A stretch of 53,620 nucleotides of DNA from a virus (lineage: Duplodnaviria > Caudoviricetes), in IMG/VR virus record IMGVR_UViG_3300030085_004328, positions 1 through 53,620 of that record. One strand, given 5' to 3'. This document shows positions 1 through 53,620 of the stretch, one piece after another; position 1 is the stretch's first letter; each line of letters begins with the position of its first letter. The position numbers were made by a program, and so were the translations under genes. The notes beneath the pieces were generated by a model that was given only the letters and a program-made list of their open reading frames with translations, had not been told where the DNA came from and made no database searches.

Positions 1-539
1 TTTGGGACGAACGCGAACTCGTCGAGAAAGAGGATGTTGAACGACATACCTCGGACAGCACTCGCAGACGTAGAAGCAGCCAGTATTTTGCTCCCATTTT
101 CTAGCTCCAAAGATCCTTTGTTCCATGCTATTATACCCTGCTGCATCCACTTGGGTAAGTTCTCGTATGCAGTTTGTAATCTGCCTAGAAGTTCCCTTGC
201 GGTGGCTGCCTTGTTAGCAAGGATACCGATATTAACACTATCATTAAAAACTGCATAATGAAGAAGATAAGATACCACAGTCGTAGACTTACCAGTCTGA
301 CGAGGCATCTTACAAATATTGAATCTGTTTTCATGGAAATTTTTTACTAGTTTTTCTTGAAATGGATACATCTCAAAAGGAACTAGACCCTTGTCCAATG
401 AAACAATTTGCACATAATTTTTAGCAAAATATACAGGATCTTCTTTACACTTTAAGAACTCAAGAACTTGTTCTTGTGTAAATTCAATTTGCGTATTTGC
501 TTTTTTTAGATTAGGATTACCAAGATATACGTCACTCAT
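1..539 (-). CDS. gp17: Terminase large subunit, N-terminal ATPase part (runs off the window start; absent from the ORF track)
   Basis: Manual translation from ATG at 539: MSDVYLGNPNLKKAN...KCKEDPVYFAKNY...MYPFQEKL...KMPRQTGKSTT (Walker A)...RGMSFNILFLDEFAFVP (Walker B). This is the T4-like gp17 signature. Confidence 0.96.
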   Translation of the reverse strand, partial: MSDVYLGNPNLKKANTQIEFTQEQVLEFLKCKEDPVYFAKNYVQIVSLDKGLVPFEMYPFQEKLVKNFHENRFNICKMPRQTGKSTTVVSYLLHYAVFNDSVNIGILANKAATARELLGRLQTAYENLPKWMQQGIIAWNKGSLELENGSKILAASTSASAVRGMSFNILFLDEFAFVP

Positions 540-546
540 AAATCAA

Positions 547-1041
547 TCAGCAATTCCAGGCTCTAAGGGACTTATTGATTCTGCTATCTGGATCAGATGC
601 AGTTTTCTTAGAAGTTAATTTCTTTTTCATACCTTTCATTCTTGCACAGAATGATGCCCTTCTCTTATTTCCAACTTTTTTTGAGGGTGCTTTAAGGTCA
701 GAACCAGGGTTCTCTCTTTCATAAGACTTACGTCCTTTTTCATTGAGACCCCCCTCAGGGTTCTTACCCGACTTTTTTGTCCAAGCAGCTCCTTCCTCTA
801 GATCAACTTCTTCTGCATATAAGAAAGTTGTACCAGGTTCCTTTTCAATAACGGAAGTGTACTTGACTTTAGATCCAGGATAAATTCCTTGCATCTGTGC
901 TTCGACTTCTGTTCTTGATGGAAGTTTTGCCTGAGGGAAGAACATCTTTAAGACGTATGTTCCTCCTTTCCAGGTCACAACAACCATCATAAGATTGCCG
1001 ATCTTTGAAGGGATCCTTGTTGCTTCGTCAATATTAGACAT
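547..1041 (-). CDS. Conserved cyanophage hypothetical protein with a basic C-terminal domain (GGLNEKGRKSY...RRASFCARM...LRAWNC, DUF6321-like); possible internal head protein
   Basis: 164-aa ORF directly upstream of gp17. IDE/LEE motifs precede each domain and resemble T4 gp21 prohead-protease sites. Confidence 0.7.
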   Translation of the reverse strand: MSNIDEATRIPSKIGNLMMVVVTWKGGTYVLKMFFPQAKLPSRTEVEAQMQGIYPGSKVKYTSVIEKEPGTTFLYAEEVDLEEGAAWTKKSGKNPEGGLNEKGRKSYERENPGSDLKAPSKKVGNKRRASFCARMKGMKKKLTSKKTASDPDSRINKSLRAWNC

Positions 1042-1058
1042 TATTGAAAAGACTCTTT

Positions 1059-3254
1059 TTATTTATTTAGTAGAGACTTCAGTTCGTCAATCTGCTTCTG
1101 TTGATCCTTAACGGCTTCAATCAGAAGAGCAACCATATTCATGTATGCAACGGACTTAACTCCAAGTGCATCTTCATAAACAACATCAGGTACGATCTTC
1201 TCAACTTCTTGTGCAATAACACCTAGACAATGATCTCCAGTTTTCTTATGATCATATTCAACACCACGAAGTTGCTTAACTTTTTCAAGTGCATCTTCAA
1301 TAGTCTCAACATTTTCTTTGAGTCTTTCGTCAGAGTTTGCAGTAACAGTACCAGAAGCAGTCAAATTACCAGTAGAATCAACGAAAGTTAAATTTGATGA
1401 TGTAGTTGCTGTATTTGTTGCATCTTTAAATAGAACTTGGTTTGCACTACCAACATCATTAATATCAGCGCCAGCAGAAATTGTAATAGTGCCTCTTGTT
1501 CCAGTAACAACACCAACAACTGGTCCTACAAAATCAAGGATTGTAAGTCCGACACCAATAAGATCTTGACTGGTATCTCCTCCAGTTTGTATACCAACAC
1601 CACTGATAACGTTATCTAATTGAGATCCATCTCCATCAAAACTATTTGCAGTTATTGTACCATTAATTGTTATATCATTAGGGAATCCTAGAATTACTCT
1701 TCCCTCATTTCGAGTAACTGTGATTTCATCTGTTGTTCCATCAACAGCCATCACCGCACCGGTGGTGTTACTTGCAAGTCCAATAAATCCATCATTACCA
1801 TCATATAGAACATCAAAATGCTCACCAAAGAATGCTGCTACACCAGGATCATTTGATTGGGAACTAGCATATGAAACATTAGCAGAAGTAACAATACCAG
1901 TTACTCTACCATATTCATCAATTTCTACTTCTGAAATAAATTTGTTAGCTCTAGTAGTCGAATCAGCAAATGAAACTGTTACTTGTGCTAGATTAATATC
2001 ATCATCATTAACAACAATTGCATCAGAATCTAAACTTACAACATCAAATCTATTACCAACTTTCAACAAACCTTTACCCGCCTGCAGTTCACCGGGACTA
2101 GAGAACTGGGTAAATTCCAGTGCGCTAACACCGATAGAAACTGGTTCTTTGGTAATCAAAACGAAACCACCACCAGCGTTATCATCACCATTTAGAACGA
2201 ATGAGAACGCACCTGATGCGATTTCAGAACTTTGGTCAAAGTCACTAGCACGGGTCAGTTCCCATGATGTTGATCCGCTTCCAATTCTAGTAACTGTATA
2301 ATATCCATTCTCAAATGTATTTCCAATTCCATTAAGACCCTGATCTTTTACAAGAACACGATCAGTAATTGTTAGGTCTTTAAATCTATCAATAAGACCA
2401 GTTCCACCAACACCTGCTGTAGTGATATTTTCATTTGATTGTGCAAAAAGAATAGCACCAACACCATCAGGTGATGTATCTACGTTGTCGTAATATGCAA
2501 CAAGTGCTTCTGTCGTTGCTACAGATACTGCCTTCTGGACCACAAGACCAGCAGTTGCGAAGTTGTCCACATAGGCTTTCGTGGCCAGTTCTTGGTCAAT
2601 CTGAGGTGTTAATGTATCTACGGTAGCATACGCTCTTCGGAAGAATCCAGATCCAGCAACACCAACGTCACCAACAACACTTAATTGACGGTCAGGAGTG
2701 GCGGAATTAATTCCAATTCTACCTGTAGAATCATTATAAGTAAGATCTGCAGATCCACCAAAAGTTCCACCATCATTATATTGAACTTGTCCGTCAGAAC
2801 CACCAGGTTGAACATCAGCAACAGTAATAGTAGCAGCAATACCAGAAGCAGCAGCAGTTATCAAACTACCGACAAAATTAACATCCCGTATACTGTTAGC
2901 AGAACCTACCTGAACACCTTCCTCTCTAATAGTAATACCAAGATCTTGAATACTTTCAAGACTTGACCACGCTACGGAAGTTCCACCCAGAGATGTTAGG
3001 ATGGTATTATCTTCACCCATCGTCCCATCATAAGCAAATAATTCCTTATGAATTCTGAGGGTTCCTGTATCTAAATCAGCAGTGGGAGTATCAATATTTC
3101 TTCCTTCTACTCCATGAGAAGTACCAATACCGACGCTACCTCCAATTGAAACGTTACCTATAACGTTCAATACTCTAGTATCCTCACTGTAATCAGTGAT
3201 TCCAATTCCGAGATCTCTTTCTCTCCCGGATATGTACTTACCGTAATTAGCCAT
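1059..3254 (-). CDS. Tail fibre/spike-like protein with C-terminal peptidase S74 intramolecular chaperone
   Basis: C-terminus SDERLKENVETIEDALEKVKQLRGVEY...GVIAQEVEKIVPDVV...SVAY...LLIEAVK plus a coiled coil. Fibre motifs ATKAYVD, DRVLVKDQ...ENGYY, LTRASDFD. Confidence 0.9.
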   Translation of the reverse strand: MANYGKYISGRERDLGIGITDYSEDTRVLNVIGNVSIGGSVGIGTSHGVEGRNIDTPTADLDTGTLRIHKELFAYDGTMGEDNTILTSLGGTSVAWSSLESIQDLGITIREEGVQVGSANSIRDVNFVGSLITAAASGIAATITVADVQPGGSDGQVQYNDGGTFGGSADLTYNDSTGRIGINSATPDRQLSVVGDVGVAGSGFFRRAYATVDTLTPQIDQELATKAYVDNFATAGLVVQKAVSVATTEALVAYYDNVDTSPDGVGAILFAQSNENITTAGVGGTGLIDRFKDLTITDRVLVKDQGLNGIGNTFENGYYTVTRIGSGSTSWELTRASDFDQSSEIASGAFSFVLNGDDNAGGGFVLITKEPVSIGVSALEFTQFSSPGELQAGKGLLKVGNRFDVVSLDSDAIVVNDDDINLAQVTVSFADSTTRANKFISEVEIDEYGRVTGIVTSANVSYASSQSNDPGVAAFFGEHFDVLYDGNDGFIGLASNTTGAVMAVDGTTDEITVTRNEGRVILGFPNDITINGTITANSFDGDGSQLDNVISGVGIQTGGDTSQDLIGVGLTILDFVGPVVGVVTGTRGTITISAGADINDVGSANQVLFKDATNTATTSSNLTFVDSTGNLTASGTVTANSDERLKENVETIEDALEKVKQLRGVEYDHKKTGDHCLGVIAQEVEKIVPDVVYEDALGVKSVAYMNMVALLIEAVKDQQKQIDELKSLLNK

Positions 3255-3262
3255 TTTATAAA

Positions 3263-3607
3263 TTAGAAGTTAGAGGTTTCCAGAATTGATGAAAGAAATT
3301 TCATATCTGATCCTGCATCTACAGAAACAGCGATCTTGTCTCCTGTCTCTAGAACTAGTTTTCCAGGAAGAAGATTCACTGTGTCTCCTGCAGGAACAGG
3401 AAATTCATTTACGATTGGTGTTGTGGTTGTATCGGTGCTGTCGTAATAACTGAAAGTAATTTTTCTAGTTACTGTTCCAGTATTGATAGCCTGCGCCAGA
3501 AGGAATACTGATGTATATCCTGTTGGTGCTGTGTAGATTTGAACGTCTGATGTTGTGGGCGTATTAGTAATTGTTCTAAAATTATTAATCGCAATTTGAG
3601 CAGCCAT
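3263..3607 (-). CDS. Small virion structural protein (beta-rich, cyanophage conserved)
   Basis: 114 aa, IYTAPTGYTS...GKLVLETGDKI...SILET pattern, tightly packed between tail genes. Confidence 0.7.
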   Translation of the reverse strand: MAAQIAINNFRTITNTPTTSDVQIYTAPTGYTSVFLLAQAINTGTVTRKITFSYYDSTDTTTTPIVNEFPVPAGDTVNLLPGKLVLETGDKIAVSVDAGSDMKFLSSILETSNF

Positions 3608-3611
3608 TTAA

Positions 3612-6600
3612 TTAGTCTCCTAGTGCTAGAATGAATGGTGTTACGTTGTTGAATAGCGACTTCAGGTAGGTTCTACCTGTAATCGTTCCAGTTGCTTGGT
3701 TGATGGTAACACCATCACCAATTCTAAAGTTACCTGCCTGGTCGGTAGAAGTATAGATGACTTCACCACCTTCTTCTTTAACAACCTCGTTTTCTTGGAT
3801 GGTTACACCACCAACACCAGGTCTTGCGGTGAAGATATCATTACCTGCACCAACATATTCAAACGAGTGAGAAGATGTGATTTGTAAACTCTGGCGGCTC
3901 AGATAAACTGTAGAACCAACAGATACATCATTATTTAACCCAGCAACAGCAGTGATAGTTGAAACTCCTGCTCTTGGGAAAGTTGCAGAACCAACCTTAT
4001 AATATAGAGGATCAGTCTTTGTTACTTCTGCTGTTGCAGTTACTCCTGCAGGAGGTGCTGCAATGCTTACATTTGGAGTTCTGGTCTCATATTGAGTACC
4101 AGTGTTAATCAGAGTAACCGCTGTAACTGCTCCATTCTCTACTGTAGGAATTGCCTGTGCGCCAATTCCATTTGGTCCTGTTGGAGCATCGATTGTAATA
4201 ATCGCATCGTTTGGAGTGTTATATCCAGATCCACCATTTGTAACGGTGATTGTATTTAGAGAGTAGTAAAGTTTATCAATGTAATAAACCTGACCATCAT
4301 AAGGTCTTTGTGTTCCAAGACCACTGACCTCTAATGTAATATCATTTGCATCTGCAGCAGTAACAACCTTACCTGTCTGTCTATAGATAGACTTAGTTGT
4401 AGCATCACTGATTCCGTTAGAGATAAGACCAATTCTTCCGAATGAAGAGTTGGAGTTAGTCAAGTCACACTGACCACCGCTTGCTGTTACGATTGCTTCG
4501 TCGCAGCAAATTGTGAAGATAGACACTAACTGAGCGTAGGATCCGTTTGTAATCGATACACCAATTCCTCTCTGGTTATACTGCGTATAAGAGTCAACCG
4601 ACATGGAACCCTGAACACCGATCTCATCCTCGTCTCCAGGTTCTGCAGCAAATCCATCAATCTTCAGACCAATGCTGTCGAAGATGAAGTTGGTGCAGTT
4701 TCTTACATATGGACCTTTGAAGATCTGTCCACATCCAGGACTGAAATTCGGGTCAGCATCTTCACCTTCTGCTGGGTTATAACCAGCACCATCGAATCCT
4801 TCAAATCTAGTGGTAATTCCAGTTGGATTTACTGGACTCTGAATTGCAGTAATTCCACCACCAACAATTGCAGTAACGATACCAATAACAGTATCAATAG
4901 CACTCTGAACGTTCTTACATCCAGCAGGGCTTGTGTTGCTGTTGACTCTAGGATCATACTGAATAGACTCATCTTTAATTTGTCCACCAGCATAATCAGA
5001 GTTCTTCGTGAATGGTTGGAACTTCAGAATGTTACCTGTATTATCATCATATGTGTGAGAAATTTCAGTAGGTCCAAAGTTTGTGGTGAATGTTGTAGGT
5101 CCAACAATTGAGTCAACATTAAAGATATTTCCAAATGTTCCATCTGGGAATACTGTTGTTGTAATTCCGACGAAAGCAGAACCACCACCAATGTAAGTAT
5201 GATCTAGTGTTGAAACACCAGCATTAACGGTAATAGAACTTGCGATGGAGAGTGTTGGGAAGTTATTCAGGTTTCCTGCTCCAACGTGAGTTGTAACAAT
5301 ACCAATCAGACTATCAATAGAAGAACGAATATCTGCACATCCTAAAGGATCTGTATTGACTCCAACTGCAGGATCTGCAGTAATTGTTGTATCTCTATAA
5401 TTAAGAACATTATTAATAGCTAATTTTGAATATGCTGCAATAGAAGAGAATGCAGTTACAGACTCTGACTCTTCACCAATTAATCCACCACTAATTGGAT
5501 TACCAACGGCATCAAAATACTTTCTAGTGGTCTCTCTAATATTTTTATTGCTATCTGTTCTTAAGTCATCGATTAGAGAATCAACAACATATGCAATATC
5601 TCTTCTACACTTAAATTCTCCACCTGGGAAGTTACCATAATTAATTGTAAGACCATTGATAACATTAAGATTTTCTGACTCAATAGCTTCTGTTGCAATA
5701 CCGACTAGGTTATCAATAGACGCTTGAACATCACTGCAAGAATATGTCTCACTATTTCCAATAGCAGGGCTTCCATCACCAAAATAACTAGATCCTCCAG
5801 AAACTGTAGTATCTTTAGTTGATAACTGGTTAGCAATCGCCAACTTCATCTGATCTCTTGCTGTGTCGAAAGCGAGAATAGATTGTACTTCTTCGCCATC
5901 AAGACCATTGGTGAGGAAATTTCCAGACGCATCAAAATACTTTTTAGCAAAAGCAATTGAATAATTATTTCCACTGGTGAAAATATCTGTCGAAACAGCA
6001 TCTACAAGATAGTTCAAGTCTCTCTTACACTTATCTTCAGTTCCAGATAATCCGGGATATTCTGTGACCATTGTAGTCCATGCTGTCCCAACAATCTCAC
6101 CTTTATTTTGTTGAATCAGACGATATGCATCTTTATATCTAGAAGTTGTTGTGATTGAGGAATCTCCTGGGAAGAAGAAATCTGGATGAACGATTGCAAT
6201 GTTTGCAAGAGCCTTATCTGTGATTTCTAGTTTGTTACCAGCAATCAGGTTTGCAGAATCTTGATATCTGTCTCCACCAACTTTCTCTACTGGGAAGTCA
6301 TATCCAACAGCACCTGATGGGAAGAACTGGGTTGAAAGACCACCACCAGAGTCGCACTGGAACACTAATTCTTCGAGACGAACTGTTCCATCATTCTCAA
6401 TGTATGCTGGATCATTATCAGAAGAATCTGTTCCTACAGGATCACTGAATCCAATAGTTGTAAGTCCAGTTAGTCTATCGTAAACAGCAGAATTAATTCC
6501 CACACTTGGAGTGTATCTACGGAAAACTTTTGTTTGTTCTGTATTATAGTTTATAGTAAGTCCACCAGCTCTGTTCTTACCAATTCTTGCTACAAATGTT

Positions 6601-8738
6601 GTGGTAGAAGGAGTATCATCGACAATAAGTTTGCGATCTTCATTACCTATAAATGCTTGTGGAACTGCTAAACTTCCACCGTCAGTACCAGCTCTAAGAT
6701 TTTCAAATGTTATTCCTTGACCGGATTTAAGTCCATGTGCAGTAGAAGTCTCGAAAGTAACGATTCCTGTTGTGCTATCATAAGTTTCGGTGAGAATATT
6801 AACTCCCTCAGTGGATATTGATTCAGGAACGCAAGTGAATCCTAGTCCAGTAATTTCAATACCATCATCTTTAGATAGATCGTGATCATATCTTGTAGTA
6901 ATAGTTGCAATTCCTGTGCTGGAACTATAGTCAATACTATCAATTGGAGTTGTATAACCAATAGAAACTCCACCCCAAGTTACATTATTAATTACGCAAC
7001 GAACAATATCTTGAGCATAATCAACGGCACGAATTGTTTGAGTTACCTCATCAATTGGGGAGTTATTAAGAGTAGCGGCAGCGAAGGAAGAAATACCAAC
7101 TTGAGCTAAAGTCTCATCAAAGTAAGTCTTACCGGCAGCAACGACTTTTGTAGATCCACCTCTTGTAATATCATAACAAACTGCCTTAAGAATATCTCTT
7201 ACGTCTCTTGAGCAACGGAAAGTATCAAGGTTAATACCAGTGATGATTCCAACAACACCAGAAGAAGAACCAGCACCAATAGCACTTGTAGTAATACCTG
7301 AAAGATAACTGATGCTATTACCAACACCAGTACACCATCCTGTTCCTACAATAATTCTATTGTTAGAATCATCATAAAGATATTTCTTATTTCTTCTTGT
7401 AGAATCAATTGCTTGAGTATAATCATCATAGTAAGTATTATATTTTTCTACTGTTCCACCAGTATCATAGGTGTGAGTAATTGAAGAAATAGCAACATTT
7501 GTCTTAAAGGTATTATCATCAACATATTCTGTTACTGTGAAATATTCTCCGTTTGTACCATCTGGGAAAATACTAGTTGTAACTCCACTACCTCCAGGGC
7601 AGGTAAATGCAATTCCAGCTAGTTCAACAATATCACCAGTTGTTACACCATGACCAACAGAGGTAACGGTAGCGATACCAGTTAGATTATCATAAACAAA
7701 TCCAGTAACGTTTGTAGTACCACCAGCACCAACACTAGCCCATGGTCTCTGGTTGATTACATATGTTGCGATACCAGCAGCACGATCAATAGCAGCAACA
7801 GTAGCGTCAGCAATGCTATAACCATTTGAATCAGTTCCTGCTACGTGGACAAGAGCTCCACCAGAGAAATATGATAATGCTGCACCGACTGATTTTAAGT
7901 TACCAGTAGATTTTAAATCATATGCAATTGATTTGAATATATCTTTAATATCATCTCTACAGTTCTGTGCATCATCTGGATTTCCTTCAGCATCAGTAAC
8001 AACAAATGCTGGATTCTTATAGTCAGTGCTTGTAATATAACCAACCGCTTCTTGTGCAATAAAATCAAGGTTTGCTTCAAGAGCAGTTGAACCATCTTGT
8101 GCAAGGTGTGTTCCTGCATAACCACTATAACCGCTGGTCAGGAATCCAACTGCTTCTCTTGCAATAAAGTCTGAGTTGACGCGAATGAGTCTTGCTGCGT
8201 CGAAATATCTATCGGATGCTACACTCTCAAGAGGTCTGAAAGCAACTGCAGCAGATCCAGAATCCATAGATCCTGTGAATCCAAGGTCAGTTAAGTGACA
8301 TCCATCATTTACATGGAATAAATCTTTATCTGCGTTTGCAGGAGAAACAATACAGTTTCTTAGTTCAAGACCCTCTACTGATACGTTCTTTTCAAGTAGA
8401 ATTGGGTTTTGCTCAACATATACCCCAGGATAAACCTTAACAGTATCAAAGATTTCTGCAATCTCTGCAGCAGCTTTGATTGTTAGTTTTGCATCCTTTT
8501 CATTTAAACCAGTATTAGCATCATCACCTTCTTTACATACGAAGATAGTTTTACCTAGAGATCCTCCAGCACCTACTCGGATAACGCGAGTTGCGATTCC
8601 AACTCCTGCTGTATCTTGTTTTAAGAATACTTCTCCATCAAAAGCATTTACAGCTAACTCTCCAAGAGCAAGTTGTGCGGTAGTTGGGATTTTACCAGCT
8701 ACTGTTGACCTTTTTAAACGAATCTGAGGATCTGCCAT
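3612..8738 (-). CDS. Large tail fibre/appendage protein (1708 aa): fibre-anchor N-terminus, beta-helix-like segments, nested helical CxRD domains
   Basis: N-terminus IRLKRSTVAGKIPT...LALGELAVN..DG is a common phage fibre anchor motif. GDDANTGL...AKLTIKAA...VKVYPGVYVE is a pectin-lyase-like start. C-terminus HSFEYVGAG...YTSTDQAGNFRIG. GGAG RBS upstream. Confidence 0.85.
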   Translation of the reverse strand: MADPQIRLKRSTVAGKIPTTAQLALGELAVNAFDGEVFLKQDTAGVGIATRVIRVGAGGSLGKTIFVCKEGDDANTGLNEKDAKLTIKAAAEIAEIFDTVKVYPGVYVEQNPILLEKNVSVEGLELRNCIVSPANADKDLFHVNDGCHLTDLGFTGSMDSGSAAVAFRPLESVASDRYFDAARLIRVNSDFIAREAVGFLTSGYSGYAGTHLAQDGSTALEANLDFIAQEAVGYITSTDYKNPAFVVTDAEGNPDDAQNCRDDIKDIFKSIAYDLKSTGNLKSVGAALSYFSGGALVHVAGTDSNGYSIADATVAAIDRAAGIATYVINQRPWASVGAGGTTNVTGFVYDNLTGIATVTSVGHGVTTGDIVELAGIAFTCPGGSGVTTSIFPDGTNGEYFTVTEYVDDNTFKTNVAISSITHTYDTGGTVEKYNTYYDDYTQAIDSTRRNKKYLYDDSNNRIIVGTGWCTGVGNSISYLSGITTSAIGAGSSSGVVGIITGINLDTFRCSRDVRDILKAVCYDITRGGSTKVVAAGKTYFDETLAQVGISSFAAATLNNSPIDEVTQTIRAVDYAQDIVRCVINNVTWGGVSIGYTTPIDSIDYSSSTGIATITTRYDHDLSKDDGIEITGLGFTCVPESISTEGVNILTETYDSTTGIVTFETSTAHGLKSGQGITFENLRAGTDGGSLAVPQAFIGNEDRKLIVDDTPSTTTFVARIGKNRAGGLTINYNTEQTKVFRRYTPSVGINSAVYDRLTGLTTIGFSDPVGTDSSDNDPAYIENDGTVRLEELVFQCDSGGGLSTQFFPSGAVGYDFPVEKVGGDRYQDSANLIAGNKLEITDKALANIAIVHPDFFFPGDSSITTTSRYKDAYRLIQQNKGEIVGTAWTTMVTEYPGLSGTEDKCKRDLNYLVDAVSTDIFTSGNNYSIAFAKKYFDASGNFLTNGLDGEEVQSILAFDTARDQMKLAIANQLSTKDTTVSGGSSYFGDGSPAIGNSETYSCSDVQASIDNLVGIATEAIESENLNVINGLTINYGNFPGGEFKCRRDIAYVVDSLIDDLRTDSNKNIRETTRKYFDAVGNPISGGLIGEESESVTAFSSIAAYSKLAINNVLNYRDTTITADPAVGVNTDPLGCADIRSSIDSLIGIVTTHVGAGNLNNFPTLSIASSITVNAGVSTLDHTYIGGGSAFVGITTTVFPDGTFGNIFNVDSIVGPTTFTTNFGPTEISHTYDDNTGNILKFQPFTKNSDYAGGQIKDESIQYDPRVNSNTSPAGCKNVQSAIDTVIGIVTAIVGGGITAIQSPVNPTGITTRFEGFDGAGYNPAEGEDADPNFSPGCGQIFKGPYVRNCTNFIFDSIGLKIDGFAAEPGDEDEIGVQGSMSVDSYTQYNQRGIGVSITNGSYAQLVSIFTICCDEAIVTASGGQCDLTNSNSSFGRIGLISNGISDATTKSIYRQTGKVVTAADANDITLEVSGLGTQRPYDGQVYYIDKLYYSLNTITVTNGGSGYNTPNDAIITIDAPTGPNGIGAQAIPTVENGAVTAVTLINTGTQYETRTPNVSIAAPPAGVTATAEVTKTDPLYYKVGSATFPRAGVSTITAVAGLNNDVSVGSTVYLSRQSLQITSSHSFEYVGAGNDIFTARPGVGGVTIQENEVVKEEGGEVIYTSTDQAGNFRIGDGVTINQATGTITGRTYLKSLFNNVTPFILALGD

Positions 8739-8791
8739 CTATCTCCATATTTGGTATATACCGTAAACCTAATAGAAATTAGGTGCTATCT

Positions 8792-8798
8792 TATTTAG
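8792..8798 (-). promoter_or_regulatory. Late promoter variant CTAAATA
   Basis: Intergenic, upstream of the 1708-aa gene. Confidence 0.7.
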
Positions 8799-8803
8799 TA
8801 CCC

Positions 8804-11800
8804 TTAGTATTCTCCACCATCAATAGTGATGTTTGCTAAGGTTCTGGTTGATCCTTCACATTCAATAATGTCCGAAGTTCCCGCGCAATCAGAAATTGCA
8901 ATTGATTTTACAGTTAATTTTGCATATTGATTTATAGTTAGAACTTCTGAAGATTCTGTTACATCGGATGCTATTCCGACAGTACTTGTAGAGTCATCCC
9001 AGAATACTGCTGCTTGTTTAGCACTGCTATCATAGTAATTTAAGAGTAAACCTACATCTTTATTTTCATCTATAGATGGTACAACTAGAGATCCACTTCC
9101 GTCTCCTATGGTTAAACCAATGCTAACTAGTTTATCCTTAATTCTGACATTATCAGACTTAATATCAGTATCACTACCTTTAACAATTAAATCATTTTCT
9201 ACTGTTAAATCGGAATTGATTCCTACAGCACCAGTACCTGCAGTTAAAGTTATTGCTTCAGTTTCATCACTAGCTTCAATACCATTAGTTCCTAAAATAA
9301 TATTTCCTGCAAATAGTGTCTCAGTATCACTCCTAAGTGTTATATTGACTGTACCATCAGATGATCTAATATTATCCCCATTTATTCTGAGATCTTTTTC
9401 AATCTGAGTGAAATTTGATGAAAGAGTAATATTTGTTATTCCAGTACCGGCTTGAATTTCATCACCTTCAACTCTTAACGTGCCTCCAATACTAGTAAGA
9501 CCATCACCAAACAGAGAAATATTTAAATCTCCATCAGAATTTCTTATTTCATTACCACCAACCTCAATATCACCAGCAAATACTGTTTTGACATTAGTTA
9601 CCATTGTGATGTTGGTAGTACCACCAGCAACACGGATATCATTACCATCAACTTGAATATCTCCAGAGAATCTTGTTGATGGATTAGAACCAGAAACCAT
9701 TACAATATTATCTGATCCAGTATCATCTTGAATTGTATTTCCATCAATTCTAAGAACTCCACCAAGTCTCGTGGAAGAATTCCTGATAGATGTAACACCA
9801 ACAGTTGCACCTATTGCAATGTTATCTCCAAGAGCAAATGCTGTAATATCAGTTGAATTTGAATTACATAAATTAAATACGTCATTTCTTACATCAAAGG
9901 TATCACCCTCCATTGCAATATCTCTAGCAAATTCAGTTAAGGTATTACCTGTGATAGTAATATTTTCTACACCATTCACATCTCTAAGAGATGCTGTAGA
10001 GACTCCTAAAGGTCCTAGGAAAAGGTCTCCACGTACAGAATGTCTGTATGAGTGAATTGTTGATATTCCTAAAGTGGATCCAATAGAAAGTGATCTAATA
10101 CTTTGAGTTAGTATTTCTGCAGTTTGTACATTAGTTTTAAAGAAACTTAACTTAGTTCTTGGACTACTAGCTTGAATATTAATATCTCCAAGATCAGTTC
10201 CATCATTTCCCTCTAGATTTAAATCACCGGGAACTCGTAGTTGATTGTTTACTGGATCGTATGCAAAAGGATCTACTTGAGTATCCGCTTGGAGAGATAC
10301 ATCAGTATTATCTCCACCACTTTGTACTAATACAATTGGATAGTATTGTGCAGTTATTGCCGCTCCAACATCAATTCTCTTAGCTCTGAGTGCAGTTCCT
10401 GATGTACCAACAATATCCTGACCTACAGTTAATATATCAATAAACGCCTGCGTAAACGAAGATATTCCTGCTGAATGTATTGGTGAATTAAATCGTGCTG
10501 GATTATTTCCGTTATAATCAAATTCTCCATTAATATTTAAAGTATCATCAATAAGTGTATTTCCGAGTAAAGTTGTATCTTGGTCTACCTGGAGATTATC
10601 AGATCTTACCTCTCTAGCCCATAATTGATTCCATCTGTAGGATGTAGAACCTAGAGAAACAATATCAGTATTGTAAGGTAATATATTACTATTAATTTGT
10701 GCATTAAATACAACTTGACTATCAAAGATTCCAGCAGAATTTCCTATAGCTACAATAGGTGAGAATAATTCAGTTATTCCATTTTCGCCAATACCATGAA
10801 CTGTGAGATTTCCTGTAGTTAAAGCACCACCAACATGAACTGTTGCAGGTTCTATTGGGTCTTTTGCAAGTCTTACATGTCCTTCAATAAAAGCGGATCC
10901 TTGAGATACAAGTGAAATTGCTCCAGCTCCAACAGTATCTCCAATACCAGGATTCCAACCAGTATCGTTATTAGCATTAGATAGATAAACGGAATGTGAT
11001 ATTGTCGCAATTCCAGCACCACCATCAAGATTTACATCTTCTGCTTGGACTGTACCTTTTAGTTGTGTTCCACTAAAATTTGTAAATGCTAAATCTCTAG
11101 CACCTTCAGGAATATCAATAAATCCTTCATTACCACCAATTGTAATATTATCAACAGTTACATTACCATTGCCTTGATATATGGCACCACTAATACCTAT
11201 ACCACTGGTTATTCTCATTCCTCCAGAGCCTGGATCTGAAGGATCATTAGTATCAGCATCAATATTACCTGATGCTATTTCAATAGGTCCACGAAGGCTC
11301 GTCATTCCCACGACGGTAAGCATCGGAACCTGACTAAATGCAAAACGTCCTGTTCTTTCTTCTCCAGCTAATTCTCCAATGTGAACAGGAAGTTCACAAT
11401 CGACTGTCTGCCAGTTACTTTCATTAAGTTGTGGGCTAGTGCTAGTACTAATATTAACTTTTGTATTTCTTATATTAATCTCTAAAGCAGTACTTCCTAT
11501 CCCTAGAGCATTATCATTTGTTTGGGTATCTACACTTATATTTCCACCAAAACTTGCTGCTGCATATTTTACGTCAAAACCTACTGTATTAAAACCACCA
11601 AGTATATTTCCACCACCACCAACTCCATCACCAGCAAAGACACATAATGCGCCATGAATAACTGCTGTTCCGTTAGTTTCAAAATTAGTATCTACACGCA
11701 AACCTCCACCTGTAGATCCATCGGATTCTGGAGTTTTTGCTATAACCACATCTTCGGGTAGGGCTATAACCATTCCTCCAGAAACTGGACTACCCCATGT

Positions 11801-11977
11801 TGTTCCAATACCTACAGATGTAACTGCTGAGTGTCCTGTATCGAGTGTAGATCCAATTGATAAAATATGGCGAGGAACATCTGTCCCATCAAATGTTCCA
11901 GCATCAATTTCTTGACTATTATCTGTTATAGAAATTAATGCGCCTAACTGAGATAGTTCTCTATTGTTCCTTGCCAT
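8804..11977 (-). CDS. Tail fibre-like structural protein (1057 aa) with internal approx. 30-aa repeats
   Basis: Gly/Thr/Ile-rich. Repeats of the GDIxVxGNxI..xxG..NIT type. Ends in IDGGEY. Lies in the tail island. Confidence 0.75.
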   Translation of the reverse strand: MARNNRELSQLGALISITDNSQEIDAGTFDGTDVPRHILSIGSTLDTGHSAVTSVGIGTTWGSPVSGGMVIALPEDVVIAKTPESDGSTGGGLRVDTNFETNGTAVIHGALCVFAGDGVGGGGNILGGFNTVGFDVKYAAASFGGNISVDTQTNDNALGIGSTALEINIRNTKVNISTSTSPQLNESNWQTVDCELPVHIGELAGEERTGRFAFSQVPMLTVVGMTSLRGPIEIASGNIDADTNDPSDPGSGGMRITSGIGISGAIYQGNGNVTVDNITIGGNEGFIDIPEGARDLAFTNFSGTQLKGTVQAEDVNLDGGAGIATISHSVYLSNANNDTGWNPGIGDTVGAGAISLVSQGSAFIEGHVRLAKDPIEPATVHVGGALTTGNLTVHGIGENGITELFSPIVAIGNSAGIFDSQVVFNAQINSNILPYNTDIVSLGSTSYRWNQLWAREVRSDNLQVDQDTTLLGNTLIDDTLNINGEFDYNGNNPARFNSPIHSAGISSFTQAFIDILTVGQDIVGTSGTALRAKRIDVGAAITAQYYPIVLVQSGGDNTDVSLQADTQVDPFAYDPVNNQLRVPGDLNLEGNDGTDLGDINIQASSPRTKLSFFKTNVQTAEILTQSIRSLSIGSTLGISTIHSYRHSVRGDLFLGPLGVSTASLRDVNGVENITITGNTLTEFARDIAMEGDTFDVRNDVFNLCNSNSTDITAFALGDNIAIGATVGVTSIRNSSTRLGGVLRIDGNTIQDDTGSDNIVMVSGSNPSTRFSGDIQVDGNDIRVAGGTTNITMVTNVKTVFAGDIEVGGNEIRNSDGDLNISLFGDGLTSIGGTLRVEGDEIQAGTGITNITLSSNFTQIEKDLRINGDNIRSSDGTVNITLRSDTETLFAGNIILGTNGIEASDETEAITLTAGTGAVGINSDLTVENDLIVKGSDTDIKSDNVRIKDKLVSIGLTIGDGSGSLVVPSIDENKDVGLLLNYYDSSAKQAAVFWDDSTSTVGIASDVTESSEVLTINQYAKLTVKSIAISDCAGTSDIIECEGSTRTLANITIDGGEY
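9200..9970 (-). repeat. Degenerate approx. 30-aa coding repeats (about 7-8 copies) in the 1057-aa protein
   Basis: GVLRIDGNTIQDDTGSDNIVM / GDIQVDGNDIRVAGGTTNITM / GDIEVGGNEIRNSDGDLNISL / GTLRVEGDEIQAGTGITNITL / KDLRINGDNIRSSDGTVNITL / GNIILGTNGIEASDETEAITL. Confidence 0.85.
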
Positions 11978-12001
11978 GTTGGTAGAGTCTTCCTATGTGT
12001 G

Positions 12002-12008
12002 TATTTAT
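12002..12008 (-). promoter_or_regulatory. Late promoter ATAAATA
   Basis: About 25 nt upstream of the 1057-aa gene. Confidence 0.7.
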
Positions 12009-12343
12009 CAGATAGATACTGTAAATAGAGTTCCATCAGTGTGTACACCAACTCTATATTGAGTTCCCGTAGAATCAGTCAAAATCAATCCTTTAGAAGT
12101 ATCTACGCCAACTCTTGCATCACCATTGATGTCCAGATTTACTGTAGGTTGAGTGCTACCAATACCTACAGAATATCCAGTTCCAACAATAATGTCCGAT
12201 TGAACTTTTCCGCCAACCGTAACGTCTGTACTGATTGCGACAGTTGGTGCATTTAAATTCAAAGTAGTCGGACTAGTTACTTTTGCAGTACCAGAAGAAC
12301 CAATCAGATTTATTTTTTTTACACCAAAATCCTTATCTGCCAT
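12008..12343 (-). CDS. Small tail-fibre-like structural protein
   Basis: 111 aa. VGIGSTQPTVNLDING fibre motif. C-terminal GLILTDSTGTQYRVGVHTDGTL motif. Confidence 0.7.
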   Translation of the reverse strand: MADKDFGVKKINLIGSSGTAKVTSPTTLNLNAPTVAISTDVTVGGKVQSDIIVGTGYSVGIGSTQPTVNLDINGDARVGVDTSKGLILTDSTGTQYRVGVHTDGTLFTVSI

Positions 12344-12355
12344 GGGTTTTTTAGT

Positions 12356-12362
12356 TATTTAT
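12356..12362 (-). promoter_or_regulatory. Late promoter ATAAATA overlapping the S8 protease stop codon
   Basis: Upstream of the 111-aa gene. Confidence 0.6.
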
Positions 12363-14287
12363 GATCTTTCAAATGATATGCCTTCAAATTCTACATTTTC
12401 TATCGAGGCCTCATCATCATTAGCATATGGATTATAAAGAACGCGAGAATCTGCACCTCTTAAATTATATTGTCCAGTCCAATATGCGGTATCGGTGTCG
12501 TCACCATAAGGACTCCACCATCCATCACCAGTGTTAACATCATTAGTTTGTAGTAATAATGTACCATTATCTTTAATCCAATTTTTTACATCTCTAGATG
12601 TTGCTGTTGGTCTTATTTGTAAATATAACGCAACAATACCAGTGACGACTGGAGCAGCTGCAGATGTTCCATTGAAATATGCGTCATAAAATCTAGAATC
12701 ATCATATCTTTCATAATCTTCATAAGCAGCGACTCCATTAGTTCCTGCAGCTAATGTTTCATCTGCTGGAGCCCAGATATCAATACCAGGCCCATTATTT
12801 GAATATGTTGCTTGATATTCCGCACCACCAGTTGTTACTGAATCTTCTATTGCACCAACACAAACTACTGGATGAAAATCTTTATCAGATTCAAATCCAA
12901 TACCTTGTGGATTCATCCAGTCTCTGTGGTTGGATGGACAAGCAGTTCCTGGAAACTCTGATCTGGGATCGCCAACATTATACCATTCATCTTCCATGTA
13001 ATTCAGACGATCTACATCATCTGCACCAACTCCAAGTCTTTGGTTATTATTTCCTGCTGCAGCAATAAAAATTACTCCACTTTGCATCAATTCATCTGCT
13101 GCAGTATTTGTTGATGAAGATCTTGATGACGTTGACCAAGATCTGTACGCACCACTAATTTGATTATTAAGACCATCTTTCATCGCAGTAACTTGGTCAG
13201 TCACTATCGCATTACCAGAAAATGTCCCAGTAGATCCTCTAAATTTATAATCAACTAAATCAGTAGATTCAAATCCCGCTTGATATCCCCAACTTCCATT
13301 AACCACAGTTGGATTTTTTACACCAGTTTCTCCATTTACTGGTTTATTTTTATGCCATATTTTCATAGCATCATATGATGCTTCAATACTAAATCCCGCA
13401 GAATCTGAACCAACACAGGACATATTCCATATATTTGCTTCAAAAGCATTACCAAAGTTTTTTCCTGCAGCTAATGATGCACATGCAGTTCCATGTCCAC
13501 TATTTAATCCATTAGTCCCATCAAGAGAATTTCCAAGAGCGTTATTTTCTGTATATGTAGAGGGAATTGTTACCGTTCCTTCAGATTGAAATGCTGCGGA
13601 TCTATTAGAAGAATTTTCCCACCAGTCTTCAGCAGAAGCAGTTGTTATTCCAGTTCTACCATCTGCTTTAGTGTAAGTAAAACCATTAGATATAAAATAA
13701 TCAGGGTCGATATAATATGGACCATCAAGAATAATATCTCTTACTCTTGATTTTCCATCCTGGTCCATAAACTCTGGATGATATTGTTGAGTTCCACTAT
13801 CCTGAATAACAATATCCACATGTTTTCCAGTAAGACTGTATGATACATCCTTTGTTACTAAATTAACCGCACCAAGGTTATCGCTAAAAAATTCTCCACT
13901 TTTTCTAACCGTTGGTCTAGCCACACCCCAATTTGATCTATCCAATTCTGCAGAAGTTGGACCTGTAGCTGGTATAAATTGAGAAACTAAATCTCGATAG
14001 AACTTTACATTTTTCTTAAATCTTTTTGTAGCAAAATCTGGTTTTGGATATGCATCTGGATTGTGTGTTGGAGATAATTCAATCCATTTAACATGTGGAT
14101 GATCAGCAATTTCTGCTGCTTCCTCTTCTGTTAATTCATAAGTTCCTCTAGTAGGACTGTGGTTTTTTGAATCTGCACATGTAATCCGTCTATCGGGAAT
14201 ACCATCTTGATTGGAATCTACAATTAGAGCATCGTGAATCTCAGACCAATATTCTGGACTCGTAACAGCTAATGTGTATTTTTTCAT
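12359..14287 (-). CDS. Subtilisin-like serine protease (peptidase S8) with probable N-terminal prodomain
   Basis: Intact catalytic motifs: Asp (DIVIQDSG), His (GHGTACASLAAG), oxyanion Asn (AAAGNN), Ser (FNGTSAAAPVVTG). Start overlaps the upstream stop (TGATG). Confidence 0.93.
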   Translation of the reverse strand: MKKYTLAVTSPEYWSEIHDALIVDSNQDGIPDRRITCADSKNHSPTRGTYELTEEEAAEIADHPHVKWIELSPTHNPDAYPKPDFATKRFKKNVKFYRDLVSQFIPATGPTSAELDRSNWGVARPTVRKSGEFFSDNLGAVNLVTKDVSYSLTGKHVDIVIQDSGTQQYHPEFMDQDGKSRVRDIILDGPYYIDPDYFISNGFTYTKADGRTGITTASAEDWWENSSNRSAAFQSEGTVTIPSTYTENNALGNSLDGTNGLNSGHGTACASLAAGKNFGNAFEANIWNMSCVGSDSAGFSIEASYDAMKIWHKNKPVNGETGVKNPTVVNGSWGYQAGFESTDLVDYKFRGSTGTFSGNAIVTDQVTAMKDGLNNQISGAYRSWSTSSRSSSTNTAADELMQSGVIFIAAAGNNNQRLGVGADDVDRLNYMEDEWYNVGDPRSEFPGTACPSNHRDWMNPQGIGFESDKDFHPVVCVGAIEDSVTTGGAEYQATYSNNGPGIDIWAPADETLAAGTNGVAAYEDYERYDDSRFYDAYFNGTSAAAPVVTGIVALYLQIRPTATSRDVKNWIKDNGTLLLQTNDVNTGDGWWSPYGDDTDTAYWTGQYNLRGADSRVLYNPYANDDEASIENVEFEGISFERS

Positions 14288-16143
14288 CAGATCATCGTCT
14301 CCCTAGTAAATCTGTAAGTAACAATTCCACTAACTCCAGTTTCAGGTGTCCACCAAAGTTCCACATTACCAGATTTAACTGTTGCACCAACAGAAACCAG
14401 AAGAGAATCGCTATACATAATCGCATATTCCTGCGAATATGCAGTAGAATCATCATCCATAACAAGAATCTTTTGAGATTGAATTCCAGATGAATGTTGG
14501 AAGAATAGTGTATATTCTGAAGTTACGAAGTCTGAAGATGTATATGAATTTGCAGTGTATGCAACACCAGATGCTGCCGTAAATGTTCCAGATCCAGTCT
14601 CAATACCATAAACATTATTAACTTGAACAGAAGTTAATGGATTGGTTGTACCGAGACCAACATGACCTGCTGTGGTGTGGATACCTGCATTTGTTTGATC
14701 ATCACTAAATTTACCACCACCCTCAGCAGCACTAATTCCCGTTAGTGCAGATCCATCAATAGCGGGAAGTGCTCCAGTAAGTTCTGCAGCAGGAAGACTT
14801 GTTAAATTAGTACCAGATCCACTAAATGCACCACTAAATGATGTTGCAGTACAAACACCAGATATAATTACGTCTGCATTGATATCTAAATCATCAGCAA
14901 AAGTTGTAAAACCAGCAATGTTTACGTCATCGAGTTCTGTAAGACCATCAACATCAAAATTTCCATTAGCAGCAATAGCGCCGGTAAACGTGGTAACTCC
15001 AGATATAGTTACATTAGCAAGATCTGCAAGACCACTAATACTTACATTAGCAGTTGTACTAATTCCTGCAGCAGTTCCACTCCATGCATACGCACTTCTT
15101 ACAGTAACAACACCAGAAGCAATTGGTTCTACAGTGAATCCTTCAGCAAAACTAATAGTTGCTGCTGTACCAACAGATGATCCATCTCCTTGCTGAACTT
15201 CTACGCCAGTTCCTGTAGATACAATATTTGTAAGTCCAGATCCATCTCCGCTATATTGTGCTGCAGTGAGAACTCCAAGAATTCTCATATCATTGAACGT
15301 ACTTGTTCCTACAGTATTAATTCCTGATTGAATATCAACAGTAATTTCATCGCCGCTAGCAGTGACTGCTACACCATTTCCAGTAAAATCTATATCATCA
15401 ACTGTTGCTCCAGCGATATTACCATTTTCCCTAACGGTTAGACTTCCAGCTCCTCCACCACCCGTTGCATATACAGTAACACCAGCACCAACACCAACTG
15501 CAGTAATAGCAACTCCAATGAAATCTATAGAAGTAACCCCATAAGGATTACCTACAATACTTCCTTCTTCTTTTATTGTTACACCTAAAATTCCTGTATT
15601 TCCACCACCAACTGCTGTTGGATTAAATGCAATTACTTCAACAGTATCTCCAGCATAACATTCTTCATTTAATACGAAAGTTACTCCATTGTTAGCAATA
15701 TAATCTGTAATATCAGTTACACCATCACCTCTTAGTTTTACACCATTAATGTATACGTCAAGAAATCCAACTTGATATGCATATTCAAATGTTGTTTGAT
15801 CATCTACAATTGTAAATACTTGAGTAGATCTAACGGAAGTTGGGAATGAAGCCCACTCAACACCATCTCCAGTAGATCTTAAATATTGACCAACTCCACC
15901 AGTTGTAGAACCAATTGTTAAACTTTCTCCAGTGAACTGAAGTTCATTAAACGTTGATATACCACTAACTTTTAGATTTCTAGTTGCCTCAAAATCTGTG
16001 CAACCAATAGACCCAATTACCCTGAGTTCTACATCAGGAAATATTGTACCTATACCAACTTTATTTTCATCCGAATCAACGTATAGAGTATTCTCGTCAA
16101 CCTCTAAACCGTTCTTTACGACAAAATTCTTCTGAATAGCCAA
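14287..16143 (-). CDS. Tail fibre-like virion structural protein (618 aa)
   Basis: KNFVVKNGLEV start, VGIGT, LDVYINGVKL and GDGSGLT motifs. TTG start after a GGGGA RBS. Perfect late promoter upstream. Confidence 0.8.
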   Translation of the reverse strand: MAIQKNFVVKNGLEVDENTLYVDSDENKVGIGTIFPDVELRVIGSIGCTDFEATRNLKVSGISTFNELQFTGESLTIGSTTGGVGQYLRSTGDGVEWASFPTSVRSTQVFTIVDDQTTFEYAYQVGFLDVYINGVKLRGDGVTDITDYIANNGVTFVLNEECYAGDTVEVIAFNPTAVGGGNTGILGVTIKEEGSIVGNPYGVTSIDFIGVAITAVGVGAGVTVYATGGGGAGSLTVRENGNIAGATVDDIDFTGNGVAVTASGDEITVDIQSGINTVGTSTFNDMRILGVLTAAQYSGDGSGLTNIVSTGTGVEVQQGDGSSVGTAATISFAEGFTVEPIASGVVTVRSAYAWSGTAAGISTTANVSISGLADLANVTISGVTTFTGAIAANGNFDVDGLTELDDVNIAGFTTFADDLDINADVIISGVCTATSFSGAFSGSGTNLTSLPAAELTGALPAIDGSALTGISAAEGGGKFSDDQTNAGIHTTAGHVGLGTTNPLTSVQVNNVYGIETGSGTFTAASGVAYTANSYTSSDFVTSEYTLFFQHSSGIQSQKILVMDDDSTAYSQEYAIMYSDSLLVSVGATVKSGNVELWWTPETGVSGIVTYRFTRETMI

Positions 16144-16178
16144 GGTTCACTATCCCCTTTACTGATTTTAGTTTTAGT

Positions 16179-16186
16179 TATTTATA
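16179..16186 (-). promoter_or_regulatory. T4-type late promoter TATAAATA
   Basis: Perfect consensus, intergenic, about 35 nt upstream of the 618-aa gene. Confidence 0.85.
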
Positions 16187-19009
16187 TCAAGTTGGGTCGT
16201 GATAAGCAGACCACTCAGCGAATACACTGAATTCATCGTTCGTATCATGAACAATTTTGAATTCTACGATATCAAATTGGTTTGCTGCACCTGTCGTTGT
16301 ACCAACTGGTTGAGCACCATTTCTCCAAAGATAATTCGTTGGTGTCTGACCATTAACTTTAAGCACAACGTTACCAGTGTCCCAGTCATTGGAAGCATCA
16401 GTAAATGTGATTAAAGTTGCTCTAACCATATATTCACGATTTGTAGGAAGACTAGCAAGTTCAATATTTGTTATTCCATTACTAGCCTCGCCACCAATTA
16501 CGGAAGGTGCTGTAGCAAAGTCCCAATATAATGTATCTGTTGAACCAGCAGTAAATGCTACACCAGTAATAGCATTGAAGTCTCCTGAATTTCGTAGATT
16601 AGTACTAGTATCTAATTCGTTATAAACGAATCCAGTAAATGTTGAAAGTCCTGCTCTAAATGTAAGTGCATTGAGATTTCCTGCAACATCTACAGACTTG
16701 TTCGCGTCGATATTCGCGGAGAATGTAGCAGTTTCAGCAACATTAAGAACATCTAGATCTGTAGTTCCATCAACATCGAGATTTCCATCAGCATCAATAT
16801 TTGATGCAAAAGTTGTTACACCAGCGATGTTTACATTATCAAGATTTGTATGACCATCTACATCGATATCACCAGCAAGATCAATGTCCTCATTAGCAAT
16901 GAGATCTCCAGTGATTGTGGTAACACCAGCAACACTTACATTATCTAAGTTTGTATGACCATCTACATCTAAATCTGCTTGAGCAGTGATGTTACCTGAT
17001 ACCGTAAGTCCAGTTAATGTACCAAGAGATGTAATATTTGCTTGCGCTGCAGTATTAACTGTTCCATCTAAATTTCCTGTAAATGTGGTAGCCGTGATAG
17101 CACCAGAAACATTTACGTTATCTAAATTTGTATGACCGTCTACATCAATATCACCAGTGAATGTAGAAATACCAGAAACACTTAGAGTGTCTGCAGTGAA
17201 TGTTCCATATACTGTTGCACCTGATCCAGCAGTTGCAAATTTTTCTACATTATCGTAGTAAAGTCTTACTGGACCATTTGTAACAAATCTAGCTTTTGTT
17301 TCGGTAACATAATCGGAAGGGTTCGGTCCTGAACCTGATGCATCGGCAATAATAACTTCGTTACTACCAGCAAGGTATACATTTCCAGTACCTCCTCTTT
17401 CAAAGAGATATGAATTACTTCCATCATGTGCAATCGCAAAATCAAGACCAGCTCCAAAATAAATACCAGAACCATCTTGTTCTGTTAATCGGATATCACC
17501 ATTAAAAGTAGATACTCCAGAAACATTTAGATCATGAGTTAAGATACCTGTTTCTAAAACTGTTGTTAGACCAACAGTAGCAACACCTGCAATACTTACG
17601 TTATCAAGATTAGTATGACCATCTACATCTAAGTCACCATTAGCATCGATATCTCCACCAAATGTAGAACTAGTAGAAACATCTAATCGAGTTGAGAAAG
17701 TAGTTCCAGTAACAGTAGCTCCGGCACTAATAGTTTCAAACTTCTTAGAACCATCATAGTAAAGTTCTGTTGAACCATTGGCTGTTGCTGCGAGTGCTGC
17801 TTCACTACTGTTTACTCTAAGTTGTAATCCTAAAGCACTGTTTATGAATAAATTAGATACTGAGTTAGTATTTTTTATGTAAGAATCGCCGTCATGATAA
17901 ACTTCTAAGTCACCACCATCACCAAATGCTGCCCTAGCATTATCCCTAAAGAATGCTGTACTACCAAATCCTACGGTTGCGCCAGTTCCAGTAATAACAT
18001 CACTACTAAATGTAGCAGTTTCAGCAACATTAAGAACATCTAAATCTGTAGTTCCGTCAACGTCTAGATCACCATTAGCATCAATAGCATTAGAGAACGT
18101 TGATACACCAGAGATTGCAACGTGATCAAGATCTGTTTGACCATCTATATCTAAGTCTCCACTGGCACTGATGTTTGATGAGAATGTAGCAGCACCACTA
18201 ACTTGAACTCCTGCAAGTGTTCCTACATTTTGAAGAGAAGAGTTAGTTACAGCCGAACCTACAGCAGTTGATGAAAGAACATCTGTTCCTTCAATCTTAA
18301 AGGTCTTACTAGCAGCAAGATCAATATTCTCTGAGAATGTCCAAGAATCTGTAGAGTTAACCCAATTAATTGTTTTATTTCCTTCTCCAGACTCTAGCGT
18401 GATACCACCACCATCGGAAGATGCATCAGTGAGAGAACCACTAGCAAGAATAATATTCTTGTCGTCTACAGTTAAATTAGTAGAGTTTACAGTCGTTGTA
18501 TCACCATCTACTTGAAGATCACCTTGAATTACAACTGTTCCTGTGTTTGTCCCAATACCAGCAGGATCAATTGTAATTGTTGATGAACCACTAATTGTAC
18601 TTGAAGAAATACGAATAGCAGATCCTTCTGCTCCTGTTGATAATAATAAAGCCGTTAAAATTCCAGCGGCTGCTACTGTATTTGCCGCAGTGTGACCAAA
18701 TATATCAATATCAGCATTCAGATCAATATCATCACCAAATGTAGAGATTCCACTTACATTTAGACTCGTAAAATCATTTGGTGCATTAGCAATTGCAGAT
18801 TCTATAGTTGCGGTTGTAGTTGAATCTATACCAGTAATATTTTTTAGTTCAAATGAAGAACTAACAACTTCTGTTACTCCAATTGAAACCGAGTCACCAG
18901 CAAGGGATCCAGACGCGGTAATAATACCTGAAATGACGATGCCTTTGTCGAAAACGGGGGCACCATTACCATCTCTATTTCTTATAGTATCAACAAATAG
19001 CTGGGACAT
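16187..19009 (-). CDS. Tail fibre protein (940 aa) with DLDVDGxTxLD repeats
   Basis: LTVDDKNIILASG...DGGGITL and LYYDGSKKFET / LYYDNVEKFAT motifs, repeated shaft units, globular C-terminal tip domain. Confidence 0.85.
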   Translation of the reverse strand: MSQLFVDTIRNRDGNGAPVFDKGIVISGIITASGSLAGDSVSIGVTEVVSSSFELKNITGIDSTTTATIESAIANAPNDFTSLNVSGISTFGDDIDLNADIDIFGHTAANTVAAAGILTALLLSTGAEGSAIRISSSTISGSSTITIDPAGIGTNTGTVVIQGDLQVDGDTTTVNSTNLTVDDKNIILASGSLTDASSDGGGITLESGEGNKTINWVNSTDSWTFSENIDLAASKTFKIEGTDVLSSTAVGSAVTNSSLQNVGTLAGVQVSGAATFSSNISASGDLDIDGQTDLDHVAISGVSTFSNAIDANGDLDVDGTTDLDVLNVAETATFSSDVITGTGATVGFGSTAFFRDNARAAFGDGGDLEVYHDGDSYIKNTNSVSNLFINSALGLQLRVNSSEAALAATANGSTELYYDGSKKFETISAGATVTGTTFSTRLDVSTSSTFGGDIDANGDLDVDGHTNLDNVSIAGVATVGLTTVLETGILTHDLNVSGVSTFNGDIRLTEQDGSGIYFGAGLDFAIAHDGSNSYLFERGGTGNVYLAGSNEVIIADASGSGPNPSDYVTETKARFVTNGPVRLYYDNVEKFATAGSGATVYGTFTADTLSVSGISTFTGDIDVDGHTNLDNVNVSGAITATTFTGNLDGTVNTAAQANITSLGTLTGLTVSGNITAQADLDVDGHTNLDNVSVAGVTTITGDLIANEDIDLAGDIDVDGHTNLDNVNIAGVTTFASNIDADGNLDVDGTTDLDVLNVAETATFSANIDANKSVDVAGNLNALTFRAGLSTFTGFVYNELDTSTNLRNSGDFNAITGVAFTAGSTDTLYWDFATAPSVIGGEASNGITNIELASLPTNREYMVRATLITFTDASNDWDTGNVVLKVNGQTPTNYLWRNGAQPVGTTTGAANQFDIVEFKIVHDTNDEFSVFAEWSAYHDPT
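16722..18150 (-). repeat. Intragenic repeats: 4x DxDVDGHTNLDNV, 2x DVDGTTDLDVLNVAETATFS, 1x DIDGQTDLDHV
   Basis: Visible in the translation. 16722-16799 and 18009-18086 match at 71/78 nt by my manual count, with the first 34 nt identical. Confidence 0.9.
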
Positions 19010-19033
19010 TCTCGTCTCTTTTTAGTATGCTTT

Positions 19034-19040
19034 TATTTAG
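19034..19040 (-). promoter_or_regulatory. Late promoter variant CTAAATA
   Basis: About 25 nt upstream of the 940-aa gene. Confidence 0.7.
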
Positions 19041-19045
19041 TAAGG

Positions 19046-19522
19046 TTAGTTAGGTTCTGGAGGCCAATTAACATTCCATGGAAATCCAGGTTGCTTTGTA
19101 ATATCTCTAAGACGTTTTCTATATCTTTTCCACTGGTCAACATCTTCATCCGTCATTATATTTTCATCGCCATAAAAACTAATTACCACCCAATCACATT
19201 CTTTTAACTTATTATTTCTGATACGTCTAACTTCTTCTCTCTTAGACACGGTTATCTCTTCTATTTCACTAGAAGACATTGAAGTGGTCTCCCAGGTTTG
19301 TATATAAAACCCTTGCTCATTTCTTATAGGAGTTCCTTCAACACATTTCATATATTTTGGAGCTTCTGGTTTTTTGGTATACTGATATAAACCATAACCA
19401 AAAGGTTCCACACAATCTGGAGTGAGAACTTTTGGAAAAGAAGTATTAGAATGTAATTGCCTAAAATTTTTGTCGTCAATTGGAGATCCTGTAGGAACTC
19501 CATTTTCTATTCTTATTAGCAT
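19046..19522 (-). CDS. Tail fibre assembly chaperone (Tfa/phage tail assembly chaperone-like)
   Basis: C-terminal VRRIRNNKLKECDW...WKRYRKRLRDITKQPGFPWNVNWPPEP signature. Confidence 0.88.
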   Translation of the reverse strand: MLIRIENGVPTGSPIDDKNFRQLHSNTSFPKVLTPDCVEPFGYGLYQYTKKPEAPKYMKCVEGTPIRNEQGFYIQTWETTSMSSSEIEEITVSKREEVRRIRNNKLKECDWVVISFYGDENIMTDEDVDQWKRYRKRLRDITKQPGFPWNVNWPPEPN

Positions 19523-19531
19523 TTTACTATA

Positions 19532-20431
19532 CTAGATCTCCTGAGTATTTATTGATGGAAACTGTCTAACATTACCTGGCCATATAATTCTCACTACTCC
19601 ACCTCCACCCGCTCCACCTGCAAGGTATAAATTAGAGGGACTTGTTTTAAGAAAACCAGATCTTCCTCCGCCACCATACGCTCCTCCATTTAAATCGCCA
19701 TTTGTTCCACCACTGCCGCCTCCAGCAGGAGTTGCATTTCCTAATCCAGAATCAGAACTTGCTCCACTACCCCCGCTTCCGCTAGTTCCTTGACCAAATA
19801 TTCCTGTCCCCCCACCAGAAGATGCACGACCTGGTTGAGTACTTGTATATGTTTGAGCCCAAGATCCTCCACCACCTCCAGATGATCCTCCAGTACCATC
19901 ATCTCCGGGATTTGCTACAGATCCAGAACCACCTTGACCACCAGATCCACCATCTCCACTATATCCACCTGCTCCTCCTCCACCATATCCTTGAGAGGCG
20001 TTTGCAGATCCTCCATTTCCACCACCGTCTCCAAAATAAGTTCCACCTACGCCAGATTTTGTTCCACCATAAGCAACTACTGTTATTTCTGGACTATCAA
20101 AACTTGAATCACCCCCATCTTCTCCAGTTATTGGATTAACAGAAGTTCCTGCGGAAGCTCCTCCAGATCCAACTATTACGGTATAAGATTGTCCTGGAAT
20201 AACAGGTACATCATTAGCATATGCTAATCCTCCACCACCTCCACCGGGAAAATCCGAAGAAGATACTAATGGACTACCACCACCACCGATACAAACTACA
20301 CTTACACTTCTTACTTTAGGTGGAGCAACCCAAGTATGTTCACCAGGAGTTGTGAATACTGCCTCATCATCTGCTGGAGATGCTGCTATAATAGCAGAAG
20401 ACATCATCATAAACTGAGATAAAAAATTCAT
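19532..20431 (-). CDS. Glycine-rich tail-tip/adhesin-like protein
   Basis: FTTPGEHTWVAP...VSVVCIGGGG...VIPGQSYTVIVGSGG...GAGGGGVVRIIW. Adjacent to the fibre chaperone. Confidence 0.8.
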   Translation of the reverse strand: MNFLSQFMMMSSAIIAASPADDEAVFTTPGEHTWVAPPKVRSVSVVCIGGGGSPLVSSSDFPGGGGGGLAYANDVPVIPGQSYTVIVGSGGASAGTSVNPITGEDGGDSSFDSPEITVVAYGGTKSGVGGTYFGDGGGNGGSANASQGYGGGGAGGYSGDGGSGGQGGSGSVANPGDDGTGGSSGGGGGSWAQTYTSTQPGRASSGGGTGIFGQGTSGSGGSGASSDSGLGNATPAGGGSGGTNGDLNGGAYGGGGRSGFLKTSPSNLYLAGGAGGGGVVRIIWPGNVRQFPSINTQEI

Positions 20432-20754
20432 GAGGATACTGTTGGATTTACTATTATTGAACCTTCGACTAATTTGATAATTTTATTAGTAGAAGAATTT
20501 TGAGAAATAATATCAAAATAATTTCTACCTTCTGTTAAATCATCAGTAACACTATTACCCATTGATATAACAACTGCATTATTAGTTGTGTCGATATGAG
20601 TATCAAAACTATACGAGGTACTCGCAGTTTCGTGCTTTCTAATTTTAGCGGTTATGGTTTCTGTACCAACTAAAGTTGTTAAAGCAATAGAAACTTTTTT
20701 CTCGAAATCAGTTCCTTTGTATATTACTAATGATGTTACTGCAGGAACACTCAT
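20428..20754 (-). CDS. Small conserved structural protein (Ig-like, cyanophage paralogous family)
   Basis: LVIYKGTDF...AKIRKH...LTEGRNYFDI...LVEGSIIVNPTVS. ATGA overlap with the next gene. Confidence 0.7.
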   Translation of the reverse strand: MSVPAVTSLVIYKGTDFEKKVSIALTTLVGTETITAKIRKHETASTSYSFDTHIDTTNNAVVISMGNSVTDDLTEGRNYFDIISQNSSTNKIIKLVEGSIIVNPTVSS

Positions 20755-20777
20755 TTGATTTACTTTTAGGTGTAGGA

Positions 20778-21197
20778 TTATTTATTATCTTGTTGCTGTT
20801 TTAAAAGTTTTGCTAGATCTGCGGTAGATCCAACAAAAAGAGCATTGGTAACATTTGTGGGTCCTTTTGAAGACTCTTCTTCAACATCTTTCAGTTTTTT
20901 CTGAAGATCCAATAATTTATCTGTTGCATCAGCAACATTTTTAATTAATTGACCAGCAACTTCATATGCTCTCGCTTGCTCCGTTTCCTGGGCTAATTCA
21001 AGGATACCATTAATTGCTTCCTGACCTTTTTCAATTAAAGAATAAAGATTTCCCCTTGTATAATCATAGTCTTTTTTTATATCATTAGAAGTTGCTTTTA
21101 TTTCTTCAATTTTCTTTTCAGGGGTTGCGGGTTCTACTTCAACTATGTCCGCATCGACATTAAAGGTATCATCTAGTTCTTCAAACTTATTACTCAT
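20778..21197 (-). CDS. gp16: Terminase small subunit
   Basis: DYDYTRGNLYSLIEKGQEAINGILELA...RAYEVAGQLIKNVAD...NNALFVGST-like motif (TNALFVGSTADL). Follows gp15. ATG at 21197 (ATGA overlap) preferred over the track start at 21203. Confidence 0.93.
   Translation of the reverse strand: MSNKFEELDDTFNVDADIVEVEPATPEKKIEEIKATSNDIKKDYDYTRGNLYSLIEKGQEAINGILELAQETEQARAYEVAGQLIKNVADATDKLLDLQKKLKDVEEESSKGPTNVTNALFVGSTADLAKLLKQQQDNK
20779..20785 (-). promoter_or_regulatory. Late promoter ATAAATA overlapping the gp16 stop
   Basis: About 25 nt upstream of the 108-aa gene. Confidence 0.65.
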
Positions 21198-22195
21198 GAC
21201 CAATCACCACTAAATCCAAAGTCATCACCAACTTCAATCTTGGCGTTATCAGCCTCAGTGATCAACTTAACCCCAGTACCACCAACGTGATCAATAACAG
21301 ATGTTGAATAATATCCTCTTGTTACTCTGAGTTTATTACCATTTACATCAGAGACGTATACTGTCTCTTCTCCGATCGATACTTTATCTCCTGCAGAAAT
21401 TCCCGAGGAAGAAACAACTTCCATGACTGTTTCTGTTTTAAGGAAGTCCTTAAGTAATGTAGTGGTATTACTATCGGAGTAACTCTTAGTAGCAACTGGT
21501 TCTGAAGTATATCTAACATCAATCTGTCTAGATCCAGCACCACCTGCACCAAATCCAATAACAGATTTTTTGATAATGTCCGTTGCAGAACCACTGGAAA
21601 TTGGTCCGAAGATATATGTTTTCGCGGTAAACCTTAAACTATAAATTAAAGATCTTCTGGATTCAAAATTTCCTTCATATTGATCATCCATTGATATAGA
21701 ATTCAATATAACAGGAACGTCTCTTTTTTCACCGATAGTATCGATGAGATTTACAGTCATCGTATACTGTGGTTGAAAATATGGTAAAATTTGCTCCACA
21801 ATTTGAAGCATCTCATCATTTATTTTTGTGTATATACTTAATTCAAAATCTACATTATAAGGTACGGGCATGTAATTTTTTCTAATATCCGAACCATCAT
21901 CTTTTGTTCCTGCTAAAAATGTTTGAGTAGTTGTTACCTTCCTTGCAGAATCATAAGAAATGCCAGTCATCTCAAAAGACATTCTAGGCAATGTAATTTG
22001 AGTTGCTTTGTTTAAATCTTCCGATTGCTCAAGCCTAGCAAGAAACTTTTGCATAGGTCCATATGCAAGAGGCACCTTTACTACTGAGGTAACATTATCT
22101 GAAGAATCTGTCTTTTTAATGTTAATATCATTAAAAAGTGTTCCAAATGATATTACCGTTTTTCTTAATATCTCGTGGTAGAAGTACTCAAACAT
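21194..22195 (-). CDS. gp15: Tail sheath stabiliser / tail completion protein
   Basis: YFYHEILRKTVISFGTLFN...VPLAYGP..KFLARL...LPRMSFE...QIVEQILPYFQP. Confidence 0.95.
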   Translation of the reverse strand: MFEYFYHEILRKTVISFGTLFNDINIKKTDSSDNVTSVVKVPLAYGPMQKFLARLEQSEDLNKATQITLPRMSFEMTGISYDSARKVTTTQTFLAGTKDDGSDIRKNYMPVPYNVDFELSIYTKINDEMLQIVEQILPYFQPQYTMTVNLIDTIGEKRDVPVILNSISMDDQYEGNFESRRSLIYSLRFTAKTYIFGPISSGSATDIIKKSVIGFGAGGAGSRQIDVRYTSEPVATKSYSDSNTTTLLKDFLKTETVMEVVSSSGISAGDKVSIGEETVYVSDVNGNKLRVTRGYYSTSVIDHVGGTGVKLITEADNAKIEVGDDFGFSGDWS

Positions 22196-22237
22196 TAGAT
22201 TAAATGATAATTATATACTATTTAACAAAAGTAACCC

Positions 22238-23710
22238 TTATGGGCGACCAAATGGGTTTGTTTCACTGAAATCCAATATAGCGTCCGCTTCGGTTTCAAA
22301 GTCATCATTAGACGCGAAAGGATCTGGTAGATTGAATTTATCAGCAATAGATCCAGGAGTTGCCTTGTGTCTTGCACCAGATTCTGCTCCAACAAACTCA
22401 TCGTAAATATTAAAATCTCCCGTGAGTCGTGAAAGATTTAATTGTTTTGTAGTAGAATTCCAATACCTTACTATAGCGGTGGTTGAACTACTAGATCCAA
22501 CAATTGTTTCTCCTATAATATAGTCTCCAGATCCACCAAGATAGGGATCTGCTACTGTTATTGTAGGTGGATTTGTTGTTGCATATCCAGCACCACCGTC
22601 AAGTATTTGAATTGCTGTGATAGTTCCCGCAGAACTTACGACAGCTTCTGCTATAGCAGTTGCACCAGATCCAACAGGAGCCGTGAAACTAATTGTAGGA
22701 AGACCAGAATATCCAGAACCACCATCAGTTACTGTTATGATTCCAACCACTCCATTAGCAGTTGATGCAGTTGCAACAAATCCAGATCCGCCACCACCAG
22801 AAGATCTTACAAGAGGATCTGAAGTATATCCATATCCAGAATTAGTTATTCTAACACCTTGAACTCTTGATTGATCAAGATTTGCACTACAGTAGTCAAC
22901 AACTCCAGTAATCATAGTTGCTACACCAACAGCTGTTGATCCGCCGATAGCAGGTGCAGATGAAAATATAATATCTGGAGTAGAAGTATATCCAGTACCT
23001 CTATTTGTAATAGTTACATATCTTACACCACCATCAAAGACTGCCGCTTGTGCTGATGCTGTAGATCCAATACCAAGCATTGTGTAAACTCTTGTTCCAG
23101 CCAAATCGGCACCGATACCAAGTGCAGCAGATCCAGATCCAGATCCAACCGCTGCGCCAAGGGAAGCATCTGATCCCAAGAGTGCATTATCAATTGCATC
23201 TACATCAGTATCAATAATTTCGTCACCAATTCTAAACAATTCACACCTTAATTCATAAACATAGTTTTTCTTCAGTTGATAAAATGGTTTTTCATGCTCT
23301 ACAAACTTAATTTCAAACAAACGATTACCCAAAGGAAAGAAAATTAAATCTCCCTCTTTTGGTCTGCTTGATAATTTAATATTACTCTTATTTTCTATTA
23401 AAGGTTTTATATATTCTTCATAACGTTCTCTAGAAATAACGAGAGTTAAATCATCTTGAGATTCAATACCAAACTTACTCATTATTTCCCCAGATCCTTC
23501 ATATCCTTCGCTAGTATCTACGTAGGCTTCGATAGGATATGCATCTCTAAATTCAGAATCAACTACTTCTCTTATAATAGTTTTTTCATTTACATAAAGT
23601 CTTGGGATGTAATAGACATCTACTCCATACATCCGAAGTTGTTCATTAACTAAATCTTGGATAAGATTTTGTTCTGCTTTTGTTCCTTGCTGAAAAAATG
23701 GATTGAGCAT
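22238..23710 (-). CDS. gp14: Neck protein with an inserted Gly/Thr-rich repeat region
   Basis: LNPFF...EQLRMYGVDVYYIPR...RPKEGDLIFFP...FEIKFVEHEKPFYQL...DFSETNPFG. Confidence 0.95.
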   Translation of the reverse strand: MLNPFFQQGTKAEQNLIQDLVNEQLRMYGVDVYYIPRLYVNEKTIIREVVDSEFRDAYPIEAYVDTSEGYEGSGEIMSKFGIESQDDLTLVISRERYEEYIKPLIENKSNIKLSSRPKEGDLIFFPLGNRLFEIKFVEHEKPFYQLKKNYVYELRCELFRIGDEIIDTDVDAIDNALLGSDASLGAAVGSGSGSAALGIGADLAGTRVYTMLGIGSTASAQAAVFDGGVRYVTITNRGTGYTSTPDIIFSSAPAIGGSTAVGVATMITGVVDYCSANLDQSRVQGVRITNSGYGYTSDPLVRSSGGGGSGFVATASTANGVVGIITVTDGGSGYSGLPTISFTAPVGSGATAIAEAVVSSAGTITAIQILDGGAGYATTNPPTITVADPYLGGSGDYIIGETIVGSSSSTTAIVRYWNSTTKQLNLSRLTGDFNIYDEFVGAESGARHKATPGSIADKFNLPDPFASNDDFETEADAILDFSETNPFGRP

Positions 23711-23716
23711 ATCTTA

Positions 23717-24535
23717 TCATCCTATCATATCTAAAGGAGGCATCTCATAATAAGTGGGCATTTGTTCCATGATAGTATCAATCTCTTTTTGAGCATCATC
23801 AAATAATTGTCTACCATTTAGTTCTATGCCGCCAGGAAGTTTTACTCCCTGGAATTTTATGAGGTTCATCCCCCATTGACGCTTGATCAGAGAAGTTAAG
23901 TATCTCTTTAAGAATGAATCGTTATATACTTTTGAATATGATGATGGATCGGCAATAGCATAAGCATCCAACACCAAATATTCATCAGCAACTGCTTCAT
24001 TCCAATCCATATCAATATATAATCTACCTTTTCTCTGATTAAATCTAATCTTCTTCTGAGTAGTAAGTAAATGATCGATATCTGATAAAAATGTCTGAGT
24101 CATCTGATACGTTAATAACTCAGTAGATCCCAAATAATGAATATCATTTAAGAATAATTGATATTTGAAGTTAAACATCCCACTAGAGATGTTATTGGAT
24201 CCATTGAAATGAAGAATCCTCTCCACACCGATTACTCCATCGGGGAGAGGTAAGTATCTAGAATCTTCTTCATAATCATAATCAATACCACCATCACTTA
24301 CTGTAGTAGTGGTTATTCCTGCTGTTCCTTTTCCTCTATCAATATCAGTTTGAGTGAGTTTATACTTCAAGTAAGTTTTTTCCACTCCATCAAAATGACG
24401 CTCTTGGAAAAATTGAAGTGCATCATCCAGGAGATCATCTATTTGCTCATCTGCAACGTTAATTTCCAATACAGGAGCACCTAGTTGTCTCTTACAGTAA
24501 TCTATTAGGGTTTGTCTGGATGATGGTTGAGCCAT
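23717..24535 (-). CDS. gp13: Neck protein
   Basis: LIDYCKRQLGAPVLEINV...ERHFDG...KRQWGMNLIKFQGVKLPGGIELNG...PPLDMIG. Confidence 0.96.
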   Translation of the reverse strand: MAQPSSRQTLIDYCKRQLGAPVLEINVADEQIDDLLDDALQFFQERHFDGVEKTYLKYKLTQTDIDRGKGTAGITTTTVSDGGIDYDYEEDSRYLPLPDGVIGVERILHFNGSNNISSGMFNFKYQLFLNDIHYLGSTELLTYQMTQTFLSDIDHLLTTQKKIRFNQRKGRLYIDMDWNEAVADEYLVLDAYAIADPSSYSKVYNDSFLKRYLTSLIKRQWGMNLIKFQGVKLPGGIELNGRQLFDDAQKEIDTIMEQMPTYYEMPPLDMIG

Positions 24536-24699
24536 TAGATTATTTTAAGGGTTTCTTGCTGTTTTAAGTACAACTTAACGTAACTTTTAGTTACATCTCG
24601 GAGAACTTTGATATCATCTATACTATCTATATCTCTAGAAAGTTTTTCATATTCAAAGTTCTTAGATAGTTTCTCAAGTTTGATTTCATCAGGATTCAT
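24535..24699 (-). CDS. 54-aa helical protein, NblA-like (absent from the ORF track)
   Basis: Manual translation MNPDEIKLEKLSKNFEYEKLSRDIDSIDDIKVLRDVTKSYVKLYLKQQETLKII. GGAG RBS upstream. Fills the gap exactly and its TAA overlaps the gp13 ATG (TAATG). The ORF is well supported; the NblA resemblance is by eye only. Confidence 0.7.
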   Translation of the reverse strand: MNPDEIKLEKLSKNFEYEKLSRDIDSIDDIKVLRDVTKSYVKLYLKQQETLKII

Positions 24700-24967
24700 T
24701 TTGTAACTCCTTTACTTTTTGTTGCAATTCTAACACGGCAATTTTTAAAAATTCAATATCATGTGAAATTTGATTTCTTTCTTGCTCTTCTTTCCACTTT
24801 ACTTCCCTCATGGTCAAGTATGCTTCATAATCACCATTATTTGTGTTGATTACAGCACCAGTGTGTTCATCTTTAAGAAGATCGTTGTAATCCTTTACAA
24901 GGGCAACACCTTTTTCTTCTTCATCATCATCATCAATATCAATATACTGATCAAATTCTTCATCCAT
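24689..24967 (-). CDS. Small acidic coiled-coil protein that follows the VrlC-like gene
   Basis: 92 aa. LLKDEHTGAVINTN...Y..Y motif, C-terminal heptads, poly-acidic N-terminus. Confidence 0.8.
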   Translation of the reverse strand: MDEEFDQYIDIDDDDEEEKGVALVKDYNDLLKDEHTGAVINTNNGDYEAYLTMREVKWKEEQERNQISHDIEFLKIAVLELQQKVKELQNES

Positions 24968-24969
24968 AA

Positions 24970-27477
24970 TTAAGCAAGCGCAATTACTCTAAGGTCTTTT
25001 AATCTAACTGGATACGTTGTATCTGTTGTAGATGCACATAATTTTATACCAAAAGCTCTAAAAGATGGGAGTTTATTGATACTAAATTTAAGTTCTTGGA
25101 AGTCTAATTCATCTGATTGGAATCCTTTACTATCAGTTTTTGATAGTCTTTCATCTGGAGTTCCATCACACTTAGCAAGATCTTCAACATTTCCTTGATT
25201 ATCAATATTATCAAATCCTGGGAAAGGATAATAAATTAGGTCTTCCTTACCATCATCATCAATAGCATAGAAGGCTCTTAAATCACTAGTAGTATTCACA
25301 TACGCAGTAACATAAACCTGAAGAGATGTTGCGGCATTCTCTAGAGTTATAGGTCTAGTAGCATAAACAAAAGCATGAGGATCATTTTCTAAGTCCGCAG
25401 TACGCTCATCATTAGCATAATCCGTAATAGGATTATTCATTCTATTGCCGATTAAAATAACAGAACAACGGTCTAAATCTATCATTGGAGATAGTGTGGG
25501 AGACGTTGTAGTTAAATTGACGGATATATTGAGGGATTTATTTCCTTCAATTCCATCAATTCCATCAAGAAGTTCTGTTTCATTAATGCGAGAACAGATT
25601 ATTCTAGGAGAATCTAAGAAATGCTCTTCCTCACCAGAAAGTTTTTCAAAGTCTGTAGCGAGATATGCTTCTTGATCACCACCAACACTTCTTCCAGTAG
25701 TAGTTCTTAGATTAAGTTCTACCTCAGTACCATTAACTTCTGTTGCGGAAATTTCTGGGTCGATAATCTCAAATTGAATATTCTGAGTAGCGGTAATATC
25801 GTCACCACCACTAGACTTAGTTTCTCTGAAGTGTAAATCTGGATATCCAAAAGGACTATCTGATCTATCTATTCCAGACTCTTGAGGATCAATTCTTATA
25901 TGATAAAAATCTAGATCGATTGGATTATCTACGGTTGCATCTTGCAATTCATGAACTTTATTAATTCTTCTGAGAGAAACTCCATTAAGTTCGTATTTAA
26001 CAACGTCAACTCCTGCTTCATAAGAAGATCCTGGAGTATCATCAATTTCTCTTGTAATTCCTGTTAGATTAAGTCCATCAATTCCAGTGTATGCAATTAT
26101 TTCTTCCTCAATTTGAATATATCCTGGATTTGTTGAAGATACACCAACATTTTCAAAATTAGCAAAAATACTCAATCCAGTTTCATCATCGATAAGTATA
26201 TCATCCAGAGGAATTGGAGCTGTAGAATCTTCCCCAATATCTGCCGTTGTGTCTACACTAGGATGATCTGGATCAACATCATCAATTGAAACAACACTTT
26301 CTGGAGCATACATTCCATGATTTGGATGATTTACCTTGATATGCAAACCATCATGTATAACTGTAGTATCACTAACTGTTAATCCACCAGAAGATGCGTT
26401 TATTTGGGTTGTGATTCCACTAGAATTTTCGTAAGTAACGGTACTTCCAGCACCAGTTTTGAAATTTCCTTGAATATCATCAACAATAATTTCATTTATG
26501 TCTCCAAGTTCACCAATTGATAATCTTAGGTTTCTTCCTAATCCCGATCCAATCGTATTGGCTGTTACTAGGTCTCCAACTTGATATCCAGATCCACCAG
26601 CAACAATAGTTGCACCAACAGCAACTCCATTTTGAACAGTTAAATTGCAAGTAGCGTTTCTTCCTTCTCCTGTAACTTTTGTTAATGCAACATCAAAATA
26701 TGTTAAACCTCCAATGGACGGTGTGAGTCCAATACCTGCATTAAAGATTGATAGTGATGATGCGGCACCAGCATTTGAAATATAATTTCCTGTAACGTTA
26801 GAATTTTCCTGCTTTACCGTAACACCAGTAGTAAATCCAACTTCATTTAATCCACCACTTAAAAGTAATCTTACTTGTCTAGATTCCATTTCAAATGCAT
26901 CATTATCCAAAATAGAAACTTGATCGTTTCCTACGGATAACTCTGGATTATAGAAGTTTATATTTCCTGAATTTTCTAAGAAGTTAGCTCTGTACAGAGT
27001 AAACTTCATATCCTCCCTTTCTGATGGTGTCCATGTTGCACCATTTTGAGATCTAAAGAATACTCCAGAGTTTGGGTTTGATGAAACATATACCGACTTA
27101 GAATCGTCTTGATTTGCTTTAGTAACGTCGGGTTCTCCCATTTTTGCAACCCACACCGAATAGTCTTTACTATTGGCGGTAACAACAAGGGAATGAAAAG
27201 TTTCTCCCTTTAAAAATACTGGAGATTTAAATTTAAAGTTGGTTGGAAGATTCGCAGCAGGATCTGCGGTTACATCACTTGGTTCTAGTGTAACCTGGGA
27301 AAATGGATAAATGTCTGCTGATGATGGAACTCCATTTACTGTAGGTCTTAATTCTACAGAAACAGGTAAACGGCGATCACCTTCATAAAAGTAGATATCA
27401 ACAGATGTCGCAAAAATCCCTTTAGGATTATCAACGTAAAATGTTTGTGCTAACGGATCAATTAGTTTATCGGACAT
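24970..27477 (-). CDS. Virion structural protein corresponding to the C-terminal part of a VrlC/DUF4815-like tail protein
   Basis: Begins with DPLAQTF. FRSQNGATWTP...EDMKFTLYRANF. Ends LKDLRVIALA. These motifs normally lie in the same polypeptide as the upstream gene. Confidence 0.85.
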   Translation of the reverse strand: MSDKLIDPLAQTFYVDNPKGIFATSVDIYFYEGDRRLPVSVELRPTVNGVPSSADIYPFSQVTLEPSDVTADPAANLPTNFKFKSPVFLKGETFHSLVVTANSKDYSVWVAKMGEPDVTKANQDDSKSVYVSSNPNSGVFFRSQNGATWTPSEREDMKFTLYRANFLENSGNINFYNPELSVGNDQVSILDNDAFEMESRQVRLLLSGGLNEVGFTTGVTVKQENSNVTGNYISNAGAASSLSIFNAGIGLTPSIGGLTYFDVALTKVTGEGRNATCNLTVQNGVAVGATIVAGGSGYQVGDLVTANTIGSGLGRNLRLSIGELGDINEIIVDDIQGNFKTGAGSTVTYENSSGITTQINASSGGLTVSDTTVIHDGLHIKVNHPNHGMYAPESVVSIDDVDPDHPSVDTTADIGEDSTAPIPLDDILIDDETGLSIFANFENVGVSSTNPGYIQIEEEIIAYTGIDGLNLTGITREIDDTPGSSYEAGVDVVKYELNGVSLRRINKVHELQDATVDNPIDLDFYHIRIDPQESGIDRSDSPFGYPDLHFRETKSSGGDDITATQNIQFEIIDPEISATEVNGTEVELNLRTTTGRSVGGDQEAYLATDFEKLSGEEEHFLDSPRIICSRINETELLDGIDGIEGNKSLNISVNLTTTSPTLSPMIDLDRCSVILIGNRMNNPITDYANDERTADLENDPHAFVYATRPITLENAATSLQVYVTAYVNTTSDLRAFYAIDDDGKEDLIYYPFPGFDNIDNQGNVEDLAKCDGTPDERLSKTDSKGFQSDELDFQELKFSINKLPSFRAFGIKLCASTTDTTYPVRLKDLRVIALA

Positions 27478-27512
27478 TTATCTGCTCAATAGCTTTGGTG
27501 AATAATTTACCT

Positions 27513-27767
27513 TTATTTATTTCTCTTTAGTGAATTAAGTTCTGTCTTAAGTTCTTTAATAGCCTCAACTAAGACGGGTATCATCTGAATATAATCGACA
27601 GATAAGTACCCATCTTCTTCATATACCATTTCTGGAAATTCTTTTTGAACCTCCTGGGCTATGAGTCCATACTCATAACCCTCTCTTCCATGATGCTCTT
27701 TCATTTCGTCTTTCCACTCATAGAGTGTTCCATTAAGTTTACATACTTTAGTCAAAGGAGAAGTCAT
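27513..27767 (-). CDS. Stand-alone peptidase S74-type chaperone body lacking the SDxxLK cleavage motif
   Basis: LTKVCKLNGTLYEWK...YGLIAQEVQKEFPEMV...YLSVDYIQMIPVLVEAIKELK aligns by eye with the S74 domain of 1059..3254. Confidence 0.88.
   Translation of the reverse strand: MTSPLTKVCKLNGTLYEWKDEMKEHHGREGYEYGLIAQEVQKEFPEMVYEEDGYLSVDYIQMIPVLVEAIKELKTELNSLKRNK
27514..27520 (-). promoter_or_regulatory. Late promoter ATAAATA overlapping the stop of the S74 ORF
   Basis: About 37 nt upstream of the 835-aa gene. Confidence 0.6.
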
Positions 27768-27775
27768 AATATATT

Positions 27776-34399
<6,624 letters not shown>

Positions 34400-34405
34400 G
34401 ATTTC

Positions 34406-35959
34406 TTAGAATTGCAAAATGACCTTGATATCTTCTTTTTGACTCTTTGATCTTGTGATCGCCGGTCTATTATCGACATATATGATGTCTCCTGAGTATT
34501 TCTTTACTTCTGGAGGTGCAACACCATTGGTAAAGTTTTGACCCAGGTTATATGTAGTATTATTTATAGAGGTAGTTATACCGCTAAAGTTTGCATCAAT
34601 CTGAAGTTCAACAGATCCTCCACTGATAGCCAATGTTCCACCATCATCAGTATCTGAAGTAAACCTAGTCTGAACATATCCATATTCTGGAGTCCTTTGA
34701 GATCCGTCAGTATTAAATCCAACTTGTGCTTTATCCTGCCAGTACTTAAGAACACCAGTAGTTTCATCGTAAGAAACTACTCTACCTACCGCAGTAGTTC
34801 CCACTCCAACTTCTTGAGTTATTTCACTATCAAAAACAAAAGATGCGGAACTATATCCAATACCAGTAAGTTTTAATGCATAAACAGCACTAACTTTATC
34901 ATCAGTTAGTAATTCGTTGGATCCTGGTTTAGTTGGATTATGAACAATACCCACTCTAGCAATTTGGTTTCCGACAATAAAGTCCGGATTATCAGAATCA
35001 TTTTCGACGCGGGTGTACATTAAAACATTAGTCGCTCCCATTTCTTTGTAAATGTTAGCTCCATGACCTCCTGGAGGAGGAATAATAACTTCAAATTCTG
35101 GTACAGTTGTTCCAGAAAGAAGAGAAGAGTTTGAAAGATCAACTCTTCCGTGAGTATAACCTTCTCCTCCATCAGATACAGTGATACTATCTACTTTAGA
35201 GTCGTTATTTACAACAATAGTACATTCTGCATCTTCTCCATCACCACTAATTGGAATATTTGAGTAAGTTACTCCACCAGTTCCTAATCCAGCACCTCTA
35301 TTTGTTATTTTTACAATTTTTATCTGACCACTGGTTTGTGCATTATCTCTAATAGAATCAAAAGTTGCATCTGTTTCCCAATTTTTAGGAACGGGGATAA
35401 AATTAACAGAGTCAAACTTTACAATATCCGATGGTTTAATAGTGTATAGATATTTCCATACATATCCATCACCACTATCTCCAGGAATTTGTGGTTCTAA
35501 ATCTGTGAATAGAGGTTCATCAAGAGATGGTCTTCCTTCTGGATTTTCTGGGTCGGAACCATTTTGCAAGCAAATATAAACTCTAAAGTCGCTATTCATC
35601 ACATAAAAGTTTGATGAATAAAGACTTGTAGCGTTTGATGGTTTAGCTAAGTTTGATCTGCTAATATCATGACGATACATATCGTAAGTAGTACCAGAAC
35701 TCCAAGTAATTTTTCTAATTACTTGACGAATATCTACAGCGGATATTTTCTTCATCGCAACCATAGTGTCGTAATAATCAAACTCCTGCTCAAAAGAGTC
35801 TTTTGGGGCAGGAGGGGATGCATCCCAGTTGCTAACGACATCCGTGGGATTAGGAAGTCCTATAAAAGCATAGAATACATTATTTTCCGTATCTTCTGCA
35901 AGATCTAGAAAATTTTGCGTATTCAAAATTCTAATTTGATCAGTTATGATTGCAGACAT
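34406..35959 (-). CDS. gp8: Baseplate wedge subunit
   Basis: MSAIITDQIRILN...YDMYRHD...FYVMNSDFRVYICLQNG...DGYVWKYLYTI...QKEDIKVILQF. Confidence 0.93.
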   Translation of the reverse strand: MSAIITDQIRILNTQNFLDLAEDTENNVFYAFIGLPNPTDVVSNWDASPPAPKDSFEQEFDYYDTMVAMKKISAVDIRQVIRKITWSSGTTYDMYRHDISRSNLAKPSNATSLYSSNFYVMNSDFRVYICLQNGSDPENPEGRPSLDEPLFTDLEPQIPGDSGDGYVWKYLYTIKPSDIVKFDSVNFIPVPKNWETDATFDSIRDNAQTSGQIKIVKITNRGAGLGTGGVTYSNIPISGDGEDAECTIVVNNDSKVDSITVSDGGEGYTHGRVDLSNSSLLSGTTVPEFEVIIPPPGGHGANIYKEMGATNVLMYTRVENDSDNPDFIVGNQIARVGIVHNPTKPGSNELLTDDKVSAVYALKLTGIGYSSASFVFDSEITQEVGVGTTAVGRVVSYDETTGVLKYWQDKAQVGFNTDGSQRTPEYGYVQTRFTSDTDDGGTLAISGGSVELQIDANFSGITTSINNTTYNLGQNFTNGVAPPEVKKYSGDIIYVDNRPAITRSKSQKEDIKVILQF

Positions 35960-35981
35960 TTAAATACAAAACTTTTCTAGT

Positions 35982-35988
35982 TATTTAT
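35982..35988 (-). promoter_or_regulatory. Late promoter ATAAATA overlapping the gp7 stop
   Basis: About 23 nt upstream of gp8. Confidence 0.7.
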
Positions 35989-38900
35989 GAAAGATAATTG
36001 GAGGCTTTTAATGGATTCTTTCTTCTCAAGATAGGTGATGTTTCAATACCAATAATACCATTGTCTCTCTTGATATCATAAGACTCTGGGAAGGGTCTTA
36101 CGACATTATCCAGTCTTCCCCAAGAGAAGTTTGCAAATGTTTGTCTAGAGAGGAATGAAGAAAGTCCAAGTTGAGAATAATCTTCAACAACAGTAACAAC
36201 TTTAGTATTGTCTTCGATAATCAATGTTGCTCCATCGGCAACAGTTGTAGAATTTCCAGATCCAACAGAATAAGAACCAAGTCTTGTTAGACTTGCAATG
36301 AAGTCATCACTGAATATTACGATTGGAGTTCCAGGAATAATATCATGAACTTGATATACATTATCAATGAATTGATTTCCTTCAACCAAGTCAACTCCAT
36401 CCACTTCAATTGAAGTAACACCATATCCAACTGTTGTTGCATTTCCAACCGTGGAATCTCTTATAGTAAAGAAGTCGCCAGTTCCGATTCCACTGTAATC
36501 AATTGTGTTTCCAGTACCAACAATTGTTTCATCTTTTAAAGGTGAGTTTTCTGGAATAGCAAATTCAAACACAAGACCTTGAGAAGATCCTGCTCCAATT
36601 GTTGTTGTTCCAACTCCAATAACTTCACCAAAGTCTCCTGCAAAGTCAACTCTGAATACTGTTTCCGATTTTGGAGTTGGAGGTGTAATAAGGACTGGTG
36701 GTGGGTTATTATCATCATATCCAGTTCCACCAACAGAAATGTTAATGGTTGTTATCTTACCTGATGCGATAGCAGCAGTAGCTTCTGCTTGAGTTCCACC
36801 GTCTTCTTTTGGCGCTCCAATAGAAACCGTAGGAATTTTAAAATATCCGTCTCCTGTATTGGTTAGAGATATTTGAGTAACAATTCCAGCAGTTACCGAA
36901 GCAGTCGCTACTGCTTCGTTAGTTTCGTCTTGGTCAATAATATCAACAGTATTTACATAATTTAATCCTGGGTTTTCTTTTACATTATCAAAGAAGGTTT
37001 TTGCACCTTCAATCCAAATTTGAGTGCTTGCAGCGCCAACATCATAAATGATATTGGTTAAAGGAAGAATTGCTGCTTCATAGATATCTCTTGCTTTGGT
37101 AACTTCTTCACCGTCAATAATAAGGTCAGTAGTTGCTCGACACCAGTTAACTGGTCTTTCGACAAATTGATCATTACTGATTCCAACACCACCATACAGA
37201 TAAGTATCAACAGAGTCAGTAGAAGTAACTGCTTTAACAGATCTATCTGTTTGTCTTAGATCAATATCATCTCCACCAATTGTGAGAAGATCTCCTGGAG
37301 AAACTGTCTCAAGAATATCCACAAATTCAACATCTATATCTCCAGTTCCTCTATAGAAGATAATTTTGCAAGTATCTCCAATCTTAGGAGCTTCAGTAAA
37401 TCTAAGTGTACTACCACCTGGGAATACATATGCTTCTCCAGGAACCTGAAGAACATCATTAATAAAGACAAGGAGTGTTGCCTGAACATCAATTAGAGAT
37501 CCTTTAGCAGCCTTAATAGATGTTCTAACACCATCAAATTTAATAGCAAATCTGGTTGCATCTCCATTAAACTGAGAACTGATATCATCAACGACTTGGA
37601 GGTCTCCGATTGTCCATCCAGTAAATTGATCAGTTTGAGTCTGGGTAATATAGAAGTTGAATTCCTCAAAATCTAATGTTGTTGGTAGGGTAAATGTTGG
37701 TTTAGCAGAAGGAGACTGAACCACTGGAGCATATGCCGCACCATCACCTATAATTGTTGTAACAATTCCAACAAGATTGTAAATCGAAGATACTACATCA
37801 GAGCAACTATCAAGAGTGTAGGAGGATCCATTATCATAATCAATTGATGTGTCTGTAATCTGAGTAACAGAAACTGCAATACCTTGATATGATGTAGGTA
37901 AAGTTTGGTTATTTATGACGTATGTTGAGATACCAGCGAGATAATCATAAGTTGCAATAGTTTCTGTGGTTTCTCCAGTCACATAATTTAGAGGACCATT
38001 CCAATACTTGTTACCTGCTGCAACTGAATTAAAGTTTCCTCCAAAGAAAAGATCATTTGCTAATGCATCAACAATGAAACCTGTGTCTCTTTCGCACTTA
38101 GTTTCATCATAATCTGGGTTAGAAAGTAGAGAGGGGTATGTAGCTGTTGCATATCCGACAGCTTCCTTAACAAGGAATTGTCTGTTAGAAGCGAGAAGAT
38201 TACCAGCATCAGCAAATCTTCCATGATACATGTAAGGAATTCCATCAGTTCCACCAACAGAAACTGTTAGTACGTTGTTGATTTCATATCCATATCCAAC
38301 ATTCGTAATATTAAAGTCAGTTACACTAGATCCTTCTCCAACAACAACACTAACCTTTGCAGCTCTTCCTCCAGTATCTCCGATTGAAGTTGTAGAGTAT
38401 GATGTTGGAAGATTATCATATGGGAGGGGATCATCAAAATCAACAGTTAGATATTTCGCAACTTTACCACCTCTAGCATAGAAGTGATCGAGTGTAGAAA
38501 TACCAGTGTTAACCTCAAATTCAGTATCACTGTTAACTCTTCTTACGCTTGTAAATTGAGAAGCAGGATCAGACTGACTATCAGAATTATTTTTAAGTCT
38601 TGGAGCAATAATTATACCCTGAACAGTTCCACCACCTACAAAATAATTTTGTTGTGTTGTAACTCCAATATTTACTTCAAATTCCGTAGCACTGTTAACC
38701 GCAATAACTCCTGTTCCATTGTATGCAGGATCAGTTGTTCTTGGATATGTATGTACAGTTGCTCCATTATCTTGAGTGCATGTAAATGCAAGTCCAGATA
38801 GAATAACTTGACTGAGTTTTCCGAATGAAGTATATCCATGACCCACAGAAGTGGTAACAGTCATAATTCCACTTATATGATCATACTGAGCGGTGGATAC

Positions 38901-41900
38901 TCCTAGTGGTGGAGCATAATCGCAAGTCATTGCGATTCCAGACAAGACAACTTCATTACCTACCGATAATCCATGTGCTGTAGATGTTGTAACAGTTGTT
39001 AGACCTGTTATTGAAGTGTAACCAACATTAGATACATCTCTAGGTGCATAGAAGACTTGAGGATTTGTAACAGCCACTCCAGTAACTCTTCCTCTAGTAA
39101 CAAGAGCTGTTCCTATTGCAACTTTACTTGATGCCTCTACTGTCTCTTCGCGAATATAAACTTCAATGTTAGTCTGAATACCAGTTCTGTATCCACCACC
39201 TGCGTTAGAAACGTTGATAGCACTAATAGTTCCTGCAGAAGAAACTGTAGCGGTTCCAGCGGCAGATACTAGAGACTGATAACCAAATCCCTTTGTAGAT
39301 CCAACAGAAACTATTCTTCCCCCAACAGGAAGACCTTTAATAGCAATATCATCTTCTCTATCATATTCTCCCTCATCAAAAATAATATTTGTTGCTCCAC
39401 CATCTTCTTCTAAAGTATAGTTTCCAGCAATATCAACAAGAGTTTGATCTACTTTAGGAGACTGGAATAAATCATTTACAGTAATAATAGCATTACTTGC
39501 TGCTACTCCATCAACACTTTCTCCACCAACTTTCAATTCAAAAGAACTCTTAATTCCAGTAAATTGATCTTCAATACCATCAAAAACATAGTTCTTATAG
39601 TATGGATCATTTGTAGTATCAACTGGTGCATTTCTCATGAATGATCTTCCACTAAATCTAGAGAAAGTCGTAATTCCAGTGAAATCTCTCTGATCTGGAC
39701 GATTATCTGGAGATCCTACTGGTGTTTTTCCAAATGGAGCATCAGCAAAACTGATAGTATTTTCAACAATATTATAATTACCAATAATTTTAGTTATCAA
39801 TGAGTATTGAGCATGATCTGCTAGTTTTGTACCGAGAAGTGCTCTCTGAACGTACATATCATTATCAGAACCACCATATCCAACAATGGATACTCTTACA
39901 ATTTCATCATCAATTTGGAGGAAATCTCCACTGAAGAATCTTTCTGGTTGTTCAGTTAGAGTAAGAATGTCTTGAACAGTTGTAAAGGTATTACCAACTC
40001 CAGTTGTAGTTGCAGTAGAAACAATAGGAGATTGAATCATATTATCAATAGTAATCAGAGTCTTAGGATTCTGATTTTTTGATGTAAAGTAATGATCTGA
40101 TCCAACGCCAACATCAATTATATTCAAAGGTGTAGGTGTTAGTGCTAAAGCGTCTGTAGCACTAGCCGCCACTTTAACAAGAAGTTCATCCTGTTTAATG
40201 ATGAATAATGTGGGTGGTAATTTATTAGTTACTCCAATTCCAGGAATATCTGTATAGGCTATTCCAATTGGTTCATTTAACACATCATAAGAATATACAA
40301 CTTCTTCTCCTGTTACAAAGAAGTGCTGAGGTAACTCAAAAGTATCTTCACTGATACTAGTAATAGCAACATTAGATCCATCGAATTTTTTCTGGAAGAT
40401 TGGATTTCCTTCATGGAACAATTCAAAGTCTCTTATCACTGCATTCTGCGTTCCTTGATAATCTGCATTTCCAGTCAGAATATCAGCATTGATCATATCA
40501 ATTTGAGCGTTACCCACTCTTTCATCTCTAATTCCAAGGTGTTGAGCATAAACTCTAACTTCACAATCAATTGGATCATTCGCACTAAAGTAAATTGTCG
40601 TAACTGTTCCTGCAACACCTGCAGTAACTACACCAACCTCACCATCACTGAATAGTTGACCATATTCTGAATAATATGCAGTTGTAGAAGATGAGACAGT
40701 TACTAACTCAGACAGTTGATACTTGCCATTAGTGGTGTCATCAACGCTAACAATGTAGTAACCACTGCTGTAATCGTCAATACCTAAAATTCCATTAAAG
40801 TGAGAAGATATTCCTGTACCATTTTGACTATCTACAGCATCAATTGATGTATAATTAGATTCTACAATAGCGGTAGTAAATTCTGTGCTTCCTTCAGTAG
40901 TAAATCCAGAAGGTTCGGATGCAAGAGATATTCTTAAAGAATTAACTTCAGCCGCTATTGCAGAATTATCTGGAATTAAATCAACTTTTACATTAGATCC
41001 ATCAATATAAGCATGATATGTTCCAATACCATCACTAGATAATGCATTTAAAGTGTCTGTGGTTAATTGACCATAATCCTGGAAAGTTACTTCCGATCCG
41101 TCATGAATTAGGCTAATTTCGTCTAATTCATATACACCACCACCTTCTTCAATTTGAACAAGTAGTTTAGAAGATCTGTAATCTGTGGGGATTGTTGCGA
41201 TCGTGGTAGTAGCACCAGAAGAAACGGTGCTATTTTCCACTTTAATATCAACAACATTACCAAATGCAGTGGTTCCAATTCCTGAAGTGAAATCGGAAAT
41301 ACTATGAGTGACGAAACTTAAATCATAATCATTAACTTCATATTTTTCTGGATAGAATCTTAACTGAGCTTCATCCTCAAACAGTGCAATATCAAAAGAT
41401 CCTAATTCATAAACAGTTTCTACACGTCCATATTGATTAATAAAGAATTCACTACCATTATGAATTGTTGTTACAATATATACTTGTCTTTGATTTGTAA
41501 ATCTACTATCTCTAGCAAATATTAAATATTTTCTAGCTCTAGACTCAGTTATTTTGAAAGTATCAATTACACTAAACTGATCTCCTCTTGGATCGCTATT
41601 GAAATCATCACTAATATCATCGATAACAAGAACTCTGTTACCAACAGACTTGTTAAAGTCTTGCAATTCTCTACTATTGAATACGATACCAGTGGAGAAT
41701 CTCTTACTACCAATAATGAGAGTTTCATCAACAGTAATATCAAAATCGAATACACAATTTGTATTAACTACTCTTGAGAAATCTGCGATAGAAACAAAAT
41801 CTCCTCCATCTTGAGATGTAGAAATTCCAGTGAATGAAAGATCTCTAGATTCTAATTGATAGTTACTAAATCTCTTCCATCCAACGAGATGATTAAGTCT

Positions 41901-44900
41901 TTCAACTTCTTCTTCCCAAACATTTTCAGTTACTGTACTTTCGATTGCATATGAGAATCTCTGCCAGTAGAAACTATCTTGAATCTTATAATCATTTGAA
42001 CTTAAGAAACTATGACCATCTTTGTAACCTTTTACAATTTCAGCTGAGGGTTGAATCTTGTAATATAAATCGGAGAGATAAATATCATCAATTTTAGAAA
42101 CTGTTCCGCTCTTATCTCCTACAATTTCTTCATTTAGTACAAAAGATTCCTCTCCAAATATTTTCAAGATCTCTGCTTGCTCATTATATTTTTGAACTTC
42201 TGCCTGAGCCCCACTTGTTCTTCCTGTAATTAATTCTCCAGGAATATATGGAATTCTTTGTGTTGTTACTGCAAATGTTGGGAAATAAATTTCTGGGACA
42301 ACAATTCCTGTAGCACTAACATCATCGTATTGTCCAAGAGTTTCTGCAGATCCTACAGACTTAGACATATCAAATTTAATAGTAGCGTTTGACCCTCCAA
42401 AATTTGGATCAATTTCGGTTATTTCAAATAAATCATAATCAAAATCAGCACTATTAAAAGTTCTACCAGAACTACCGGTAGTTTTTGATGCACAACCTTC
42501 AATTAGAACATTATTACCGACTTCAAATGGGAAAGTAGTTCCAGTGCTAAATTGAGTCTTGAATGTTAAAGTTGCAATCTTAGTGCTATCGTCAATAGTA
42601 ATATTTTCTATACTATAACCATTGGAATTATTAGTGGGTATAATGATGGGAGTATCGTTAGATAAATCACTTGTATTCTTAATAATTGTAACATCTCCAT
42701 CAAGATTATAATTTAACAGTAATTCAGTTAAAACTTTTCTAGTTGTACTATCTCTTACGACAAGATCTGGAGCTACATTGTAGTTCAATCCTGCAGTTAA
42801 TCTCGTTATCTTATCAAAAGAAAGTTTTTGGTCAACAATTAATACATCCGGAAGTTTAGCTGTTGGACTTAAAGTTGGGTCTGTTGGATAGTCCCAACCA
42901 ATATTTTCGGTTAAGAAAGTTTTTTCAGCACCAATAGAATCACTTTCTGGTCTAATTTTTGCTCCGGTTCCACCACTTTGACTTATAATAGTTGTTACTC
43001 CAACAACTGTATTATAATTATTTCCTGGATTTCTTACTAAAATATCAAATATTGGACCAGTTGCAGTAGGAGAATTTGTAATATATTCTATAGTACTATC
43101 TGATGGTGTAAATGAGGTGACTCCAATGATTCTGTTCGGTGTATCAAAGACAAAAGAAGATGTTGCTGCAGAAACAACTACATGACTTCCATTAATGGGA
43201 CTATTTAAAAATGCAATTTTTGTGGGATCAGAAACCTTATAATCATCAATAATTAAATCTTTTTTACTCTGAGTTAATCCAGGATCTTTTTTAGGAACTA
43301 ATTTATAGAATAGTTGTTCTGGAGTAAGTTCATTAACTAAAATTTCTACATATGCATCAGAATCTAATCCTATCCTTCCTGATGAAGTGATAACAAAATT
43401 ACCATCTCTATCTACTAAGTACTCTCTCTTATATTCATCATCATAGAATACTTTAAAATCAAATGCTGATTTTGAAGTAGTTCCATCAATATAAGATAGA
43501 GAAGGATCTCCCAAATTAAATCTTAGACTATTATTTCTAATAGATCTAATTTCTGGATTTACTAATCTCAATCTAAAAGATCCAGCAGATGTTATATTAT
43601 GAGTTTTAGTCTCTTCACCTACAGAATCTTCGTACGAAGATGATAAAGAGAAAATATCTCTAGTAATATAGTTGGTATAGTAAATTCTATTATTGTCTAG
43701 TCCACCAGCTTCTGAAGCAATTACAATTACTTTATCACCATCACGATATCCATGATCAGTTGAATGTATTTGATTTTCATCTACATCTACATCACTGGAT
43801 ATAAATGTTTTTTGATCAATAAGAATTCTGTTTGTTACGTCATTGTAAAATACGTCATATTCTTCTCTTCCTCCTGGAAGAATATTTGTTCTGAATCGAT
43901 CTTCTGCTTCTAATCCATGAGTTTCTCCAGTAGAAACTGTACATCTAGTTTTTGAAACTTCAACAAAAGCATGATCTCTTTTTGTTCTAAAACTATGATG
44001 TTTACCAGTACCAACACCAACAAAATAGAAAGGTTCTGCGTTTACATCAGTTCCAACACCAACTAATGAGATTGGTTGGCCAGGTTTTCTATAAAACTCT
44101 GTTCCAATAGCAAGTTGAACCGTTGATATTCCTATAGTATTTCTACTGAATACAACAGCAAAAAGTTCAGTTTCATCTGCTAAGGTAGTAGATCCAATAC
44201 CATTAGTTGATATTGAAAGATTATCCCCAGTGTTTGAATTGTATATAATTTTCTCTCCCATCTTCAATCCATGACCAGGAATAAAGATTGATCTTGTGCC
44301 AATAGAGATTTTTCTATATGATTGGGGTCCTCCAGGGAAGAATGTGCGATTACCAGGTATGTGTATATACACATCTGTCTTTATACCTATTCCAGAAGTT
44401 GTTCCTATGCCAACTACCAATGATGGATCAAAATATAATTCTCTATCTTCTTTAGATATGTTACTACTTTCTGTATTGATATCAATCTCAAATCTTGTAG
44501 GTAAGTGATCTATTGAGGTTTCTAAAGAGTGTGCTACCCCAACAGTTCCATCATGTTCTCTTAGTACTCTTAAAAATGATCGTCGAAGATTAACATTGAG
44601 AACTTTCATTTTCTCATCATCAATCTGAATGATATCATTTTCTCGAATCTTATTCAGAGATTCTGTTTTTACTGGTATGTAAGTAGTAATACCAGTATCT
44701 GCAGATCCACCAATATCTTTGTTAAGGATAAAATCGATAGATGGTATTCTTACTGGAGAAATACCATCTATATGAATATTATTTGCAGTGGATAAACCAA
44801 CAATTGATACTAAGTCATTATTAGATATTCCATGTTCTTGACCACAGTGAATATGAAGACTACTTGTTGACTGGAATGCTTTTGCTTTTAAATAAGTTTC

Positions 44901-47900
44901 AGATAAAGCTATTGATGTTACAGATTTTCCTTCAACCTCGGATACAATAGCTGCGGCACCCGTTCCTCCAGTTCCAACATTGTCGAAACTAACAAAGTCA
45001 TTTACAGTATATCCCTCACCTTTATCTAAAATTTCAATATCGTCAATTTTTCCCTTAGAAAGATTAGTGACTTTAGAATAATGAGCATCAAAAACATCTG
45101 GTTGAATTAGATAATCATAACCACTATACCACTGTTTTAAGTTATATGGTGTAGTATTTCTTCTGCACCCCTCAAAATCAAATTCAACCTGATTAGTTTC
45201 TGTATTTTCACTGTAATTAAATAAAATTGGTGAAAACTTTAGATTTTTTCCAACACAATACGGATATTGTGGTAATTTACCCTGAGAAAAATCACCAGTT
45301 GCTTGAATTTCCTCAGAAATAGTCATAAAGTATGCATATACACCTTTAGGATATTCCGGTGTTATGCAGAATCTTCCATTATTTTCATCCAAATCTCCTT
45401 TTCCGGTAAAAGTATTATCTTCATTAAAGAATCCTAACGGAAAATTAGGTCTATCGCCAATATCTATTTTTTCATATCCAGAAACTAACTGTTTGATTGT
45501 TCCACCACTAATGGTGGAATAACCGTATGGACCATAAATTGGAGAACCATCATAAGCCCATCCCAATAAAGGAGAGTGATATTTTGCTGTGTTTTCTGCA
45601 TCATCATTTTCAATATCAGTTCTGTATTTAATTACACCCTCTTCAAATTTCTCTGAGAACACGTTTGCTCTTAATTTTCTTGGAGCATACATGTGAGTAT
45701 ATTGCATACCAAGTTCTCTATCCAAACTCGGTACAAGATAGCTATCATCAGATGTAATTGATTTTTCTCTTATAAGTCTTTCTACCTGATCAACATTCCA
45801 TGATTTTATTTGAAATTCAAGTTCACATCCTTCTCCTGGTGTCTCTATGTAAAATTTTGGAGTCTGGCTATAAGAATTTCCCTTTTCTATTATTTTTACA
45901 TCACTAATTGCACCATTACTTACTATAGGTGTTAAAACAGTTTGCGAAGTTTCTAATTCTGGATCATTTTCAAATAATGTGATTTCTGGTGCTGCATTAA
46001 AGTCTCTTCCTCCAGCAAGAATAACAACATCTTCCAATCGTCCATCAAAAATAACAGGTTGTAAAATTGCTCCACTTCCTGATAATAAGTCATATCTAGG
46101 TTGTTTTTTGAAATTTAAAATATCTGCAGATCCATATTTTGATCCACCCTCTTTGATTTCTACCTTTATGACTTCTCCTCTAAAAAGAGGATTTAATTTG
46201 ATTTTACTAGTTTCAGTTACAAAAGTAGATACTCCAAGTGTTCCTGCAATTTCAACAGTTATCGGAGGTGCTTTAAATGTATGATAACCATCTGGTGCAG
46301 ATGCAATTTCTACTAATTTGTTACTATTAACATAAGCATTTCCAAGATCTTCATCTTCATTTTTTTCATATAAAGAAAAAGTATCTTCAGTACTATTTGT
46401 TACTAAGTAAGTAATTGTGCTAGCAAGACCGCTAATTGCATCTCCAGTGTGCTCATATAAAACTTCATCATTATCTTTGAATAAATGATTTGGTTTTGTT
46501 ATTGTATAGTTGGCGGTATTAATACCAGAAGATGTAACAATTACTTTATTATTATTGTAACCCTCTCCTTGATCTGCAATATCTATAGAACTTAAAACAA
46601 GTCTTTGTTCGACAGCTCTTATACTATGATTACCAACACCCAAAGAAGTAATGTCTATCGGATTAATACCCTCAAGACCCTCCTCCAGAGTATTATGTAA
46701 ACTGACCGTAGTAGAACTTTCTATATGAAGAAAGTATTCATTGGTGTCTACTAATCCACCAACAGGTGTTGATTCACCCTCAACAGAATAAAATACTTGA
46801 TCACCTTCTCTAAATGAATGAGTTTCTTCAAAAGTAATTGTGTTATTAGTTAAAGAAACTTTTTCTCCAACATCTGATCTGAAAAATTTCTTGTTTTCTC
46901 TTGAAGAAAATGTTGGAGCTGCCTCTGCAATTCTGACTGGATTTCCTCCGCGTATTGTTACAGAATCTGCAAACTTCAGATAATCCATTCCTGGATCTTC
47001 GATGTTTATCTTTTGGAGACCTCCTCTAACCACAAGTTGACCTTCAAAACCTGATCCGTTTGAATCTGTAGTGAATAGTGTTGGTGGATTTATAACATCA
47101 TAACCACCTCCACCAGAAGTTACAGTTACTTCCGAAATTTCTCCATAATAACAAAAATCTTTAGACCTATTTGTAACAATCTCAACACCATTTTTTAATA
47201 TTCCTACTCTTTCGTTAGATTCAATCTCCAGAGATTCAGAAACTTTGGTCCTTTCTTTTGGATTTGATATTTTTCTTAAGGCAACCTGCGGTTTGACTTC
47301 TGTTTGCTTATTGAAAGCATAGTTATCAGTTCTAAGTAATTTTGCAAAATCTACAAAACCAGTGGCTTCAATAAAAATTTCATTCTCTACATTACTTAAA
47401 CTTTTTGCTAACTTAAAATTATTTTCATCAACTCTTTGGACAAAATAATACCCAGAAAGATCTACGGTATTCTCTTCAGAGAAAGAGGAATCATAGTATA
47501 CAGAATCTCCAGTATAAAGACCATGATTATTAACTGTAAAAGTTTTTGTACTAGCAAAAACCTGATCAGAAATTACAACATCTCTATAATCTAACTTAAG
47601 ATCTTCATTAAAATAATTTGGAAGTGAGTTTGTTGCAACATATACGTCATTCTCTAAATCAATATAAACATTTTGAACATTAGCTGCTATTTGCGTGCCC
47701 TTAGCTTTTGTAACTTTTCTTTTTACATAAAAAGCTTCTACAATTTCTCGATCATTAAGAATTCTAAAAGAATCATCAGGAGTAGGTCCAGGGGATGCTT
47801 CAAATTCTTTTTCAATTCTCTCTAAAGATCCATCCGCATTTCTAACATCACAATTTACAAGTACGATGTCTCCACCATTTACTCGACACTTATCATAAAC

Positions 47901-49313
47901 TGTTATTGCATAGTTATTATTTCCTTCATCGTCTATAAAAGCAACTCTATTAGAAATTGCATGATTAAACATCCATTCAGATGCTTTTAAATCATCTGTT
48001 TTCTTTCCTATTCTCCATACTTTTGCATAATCACCAATTTCTGAGTATGCAGTTTTTTTACTTTCTACTAATTCTCCTAAAACTCCAGAAACACGCATTC
48101 GCACTTCTTCACCATCATCATCGTATGAATAAACATACGAATTCATTCCTATAGTCCAACCAGCTTCAATACCTCTAGTAACTCCAGTTACATTGAGGAA
48201 CTGGTTTACACTTACACCATCATAATTAACGAGCATATACTCGTCATCAAGACCAGCATCTTCATCTCCATTGAAAAGAACAAGAAGTTCTCCAGACTCA
48301 CTAAAACCTAAAGTAGTGTCAACAGTTATTACACTAGCACCAACAGATATATTCTCTACAGTTTGAGTTTGGGAGTGTATAGTAAACTCTCCAAATACTG
48401 TTCCAGTAACGTTTAGATCTCTATTGTAACCATAATCTAAACTAATAACAAAGTATTCATTACCATTTTTTTCAACTTCTTCTACTCCAACAACCGTTCC
48501 ATATGCAGTATCAATATCTCCATCTGCCTCTTGATACAAAACTCTGTTAAGAATTTCTACAGGGTTTCCTTCTATTTCTTCAACAACAAGATTTATAGTT
48601 TTTCTATAATCAGCAATTGATGGTGTAAATAAGAACTCTCTGGGTCTTATAATTTTTGGAGCAGTTCCATAGAGAGCCTTAAACAGAATGATAAAAGAAT
48701 CATCAGTTCCTTTAGAATTATAAAAATCTTTCAGTTGCTTTATGAATAAACTTTGATTAAGACCTTCAGCAAAGCTAACATTTTCAAATCCAGGAGCAAA
48801 TTGAATTTTTAATTTGGTAAAAAATTCATCTAACAATAAAGCATTGAGGTTACTGACTAATGCACCTGAAAGGTGTTCATCAACACTTGTTTCTTCAAAT
48901 TTTAATAAATCAGTGGTTCCAGGATTATCATAGTTTGTAATTCCACTAAAACCCCTTGTACATTGCTCAAATGTCGTAGAAGTCTTAGTTTTATAGTATA
49001 TAATTTCATCATCAATTTTGATCATCCCATTCTCATAGGGATAACCTTTAGTGGAAGTTACGGTTATAGTATCATCAAAAGTATCAACATCTTCTGTAAG
49101 TTCTGTTGTTGCAATAGAATCTGCAACAAAATCCAGTTTAGTATAAGTGTCTGGATTTGTTAGTAGGTCATAAGTTTGACCAGGATTTTCAAGATATCGA
49201 TAATATTCTTCTAAAAATTCTACAAGAAATGGATAATTTTCTTGTGCAAAAAGGGGTAGTTGACTCTGAACTACTGACGTTAATCTTACTTTGTTGGTTG
49301 AACTTCCGTGCAT
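35985..49313 (-). CDS. gp7: Giant baseplate wedge initiator (4442 aa) with many accreted domains
   Basis: Lies between gp6 and gp8. QLPLF..ENYPFLVEFLEEYY, IKQLKDFYNSKGT..SFIILFKALYG, IQDSFYWQRFSYAI...LNHLVG. Contains a YHYH-like segment GWAYDGSPIYGPYGY. Confidence 0.88.
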   Translation of the reverse strand: MHGSSTNKVRLTSVVQSQLPLFAQENYPFLVEFLEEYYRYLENPGQTYDLLTNPDTYTKLDFVADSIATTELTEDVDTFDDTITVTSTKGYPYENGMIKIDDEIIYYKTKTSTTFEQCTRGFSGITNYDNPGTTDLLKFEETSVDEHLSGALVSNLNALLLDEFFTKLKIQFAPGFENVSFAEGLNQSLFIKQLKDFYNSKGTDDSFIILFKALYGTAPKIIRPREFLFTPSIADYRKTINLVVEEIEGNPVEILNRVLYQEADGDIDTAYGTVVGVEEVEKNGNEYFVISLDYGYNRDLNVTGTVFGEFTIHSQTQTVENISVGASVITVDTTLGFSESGELLVLFNGDEDAGLDDEYMLVNYDGVSVNQFLNVTGVTRGIEAGWTIGMNSYVYSYDDDGEEVRMRVSGVLGELVESKKTAYSEIGDYAKVWRIGKKTDDLKASEWMFNHAISNRVAFIDDEGNNNYAITVYDKCRVNGGDIVLVNCDVRNADGSLERIEKEFEASPGPTPDDSFRILNDREIVEAFYVKRKVTKAKGTQIAANVQNVYIDLENDVYVATNSLPNYFNEDLKLDYRDVVISDQVFASTKTFTVNNHGLYTGDSVYYDSSFSEENTVDLSGYYFVQRVDENNFKLAKSLSNVENEIFIEATGFVDFAKLLRTDNYAFNKQTEVKPQVALRKISNPKERTKVSESLEIESNERVGILKNGVEIVTNRSKDFCYYGEISEVTVTSGGGGYDVINPPTLFTTDSNGSGFEGQLVVRGGLQKINIEDPGMDYLKFADSVTIRGGNPVRIAEAAPTFSSRENKKFFRSDVGEKVSLTNNTITFEETHSFREGDQVFYSVEGESTPVGGLVDTNEYFLHIESSTTVSLHNTLEEGLEGINPIDITSLGVGNHSIRAVEQRLVLSSIDIADQGEGYNNNKVIVTSSGINTANYTITKPNHLFKDNDEVLYEHTGDAISGLASTITYLVTNSTEDTFSLYEKNEDEDLGNAYVNSNKLVEIASAPDGYHTFKAPPITVEIAGTLGVSTFVTETSKIKLNPLFRGEVIKVEIKEGGSKYGSADILNFKKQPRYDLLSGSGAILQPVIFDGRLEDVVILAGGRDFNAAPEITLFENDPELETSQTVLTPIVSNGAISDVKIIEKGNSYSQTPKFYIETPGEGCELEFQIKSWNVDQVERLIREKSITSDDSYLVPSLDRELGMQYTHMYAPRKLRANVFSEKFEEGVIKYRTDIENDDAENTAKYHSPLLGWAYDGSPIYGPYGYSTISGGTIKQLVSGYEKIDIGDRPNFPLGFFNEDNTFTGKGDLDENNGRFCITPEYPKGVYAYFMTISEEIQATGDFSQGKLPQYPYCVGKNLKFSPILFNYSENTETNQVEFDFEGCRRNTTPYNLKQWYSGYDYLIQPDVFDAHYSKVTNLSKGKIDDIEILDKGEGYTVNDFVSFDNVGTGGTGAAAIVSEVEGKSVTSIALSETYLKAKAFQSTSSLHIHCGQEHGISNNDLVSIVGLSTANNIHIDGISPVRIPSIDFILNKDIGGSADTGITTYIPVKTESLNKIRENDIIQIDDEKMKVLNVNLRRSFLRVLREHDGTVGVAHSLETSIDHLPTRFEIDINTESSNISKEDRELYFDPSLVVGIGTTSGIGIKTDVYIHIPGNRTFFPGGPQSYRKISIGTRSIFIPGHGLKMGEKIIYNSNTGDNLSISTNGIGSTTLADETELFAVVFSRNTIGISTVQLAIGTEFYRKPGQPISLVGVGTDVNAEPFYFVGVGTGKHHSFRTKRDHAFVEVSKTRCTVSTGETHGLEAEDRFRTNILPGGREEYDVFYNDVTNRILIDQKTFISSDVDVDENQIHSTDHGYRDGDKVIVIASEAGGLDNNRIYYTNYITRDIFSLSSSYEDSVGEETKTHNITSAGSFRLRLVNPEIRSIRNNSLRFNLGDPSLSYIDGTTSKSAFDFKVFYDDEYKREYLVDRDGNFVITSSGRIGLDSDAYVEILVNELTPEQLFYKLVPKKDPGLTQSKKDLIIDDYKVSDPTKIAFLNSPINGSHVVVSAATSSFVFDTPNRIIGVTSFTPSDSTIEYITNSPTATGPIFDILVRNPGNNYNTVVGVTTIISQSGGTGAKIRPESDSIGAEKTFLTENIGWDYPTDPTLSPTAKLPDVLIVDQKLSFDKITRLTAGLNYNVAPDLVVRDSTTRKVLTELLLNYNLDGDVTIIKNTSDLSNDTPIIIPTNNSNGYSIENITIDDSTKIATLTFKTQFSTGTTFPFEVGNNVLIEGCASKTTGSSGRTFNSADFDYDLFEITEIDPNFGGSNATIKFDMSKSVGSAETLGQYDDVSATGIVVPEIYFPTFAVTTQRIPYIPGELITGRTSGAQAEVQKYNEQAEILKIFGEESFVLNEEIVGDKSGTVSKIDDIYLSDLYYKIQPSAEIVKGYKDGHSFLSSNDYKIQDSFYWQRFSYAIESTVTENVWEEEVERLNHLVGWKRFSNYQLESRDLSFTGISTSQDGGDFVSIADFSRVVNTNCVFDFDITVDETLIIGSKRFSTGIVFNSRELQDFNKSVGNRVLVIDDISDDFNSDPRGDQFSVIDTFKITESRARKYLIFARDSRFTNQRQVYIVTTIHNGSEFFINQYGRVETVYELGSFDIALFEDEAQLRFYPEKYEVNDYDLSFVTHSISDFTSGIGTTAFGNVVDIKVENSTVSSGATTTIATIPTDYRSSKLLVQIEEGGGVYELDEISLIHDGSEVTFQDYGQLTTDTLNALSSDGIGTYHAYIDGSNVKVDLIPDNSAIAAEVNSLRISLASEPSGFTTEGSTEFTTAIVESNYTSIDAVDSQNGTGISSHFNGILGIDDYSSGYYIVSVDDTTNGKYQLSELVTVSSSTTAYYSEYGQLFSDGEVGVVTAGVAGTVTTIYFSANDPIDCEVRVYAQHLGIRDERVGNAQIDMINADILTGNADYQGTQNAVIRDFELFHEGNPIFQKKFDGSNVAITSISEDTFELPQHFFVTGEEVVYSYDVLNEPIGIAYTDIPGIGVTNKLPPTLFIIKQDELLVKVAASATDALALTPTPLNIIDVGVGSDHYFTSKNQNPKTLITIDNMIQSPIVSTATTTGVGNTFTTVQDILTLTEQPERFFSGDFLQIDDEIVRVSIVGYGGSDNDMYVQRALLGTKLADHAQYSLITKIIGNYNIVENTISFADAPFGKTPVGSPDNRPDQRDFTGITTFSRFSGRSFMRNAPVDTTNDPYYKNYVFDGIEDQFTGIKSSFELKVGGESVDGVAASNAIITVNDLFQSPKVDQTLVDIAGNYTLEEDGGATNIIFDEGEYDREDDIAIKGLPVGGRIVSVGSTKGFGYQSLVSAAGTATVSSAGTISAINVSNAGGGYRTGIQTNIEVYIREETVEASSKVAIGTALVTRGRVTGVAVTNPQVFYAPRDVSNVGYTSITGLTTVTTSTAHGLSVGNEVVLSGIAMTCDYAPPLGVSTAQYDHISGIMTVTTSVGHGYTSFGKLSQVILSGLAFTCTQDNGATVHTYPRTTDPAYNGTGVIAVNSATEFEVNIGVTTQQNYFVGGGTVQGIIIAPRLKNNSDSQSDPASQFTSVRRVNSDTEFEVNTGISTLDHFYARGGKVAKYLTVDFDDPLPYDNLPTSYSTTSIGDTGGRAAKVSVVVGEGSSVTDFNITNVGYGYEINNVLTVSVGGTDGIPYMYHGRFADAGNLLASNRQFLVKEAVGYATATYPSLLSNPDYDETKCERDTGFIVDALANDLFFGGNFNSVAAGNKYWNGPLNYVTGETTETIATYDYLAGISTYVINNQTLPTSYQGIAVSVTQITDTSIDYDNGSSYTLDSCSDVVSSIYNLVGIVTTIIGDGAAYAPVVQSPSAKPTFTLPTTLDFEEFNFYITQTQTDQFTGWTIGDLQVVDDISSQFNGDATRFAIKFDGVRTSIKAAKGSLIDVQATLLVFINDVLQVPGEAYVFPGGSTLRFTEAPKIGDTCKIIFYRGTGDIDVEFVDILETVSPGDLLTIGGDDIDLRQTDRSVKAVTSTDSVDTYLYGGVGISNDQFVERPVNWCRATTDLIIDGEEVTKARDIYEAAILPLTNIIYDVGAASTQIWIEGAKTFFDNVKENPGLNYVNTVDIIDQDETNEAVATASVTAGIVTQISLTNTGDGYFKIPTVSIGAPKEDGGTQAEATAAIASGKITTINISVGGTGYDDNNPPPVLITPPTPKSETVFRVDFAGDFGEVIGVGTTTIGAGSSQGLVFEFAIPENSPLKDETIVGTGNTIDYSGIGTGDFFTIRDSTVGNATTVGYGVTSIEVDGVDLVEGNQFIDNVYQVHDIIPGTPIVIFSDDFIASLTRLGSYSVGSGNSTTVADGATLIIEDNTKVVTVVEDYSQLGLSSFLSRQTFANFSWGRLDNVVRPFPESYDIKRDNGIIGIETSPILRRKNPLKASNYLS

Positions 49314-49319
49314 TTTCTA

Positions 49320-51236
49320 TTAATTTCTGATTAGGTTCTCCGCGAAGTCAAAGTAACTAGAACTCCTAATATATGTAGCGCCTGACAGATCACTTCCTGA
49401 GGAAATTCTATCTACAACAGCATTAATATCACTCTTTGAAACATCTAGTTGCAAATACAAATCTTGAAGTCCAATAATATCATTAGACTCAGGAGAAGCT
49501 GATATTTCAATTACAGGACTTCCATTTAAATTTTTAACTGTTGATTCAATCTGAATATTGAAAAGCATAATTTCACCCTTAATATAATCTATGGTTCCAA
49601 CTTCCCTTTGAATTTGAGTATCATTATTTCCTGTTAATCTAAATACAAACACTTTTCCTACATTAGCATCATCACTAGGAACATCCCCTAGATATACTGT
49701 TCCTTCAATACCATCGATGGTAAATCCACTAGATCTAATGTTATAGTTTCTTTGCTCATGAAGAATTCTAATCGGGTTTCCAAAACAAATCTCGTAAGTA
49801 GCAGTAGCATTGGTAGTTGTTACTATGTCTCGTCTCATCTGAACATTGGTTATGTTGGATTCAACAGACCGGTGTGTATTATCAATTAAGTTACTAACTC
49901 TACTGTATTTAAATCTAGTACCTACACCATTCATCTCTGCAGATTTAGCGTAACTGTTTAGATTATCAGTAACTAAACTTTGAAGAGCTGACGCTGAAGA
50001 AATTTTAGCAGGATCAAAATAAACTTGAGATTCAACTTCAATAAACAGAAACTTCATATCAACAATTTGAACATCTACACCAGTAACTGCATAACTTCTT
50101 ATATTGGTTATCAAATTTCTTTTATCCAAATCAGTCATGAATTGACTATACTTTGGTTTGATTGCTATAAAAACTTTTCCATATTCTGGAGGATCTAAAG
50201 TTTCACCACCATACGCGGAAACAATCTCAGCCTCAGGATAAATTGTTGGAACTATTGCTTCATAATCATTAGCAGTAACTGCCCTGCTCTGTGCTTGATA
50301 AACTTTAGTTGAATACTTTTTAATAGAATCTATAGATTCAATATCTTCGCCAAAAATAGATGGAGCGATGGTTTCTAAAGGACTAATACCCTCGGTAATA
50401 ACTGCTCCATCATTATCAACTATGTTGCCGGCAAAACTAAATCCTCTTATGCCGTTACCAGCTGCTCCCCTACTCATTACATAAGAAACATCAACGATAT
50501 TTCCAGATTCTAGTGCTTTACCAAAAATATTATCACCAAAAATTAATTCATATCTTTGATCTTGAACTTCTTGTATGAAAAATACGTTTGCATTTTCTTT
50601 TGCTTCAAATAGATTATTGATCAACTTAAAAGAGTCACCACCAGTAGATGTTGAAGATTTTCTTACCTTTACACTTAATGATGTGGTGTCTACATTTGGA
50701 TTATTCAGAATAATTCTAGGATCTCTAACATCAGGATCATATGTATGAGATTCTTCTACAATTACACCTTCTAATATTTCAGTGTCTGCAAATAATGCAG
50801 TATTACCTACTACGGGAACTGTAATATCATCCGTAATCACAAAGGTAGATGTAGTAGAACCGGGGTTAGATTGAGATACTGCAACTAATCCTTTTTTTAA
50901 TGTTATACTAACTGGTTTAGTTTCAAATTCACCAAATGATACTATGAATGAAATAGCCGCTCTTGCAGCGCGTTTTGGGCGGGGTACATAACCAATATTT
51001 CTTGCTAGTGATACTACGTTCTCTCTTAATGTAGCACTATCAATGAATACCTCATTGCTAACCATGTTAGCGTTGAATGAAGCGATATATGTGTTATATG
51101 CAAGCGTATCAATTAAAACCGATAAGTTGGATCCCTCAAAGTCATAGTCAGTAAACGTTGAGTTTGACTTTAAATGATCAATAATTGATTTTTTGATCTG
51201 TGTAAAATCTAGATTTGAAAAATTTATTAAAGACAT
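49320..51236 (-). CDS. gp6: Baseplate wedge subunit
   Basis: LDFTQIK...DYDFEGSNLSVLIDTLAYNTY...NEVFIDSATLRENVVSLARNIGYVP...RAVTANDY...PPEYGKVFIAIKP. Confidence 0.96.
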   Translation of the reverse strand: MSLINFSNLDFTQIKKSIIDHLKSNSTFTDYDFEGSNLSVLIDTLAYNTYIASFNANMVSNEVFIDSATLRENVVSLARNIGYVPRPKRAARAAISFIVSFGEFETKPVSITLKKGLVAVSQSNPGSTTSTFVITDDITVPVVGNTALFADTEILEGVIVEESHTYDPDVRDPRIILNNPNVDTTSLSVKVRKSSTSTGGDSFKLINNLFEAKENANVFFIQEVQDQRYELIFGDNIFGKALESGNIVDVSYVMSRGAAGNGIRGFSFAGNIVDNDGAVITEGISPLETIAPSIFGEDIESIDSIKKYSTKVYQAQSRAVTANDYEAIVPTIYPEAEIVSAYGGETLDPPEYGKVFIAIKPKYSQFMTDLDKRNLITNIRSYAVTGVDVQIVDMKFLFIEVESQVYFDPAKISSASALQSLVTDNLNSYAKSAEMNGVGTRFKYSRVSNLIDNTHRSVESNITNVQMRRDIVTTTNATATYEICFGNPIRILHEQRNYNIRSSGFTIDGIEGTVYLGDVPSDDANVGKVFVFRLTGNNDTQIQREVGTIDYIKGEIMLFNIQIESTVKNLNGSPVIEISASPESNDIIGLQDLYLQLDVSKSDINAVVDRISSGSDLSGATYIRSSSYFDFAENLIRN

Positions 51237-51650
51237 TTATCTTAAGGGTTGGAATACAAACTCTAATACTTGTTGCTCAGCTTCTAATCCCACTATACTG
51301 AACTTTATCTTAATTGCTATAGCGTTACCTTCATCGTCGGGATCGACTTGCACAGCGTCTGGTTCTAATTCAACACGAGGTTCATATCGTAATATTGTAT
51401 TGCGAATTTCGGTCTCTATAACTTTTATCGAGTTTTCATTGAGATAATTTTCAAATAGAAGTCTATTTACGTCACATCCAATATCGGGTTCAAAAAACCG
51501 TTCACCCCTTATCGTTGTAACTAGATTCCGAATAGACCTAGTTATAGCTCTCTCATTTGTCAGCGTCGTTAAATCATCTGTTGCGGGGTTTTTAACAAAT
51601 GATAAGCTGAAATCTTTAAAATATCTAGATGTCCGTGATTCTAACGGCAT
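51237..51650 (-). CDS. gp25: Baseplate wedge subunit (gp25/GPW family)
   Basis: FKDFSLSF..NP..DDL....NERAITRSIRNLV.T..GERFFEPDIG...I..YEPRV. Confidence 0.93.
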   Translation of the reverse strand: MPLESRTSRYFKDFSLSFVKNPATDDLTTLTNERAITRSIRNLVTTIRGERFFEPDIGCDVNRLLFENYLNENSIKVIETEIRNTILRYEPRVELEPDAVQVDPDDEGNAIAIKIKFSIVGLEAEQQVLEFVFQPLR

Positions 51651-51671
51651 TTATTTAGAGCATAATATGTT

Positions 51672-51678
51672 TATTTAT
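51672..51678 (-). promoter_or_regulatory. Late promoter ATAAATA for the gp25-gp6-gp7 operon
   Basis: Intergenic, about 22 nt upstream of gp25. A second CTAAATA lies at 51652-51658. Confidence 0.7.
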
Positions 51679-51686
51679 TACCTATT

Positions 51687-51848
51687 TTACTCATAAAGTG
51701 TCTCTGGTTCGCTCTCATCAGTGAAAATTTCACTTTCTTTGCGAACATTTGTCTTTTTACGGTCTTTATCGTCGTTCATGATTTCACGAATCAACTTTTC
51801 ATGTTGTTTTGCCGCTAAATTATCCAAAAAATCGTTTTCAAATAGCAT
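51687..51848 (-). CDS. Hypothetical protein, 53 aa (absent from the ORF track)
   Basis: MLFENDFLDNLAAKQHEKLIREIMNDDKDRKKTNVRKESEIFTDESEPETLYE. Strong AAGGAG RBS and an ATAAATA element upstream. Confidence 0.75.
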   Translation of the reverse strand: MLFENDFLDNLAAKQHEKLIREIMNDDKDRKKTNVRKESEIFTDESEPETLYE

Positions 51849-51870
51849 ATTTCTCCTTTTTTCGTATTTA

Positions 51871-52581
51871 TTAGGGGTCTGGGTATCTTCCCTCTTGAGA
51901 TTTGTACATATCTACAGCACTTTCTTCCTCTTTTTTACGTTCTTTTGACGTTTTCCAAAAATATTCGTCCTCTCGACCCATACCAAGTCGATCAAAACCG
52001 TTCTCAACACTATATTCTACAGTTGAAACCTTAAAATCAGGCATTTTTGGCTCTTCTGGAGTCAGTGAGTTGTCGAAAATGCGTAATCTATTGTTGGGAT
52101 ATAGTGCATATTGACCATTATCAAGTTCAATTAGATTGTGTGACTTATGTTCTGCTGGATTTTCACTTGTAGCATAGTCTACTACATCAGGATCTTGATG
52201 ATAATTGTCTATTGTACAAACATAAGTGCCTTTTTGGATCCCATGATCACGGGTATAACACTCAAAATCCATACTTCCAATGAACTGCTTAGTGACCGCT
52301 ACGACCCCGTAATCCATGCAATTCCAAAATTGTAGGTTAGGTAACGACATATCAGGTTCGGGCGCTTCCGGGCGATTTAAGAAGGCACTGATGGGCAATT
52401 TGTCGTACATTGCAGCATACTCTGGTAGATAAGTTTCAAAGTAAAATGCTCTTCCAGGAATACTTTTACAACTAATCCATACACCCTTTACATATTCTCC
52501 ATGACCGCTCTGATGATCTGTTAAGTATTCTTTTCGGACCCATACTTCTACAGATGGTAAGTTACAAATCAGAGCAGCCAT
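51871..52581 (-). CDS. Conserved hypothetical phage protein (236 aa)
   Basis: VWVRKEYLTDHQSGHGE...YDKLPISAF...LQFWNCMDY...EHKSHN...NGQYALYPNNR. A family I recall from marine myoviruses; function unknown. Confidence 0.8.
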   Translation of the reverse strand: MAALICNLPSVEVWVRKEYLTDHQSGHGEYVKGVWISCKSIPGRAFYFETYLPEYAAMYDKLPISAFLNRPEAPEPDMSLPNLQFWNCMDYGVVAVTKQFIGSMDFECYTRDHGIQKGTYVCTIDNYHQDPDVVDYATSENPAEHKSHNLIELDNGQYALYPNNRLRIFDNSLTPEEPKMPDFKVSTVEYSVENGFDRLGMGREDEYFWKTSKERKKEEESAVDMYKSQEGRYPDP

Positions 52582-52607
52582 AGTGACACTTCCGGTGGAG
52601 TTCCGGA

Positions 52608-52614
52608 TATTTAG
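52608..52614 (-). promoter_or_regulatory. Late promoter variant CTAAATA
   Basis: Between the terminator and the 236-aa gene. Confidence 0.65.
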
Positions 52615-52627
52615 GTTTCTTTACATT

Positions 52628-52653
52628 AAAAAAGCACCCCCGAAGGGATGCTC
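52628..52653 (-). terminator. Rho-independent terminator with a C(UUCG)G tetraloop
   Basis: Minus strand: AGCATCCC-TTCG-GGGGTGCT followed by a T run, a few nt after the stop of the 46-aa ORF. Confidence 0.92.
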
Positions 52654-52659
52654 TGAATA

Positions 52660-52800
52660 TTACTTACCTTGACCTCTGTATGCTTTACGCTTGTTATTAC
52701 GAGAAGTTGCAGAGTACTTCGTGTGTTTTCCACTACCTTGTCGAGTTTTTTTAGGAGTTGTCTCGACGATATCCTTGTTAGCATTGAAACGTACGGCCAT
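52660..52800 (-). CDS. Small basic protein, 46 aa (absent from the ORF track)
   Basis: MAVRFNANKDIVETTPKKTRQGSGKHTKYSATSRNNKRKAYRGQGK. GAGGA RBS. The YRGQG ending is typical of small marine-phage basic proteins. Confidence 0.85.
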   Translation of the reverse strand: MAVRFNANKDIVETTPKKTRQGSGKHTKYSATSRNNKRKAYRGQGK

Positions 52801-52802
52801 AA

Positions 52803-52964
52803 TTAATCCTCAAATACCTCTTCTAGTTTAATAAGCATGGGGTCGAGTGAAGCAGCAGGGTCTTCAAAGTATGCATCCGCATATAATTGCATTAACTCTG
52901 CTGCCGACTCAGGGGAAATGCTCTTTTGCAAGAGTTTTCCCTCATAGTACACATTATACAACAT
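52803..52964 (-). CDS. Hypothetical protein, 53 aa (absent from the ORF track)
   Basis: MLYNVYYEGKLLQKSISPESAAELMQLYADAYFEDPAASLDPMLIKLEEVFED. Start overlaps the upstream stop (TGATG) and the ORF fills the gap exactly. Confidence 0.75.
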   Translation of the reverse strand: MLYNVYYEGKLLQKSISPESAAELMQLYADAYFEDPAASLDPMLIKLEEVFED

Positions 52965-53620
52965 CAGATGACTCTTGTCTTCTCATGTCCAACACGAATC
53001 CGAGGATCACACCAGATCTCAAATCCTTCTTCCTTTGCATCAAGACAGAATGAGACATCCTCTCCACACATGTCTTGTACTGCACCAGACTCAAACACTT
53101 GCATCTTAGGAGCAAACCAAGGATACTCAAGATTCTCGAATACACCTTTCTTGATCAGTACCCAACCAAAACCAGTGTAATCAACTGTAAATGGTTTCTT
53201 ACGCTTAGCCATGGTATCAGAGGTTTCGTGATTCATCACACCACCGTTATTACGGAAGTCATCTTCTTCCAACCAGTGTGCAACAGATGAAGTCTTACCA
53301 TCTTCAGTCAGATACCATCCAGCAACAATCTCTTTCTCTTCACCTTCTGCAGGTAGTGCTTGATCACAAAGTTGCCAGAACTTCTCAGTGTTGAATACAA
53401 TATCACTATCAATCCACAACTGGTAGTCATAAGGCAGTTTACCGTCCCAGGGAACCTGCTTAGGACCACGTAGAACGTTTGCACCAAGTACCTTACAACG
53501 TGCAAAGTTAACCATTGAACTGTAGTCTTGACTAATCTGAATACTCAGACCACTCTGTACCAAGTCAAAACATAGTTGTACAAATGATTTCAAAAATGTA
53601 TATGAACATCCTCGTCCAGG
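52964..53620 (-). CDS. GT-A fold glycosyltransferase-like protein (5' end beyond the window)
   Basis: Frame is open to the window edge (PGRGCSYTFLKSF...). DxD motif LWIDSDIVF, plus TGFGWVLIKKGVFE, GEDVSFC and RVGHEK. Confidence 0.82.
   Translation of the reverse strand, partial: PGRGCSYTFLKSFVQLCFDLVQSGLSIQISQDYSSMVNFARCKVLGANVLRGPKQVPWDGKLPYDYQLWIDSDIVFNTEKFWQLCDQALPAEGEEKEIVAGWYLTEDGKTSSVAHWLEEDDFRNNGGVMNHETSDTMAKRKKPFTVDYTGFGWVLIKKGVFENLEYPWFAPKMQVFESGAVQDMCGEDVSFCLDAKEEGFEIWCDPRIRVGHEKTRVI

Follow-up and report, generated by a model that had tools for sequence, protein, structure and literature searches.

The window analyzed here, meaning the whole 53,620-nt stretch of virus DNA, raises the question of what is encoded by a 54-codon ORF lodged between a small virion-protein gene and the gp13 neck gene. 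A preliminary description had taken this ORF for a homolog of NblA, the adaptor that delivers the cyanobacterial light-harvesting antenna to protease. At issue are whether the ORF is a gene at all, whether its product belongs with NblA, and whether its product would serve the degradation of host antennae or the building of the virion.

Gene structure, expression context, and conservation

The ORF begins with an ATG at 24699..24697, and the peptide of 54 aa is identical to the one quoted in the preliminary description. The ORF and the features around it are as follows.

23717..24535, minus strand: gp13 neck / head-tail adaptor gene (phrog_211, head-tail adaptor Ad2, E 9.2e-44)
24535..24699, minus strand: NblA-like gene, 54 codons, coordinates including the stop codon (ORF listing, sequence, phrog_27081, selection, AF2)
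24689..24967, minus strand: upstream 92-aa gene (phrog_473, "virion structural protein", E 8.5e-12)
24707..24712, minus strand: Shine-Dalgarno-like AAGGAG, read from the sequence, with a 7-nt spacer to the ATG
24970..27477, minus strand: 835-aa structural-module gene (phrog_358, E 3.4e-168), syntenic in most related loci
27514..27520, minus strand: ATAAATA, T4-type late-promoter-like, 37 nt upstream of the 835-aa gene

The ribosome-binding site, the overlap with the upstream stop, and the junction with gp13 are as first described: the GGAG then noted is part of AAGGAG, found 7 nt before the ATG; the upstream 92-aa gene ends in a TGA at 24691..24689, giving an 11-nt overlap with the start of the NblA-like ORF; and the TAA of the ORF (24537..24535) has base 24535 in common with the ATG of gp13, forming a TAATG with a 1-nt overlap. 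The term "hidden" suits the ORF in that it is short, but homologs are carried as CDS in GenBank (Bellamy, S-SM2, S-TIM5, and S-SCSM1).

The 835-aa gene would be the head of the transcription unit that contains the NblA-like ORF. The ATAAATA preceding it, which we take to be the T4-type late-promoter consensus, is the closest such motif upstream of the NblA-like ORF, and 12 of the 14 matches to the motif lie on the coding strand, mostly immediately upstream of gene starts. A scan for sigma-70-type promoters and terminators around the ORF gave sites that were not above shuffles, no promoter or terminator signal was found between the ORF and the neighboring genes, and TATAAATA had two matches, which is below chance expectation. 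Metatranscriptome contigs from four runs of one study span the ORF and join the 835-aa gene to gp13; these contigs are strandless and may include DNA carry-over, and they are not counted as proof that the ORF is transcribed. The earlier proposal of a late structural operon with translational coupling to gp13 fits the sequence, with both the operon and the coupling putative.

All 54 residues of the encoded protein align with phrog_27081 (E 3.9e-25), covering positions 1-54 of the 59 in the profile. Its phage family comprises 214 close homologs, at least 507 loci in IMG/VR, and 219 representatives when clustered at 50% identity. The 80 best IMG/VR loci yielded 67 distinct 153-nt sequences, in which pairwise differences per site averaged 0.263, 0.132, and 0.391 at codon positions 1, 2, and 3, respectively, and 63% of the codon pairs differing once were synonymous; four of the other five frames contained a stop in 67/67 sequences and the fifth in 59/67. 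Of the 79 loci with sufficient upstream sequence, 75 have a Shine-Dalgarno-like motif ahead of the start. The ORF is short and lacks a Pfam match, as might be expected of a chance ORF or of non-coding spacer between two structural genes, but this explanation has a negligible probability and is ruled out by the conservation pattern (codon positions, synonymous excess, and stops in the other frames), with the full-length PHROG match, the size of the family, and the confident AF2 fold (described below) also against it. The NblA-like ORF is a true gene under purifying selection.

Members of the family share the conserved core FEYEK.SR.ID...KLYLKQQE, and indels are located in the predicted loop. 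For the fused or tandem members P0133, P0156, P0124, and P0121, Pfam finds no family for the extra domain, and the cluster names of 10 distant representatives are only "hypothetical protein". Scanning 185,579 species genomes for the two conserved motifs of the family turned up two weak non-cyanobacterial stretches and no cyanobacterial copy.

Distribution and genomic placement

The 25 matching phage records all belong to Synechococcus phages or S-TIM-type cyanophages, and none to a Prochlorococcus phage. Among records with gp13 matches, the gene is present in 0/8 from Prochlorococcus phages versus 25/123 overall (about 1.6 expected, a difference that is not significant). The flanking genes, the 92-aa-type gene among them, recur in P-SSM2 and P-TIM68, two Prochlorococcus phages that lack the NblA-like gene at this site.

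In Bellamy and S-SM2 the gene lies between the small virion-protein gene and gp13, with a gene annotated as tail fiber assembly intervening before gp13. In S-SCSM1 the homolog is beside a helicase gene, in S-TIM5 it is in a tRNA/accessory island, and in RN05-S, RB11-B, S-SKS1, and DSL-LC03 it is tens of kb from gp13. Within the 80 best IMG/VR loci, gp13 begins no more than 412 nt downstream in 66 and overlaps the gene by 1 nt in 49. The NblA-like gene is thus accessory and mobile, not core.

This placement bears on whether the protein instead belongs to the virion-assembly program, as a small helical chaperone or accessory factor (e.g., for neck, whiskers, or fibers) with no phycobilisome role, its likeness to NblA being convergence on a simple helical hairpin. 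Such a role would account for the conserved place in the structural block with gp13 close by or overlapping, for the upstream "virion structural protein" (phrog_473), for the tail fiber assembly gene next to it in Bellamy and S-SM2, and for the lack of any promoter or terminator signal parting the ORF from its neighbors. However, P-SSM2 and P-TIM68 keep the flanking structural genes without it, and the homolog is far from structural genes in S-SCSM1, S-TIM5-type phages, and several others; a factor devoted to assembly should stay linked to the protein it serves, so these distant loci count against an assembly role. In addition, the main texts of the S-SCSM1 and S-SCSM2R virion-proteome reports do not name the homolog among virion proteins. 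Evidence from profiles and structure, presented in the next section, points both ways: every sequence-HMM test for NblA was negative and the structural Z scores are modest, yet it is NblA chains, and no assembly protein, that top the structural ranking. On balance, we regard the assembly role as unlikely, although it is the alternative to be taken most seriously.

Predicted fold and relationship to NblA

With an alignment of 78 family sequences (A2) as input, AF2 predicted a helix at residues 11-25, a loop at 26-29, and a second helix at 30-53 (mean pLDDT 93.6), in agreement with the two helices proposed from the sequence. A run on a narrower alignment (A1) gave one continuous helix at 9-53 with pLDDT 81 and was superseded by the A2 run. 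Comparison of the AF2 monomer with 48,161 PDB representatives (VIA-align) placed NblA of PCC 7120 (1ojh_A) at rank 1 (Z 5.9, rmsd 1.2 Å, 47/52 aligned), NblA of T. vulcanus (2q8v_A) at rank 2 (Z 5.7, rmsd 3.1 Å, 48 aligned), and NblA of S. elongatus (3cs5_A) at rank 11 (Z 4.6, rmsd 1.0 Å, 43/48 aligned), with 8-16% identity in the structural alignments with NblA chains. NblA is the best structural match of the predicted monomer, and the predicted helix-loop-helix superposes on solved NblA with a modest Z; a Z of 5-6 is what common arrangements can give for a helical hairpin, and roughly the first 10 ranks lie within 1 Z of one another. A Foldseek search of the predicted model against PDB and BFVD gave no match at E <= 0.001.

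The functional unit of NblA is reportedly a dimer with a four-helix arrangement, as the papers on 1OJH and 3CS5 are said to describe. Dimer modeling, which had been suggested as a check, predicted a homodimer with a score of 0.78, versus 0.01 for the best of three controls; the mark for a dimer was reached by 20/30 one-chain pairs versus 1/23 single-chain proteins, counts that are only rough because our own alignment was used. Contacts agreed by 100% between homodimer runs with partner pLDDT of at least 88, and the dimer model pairs the two long helices in parallel and in register. In silico, the protein would accordingly form a dimer as the NblA-type functional unit does, although memory of solved NblA dimers may be a source of this score.

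Sequence-based searches gave a different picture. Pfam reported no PF04485 match for the NblA-like ORF at E <= 10, and the gathering threshold of that family (25 bits) was not reached. PF04485 was absent among the 25 families listed for 78 members (twelve more families, each in at most one member, were unlisted), from the whole records of Bellamy, S-SCSM1, and S-TIM5 (with the Ma-LMM01 control at 52 bits), and from the nearest virus record. The ORF was likewise missed by HMMs that we built for classical NblA and for the T7-like viral proteins and applied with --max (E <= 10) to 998 six-frame segments of the window. When PDB sequences were queried by phmmer and by profile with the ORF, A1, and A2, the matches were at chance level and none was NblA. 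Low scores against the PF04485 profile are also known for marine viral NblAs, one of two of which failed to restore bleaching in a complementation test (bioRxiv 10.1101/494369).

In a comparison of profiles by hhalign, A2 gave a 53-column collinear, full-length alignment with each of three versions of a Pfam-positive NblA alignment (probability 23-31%, score 22-23, P 5e-4 to 9e-4). Reversed profiles scored about 12, both below the real match, and 200 column shuffles had a mean of 9.9 (sd 2.4, maximum 18.7), with 0/200 at the real score. The register agrees with that of the structural comparison, in which 7..54 of the model correspond to 5..51 of the chain. The narrower alignment A1 gave no signal against NblA, and the bench-validated S-TIP37-type (T7-like) NblA, run identically, was clearly NblA-like with a probability of 85-88%. 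The profile comparison suggested in the preliminary description thus yielded a weak full-length match that beats all 200 shuffles, to which Pfam and our own HMMs are blind.

In the hhalign alignment, L8 and F15 occupy two conserved positions of NblA helix 1, an L and an F; no counterpart is seen for EQ within LEQ or for K/W at the C terminus of classical NblA. NblA has an N-terminal region that binds ClpC and C-terminal L/K residues that bind phycobiliproteins, and its LxLEQxF-type N-terminal motif has a role in its function. As leads only, ESM Atlas auto-names a neighboring viral cluster "Phycobilisome degradation protein family" (score 0.88), and the nearest Pfam-bearing cluster has PF04485 on 14% of members (score 0.78).

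Taken together, the identification of the ORF as an NblA homolog draws support from the ranking of NblA chains, the predicted homodimer, the weak in-register hhalign alignment, and the naming of orthologs as NblA in print (PMC9602691 and PMC12801897, from the available text), whereas PF04485 and two HMMs of our own were negative and the hhalign probability is well below that of the S-TIP37-type protein. NblA identity is probable, not proven.

Proposed role and comparison with known systems

We favor, with somewhat better than even confidence, the reading in which the gene encodes a 54-residue helix-loop-helix homodimer of a phage-specific, very divergent NblA-like branch that acts as an adaptor for host-antenna degradation, carried as a late accessory insertion. 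In this we infer homology to NblA proper, binding of phycobiliproteins and ClpC, and late timing. By analogy with NblA, the dimer would bind host phycobiliproteins and pass them to the host ClpC-ClpP protease, so that the phycobilisome would be dismantled and amino acids released. The gene appears to be an accessory element inserted into the late structural block, where the small virion-protein gene precedes it and gp13 follows. Its transcription would probably start at the late-promoter-like site ahead of the 835-aa gene, and the ORF would be translated in step with its neighbors; late-promoter transcription and coupled translation would mean that the adaptor is made at peak demand for virion proteins.

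An NblA-fold adaptor could also use the host Clp machinery mainly against proteins other than phycobilisome rods, such as other photosynthetic or metabolic proteins. According to the available text of PMC12695635, S-TIP37 NblA also directs degradation of non-phycobilisome proteins, and some phages and hosts that lack phycobilisomes carry nblA; in addition, the conserved surface residues of the family are unlike those of classical NblA. Set against this are the isolate records, 25/25 of which are Synechococcus or S-TIM-type phages, and the two Prochlorococcus phages without the gene at the syntenic site, small numbers that nevertheless fit a phycobilisome-linked role. We judge a mainly non-phycobilisome target to be improbable.

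The preliminary description had further raised a linked system with phycobiliprotein-like domains of the virion. The NblA-like dimer, made late in fixed proportion to neck proteins, would then act on or with CxRD repeats, by chaperoning them or by loading them with material freed from the antenna, and the gene would be part of a virion-linked phycobiliprotein system, not a plain metabolic accessory gene. Its basis comes down to one sub-threshold PF00502 match (16.5 bits, cut-off 22.2), located 16 kb from the ORF in a 1708-aa protein, and to CxRD motifs in repeats of giant virion proteins of 1708 aa and 4442 aa in the window. The PF00502-matching segment of the 1708-aa protein had no PDB phycobiliprotein match, and the immediate neighbors of the ORF had no PF00502 match at E <= 10. 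This proposal is not supported, and we consider it very improbable.

Returning to the antenna-degradation adaptor as the favored reading, the closest relatives of the protein are those of the phrog_27081 group: S-SCSM1 ORF237 (YP_010669930.1, "phycobilisome degradation protein"), S-SCSM2R ORF118 ("NblA"), S-TIM5 F417_gp189, Bellamy gp115, and S-SM2 SSM2_101. Similarity to this group is significant and full-length, with identities of 50-63% across 89-100% of the 54 residues (61% over 100% of the query for S-SCSM1 ORF237), with length and conserved core alike. In Bellamy and S-SM2 the tail fiber assembly-like gene intervenes, whereas here the contact with gp13 is direct, and in S-SCSM1 and S-TIM5 the homologs are in unrelated neighborhoods. 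As far as the available texts go, S-SCSM1 ORF237 and seven myovirus homologs have been predicted by HHpred to be distant NblA homologs (PMC9602691), a tree in the same paper places the myovirus group next to picocyanobacterial NblAs, and S-SCSM2R ORF118 is annotated as nblA (PMC12801897); the NblA label of the S-SCSM1, S-SCSM2R, and S-TIM5 orthologs is already predicted or annotated. What is new here is another member of a group already labeled NblA in print, with a function predicted from sequence, and what it adds for the window by itself is an improved annotation rather than a novel type of system.

Like canonical NblA (PF04485; 1OJH of Nostoc PCC 7120, 2Q8V, and 3CS5), the protein falls at about 55-65 residues with a predicted helix-loop-helix, a predicted homodimer, and a collinear profile alignment with the loop at the same place. 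It differs from canonical NblA in showing no Pfam/HMM-level similarity to it, in keeping neither the N-terminal LxLEQxF, residue by residue, nor the C-terminal W-containing motif, and in ending at about the point where the classical protein has 10-15 more residues. Picocyanobacterial NblAs (e.g., NblA1-6 of Synechococcus WH8109) are described in the available text of PMC12695635 as highly diverged from the classical protein and as scoring below significance against general NblA profiles, with the dimeric fold kept.

The nearest functional precedent is S-TIP37 NblA (MH540083.1, nt 12467-12706), likewise a small marine Synechococcus phage gene that overlaps its neighbors and has the same proposed role; in the available text of PMC12695635 it alone among marine viral NblAs is backed by knockout and expression evidence, and viral NblA speeds infection and lowers light harvesting in marine Synechococcus, as described for T7-like podoviruses only. 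The two families show no detectable similarity to each other (hhalign probability 0.11%), and S-TIP37 nblA is in a DNA-metabolism gene cluster (PMC12695635, available text), whereas the NblA-like ORF is in a late structural block. The present family forms a separate, much more divergent branch in T4-like and TIM5-like myoviruses and is abundant in viromes. Should its product indeed function as an adaptor in antenna degradation, estimates of how widely phages drive antenna loss would broaden to include myoviruses, and placement in a late operon would point to a timing different from that of the podovirus gene.

The NblA-like ORF and its setting

The window holds a minus-strand series of T4-like cyanomyovirus structural genes, with its closest DNA matches in Synechococcus and Prochlorococcus myoviruses (64–71% identity). 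Tail-sheath stabiliser gp15, neck protein gp14 and head-tail adaptor gp13 were assigned by Pfam and PHROGs, as were gp6-like and gp8 baseplate proteins and several giant fibre-like proteins. The preliminary description of a 54-codon ORF abutting gp13 was right in all details when compared with the ORF listing and the sequence (coordinates, AAGGAG, both overlaps): the upstream 92-aa small virion-protein gene runs 11 nt into the ORF, and the ORF TAA and gp13 ATG have one base in common.

Features of the window
24535..24699, minus strand: NblA-like ORF, 54 codons
24712..24707, minus strand: Shine-Dalgarno (SD)-like AAGGAG, followed after 7 nt by the ATG of the ORF
1059..3254, minus strand: 731-aa fibre-like protein with an endosialidase-chaperone (Peptidase_S74) C-terminus
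12359..14287, minus strand: 642-aa protein with a subtilase domain (Peptidase_S8, E 6.9e-21), within the structural block
16187..19009, minus strand: 940-aa fibre-like protein with a bactofilin-like repeat
27776..34399, minus strand: 2207-aa fibre-like protein with DUF4815
35985..49313, minus strand: 4442-aa giant fibre-like protein with a YHYH domain

The ORF is a real, conserved gene. Its whole length aligns with phrog_27081 ('unknown function'; E 3.9e-25). Among 5.8 billion proteins searched, 214 homologues (29–95 residues) were recovered; profile searching of 1.84 billion representatives yielded 219 clusters at E ≤ 1e-3 (81 of them at E ≤ 1e-10), and an IMG/VR scan gave at least 507 relatives among the 596 pattern matches listed. 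Across the 67 distinct sequences in the best 80 of these at least 507 relatives, per-site differences at codon positions 1, 2 and 3 are 0.263, 0.132 and 0.391, the synonymous share of single-difference codon pairs is 63%, and stops interrupt four of the five alternative frames in every sequence and the remaining frame in 59. An SD-like motif lies upstream of the start in 75 of 79 loci. Metatranscriptome contigs (four runs of one study, with DNA in the libraries possible) span the ORF and join the 835-aa gene to gp13; by our own reading they differ within the ORF at two sites, 24661 and 24673, both third-position synonymous.

Comparison with NblA

We consider, with moderate confidence, that the ORF encodes a divergent NblA-like dimeric adaptor. 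The proposed homology to NblA draws support from structural ranking, a predicted homodimer and a weak collinear profile alignment, whereas plain HMM methods say no. The Pfam NblA model (PF04485) found nothing in the ORF at E ≤ 10, did not appear in a list of 25 of the 37 families matched by 78 diverse family members (each of the other 12 having at most one member), and had no hit anywhere in the Bellamy, S-SCSM1 and S-TIM5 genomes, with the Ma-LMM01 nblA control at 52 bits. Two custom HMMs, one of classical NblA (169 sequences: 163 Pfam-positive proteins and six plasmid-borne, annotated NblA/ycf18 family) and one of 55 T7-like viral NblAs, did not list the ORF at E ≤ 10 when run over the window's 998 six-frame segments, and family profiles did not retrieve NblA from PDB sequences.

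Profile-profile comparison was weakly positive. With hhalign, the broader family alignment (A2, 78 sequences) matched classical NblA at a probability of 31% (score 22.3, P 5e-4) along 53 collinear columns that reach across both proteins, and two other NblA alignments recovered the same alignment at 23–30%. Reversed profiles score approximately 12, and 200 column shuffles gave a mean of 9.9 (sd 2.4, maximum 18.7) against 20.6 for the real alignment on the same trimmed columns; by the same procedure, bench-validated S-TIP37-type NblA reaches 85–88%. The narrow family alignment (A1) gave no hhalign signal to NblA, and the ORF family showed no similarity by hhalign to the S-TIP37-type (T7-like) group.

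AF2 predicted a single long helix from A1, and from A2 a helix at 11–25, a loop at 26–29 and a helix at 30–53 (pLDDT 93.6). This loop coincides with the site of one-residue indels in family members and with the NblA loop in the hhalign alignment. Foldseek gave no match to the AF2 model; an exhaustive VIA-align search of 48,161 PDB representatives placed three NblA chains high.

NblA chains in the VIA-align ranking
Rank 1: 1ojh_A, NblA of Nostoc PCC 7120; Z 5.9, rmsd 1.2 Å, 47/52 residues
Rank 2: 2q8v_A, NblA of T. vulcanus; Z 5.7, rmsd 3.1 Å, 48 aligned
Rank 11: 3cs5_A, NblA of S. elongatus; Z 4.6, rmsd 1.0 Å, 43/48

Taken singly, each row is weak: Z is modest throughout and the first ten rows lie within 1 Z. 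Coming first, second and eleventh in a search made with a predicted model, the three NblA entries are not easily put down to chance. The register of the structural alignment (7..54 on 5..51) matches that of the sequence alignment. Dimer modelling predicted a homodimer, with a score of 0.78 against 0.01 for the best of three controls, 100% contact agreement between runs and pLDDT ≥ 88; 20 of 30 one-chain pairs and one of 23 single chains attain the mark that it passes, counts that hold roughly because our own alignment was used. The predicted contacts (33:33, 37:37, 40:40 and 44:44, with helix 1 against the partner's helix 2) amount to an arrangement of four helices in which the long ones run parallel. 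Remembered crystal dimers may be a source of this result.

Certain family members have composite architectures. A 134-aa profile-search representative (P0121) carries two diverged NblA-like units in tandem in one reading frame, by fusion or read-through, which is consistent with a dimeric working unit. An extra domain of approximately 70 residues, without a Pfam family, follows the NblA-like domain in L104 (1340..1744, plus strand), P0133 and P0138, and precedes it in P0156 and, as a trace, in P0140; this fused partner could hint at the target of the NblA-like family.

Placement, timing and the virion proteins

The NblA-like gene is accessory. Among the best 80 IMG/VR loci, which are the closest relatives and so biased toward the gp13-overlap arrangement, 49 have the same 1-base overlap as the window, one has gp13 starting 15 nt downstream, 16 have it 395–412 nt downstream with an intervening gene, two have it more than 2 kb off, and 12 have no gp13 (11 of these with at least 1 kb of room). 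Several relatives carry a gene of approximately 130 aa annotated 'L-shaped tail fiber protein assembly' directly upstream of gp13, at 2673..3059 of the Bellamy locus, 1086..1475 of the S-SM2 locus and 1090..1476 of the P-TIM68 locus. This gene, missing from the window, accounts for the gap of approximately 400 nt in the 16 loci; the order in S-SM2 and Bellamy is small virion protein, NblA-like gene, tail-fibre-assembly-like gene, gp13. P-TIM68 keeps both the small virion-protein gene and gp13 and lacks the NblA-like gene; P-SSM2, in which a small hypothetical gene (T4-GC 115) adjoins gp13, lacks it too. The S-SCSM1 copy adjoins a helicase gene, that of S-TIM5 lies in a tRNA-rich accessory island, and those of RN05-S, RB11-B, S-SKS1 and DSL-LC03 are tens of kb away from gp13. 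Every one of the 25 matching isolate records comes from a Synechococcus or S-TIM-type phage. Such mobility of the gene speaks against a role dedicated to assembly.

ATAAATA is the T4-type late-promoter consensus. It occurs 14 times in the window, below the shuffled count, with 12 copies on the coding strand, and most copies sit 15–40 nt ahead of a start codon, matching T4-type late promoter placement; minus-strand copies include those at 1060, 12002, 12356, 16179, 19546, 20779, 27514, 35982, 51672 and 51865. The nearest coding-strand copy upstream of the ORF (27514–27520) lies 37 nt ahead of the 835-aa gene, the next downstream is at 20779–20785, and no terminator-like site was found between them. 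On this layout, late co-transcription of the ORF with gp13–gp15 is a reasonable inference from sequence. The direct 1-nt overlap with gp13 within the late block is common among uncultured relatives and is of modest interest for timing.

A linked system with phycobiliprotein-like virion domains, also proposed in the preliminary description, was not sustained. The phycobiliprotein model (PF00502) had no match at E ≤ 10 in the neighbouring 835-aa, 92-aa, gp13, gp14 and gp15 proteins. A 1708-aa protein (3612..8738, minus strand), 16 kb downstream of the ORF, has a sub-threshold match at residues 865–909 (16.5 bits against a cut-off of 22.2), and this segment matched no phycobiliprotein among PDB sequences. 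Repeats bearing the k-C-x-R-D...vD motif (CxRD) are present in this protein (three copies) and in the 4442-aa protein (one copy); the sole tie of these proteins to the ORF is the same strand and the same long structural block.

Described cyanophage NblAs

Sullivan et al. (2010; PMC3037559) still wrote that no marine cyanophage was known to have nblA; S-SM2, in their set, carries the NblA-like gene. NblA function is proven for the T7-like branch only (PMC12695635), and no member of the myovirus branch with a bench test turned up in our literature search. The NblA label for the family of the ORF is already in print. Nadel et al. (bioRxiv 10.1101/494369) reported eleven marine cyanophages with unannotated nblA genes, S-TIM5 being counted among them in PMC9602691, which also gives S-SCSM1 ORF237 and seven myovirus homologues as distant NblA homologues by HHpred prediction; S-SCSM2R ORF118 carries an nblA annotation in PMC12801897.

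What the first reader, a model, noticed from the sequence alone, without database searches (positions are those of the whole stretch)
37748..38219. A single clean phycobiliprotein-like domain inserted in baseplate gp7
Seen: RFADAGNLLASNRQFLVKEAVGYATATYPSLLSNPDYDETKCERDTGFIVDALANDLFFGG...CSDVVSSIYNLVGIVTTII, about 157 aa, inside an otherwise beta-rich protein 30 kb from the other copies. The order of motifs (leader helix, YP, KCxRD.G, GG, final Cys helix) follows what I recall of the phycocyanin core. This is the best uninterrupted copy. Inference: it is a mobile module shared by at least two virion proteins.
Basis: partly seen in the sequence, partly recalled or inferred. Interest (0 to 1): 0.85.

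Follow-up and report, generated by a model that had tools for sequence, protein, structure and literature searches.

The report
Phycobiliprotein-like domain in cyanophage baseplate
The giant baseplate protein of this marine cyanobacterial virus contains one clean domain that is a true, distant relative of its host's light-harvesting pigment proteins and keeps their pigment-attachment residues, so it can now be tested whether the virus particle carries a pigment and senses light; pigment binding itself is not shown.

Summary
The 157-residue segment lies on the minus strand (37749-38219) as residues 3699-3855 of a 4442-aa gp7-like baseplate wedge protein. That protein sits between gp6 and gp8 homologues. 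Related copies lie about 30 kb away in a 1708-aa fibre-like protein.

- An AlphaFold model (pLDDT 89) matches phycoerythrin beta best (Z 15.4, 2.4 A over 142 residues), then other biliproteins, then globin sensors.
- Profiles of the domain hit phycocyanin alpha and phycoerythrin beta in the PDB (E about 5e-5).
- hhalign gives 95.9% probability against cyanobacterial alpha subunits.
- The domain's K-C-x-R-D-x-G aligns on their K-C-x-R-D-I-G bilin site.
- A second Cys, just before the last helix, lines up, less securely, with the beta-153/155 site served by T-type lyases.

The domain was found only in cyanophage-type records and in 0 of 401 cyanobacterial genomes. In 14 cultured cyanomyoviruses the lyase gene cpeT occurs only where the domain occurs (9/2/0/3).

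Domain presence matches published light-dependent adsorption in 5 of 5 phages. Bilin binding is inferred, not shown.

I found nothing in print. This scan has noted the same kind of domain many times on other DNA.

The parts
35985..49313 (-). Giant gp7-like baseplate wedge protein, 4442 aa, host of the domain
   Evidence: ORF list. PHROG 2885 'baseplate wedge subunit' at 2828 bits over residues 4-3687, and the Pfam Baseplate_wedge N-terminus at 24.9 bits against a cut-off of 27. Flanked by gp6-like and gp8-like genes.
37749..38219 (-). Phycobiliprotein-like (globin-fold) domain, residues 3699-3855 of gp7 (P0001, 157 aa)
   Evidence: AF2 model with pLDDT 89.4 and pTM 0.87. VIA best match phycoerythrin beta at Z 15.4. 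All listed Foldseek rows are biliprotein entries. Profile hits to PDB phycobiliproteins. hhalign 95.9% against alpha subunits.
38079..38099 (-). K41-C42-E-R44-D45-T-G47 motif; Cys42 codon at 38094-38096; aligned on the K-C-x-R-D-I-G bilin site of phycocyanin alpha
   Evidence: HMMER and hhalign alignments. In 1636 copies Cys is kept in 96%, Arg in 96% and Asp in 99%. KCERDTG is kept in 7 of 8 close orthologues.
37803..37805 (-). Cys139 codon, directly before the last helix (140-155); candidate equivalent of the beta-153/155 bilin site
   Evidence: Helix boundaries from the model. A forced global hhalign puts it on the beta 'GDCs' Cys with low column confidence. A HMMER local alignment instead puts it on a Cys 11 residues further on. 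Kept in 7 of 7 orthologues that cover it and in 28 of 37 copies from cultured cyanomyoviruses.
3612..8738 (-). 1708-aa fibre-like protein (P0003) carrying the other copies of the domain
   Evidence: phmmer and hmmsearch. No Pfam family matched. The same layout occurs in the nearest held virus record, G001.
5685..6140 (-). Copy in P0003, residues 867-1018; full length, with KCKRD and the second Cys
   Evidence: phmmer i-E 2e-14. Motifs tabulated; coordinates.
5286..5663 (-). Copy in P0003, residues 1026-1151; lacks the leading helices, has KCRRD and the second Cys
7659..8099 (-). Copy in P0003, residues 214-360 (NCRDD); the alignment runs into an inserted beta-type segment before the closing helix
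6891..7235 (-). Copy in P0003, residues 502-616 (RCSRD), likewise interrupted
4866..4964 (-). Isolated closing helix with Cys (P0003 residues 1259-1291)
49320..51236 (-). gp6-like baseplate wedge protein (context)
   Evidence: Pfam Gp6-like_1st, E 1.8e-17.
34406..35959 (-). gp8-like baseplate wedge protein (context)
   Evidence: Pfam Phage-Gp8, E 3e-15.

Best explanation
Shown: residues 3699-3855 of the gp7-like baseplate protein form a separate helical domain. It is a diverged homologue of the phycobiliprotein globin core (helices A to H, without the N-terminal X and Y helices). It keeps the Cys-x-Arg-Asp bilin-site motif. The same module recurs in a fibre-like protein of this phage and in giant tail and baseplate proteins of many cyanophages. 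Inferred: while the virion is assembled inside the infected cyanobacterium, where free bilins are present, the domain takes up a bilin. Cys42 would bind it by self-attachment, as ApcE and the BBAG globins do. In the cyanomyovirus subfamily Cys139 would also bind one with the help of the phage's own T-type lyase, CpeT. The particle would then carry a few bilins on its baseplate and fibres. More speculatively, these bilins would make baseplate or fibre function depend on light, which would explain why some cyanomyoviruses adsorb only in the light.
For: Fold. The AF2 model has pLDDT 89.4 and pTM 0.87. A search of 48,161 PDB representatives puts phycoerythrin beta 5aqd_M first (Z 15.4, rmsd 2.4 A, 142 aligned, 18% identity, model 1-157 on chain 34-183). 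Next come allophycocyanin (13.3), the ApcE bilin domain (12.9) and photocobilin (11.4). Globin-coupled sensors score about 11 and haemoglobins about 7. All listed Foldseek rows are biliprotein entries with TMq 0.50-0.71.

Sequence. The A1 profile hits 58 PDB sequences at E<=10 and 56 of them are phycobiliproteins. The best is CpcA at 5.2e-5, with KCxRDvGY aligned on KCARDIGYY. The A2 profile hits R-phycoerythrin beta at 7.4e-5 over query 3-136 against chain 38-176. hhalign gives 95.9% against 60 cyanobacterial alpha subunits. Pfam PF00502 is matched, at E<=10, by 10 of 34 members.

Constraint. Across 1636 copies that are only about 30-35% identical to the query, Cys42 is kept in 96%, Arg44 in 96% and Asp45 in 99%. 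No partner Cys is conserved family-wide, which argues against a disulfide role.

Genome context. cpeT is present in a 92%-identical relative of this phage. Among 14 cultured cyanomyoviruses the table is domain+/cpeT+ 9, domain+/cpeT- 2, domain-/cpeT+ 0 and domain-/cpeT- 3. By my arithmetic the one-sided Fisher p is 55/2002 = 0.027, not corrected for phylogeny. In S-PM2 and Syn1 cpeT lies 0.7-1.5 kb upstream of a giant domain-bearing gene on the same strand. An uncultured phage lineage without psbA (G006, G008, G009) has 14 copies in one protein and also carries haem oxygenase, a bilin reductase and CpeT.

Phenotype. P-HM2, P-HM1 and S-PM2 adsorb only in the light and have 5, 5 and 11 copies. 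P-SSM2 and P-SSP7 adsorb in the dark and have none (phenotypes from passages of PMC6628666).
Against: The window's own copy gets no Pfam PF00502 hit even at E<=10. Six-frame PF00502 hits in relatives reach only 11 bits, and no Foldseek row reaches E<=1e-3. The X and Y helices are missing. The family-specific invariant residues (Asp51, Asp56, Asn62, Tyr72) are not those of phycobiliproteins at the aligned positions. In 48 copies from cultured cyanomyoviruses the Arg of C-x-R-D is kept in only 21, while Cys is kept in 44 and Asp in 46. Bilin reductase genes do not track the domain: P-SSM2 and S-SSM7 have one without the domain, and five domain-positive phages lack one. S-ShM2 and P-SSM7 have the domain but no significant CpeT match. 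G005 and G007 have arrays but none of the three bilin genes in the DNA held. The equivalence of Cys139 with beta-153/155 rests on a forced global alignment of low column confidence and on helix position, and the local HMMER alignment places it elsewhere. The adsorption match is n=5 and follows phylogeny. No pigmented cyanophage particle is on record in the papers I searched.
Confidence: 0.5

Rival explanations
1. A pigment-free structural bead. The globin core of a captured host phycobiliprotein gene was reused as a compact, stable spacer in baseplate and fibre proteins. The C-x-R-D residues persist because they now hold the fold together, for example through a buried Cys and an Arg-Asp salt bridge. 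No bilin is bound.
For: The domain occurs in strings of up to 34-35 copies per protein, like a fibre building block. Many units are shortened to about 105 residues and lack the last helix. The X and Y helices are absent. The phage family has its own invariant residues (Asp56, Asn62, Tyr72) that phycobiliproteins lack. The Arg is lost in 27 of 48 copies from cultured phages. Bilin reductase genes show no association with the domain.
Against: Cys is kept in 96% of 1636 diverged copies with no conserved partner Cys, and Asp in 99%, both exactly at the bilin-contact positions. cpeT is never seen without the domain in the 20 records tested. A second Cys sits at a lyase-type position in the subfamily whose phages carry cpeT.
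Confidence: 0.36
2. The domain binds a different ligand, such as haem, another tetrapyrrole, a metal or a host surface component. It would act as a receptor-binding or sensing module unrelated to bilins.
For: Globin-coupled sensors, RsbR-type sensor globins and haem globins also match the model at Z 7-11. The family-specific invariant Asp, Asn and Tyr residues could form a different site.
Against: Biliproteins fill the first eight rows of the structure search, and they alone are reached by sequence profiles. The conserved motif is the bilin motif, and I identified no conserved His at a proximal-histidine position among the nearly invariant columns.
Confidence: 0.1
3. A chance or convergent resemblance: an unrelated helical bundle that happens to contain C-x-R-D.
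For: Helical bundles often give middling structural scores, as the tool's own note says. The Foldseek E-values are only 4e-3 or weaker.
Against: Three independent routes agree on phycobiliproteins. These are the structure search (top Z 15.4, above the tool's caution level of about 13 for helical folds), HMMER profiles against the PDB (56 of 58 hits) and hhalign (95.9%). All three put the motif in register.
Confidence: 0.04

Closest known systems
Light-harvesting phycobiliprotein subunits (Pfam PF00502). By sequence the closest is C-phycocyanin alpha (CpcA); by structure and over the full length it is phycoerythrin beta (CpeB, e.g. 5aqd_M, 1lia_B).
   Same: The globin-type helical core aligns over 142 residues at 2.4 A. 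K-C-x-R-D-x-G-Y is in register with the alpha-84 / beta-82 bilin site. In the cyanomyovirus subfamily a Cys directly before the last helix recalls the beta-153/155 site.
   Different: The X and Y helices that pair alpha with beta are absent. The domain is embedded in 1,700-6,000-aa virion proteins, singly or in tandem. It falls below Pfam's threshold. It has its own invariant Asp56, Asn62 and Tyr72. It has a long loop (residues 103-139) in place of the G-H loop. It was not found in 401 cyanobacterial genomes. No bilin is shown.
Bilin-binding domain of the core-membrane linker ApcE (4xxi_A; in phycobilisome structures 7eyd, 7sc7, 9wg7)
   Same: It is a phycobiliprotein-type domain built into a much larger multi-domain protein, and it matches the model at Z 11.7-12.9. 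It attaches its bilin without a separate lyase (recalled, not from a call).
   Different: ApcE is a cellular antenna component and is not part of a virus particle. Its sequence is not reached by my profiles.
Bilin biosynthesis-associated globins (BBAGs) of heterotrophic bacteria (Rockwell et al. 2023, PMC10151467) and photocobilins (8j2w, 8j2y)
   Same: They are non-antenna members of the wider bilin-binding globin family. The paper's text calls BBAGs self-assembling biliproteins (passage seen). Photocobilin matches the model at Z 11.4.
   Different: They are soluble cellular proteins. In the passages holding 'phage', 'virus' or 'tail', the paper mentions phages only for PcyA/PcyX reductases and not for globins.
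T4 gp7 baseplate wedge protein
   Same: The host protein holds the gp7 position between gp6 and gp8 and matches PHROG 2885.
   Different: It is 4442 aa and carries added modules: a YHYH domain at 1241-1334 and the phycobiliprotein-like domain at 3699-3855, just past the end of the PHROG 2885 match at residue 3687. That T4 gp7 is about a quarter of this size is recalled, not tested.

Membership tests
Phycobiliproteins (Pfam PF00502) | Globin-type helical core (helices A, B, E, F, G, H) | tested here: met
   AF2 model helices at 2-27, 39-59, 63-74, 84-102 and 140-155. VIA Z 15.4, rmsd 2.4 A over 142 residues against phycoerythrin beta, and biliproteins fill the first 8 rows. Foldseek TMq 0.50-0.71 against biliprotein entries.
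Phycobiliproteins (Pfam PF00502) | Cys-x-Arg-Asp bilin-attachment motif on helix E (alpha-84 / beta-82 site) | tested here: met
   KCERD of the window copy is aligned on KCARD of CpcA and AACLRD of CpeB by HMMER and hhalign. That this Cys carries the bilin is established knowledge, recalled here.
Phycobiliproteins (Pfam PF00502) | N-terminal X and Y helices that form the alpha-beta monomer | tested here: not met
   All alignments begin at residue 34-40 of the phycobiliprotein. Tandem units of 105-150 residues leave no room for the two helices. The residues just upstream in gp7 were not modelled.
Phycobiliproteins (Pfam PF00502) | Score above Pfam's curated threshold | tested here: not met
   P0001 gets no hit at E<=10. 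10 of 34 family members hit PF00502 at E<=10, with a best E of 6.3e-4. Six-frame hits in relatives reach 11 bits against a cut-off of 22.2.
Phycobiliproteins (Pfam PF00502) | Covalently bound bilin | not testable with these tools
   This needs expression with bilin synthesis, or analysis of virions.
Phycobiliproteins (Pfam PF00502) | Second bilin site of beta subunits (Cys-153/155 in the G-H loop before helix H) | tested here: inconclusive
   Cys139 sits directly before the last helix and falls on the beta 'GDCs' Cys in a forced global hhalign of low confidence. The local HMMER alignment puts it on a later Cys.
T4-type gp7 baseplate wedge subunit | Position between gp6 and gp8, and a family profile match | tested here: met
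   Pfam Gp6-like and Phage-Gp8 on the flanking genes. PHROG 2885 at 2828 bits. Pfam Baseplate_wedge reaches only 24.9 bits against a cut-off of 27.

The most novel reading that the evidence does not exclude
Cyanomyovirus particles are biliproteins. The phycobiliprotein-derived domains in gp7 and the fibres carry covalently bound bilins. These are loaded in the infected cell at the Cys-x-Arg-Asp site and, through the phage's own CpeT lyase, at the beta-155-like Cys. They act as a photoreceptor built into the virion that lets the baseplate or fibres engage the host only in the light. That would explain light-dependent adsorption, which does not depend on host photosynthesis. It would also give phage cpeT a phage-encoded substrate.
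Probability: 0.22. Interest if true: 0.95.

Novelty: new variant of a known kind. Interest (0 to 1): 0.85.

Why it matters
Two open questions about marine cyanophages become directly testable.

First, some cyanomyoviruses (S-PM2, P-HM1, P-HM2) adsorb to their host only in the light. For S-PM2 this does not depend on host photosynthesis, and light-sensitive receptors or tail fibres have been suggested without a candidate molecule (passages of PMC6628666). A bilin-site domain in the baseplate and fibres is such a candidate. Its presence matches the published phenotype in 5 of 5 phages.

Second, phage cpeT is usually read as a helper of host antenna synthesis (passages of PMC2984593 and PMC10452541). 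Here it never occurs without the virion domain in the 20 records tested, and in two genera it lies just upstream of a domain-bearing gene.

The result also widens the known range of the phycobiliprotein family, from antennae and a few soluble bilin-binding globins to virus particles. If the domains bind bilins, the tandem arrays would be natural strings of fluorescent protein modules.

Tried and rejected
Searches that gave nothing or little:
- Single-sequence searches of the domain gave nothing: Pfam and PDB sequences.
- The ESM Atlas gave only sub-threshold beta-propeller rows (best 0.86), which I discarded.
- The search for related loci with alignment A1 on genome contigs failed for lack of a conserved stretch of 7-10 columns.
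- The search for homologous proteins with A1 at near lengths returned only 9 fragments and no free-standing form.
- Papers not held: Jia et al. 2010 and Gasper et al. 2017. What I say of them is second-hand or recalled. Supplements were closed and may hold per-phage adsorption or virion-proteome tables that bear on the claims.

Ideas considered and rejected:
- A disulfide between Cys42 and Cys139. The second Cys is absent from most of the family, and the equivalent sites are far apart in phycobiliproteins (recalled).
- Bilin reductase genes as the co-travelling marker. They show no association with the domain.
- The tandem-array phages as phages of non-phototrophs. They lack psbA, but the most complete ones carry cpeT, haem oxygenase and a bilin reductase. 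Their hosts remain unknown.

Not done:
- I sent no complex-prediction job. An enzyme with its substrate is a poor case by the tool's own text.
- I did not use the second structure job.

Literature. No paper or 120 describes a phycobiliprotein-like domain in a phage structural protein. The BFVD names for matching viral proteins are only 'tail protein', 'structural protein' and the like.
Full report
**Where it lies.** The quoted peptide is the minus-strand translation of 37748-38219; the plus strand there is full of stops. It is residues 3699-3855 of a 4442-aa ORF, 35985..49313(-). That ORF matches PHROG 2885 'baseplate wedge subunit' at 2828 bits over residues 4-3687. It has a weak Pfam Baseplate_wedge N-terminus and a YHYH domain at 1241-1334. 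It lies between a Pfam Gp6-like gene (49320-51236) and a Pfam Phage-Gp8 gene (34406-35959). It therefore holds the gp7 position of a T4-like baseplate module.

**Other copies in the window.** phmmer of the domain against all window ORFs finds relatives only in ORF 3612..8738(-), a 1708-aa protein with no Pfam family. Two copies are essentially whole (residues 867-1018 and 1026-1151). Two are interrupted by beta-type inserts (214-360 and 502-616). There are also isolated leading and closing helices. The nearest held virus record, G001, shares 36% of the window's sampled 31-letter words and shows the same layout.

**The wider family.** phmmer against 1.84 billion representative proteins finds 1021 proteins at E<=1e-3 and 289 at E<=1e-30. 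The top hits are giant proteins with up to 34 matched stretches. A local jackhmmer run on the 150 listed proteins plus the two window proteins gave 1636 aligned domain instances. In these, the residues at query positions 42, 44, 45, 56 and 72 are Cys 96%, Arg 96%, Asp 99%, Asp 99% and Tyr 99%. Position 139 is mostly Ile, so the second Cys is not a family-wide feature.

**Fold.** I aligned 34 instances: the window copies, two orthologues and one stretch from each of 29 stored proteins (alignment A1). AlphaFold2 on A1 gave pLDDT 89.4 and pTM 0.87, with helices at 2-11, 13-27, 29-33, 39-59, 63-74, 84-102 and 140-155.
- Foldseek against the PDB listed only biliprotein entries (TMq 0.50-0.71, 12-19% identity). 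Its best E-value was 4.4e-3, so no row passed 1e-3.
- An exhaustive alignment to 48,161 PDB representatives put phycoerythrin beta 5aqd_M first: Z 15.4, rmsd 2.4 A, 142 residues, model 1-157 on chain 34-183.
- Next came allophycocyanin (13.3), the ApcE bilin domain (12.9) and further biliproteins, then photocobilin (11.4), globin-coupled sensors and RsbR-type globins (about 11) and haemoglobins (about 7).
- The tool warns that helical folds can reach Z of about 13 by arrangement alone. The top match is above that level and the ranking runs sensibly from biliproteins to globins.

**Sequence.**
- A HMMER profile of A1 against all PDB sequences gave 58 hits at E<=10. Of these, 56 are phycobiliproteins and the other two are RipA at E of about 8. 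The best hit is CpcA (8iml_A) at 5.2e-5.
- The printed alignments put the domain's 'KCkRDvgY' on 'KCARDIGYY'.
- A profile of the 12-member subfamily with the second Cys (A2) hit R-phycoerythrin beta at 7.4e-5 over query 3-136 against chain 38-176.
- I fetched cyanobacterial phycobiliprotein genes with a degenerate motif scan and ran hhalign in a script. A1 against 60 alpha subunits gave 95.9% probability and A2 gave 95.6%. Against 60 beta subunits the values were 86.6% (A2) and 53% (A1).
- Pfam's own model is too far away. The window copy gets no hit, 10 of 34 members get one at E<=10 (best 6.3e-4), and six-frame hits in relatives reach 11 bits. This probably explains why the domain is unannotated.

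**The second Cys.** Cys139 sits directly before the last helix. A forced global hhalign against beta subunits puts it on the 'GDCs' Cys, but with low column confidence. The local HMMER alignment instead puts it on a Cys 11 residues further on. That 'GDCS' holds the beta-153/155 bilin Cys, the target of T-type lyases, is recalled. PMC10452541 says that CpcT serves Cys-153 of phycocyanin beta. I rate this equivalence as likely but unsettled. The Cys is kept in 7 of 7 close orthologues that cover it. It is present in every copy with a closing helix in the S-PM2 and Syn1 giant proteins that I read, and in 28 of 37 covering copies from 11 cultured cyanomyoviruses.

**Results that weaken the bilin reading.**
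- In those 48 cultured-phage copies the first Cys is kept in 44 and Asp in 46, but Arg in only 21. Variants such as RCKTD and NCEDD are common.
- The X and Y helices are absent.
- The family has its own invariant residues that phycobiliproteins lack.
- One orthologue, L008, has a local frame disruption across the motif, without a stop.

**Distribution.** tblastn of the domain against 50,697 phage records hit 351 records, all named Synechococcus, Cyanophage, Prochlorococcus or Marine. Two other family members gave 287 and 445 records of the same kinds, plus two 'uncultured' records and one Pelagibacter record. Those two queries also contain non-domain regions. BFVD structure matches are cyanophage or uncultured Caudovirales tail and structural proteins, and none is named as a biliprotein. 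A1 found nothing at E<=1e-6 in 401 sampled Cyanobacteriota genomes. In five cyanobacterial genomes it gave only one weak hit, at E 0.009. The same search gave E values of 1e-18 to 1e-45 in phage records. The domain is therefore a phage branch, not a current host gene.

**Tandem-array phages.** A tandem-array subfamily occurs in 55 IMG/VR loci. In G006 (270,865 bp, CheckV 100%), G008 and G009, a 2778-aa protein holds 13 matched copies and the 292-aa ORF after it one more. It lies among tail genes. These three records lack psbA and psbD but carry a bilin reductase, an adjacent haem oxygenase and a CpeT. G005 and G007 carry arrays but none of the three genes in the DNA held.

**Co-occurrence.** I searched 20 phage records six-frame: 14 T4-like cyanomyoviruses, 5 cyanopodoviruses and T7.
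- The domain is present in 11: P-HM2, P-HM1, S-PM2, S-SM1, S-ShM2, S-SSM5, P-RSM4, P-SSM7, Syn1, Syn19 and Syn33.
- It is absent from P-SSM2, S-SM2, S-SSM7, all five podoviruses and T7.
- CpeT is present in 9 records, all of them domain-positive. S-ShM2 and P-SSM7 have the domain without a significant CpeT match.
- Within the myoviruses the table is 9/2/0/3. By my arithmetic the one-sided Fisher p is 0.027, uncorrected for phylogeny.
- Bilin reductase shows no association: 6 records have one, and 2 of them lack the domain.
- In S-PM2 and Syn1 the gene order is cpeT, tRNAs, a 2OG-Fe(II) oxygenase, the giant domain-bearing protein and then gp12, all on one strand.
- A 92%-identical relative of the window phage (G002) carries cpeT. 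The window itself does not cover that region.

**Phenotype link.** Passages of Liu et al. 2019 (PMC6628666) state the following. P-HM2 and P-HM1 do not adsorb in the dark. P-SSM2 does, though less well. P-SSP7 and P-GSP1 do. For S-PM2, light-dependent adsorption does not rely on host photosynthesis, and light-sensitive receptors or tail fibres are suggested as the cause. The domain counts are 5, 5, 0, 0 and 11 for P-HM2, P-HM1, P-SSM2, P-SSP7 and S-PM2. This is a 5 of 5 match, but it is small and confounded by relatedness.

**Novelty.** Five full-text searches found no paper that describes such a domain in a phage structural protein. In the passages of Rockwell et al. 2023 that mention phages, only reductases are discussed. 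This scan has noted the same kind of domain many times on other DNA: 169 notes hold the search words, including gp7 cases, the beta-155-like Cys, the cpeT link and the light-sensing idea. Those notes are unchecked AI notes, and I reached each point here from my own calls. One of them judged the cpeT evidence 'mixed', which fits my two exceptions.

**Verdict.** Homology to phycobiliproteins and retention of the bilin-site motif are well supported. Bilin binding is the most likely function, at about 50%. A virion photoreceptor role is possible, at about 20%.

Noticed in passing
L008:2151-2624 (IMG/VR contig, 74% identical orthologue): The translation of the orthologous domain is out of register for about 25 residues across the KCERD motif, without a stop, and then returns to frame. 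The cause could be two compensating indels or an assembly error.
   Followed up: partly
window 21194-22195 (-), 333-aa ORF; G001:C1:21413-21589: There is a weak match of the domain profile (E 4.5e-4 in G001; 'GEKRD' in place of the Cys motif in the window) in a small protein outside gp7 and the fibre gene.
   Followed up: no
window 45310-45591 (-), gp7 residues 1241-1334: A YHYH domain (Pfam PF14240, E 5e-21) is embedded in the giant baseplate protein.
   Followed up: no
window 3612-8738 (-), P0003 residues 214-616: Two of the copies in the fibre-like protein are split by inserted beta-type segments that repeat a 'GIATVTS.GHG' type motif, also seen in gp7 just upstream of the domain. The domains therefore appear nested.
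   Followed up: partly
L090 (S-PM2 152500-168500) and L091 (Syn1 18500-34000): The gene order is conserved: hypothetical GC730, cpeT, tRNAs, 2OG-Fe(II) oxygenase, giant domain-bearing protein (GC734), gp12 short tail fibre. The oxygenase between the lyase and the giant gene is unexplained.
   Followed up: partly
L038 (G006, 270,865-bp IMG/VR record), 5669-13987 and 13998-14858: A 2772-aa protein is made mostly of units of about 105 residues that lack the last helix, with a 150-residue unit at intervals. It is followed by a 286-aa protein with one degenerate copy lacking the Cys, then by a collagen-like fibre of more than 3033 aa. The record has no psbA but carries haem oxygenase, a bilin reductase and CpeT.
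   Followed up: partly
window 1059-3254, 16187-19009, 27776-34399 (all -): Other tail-module features: a Peptidase_S74 chaperone domain at the end of a 731-aa protein, a bactofilin-like stretch in a 940-aa protein, and DUF4815 in a 2207-aa protein.
   Followed up: no
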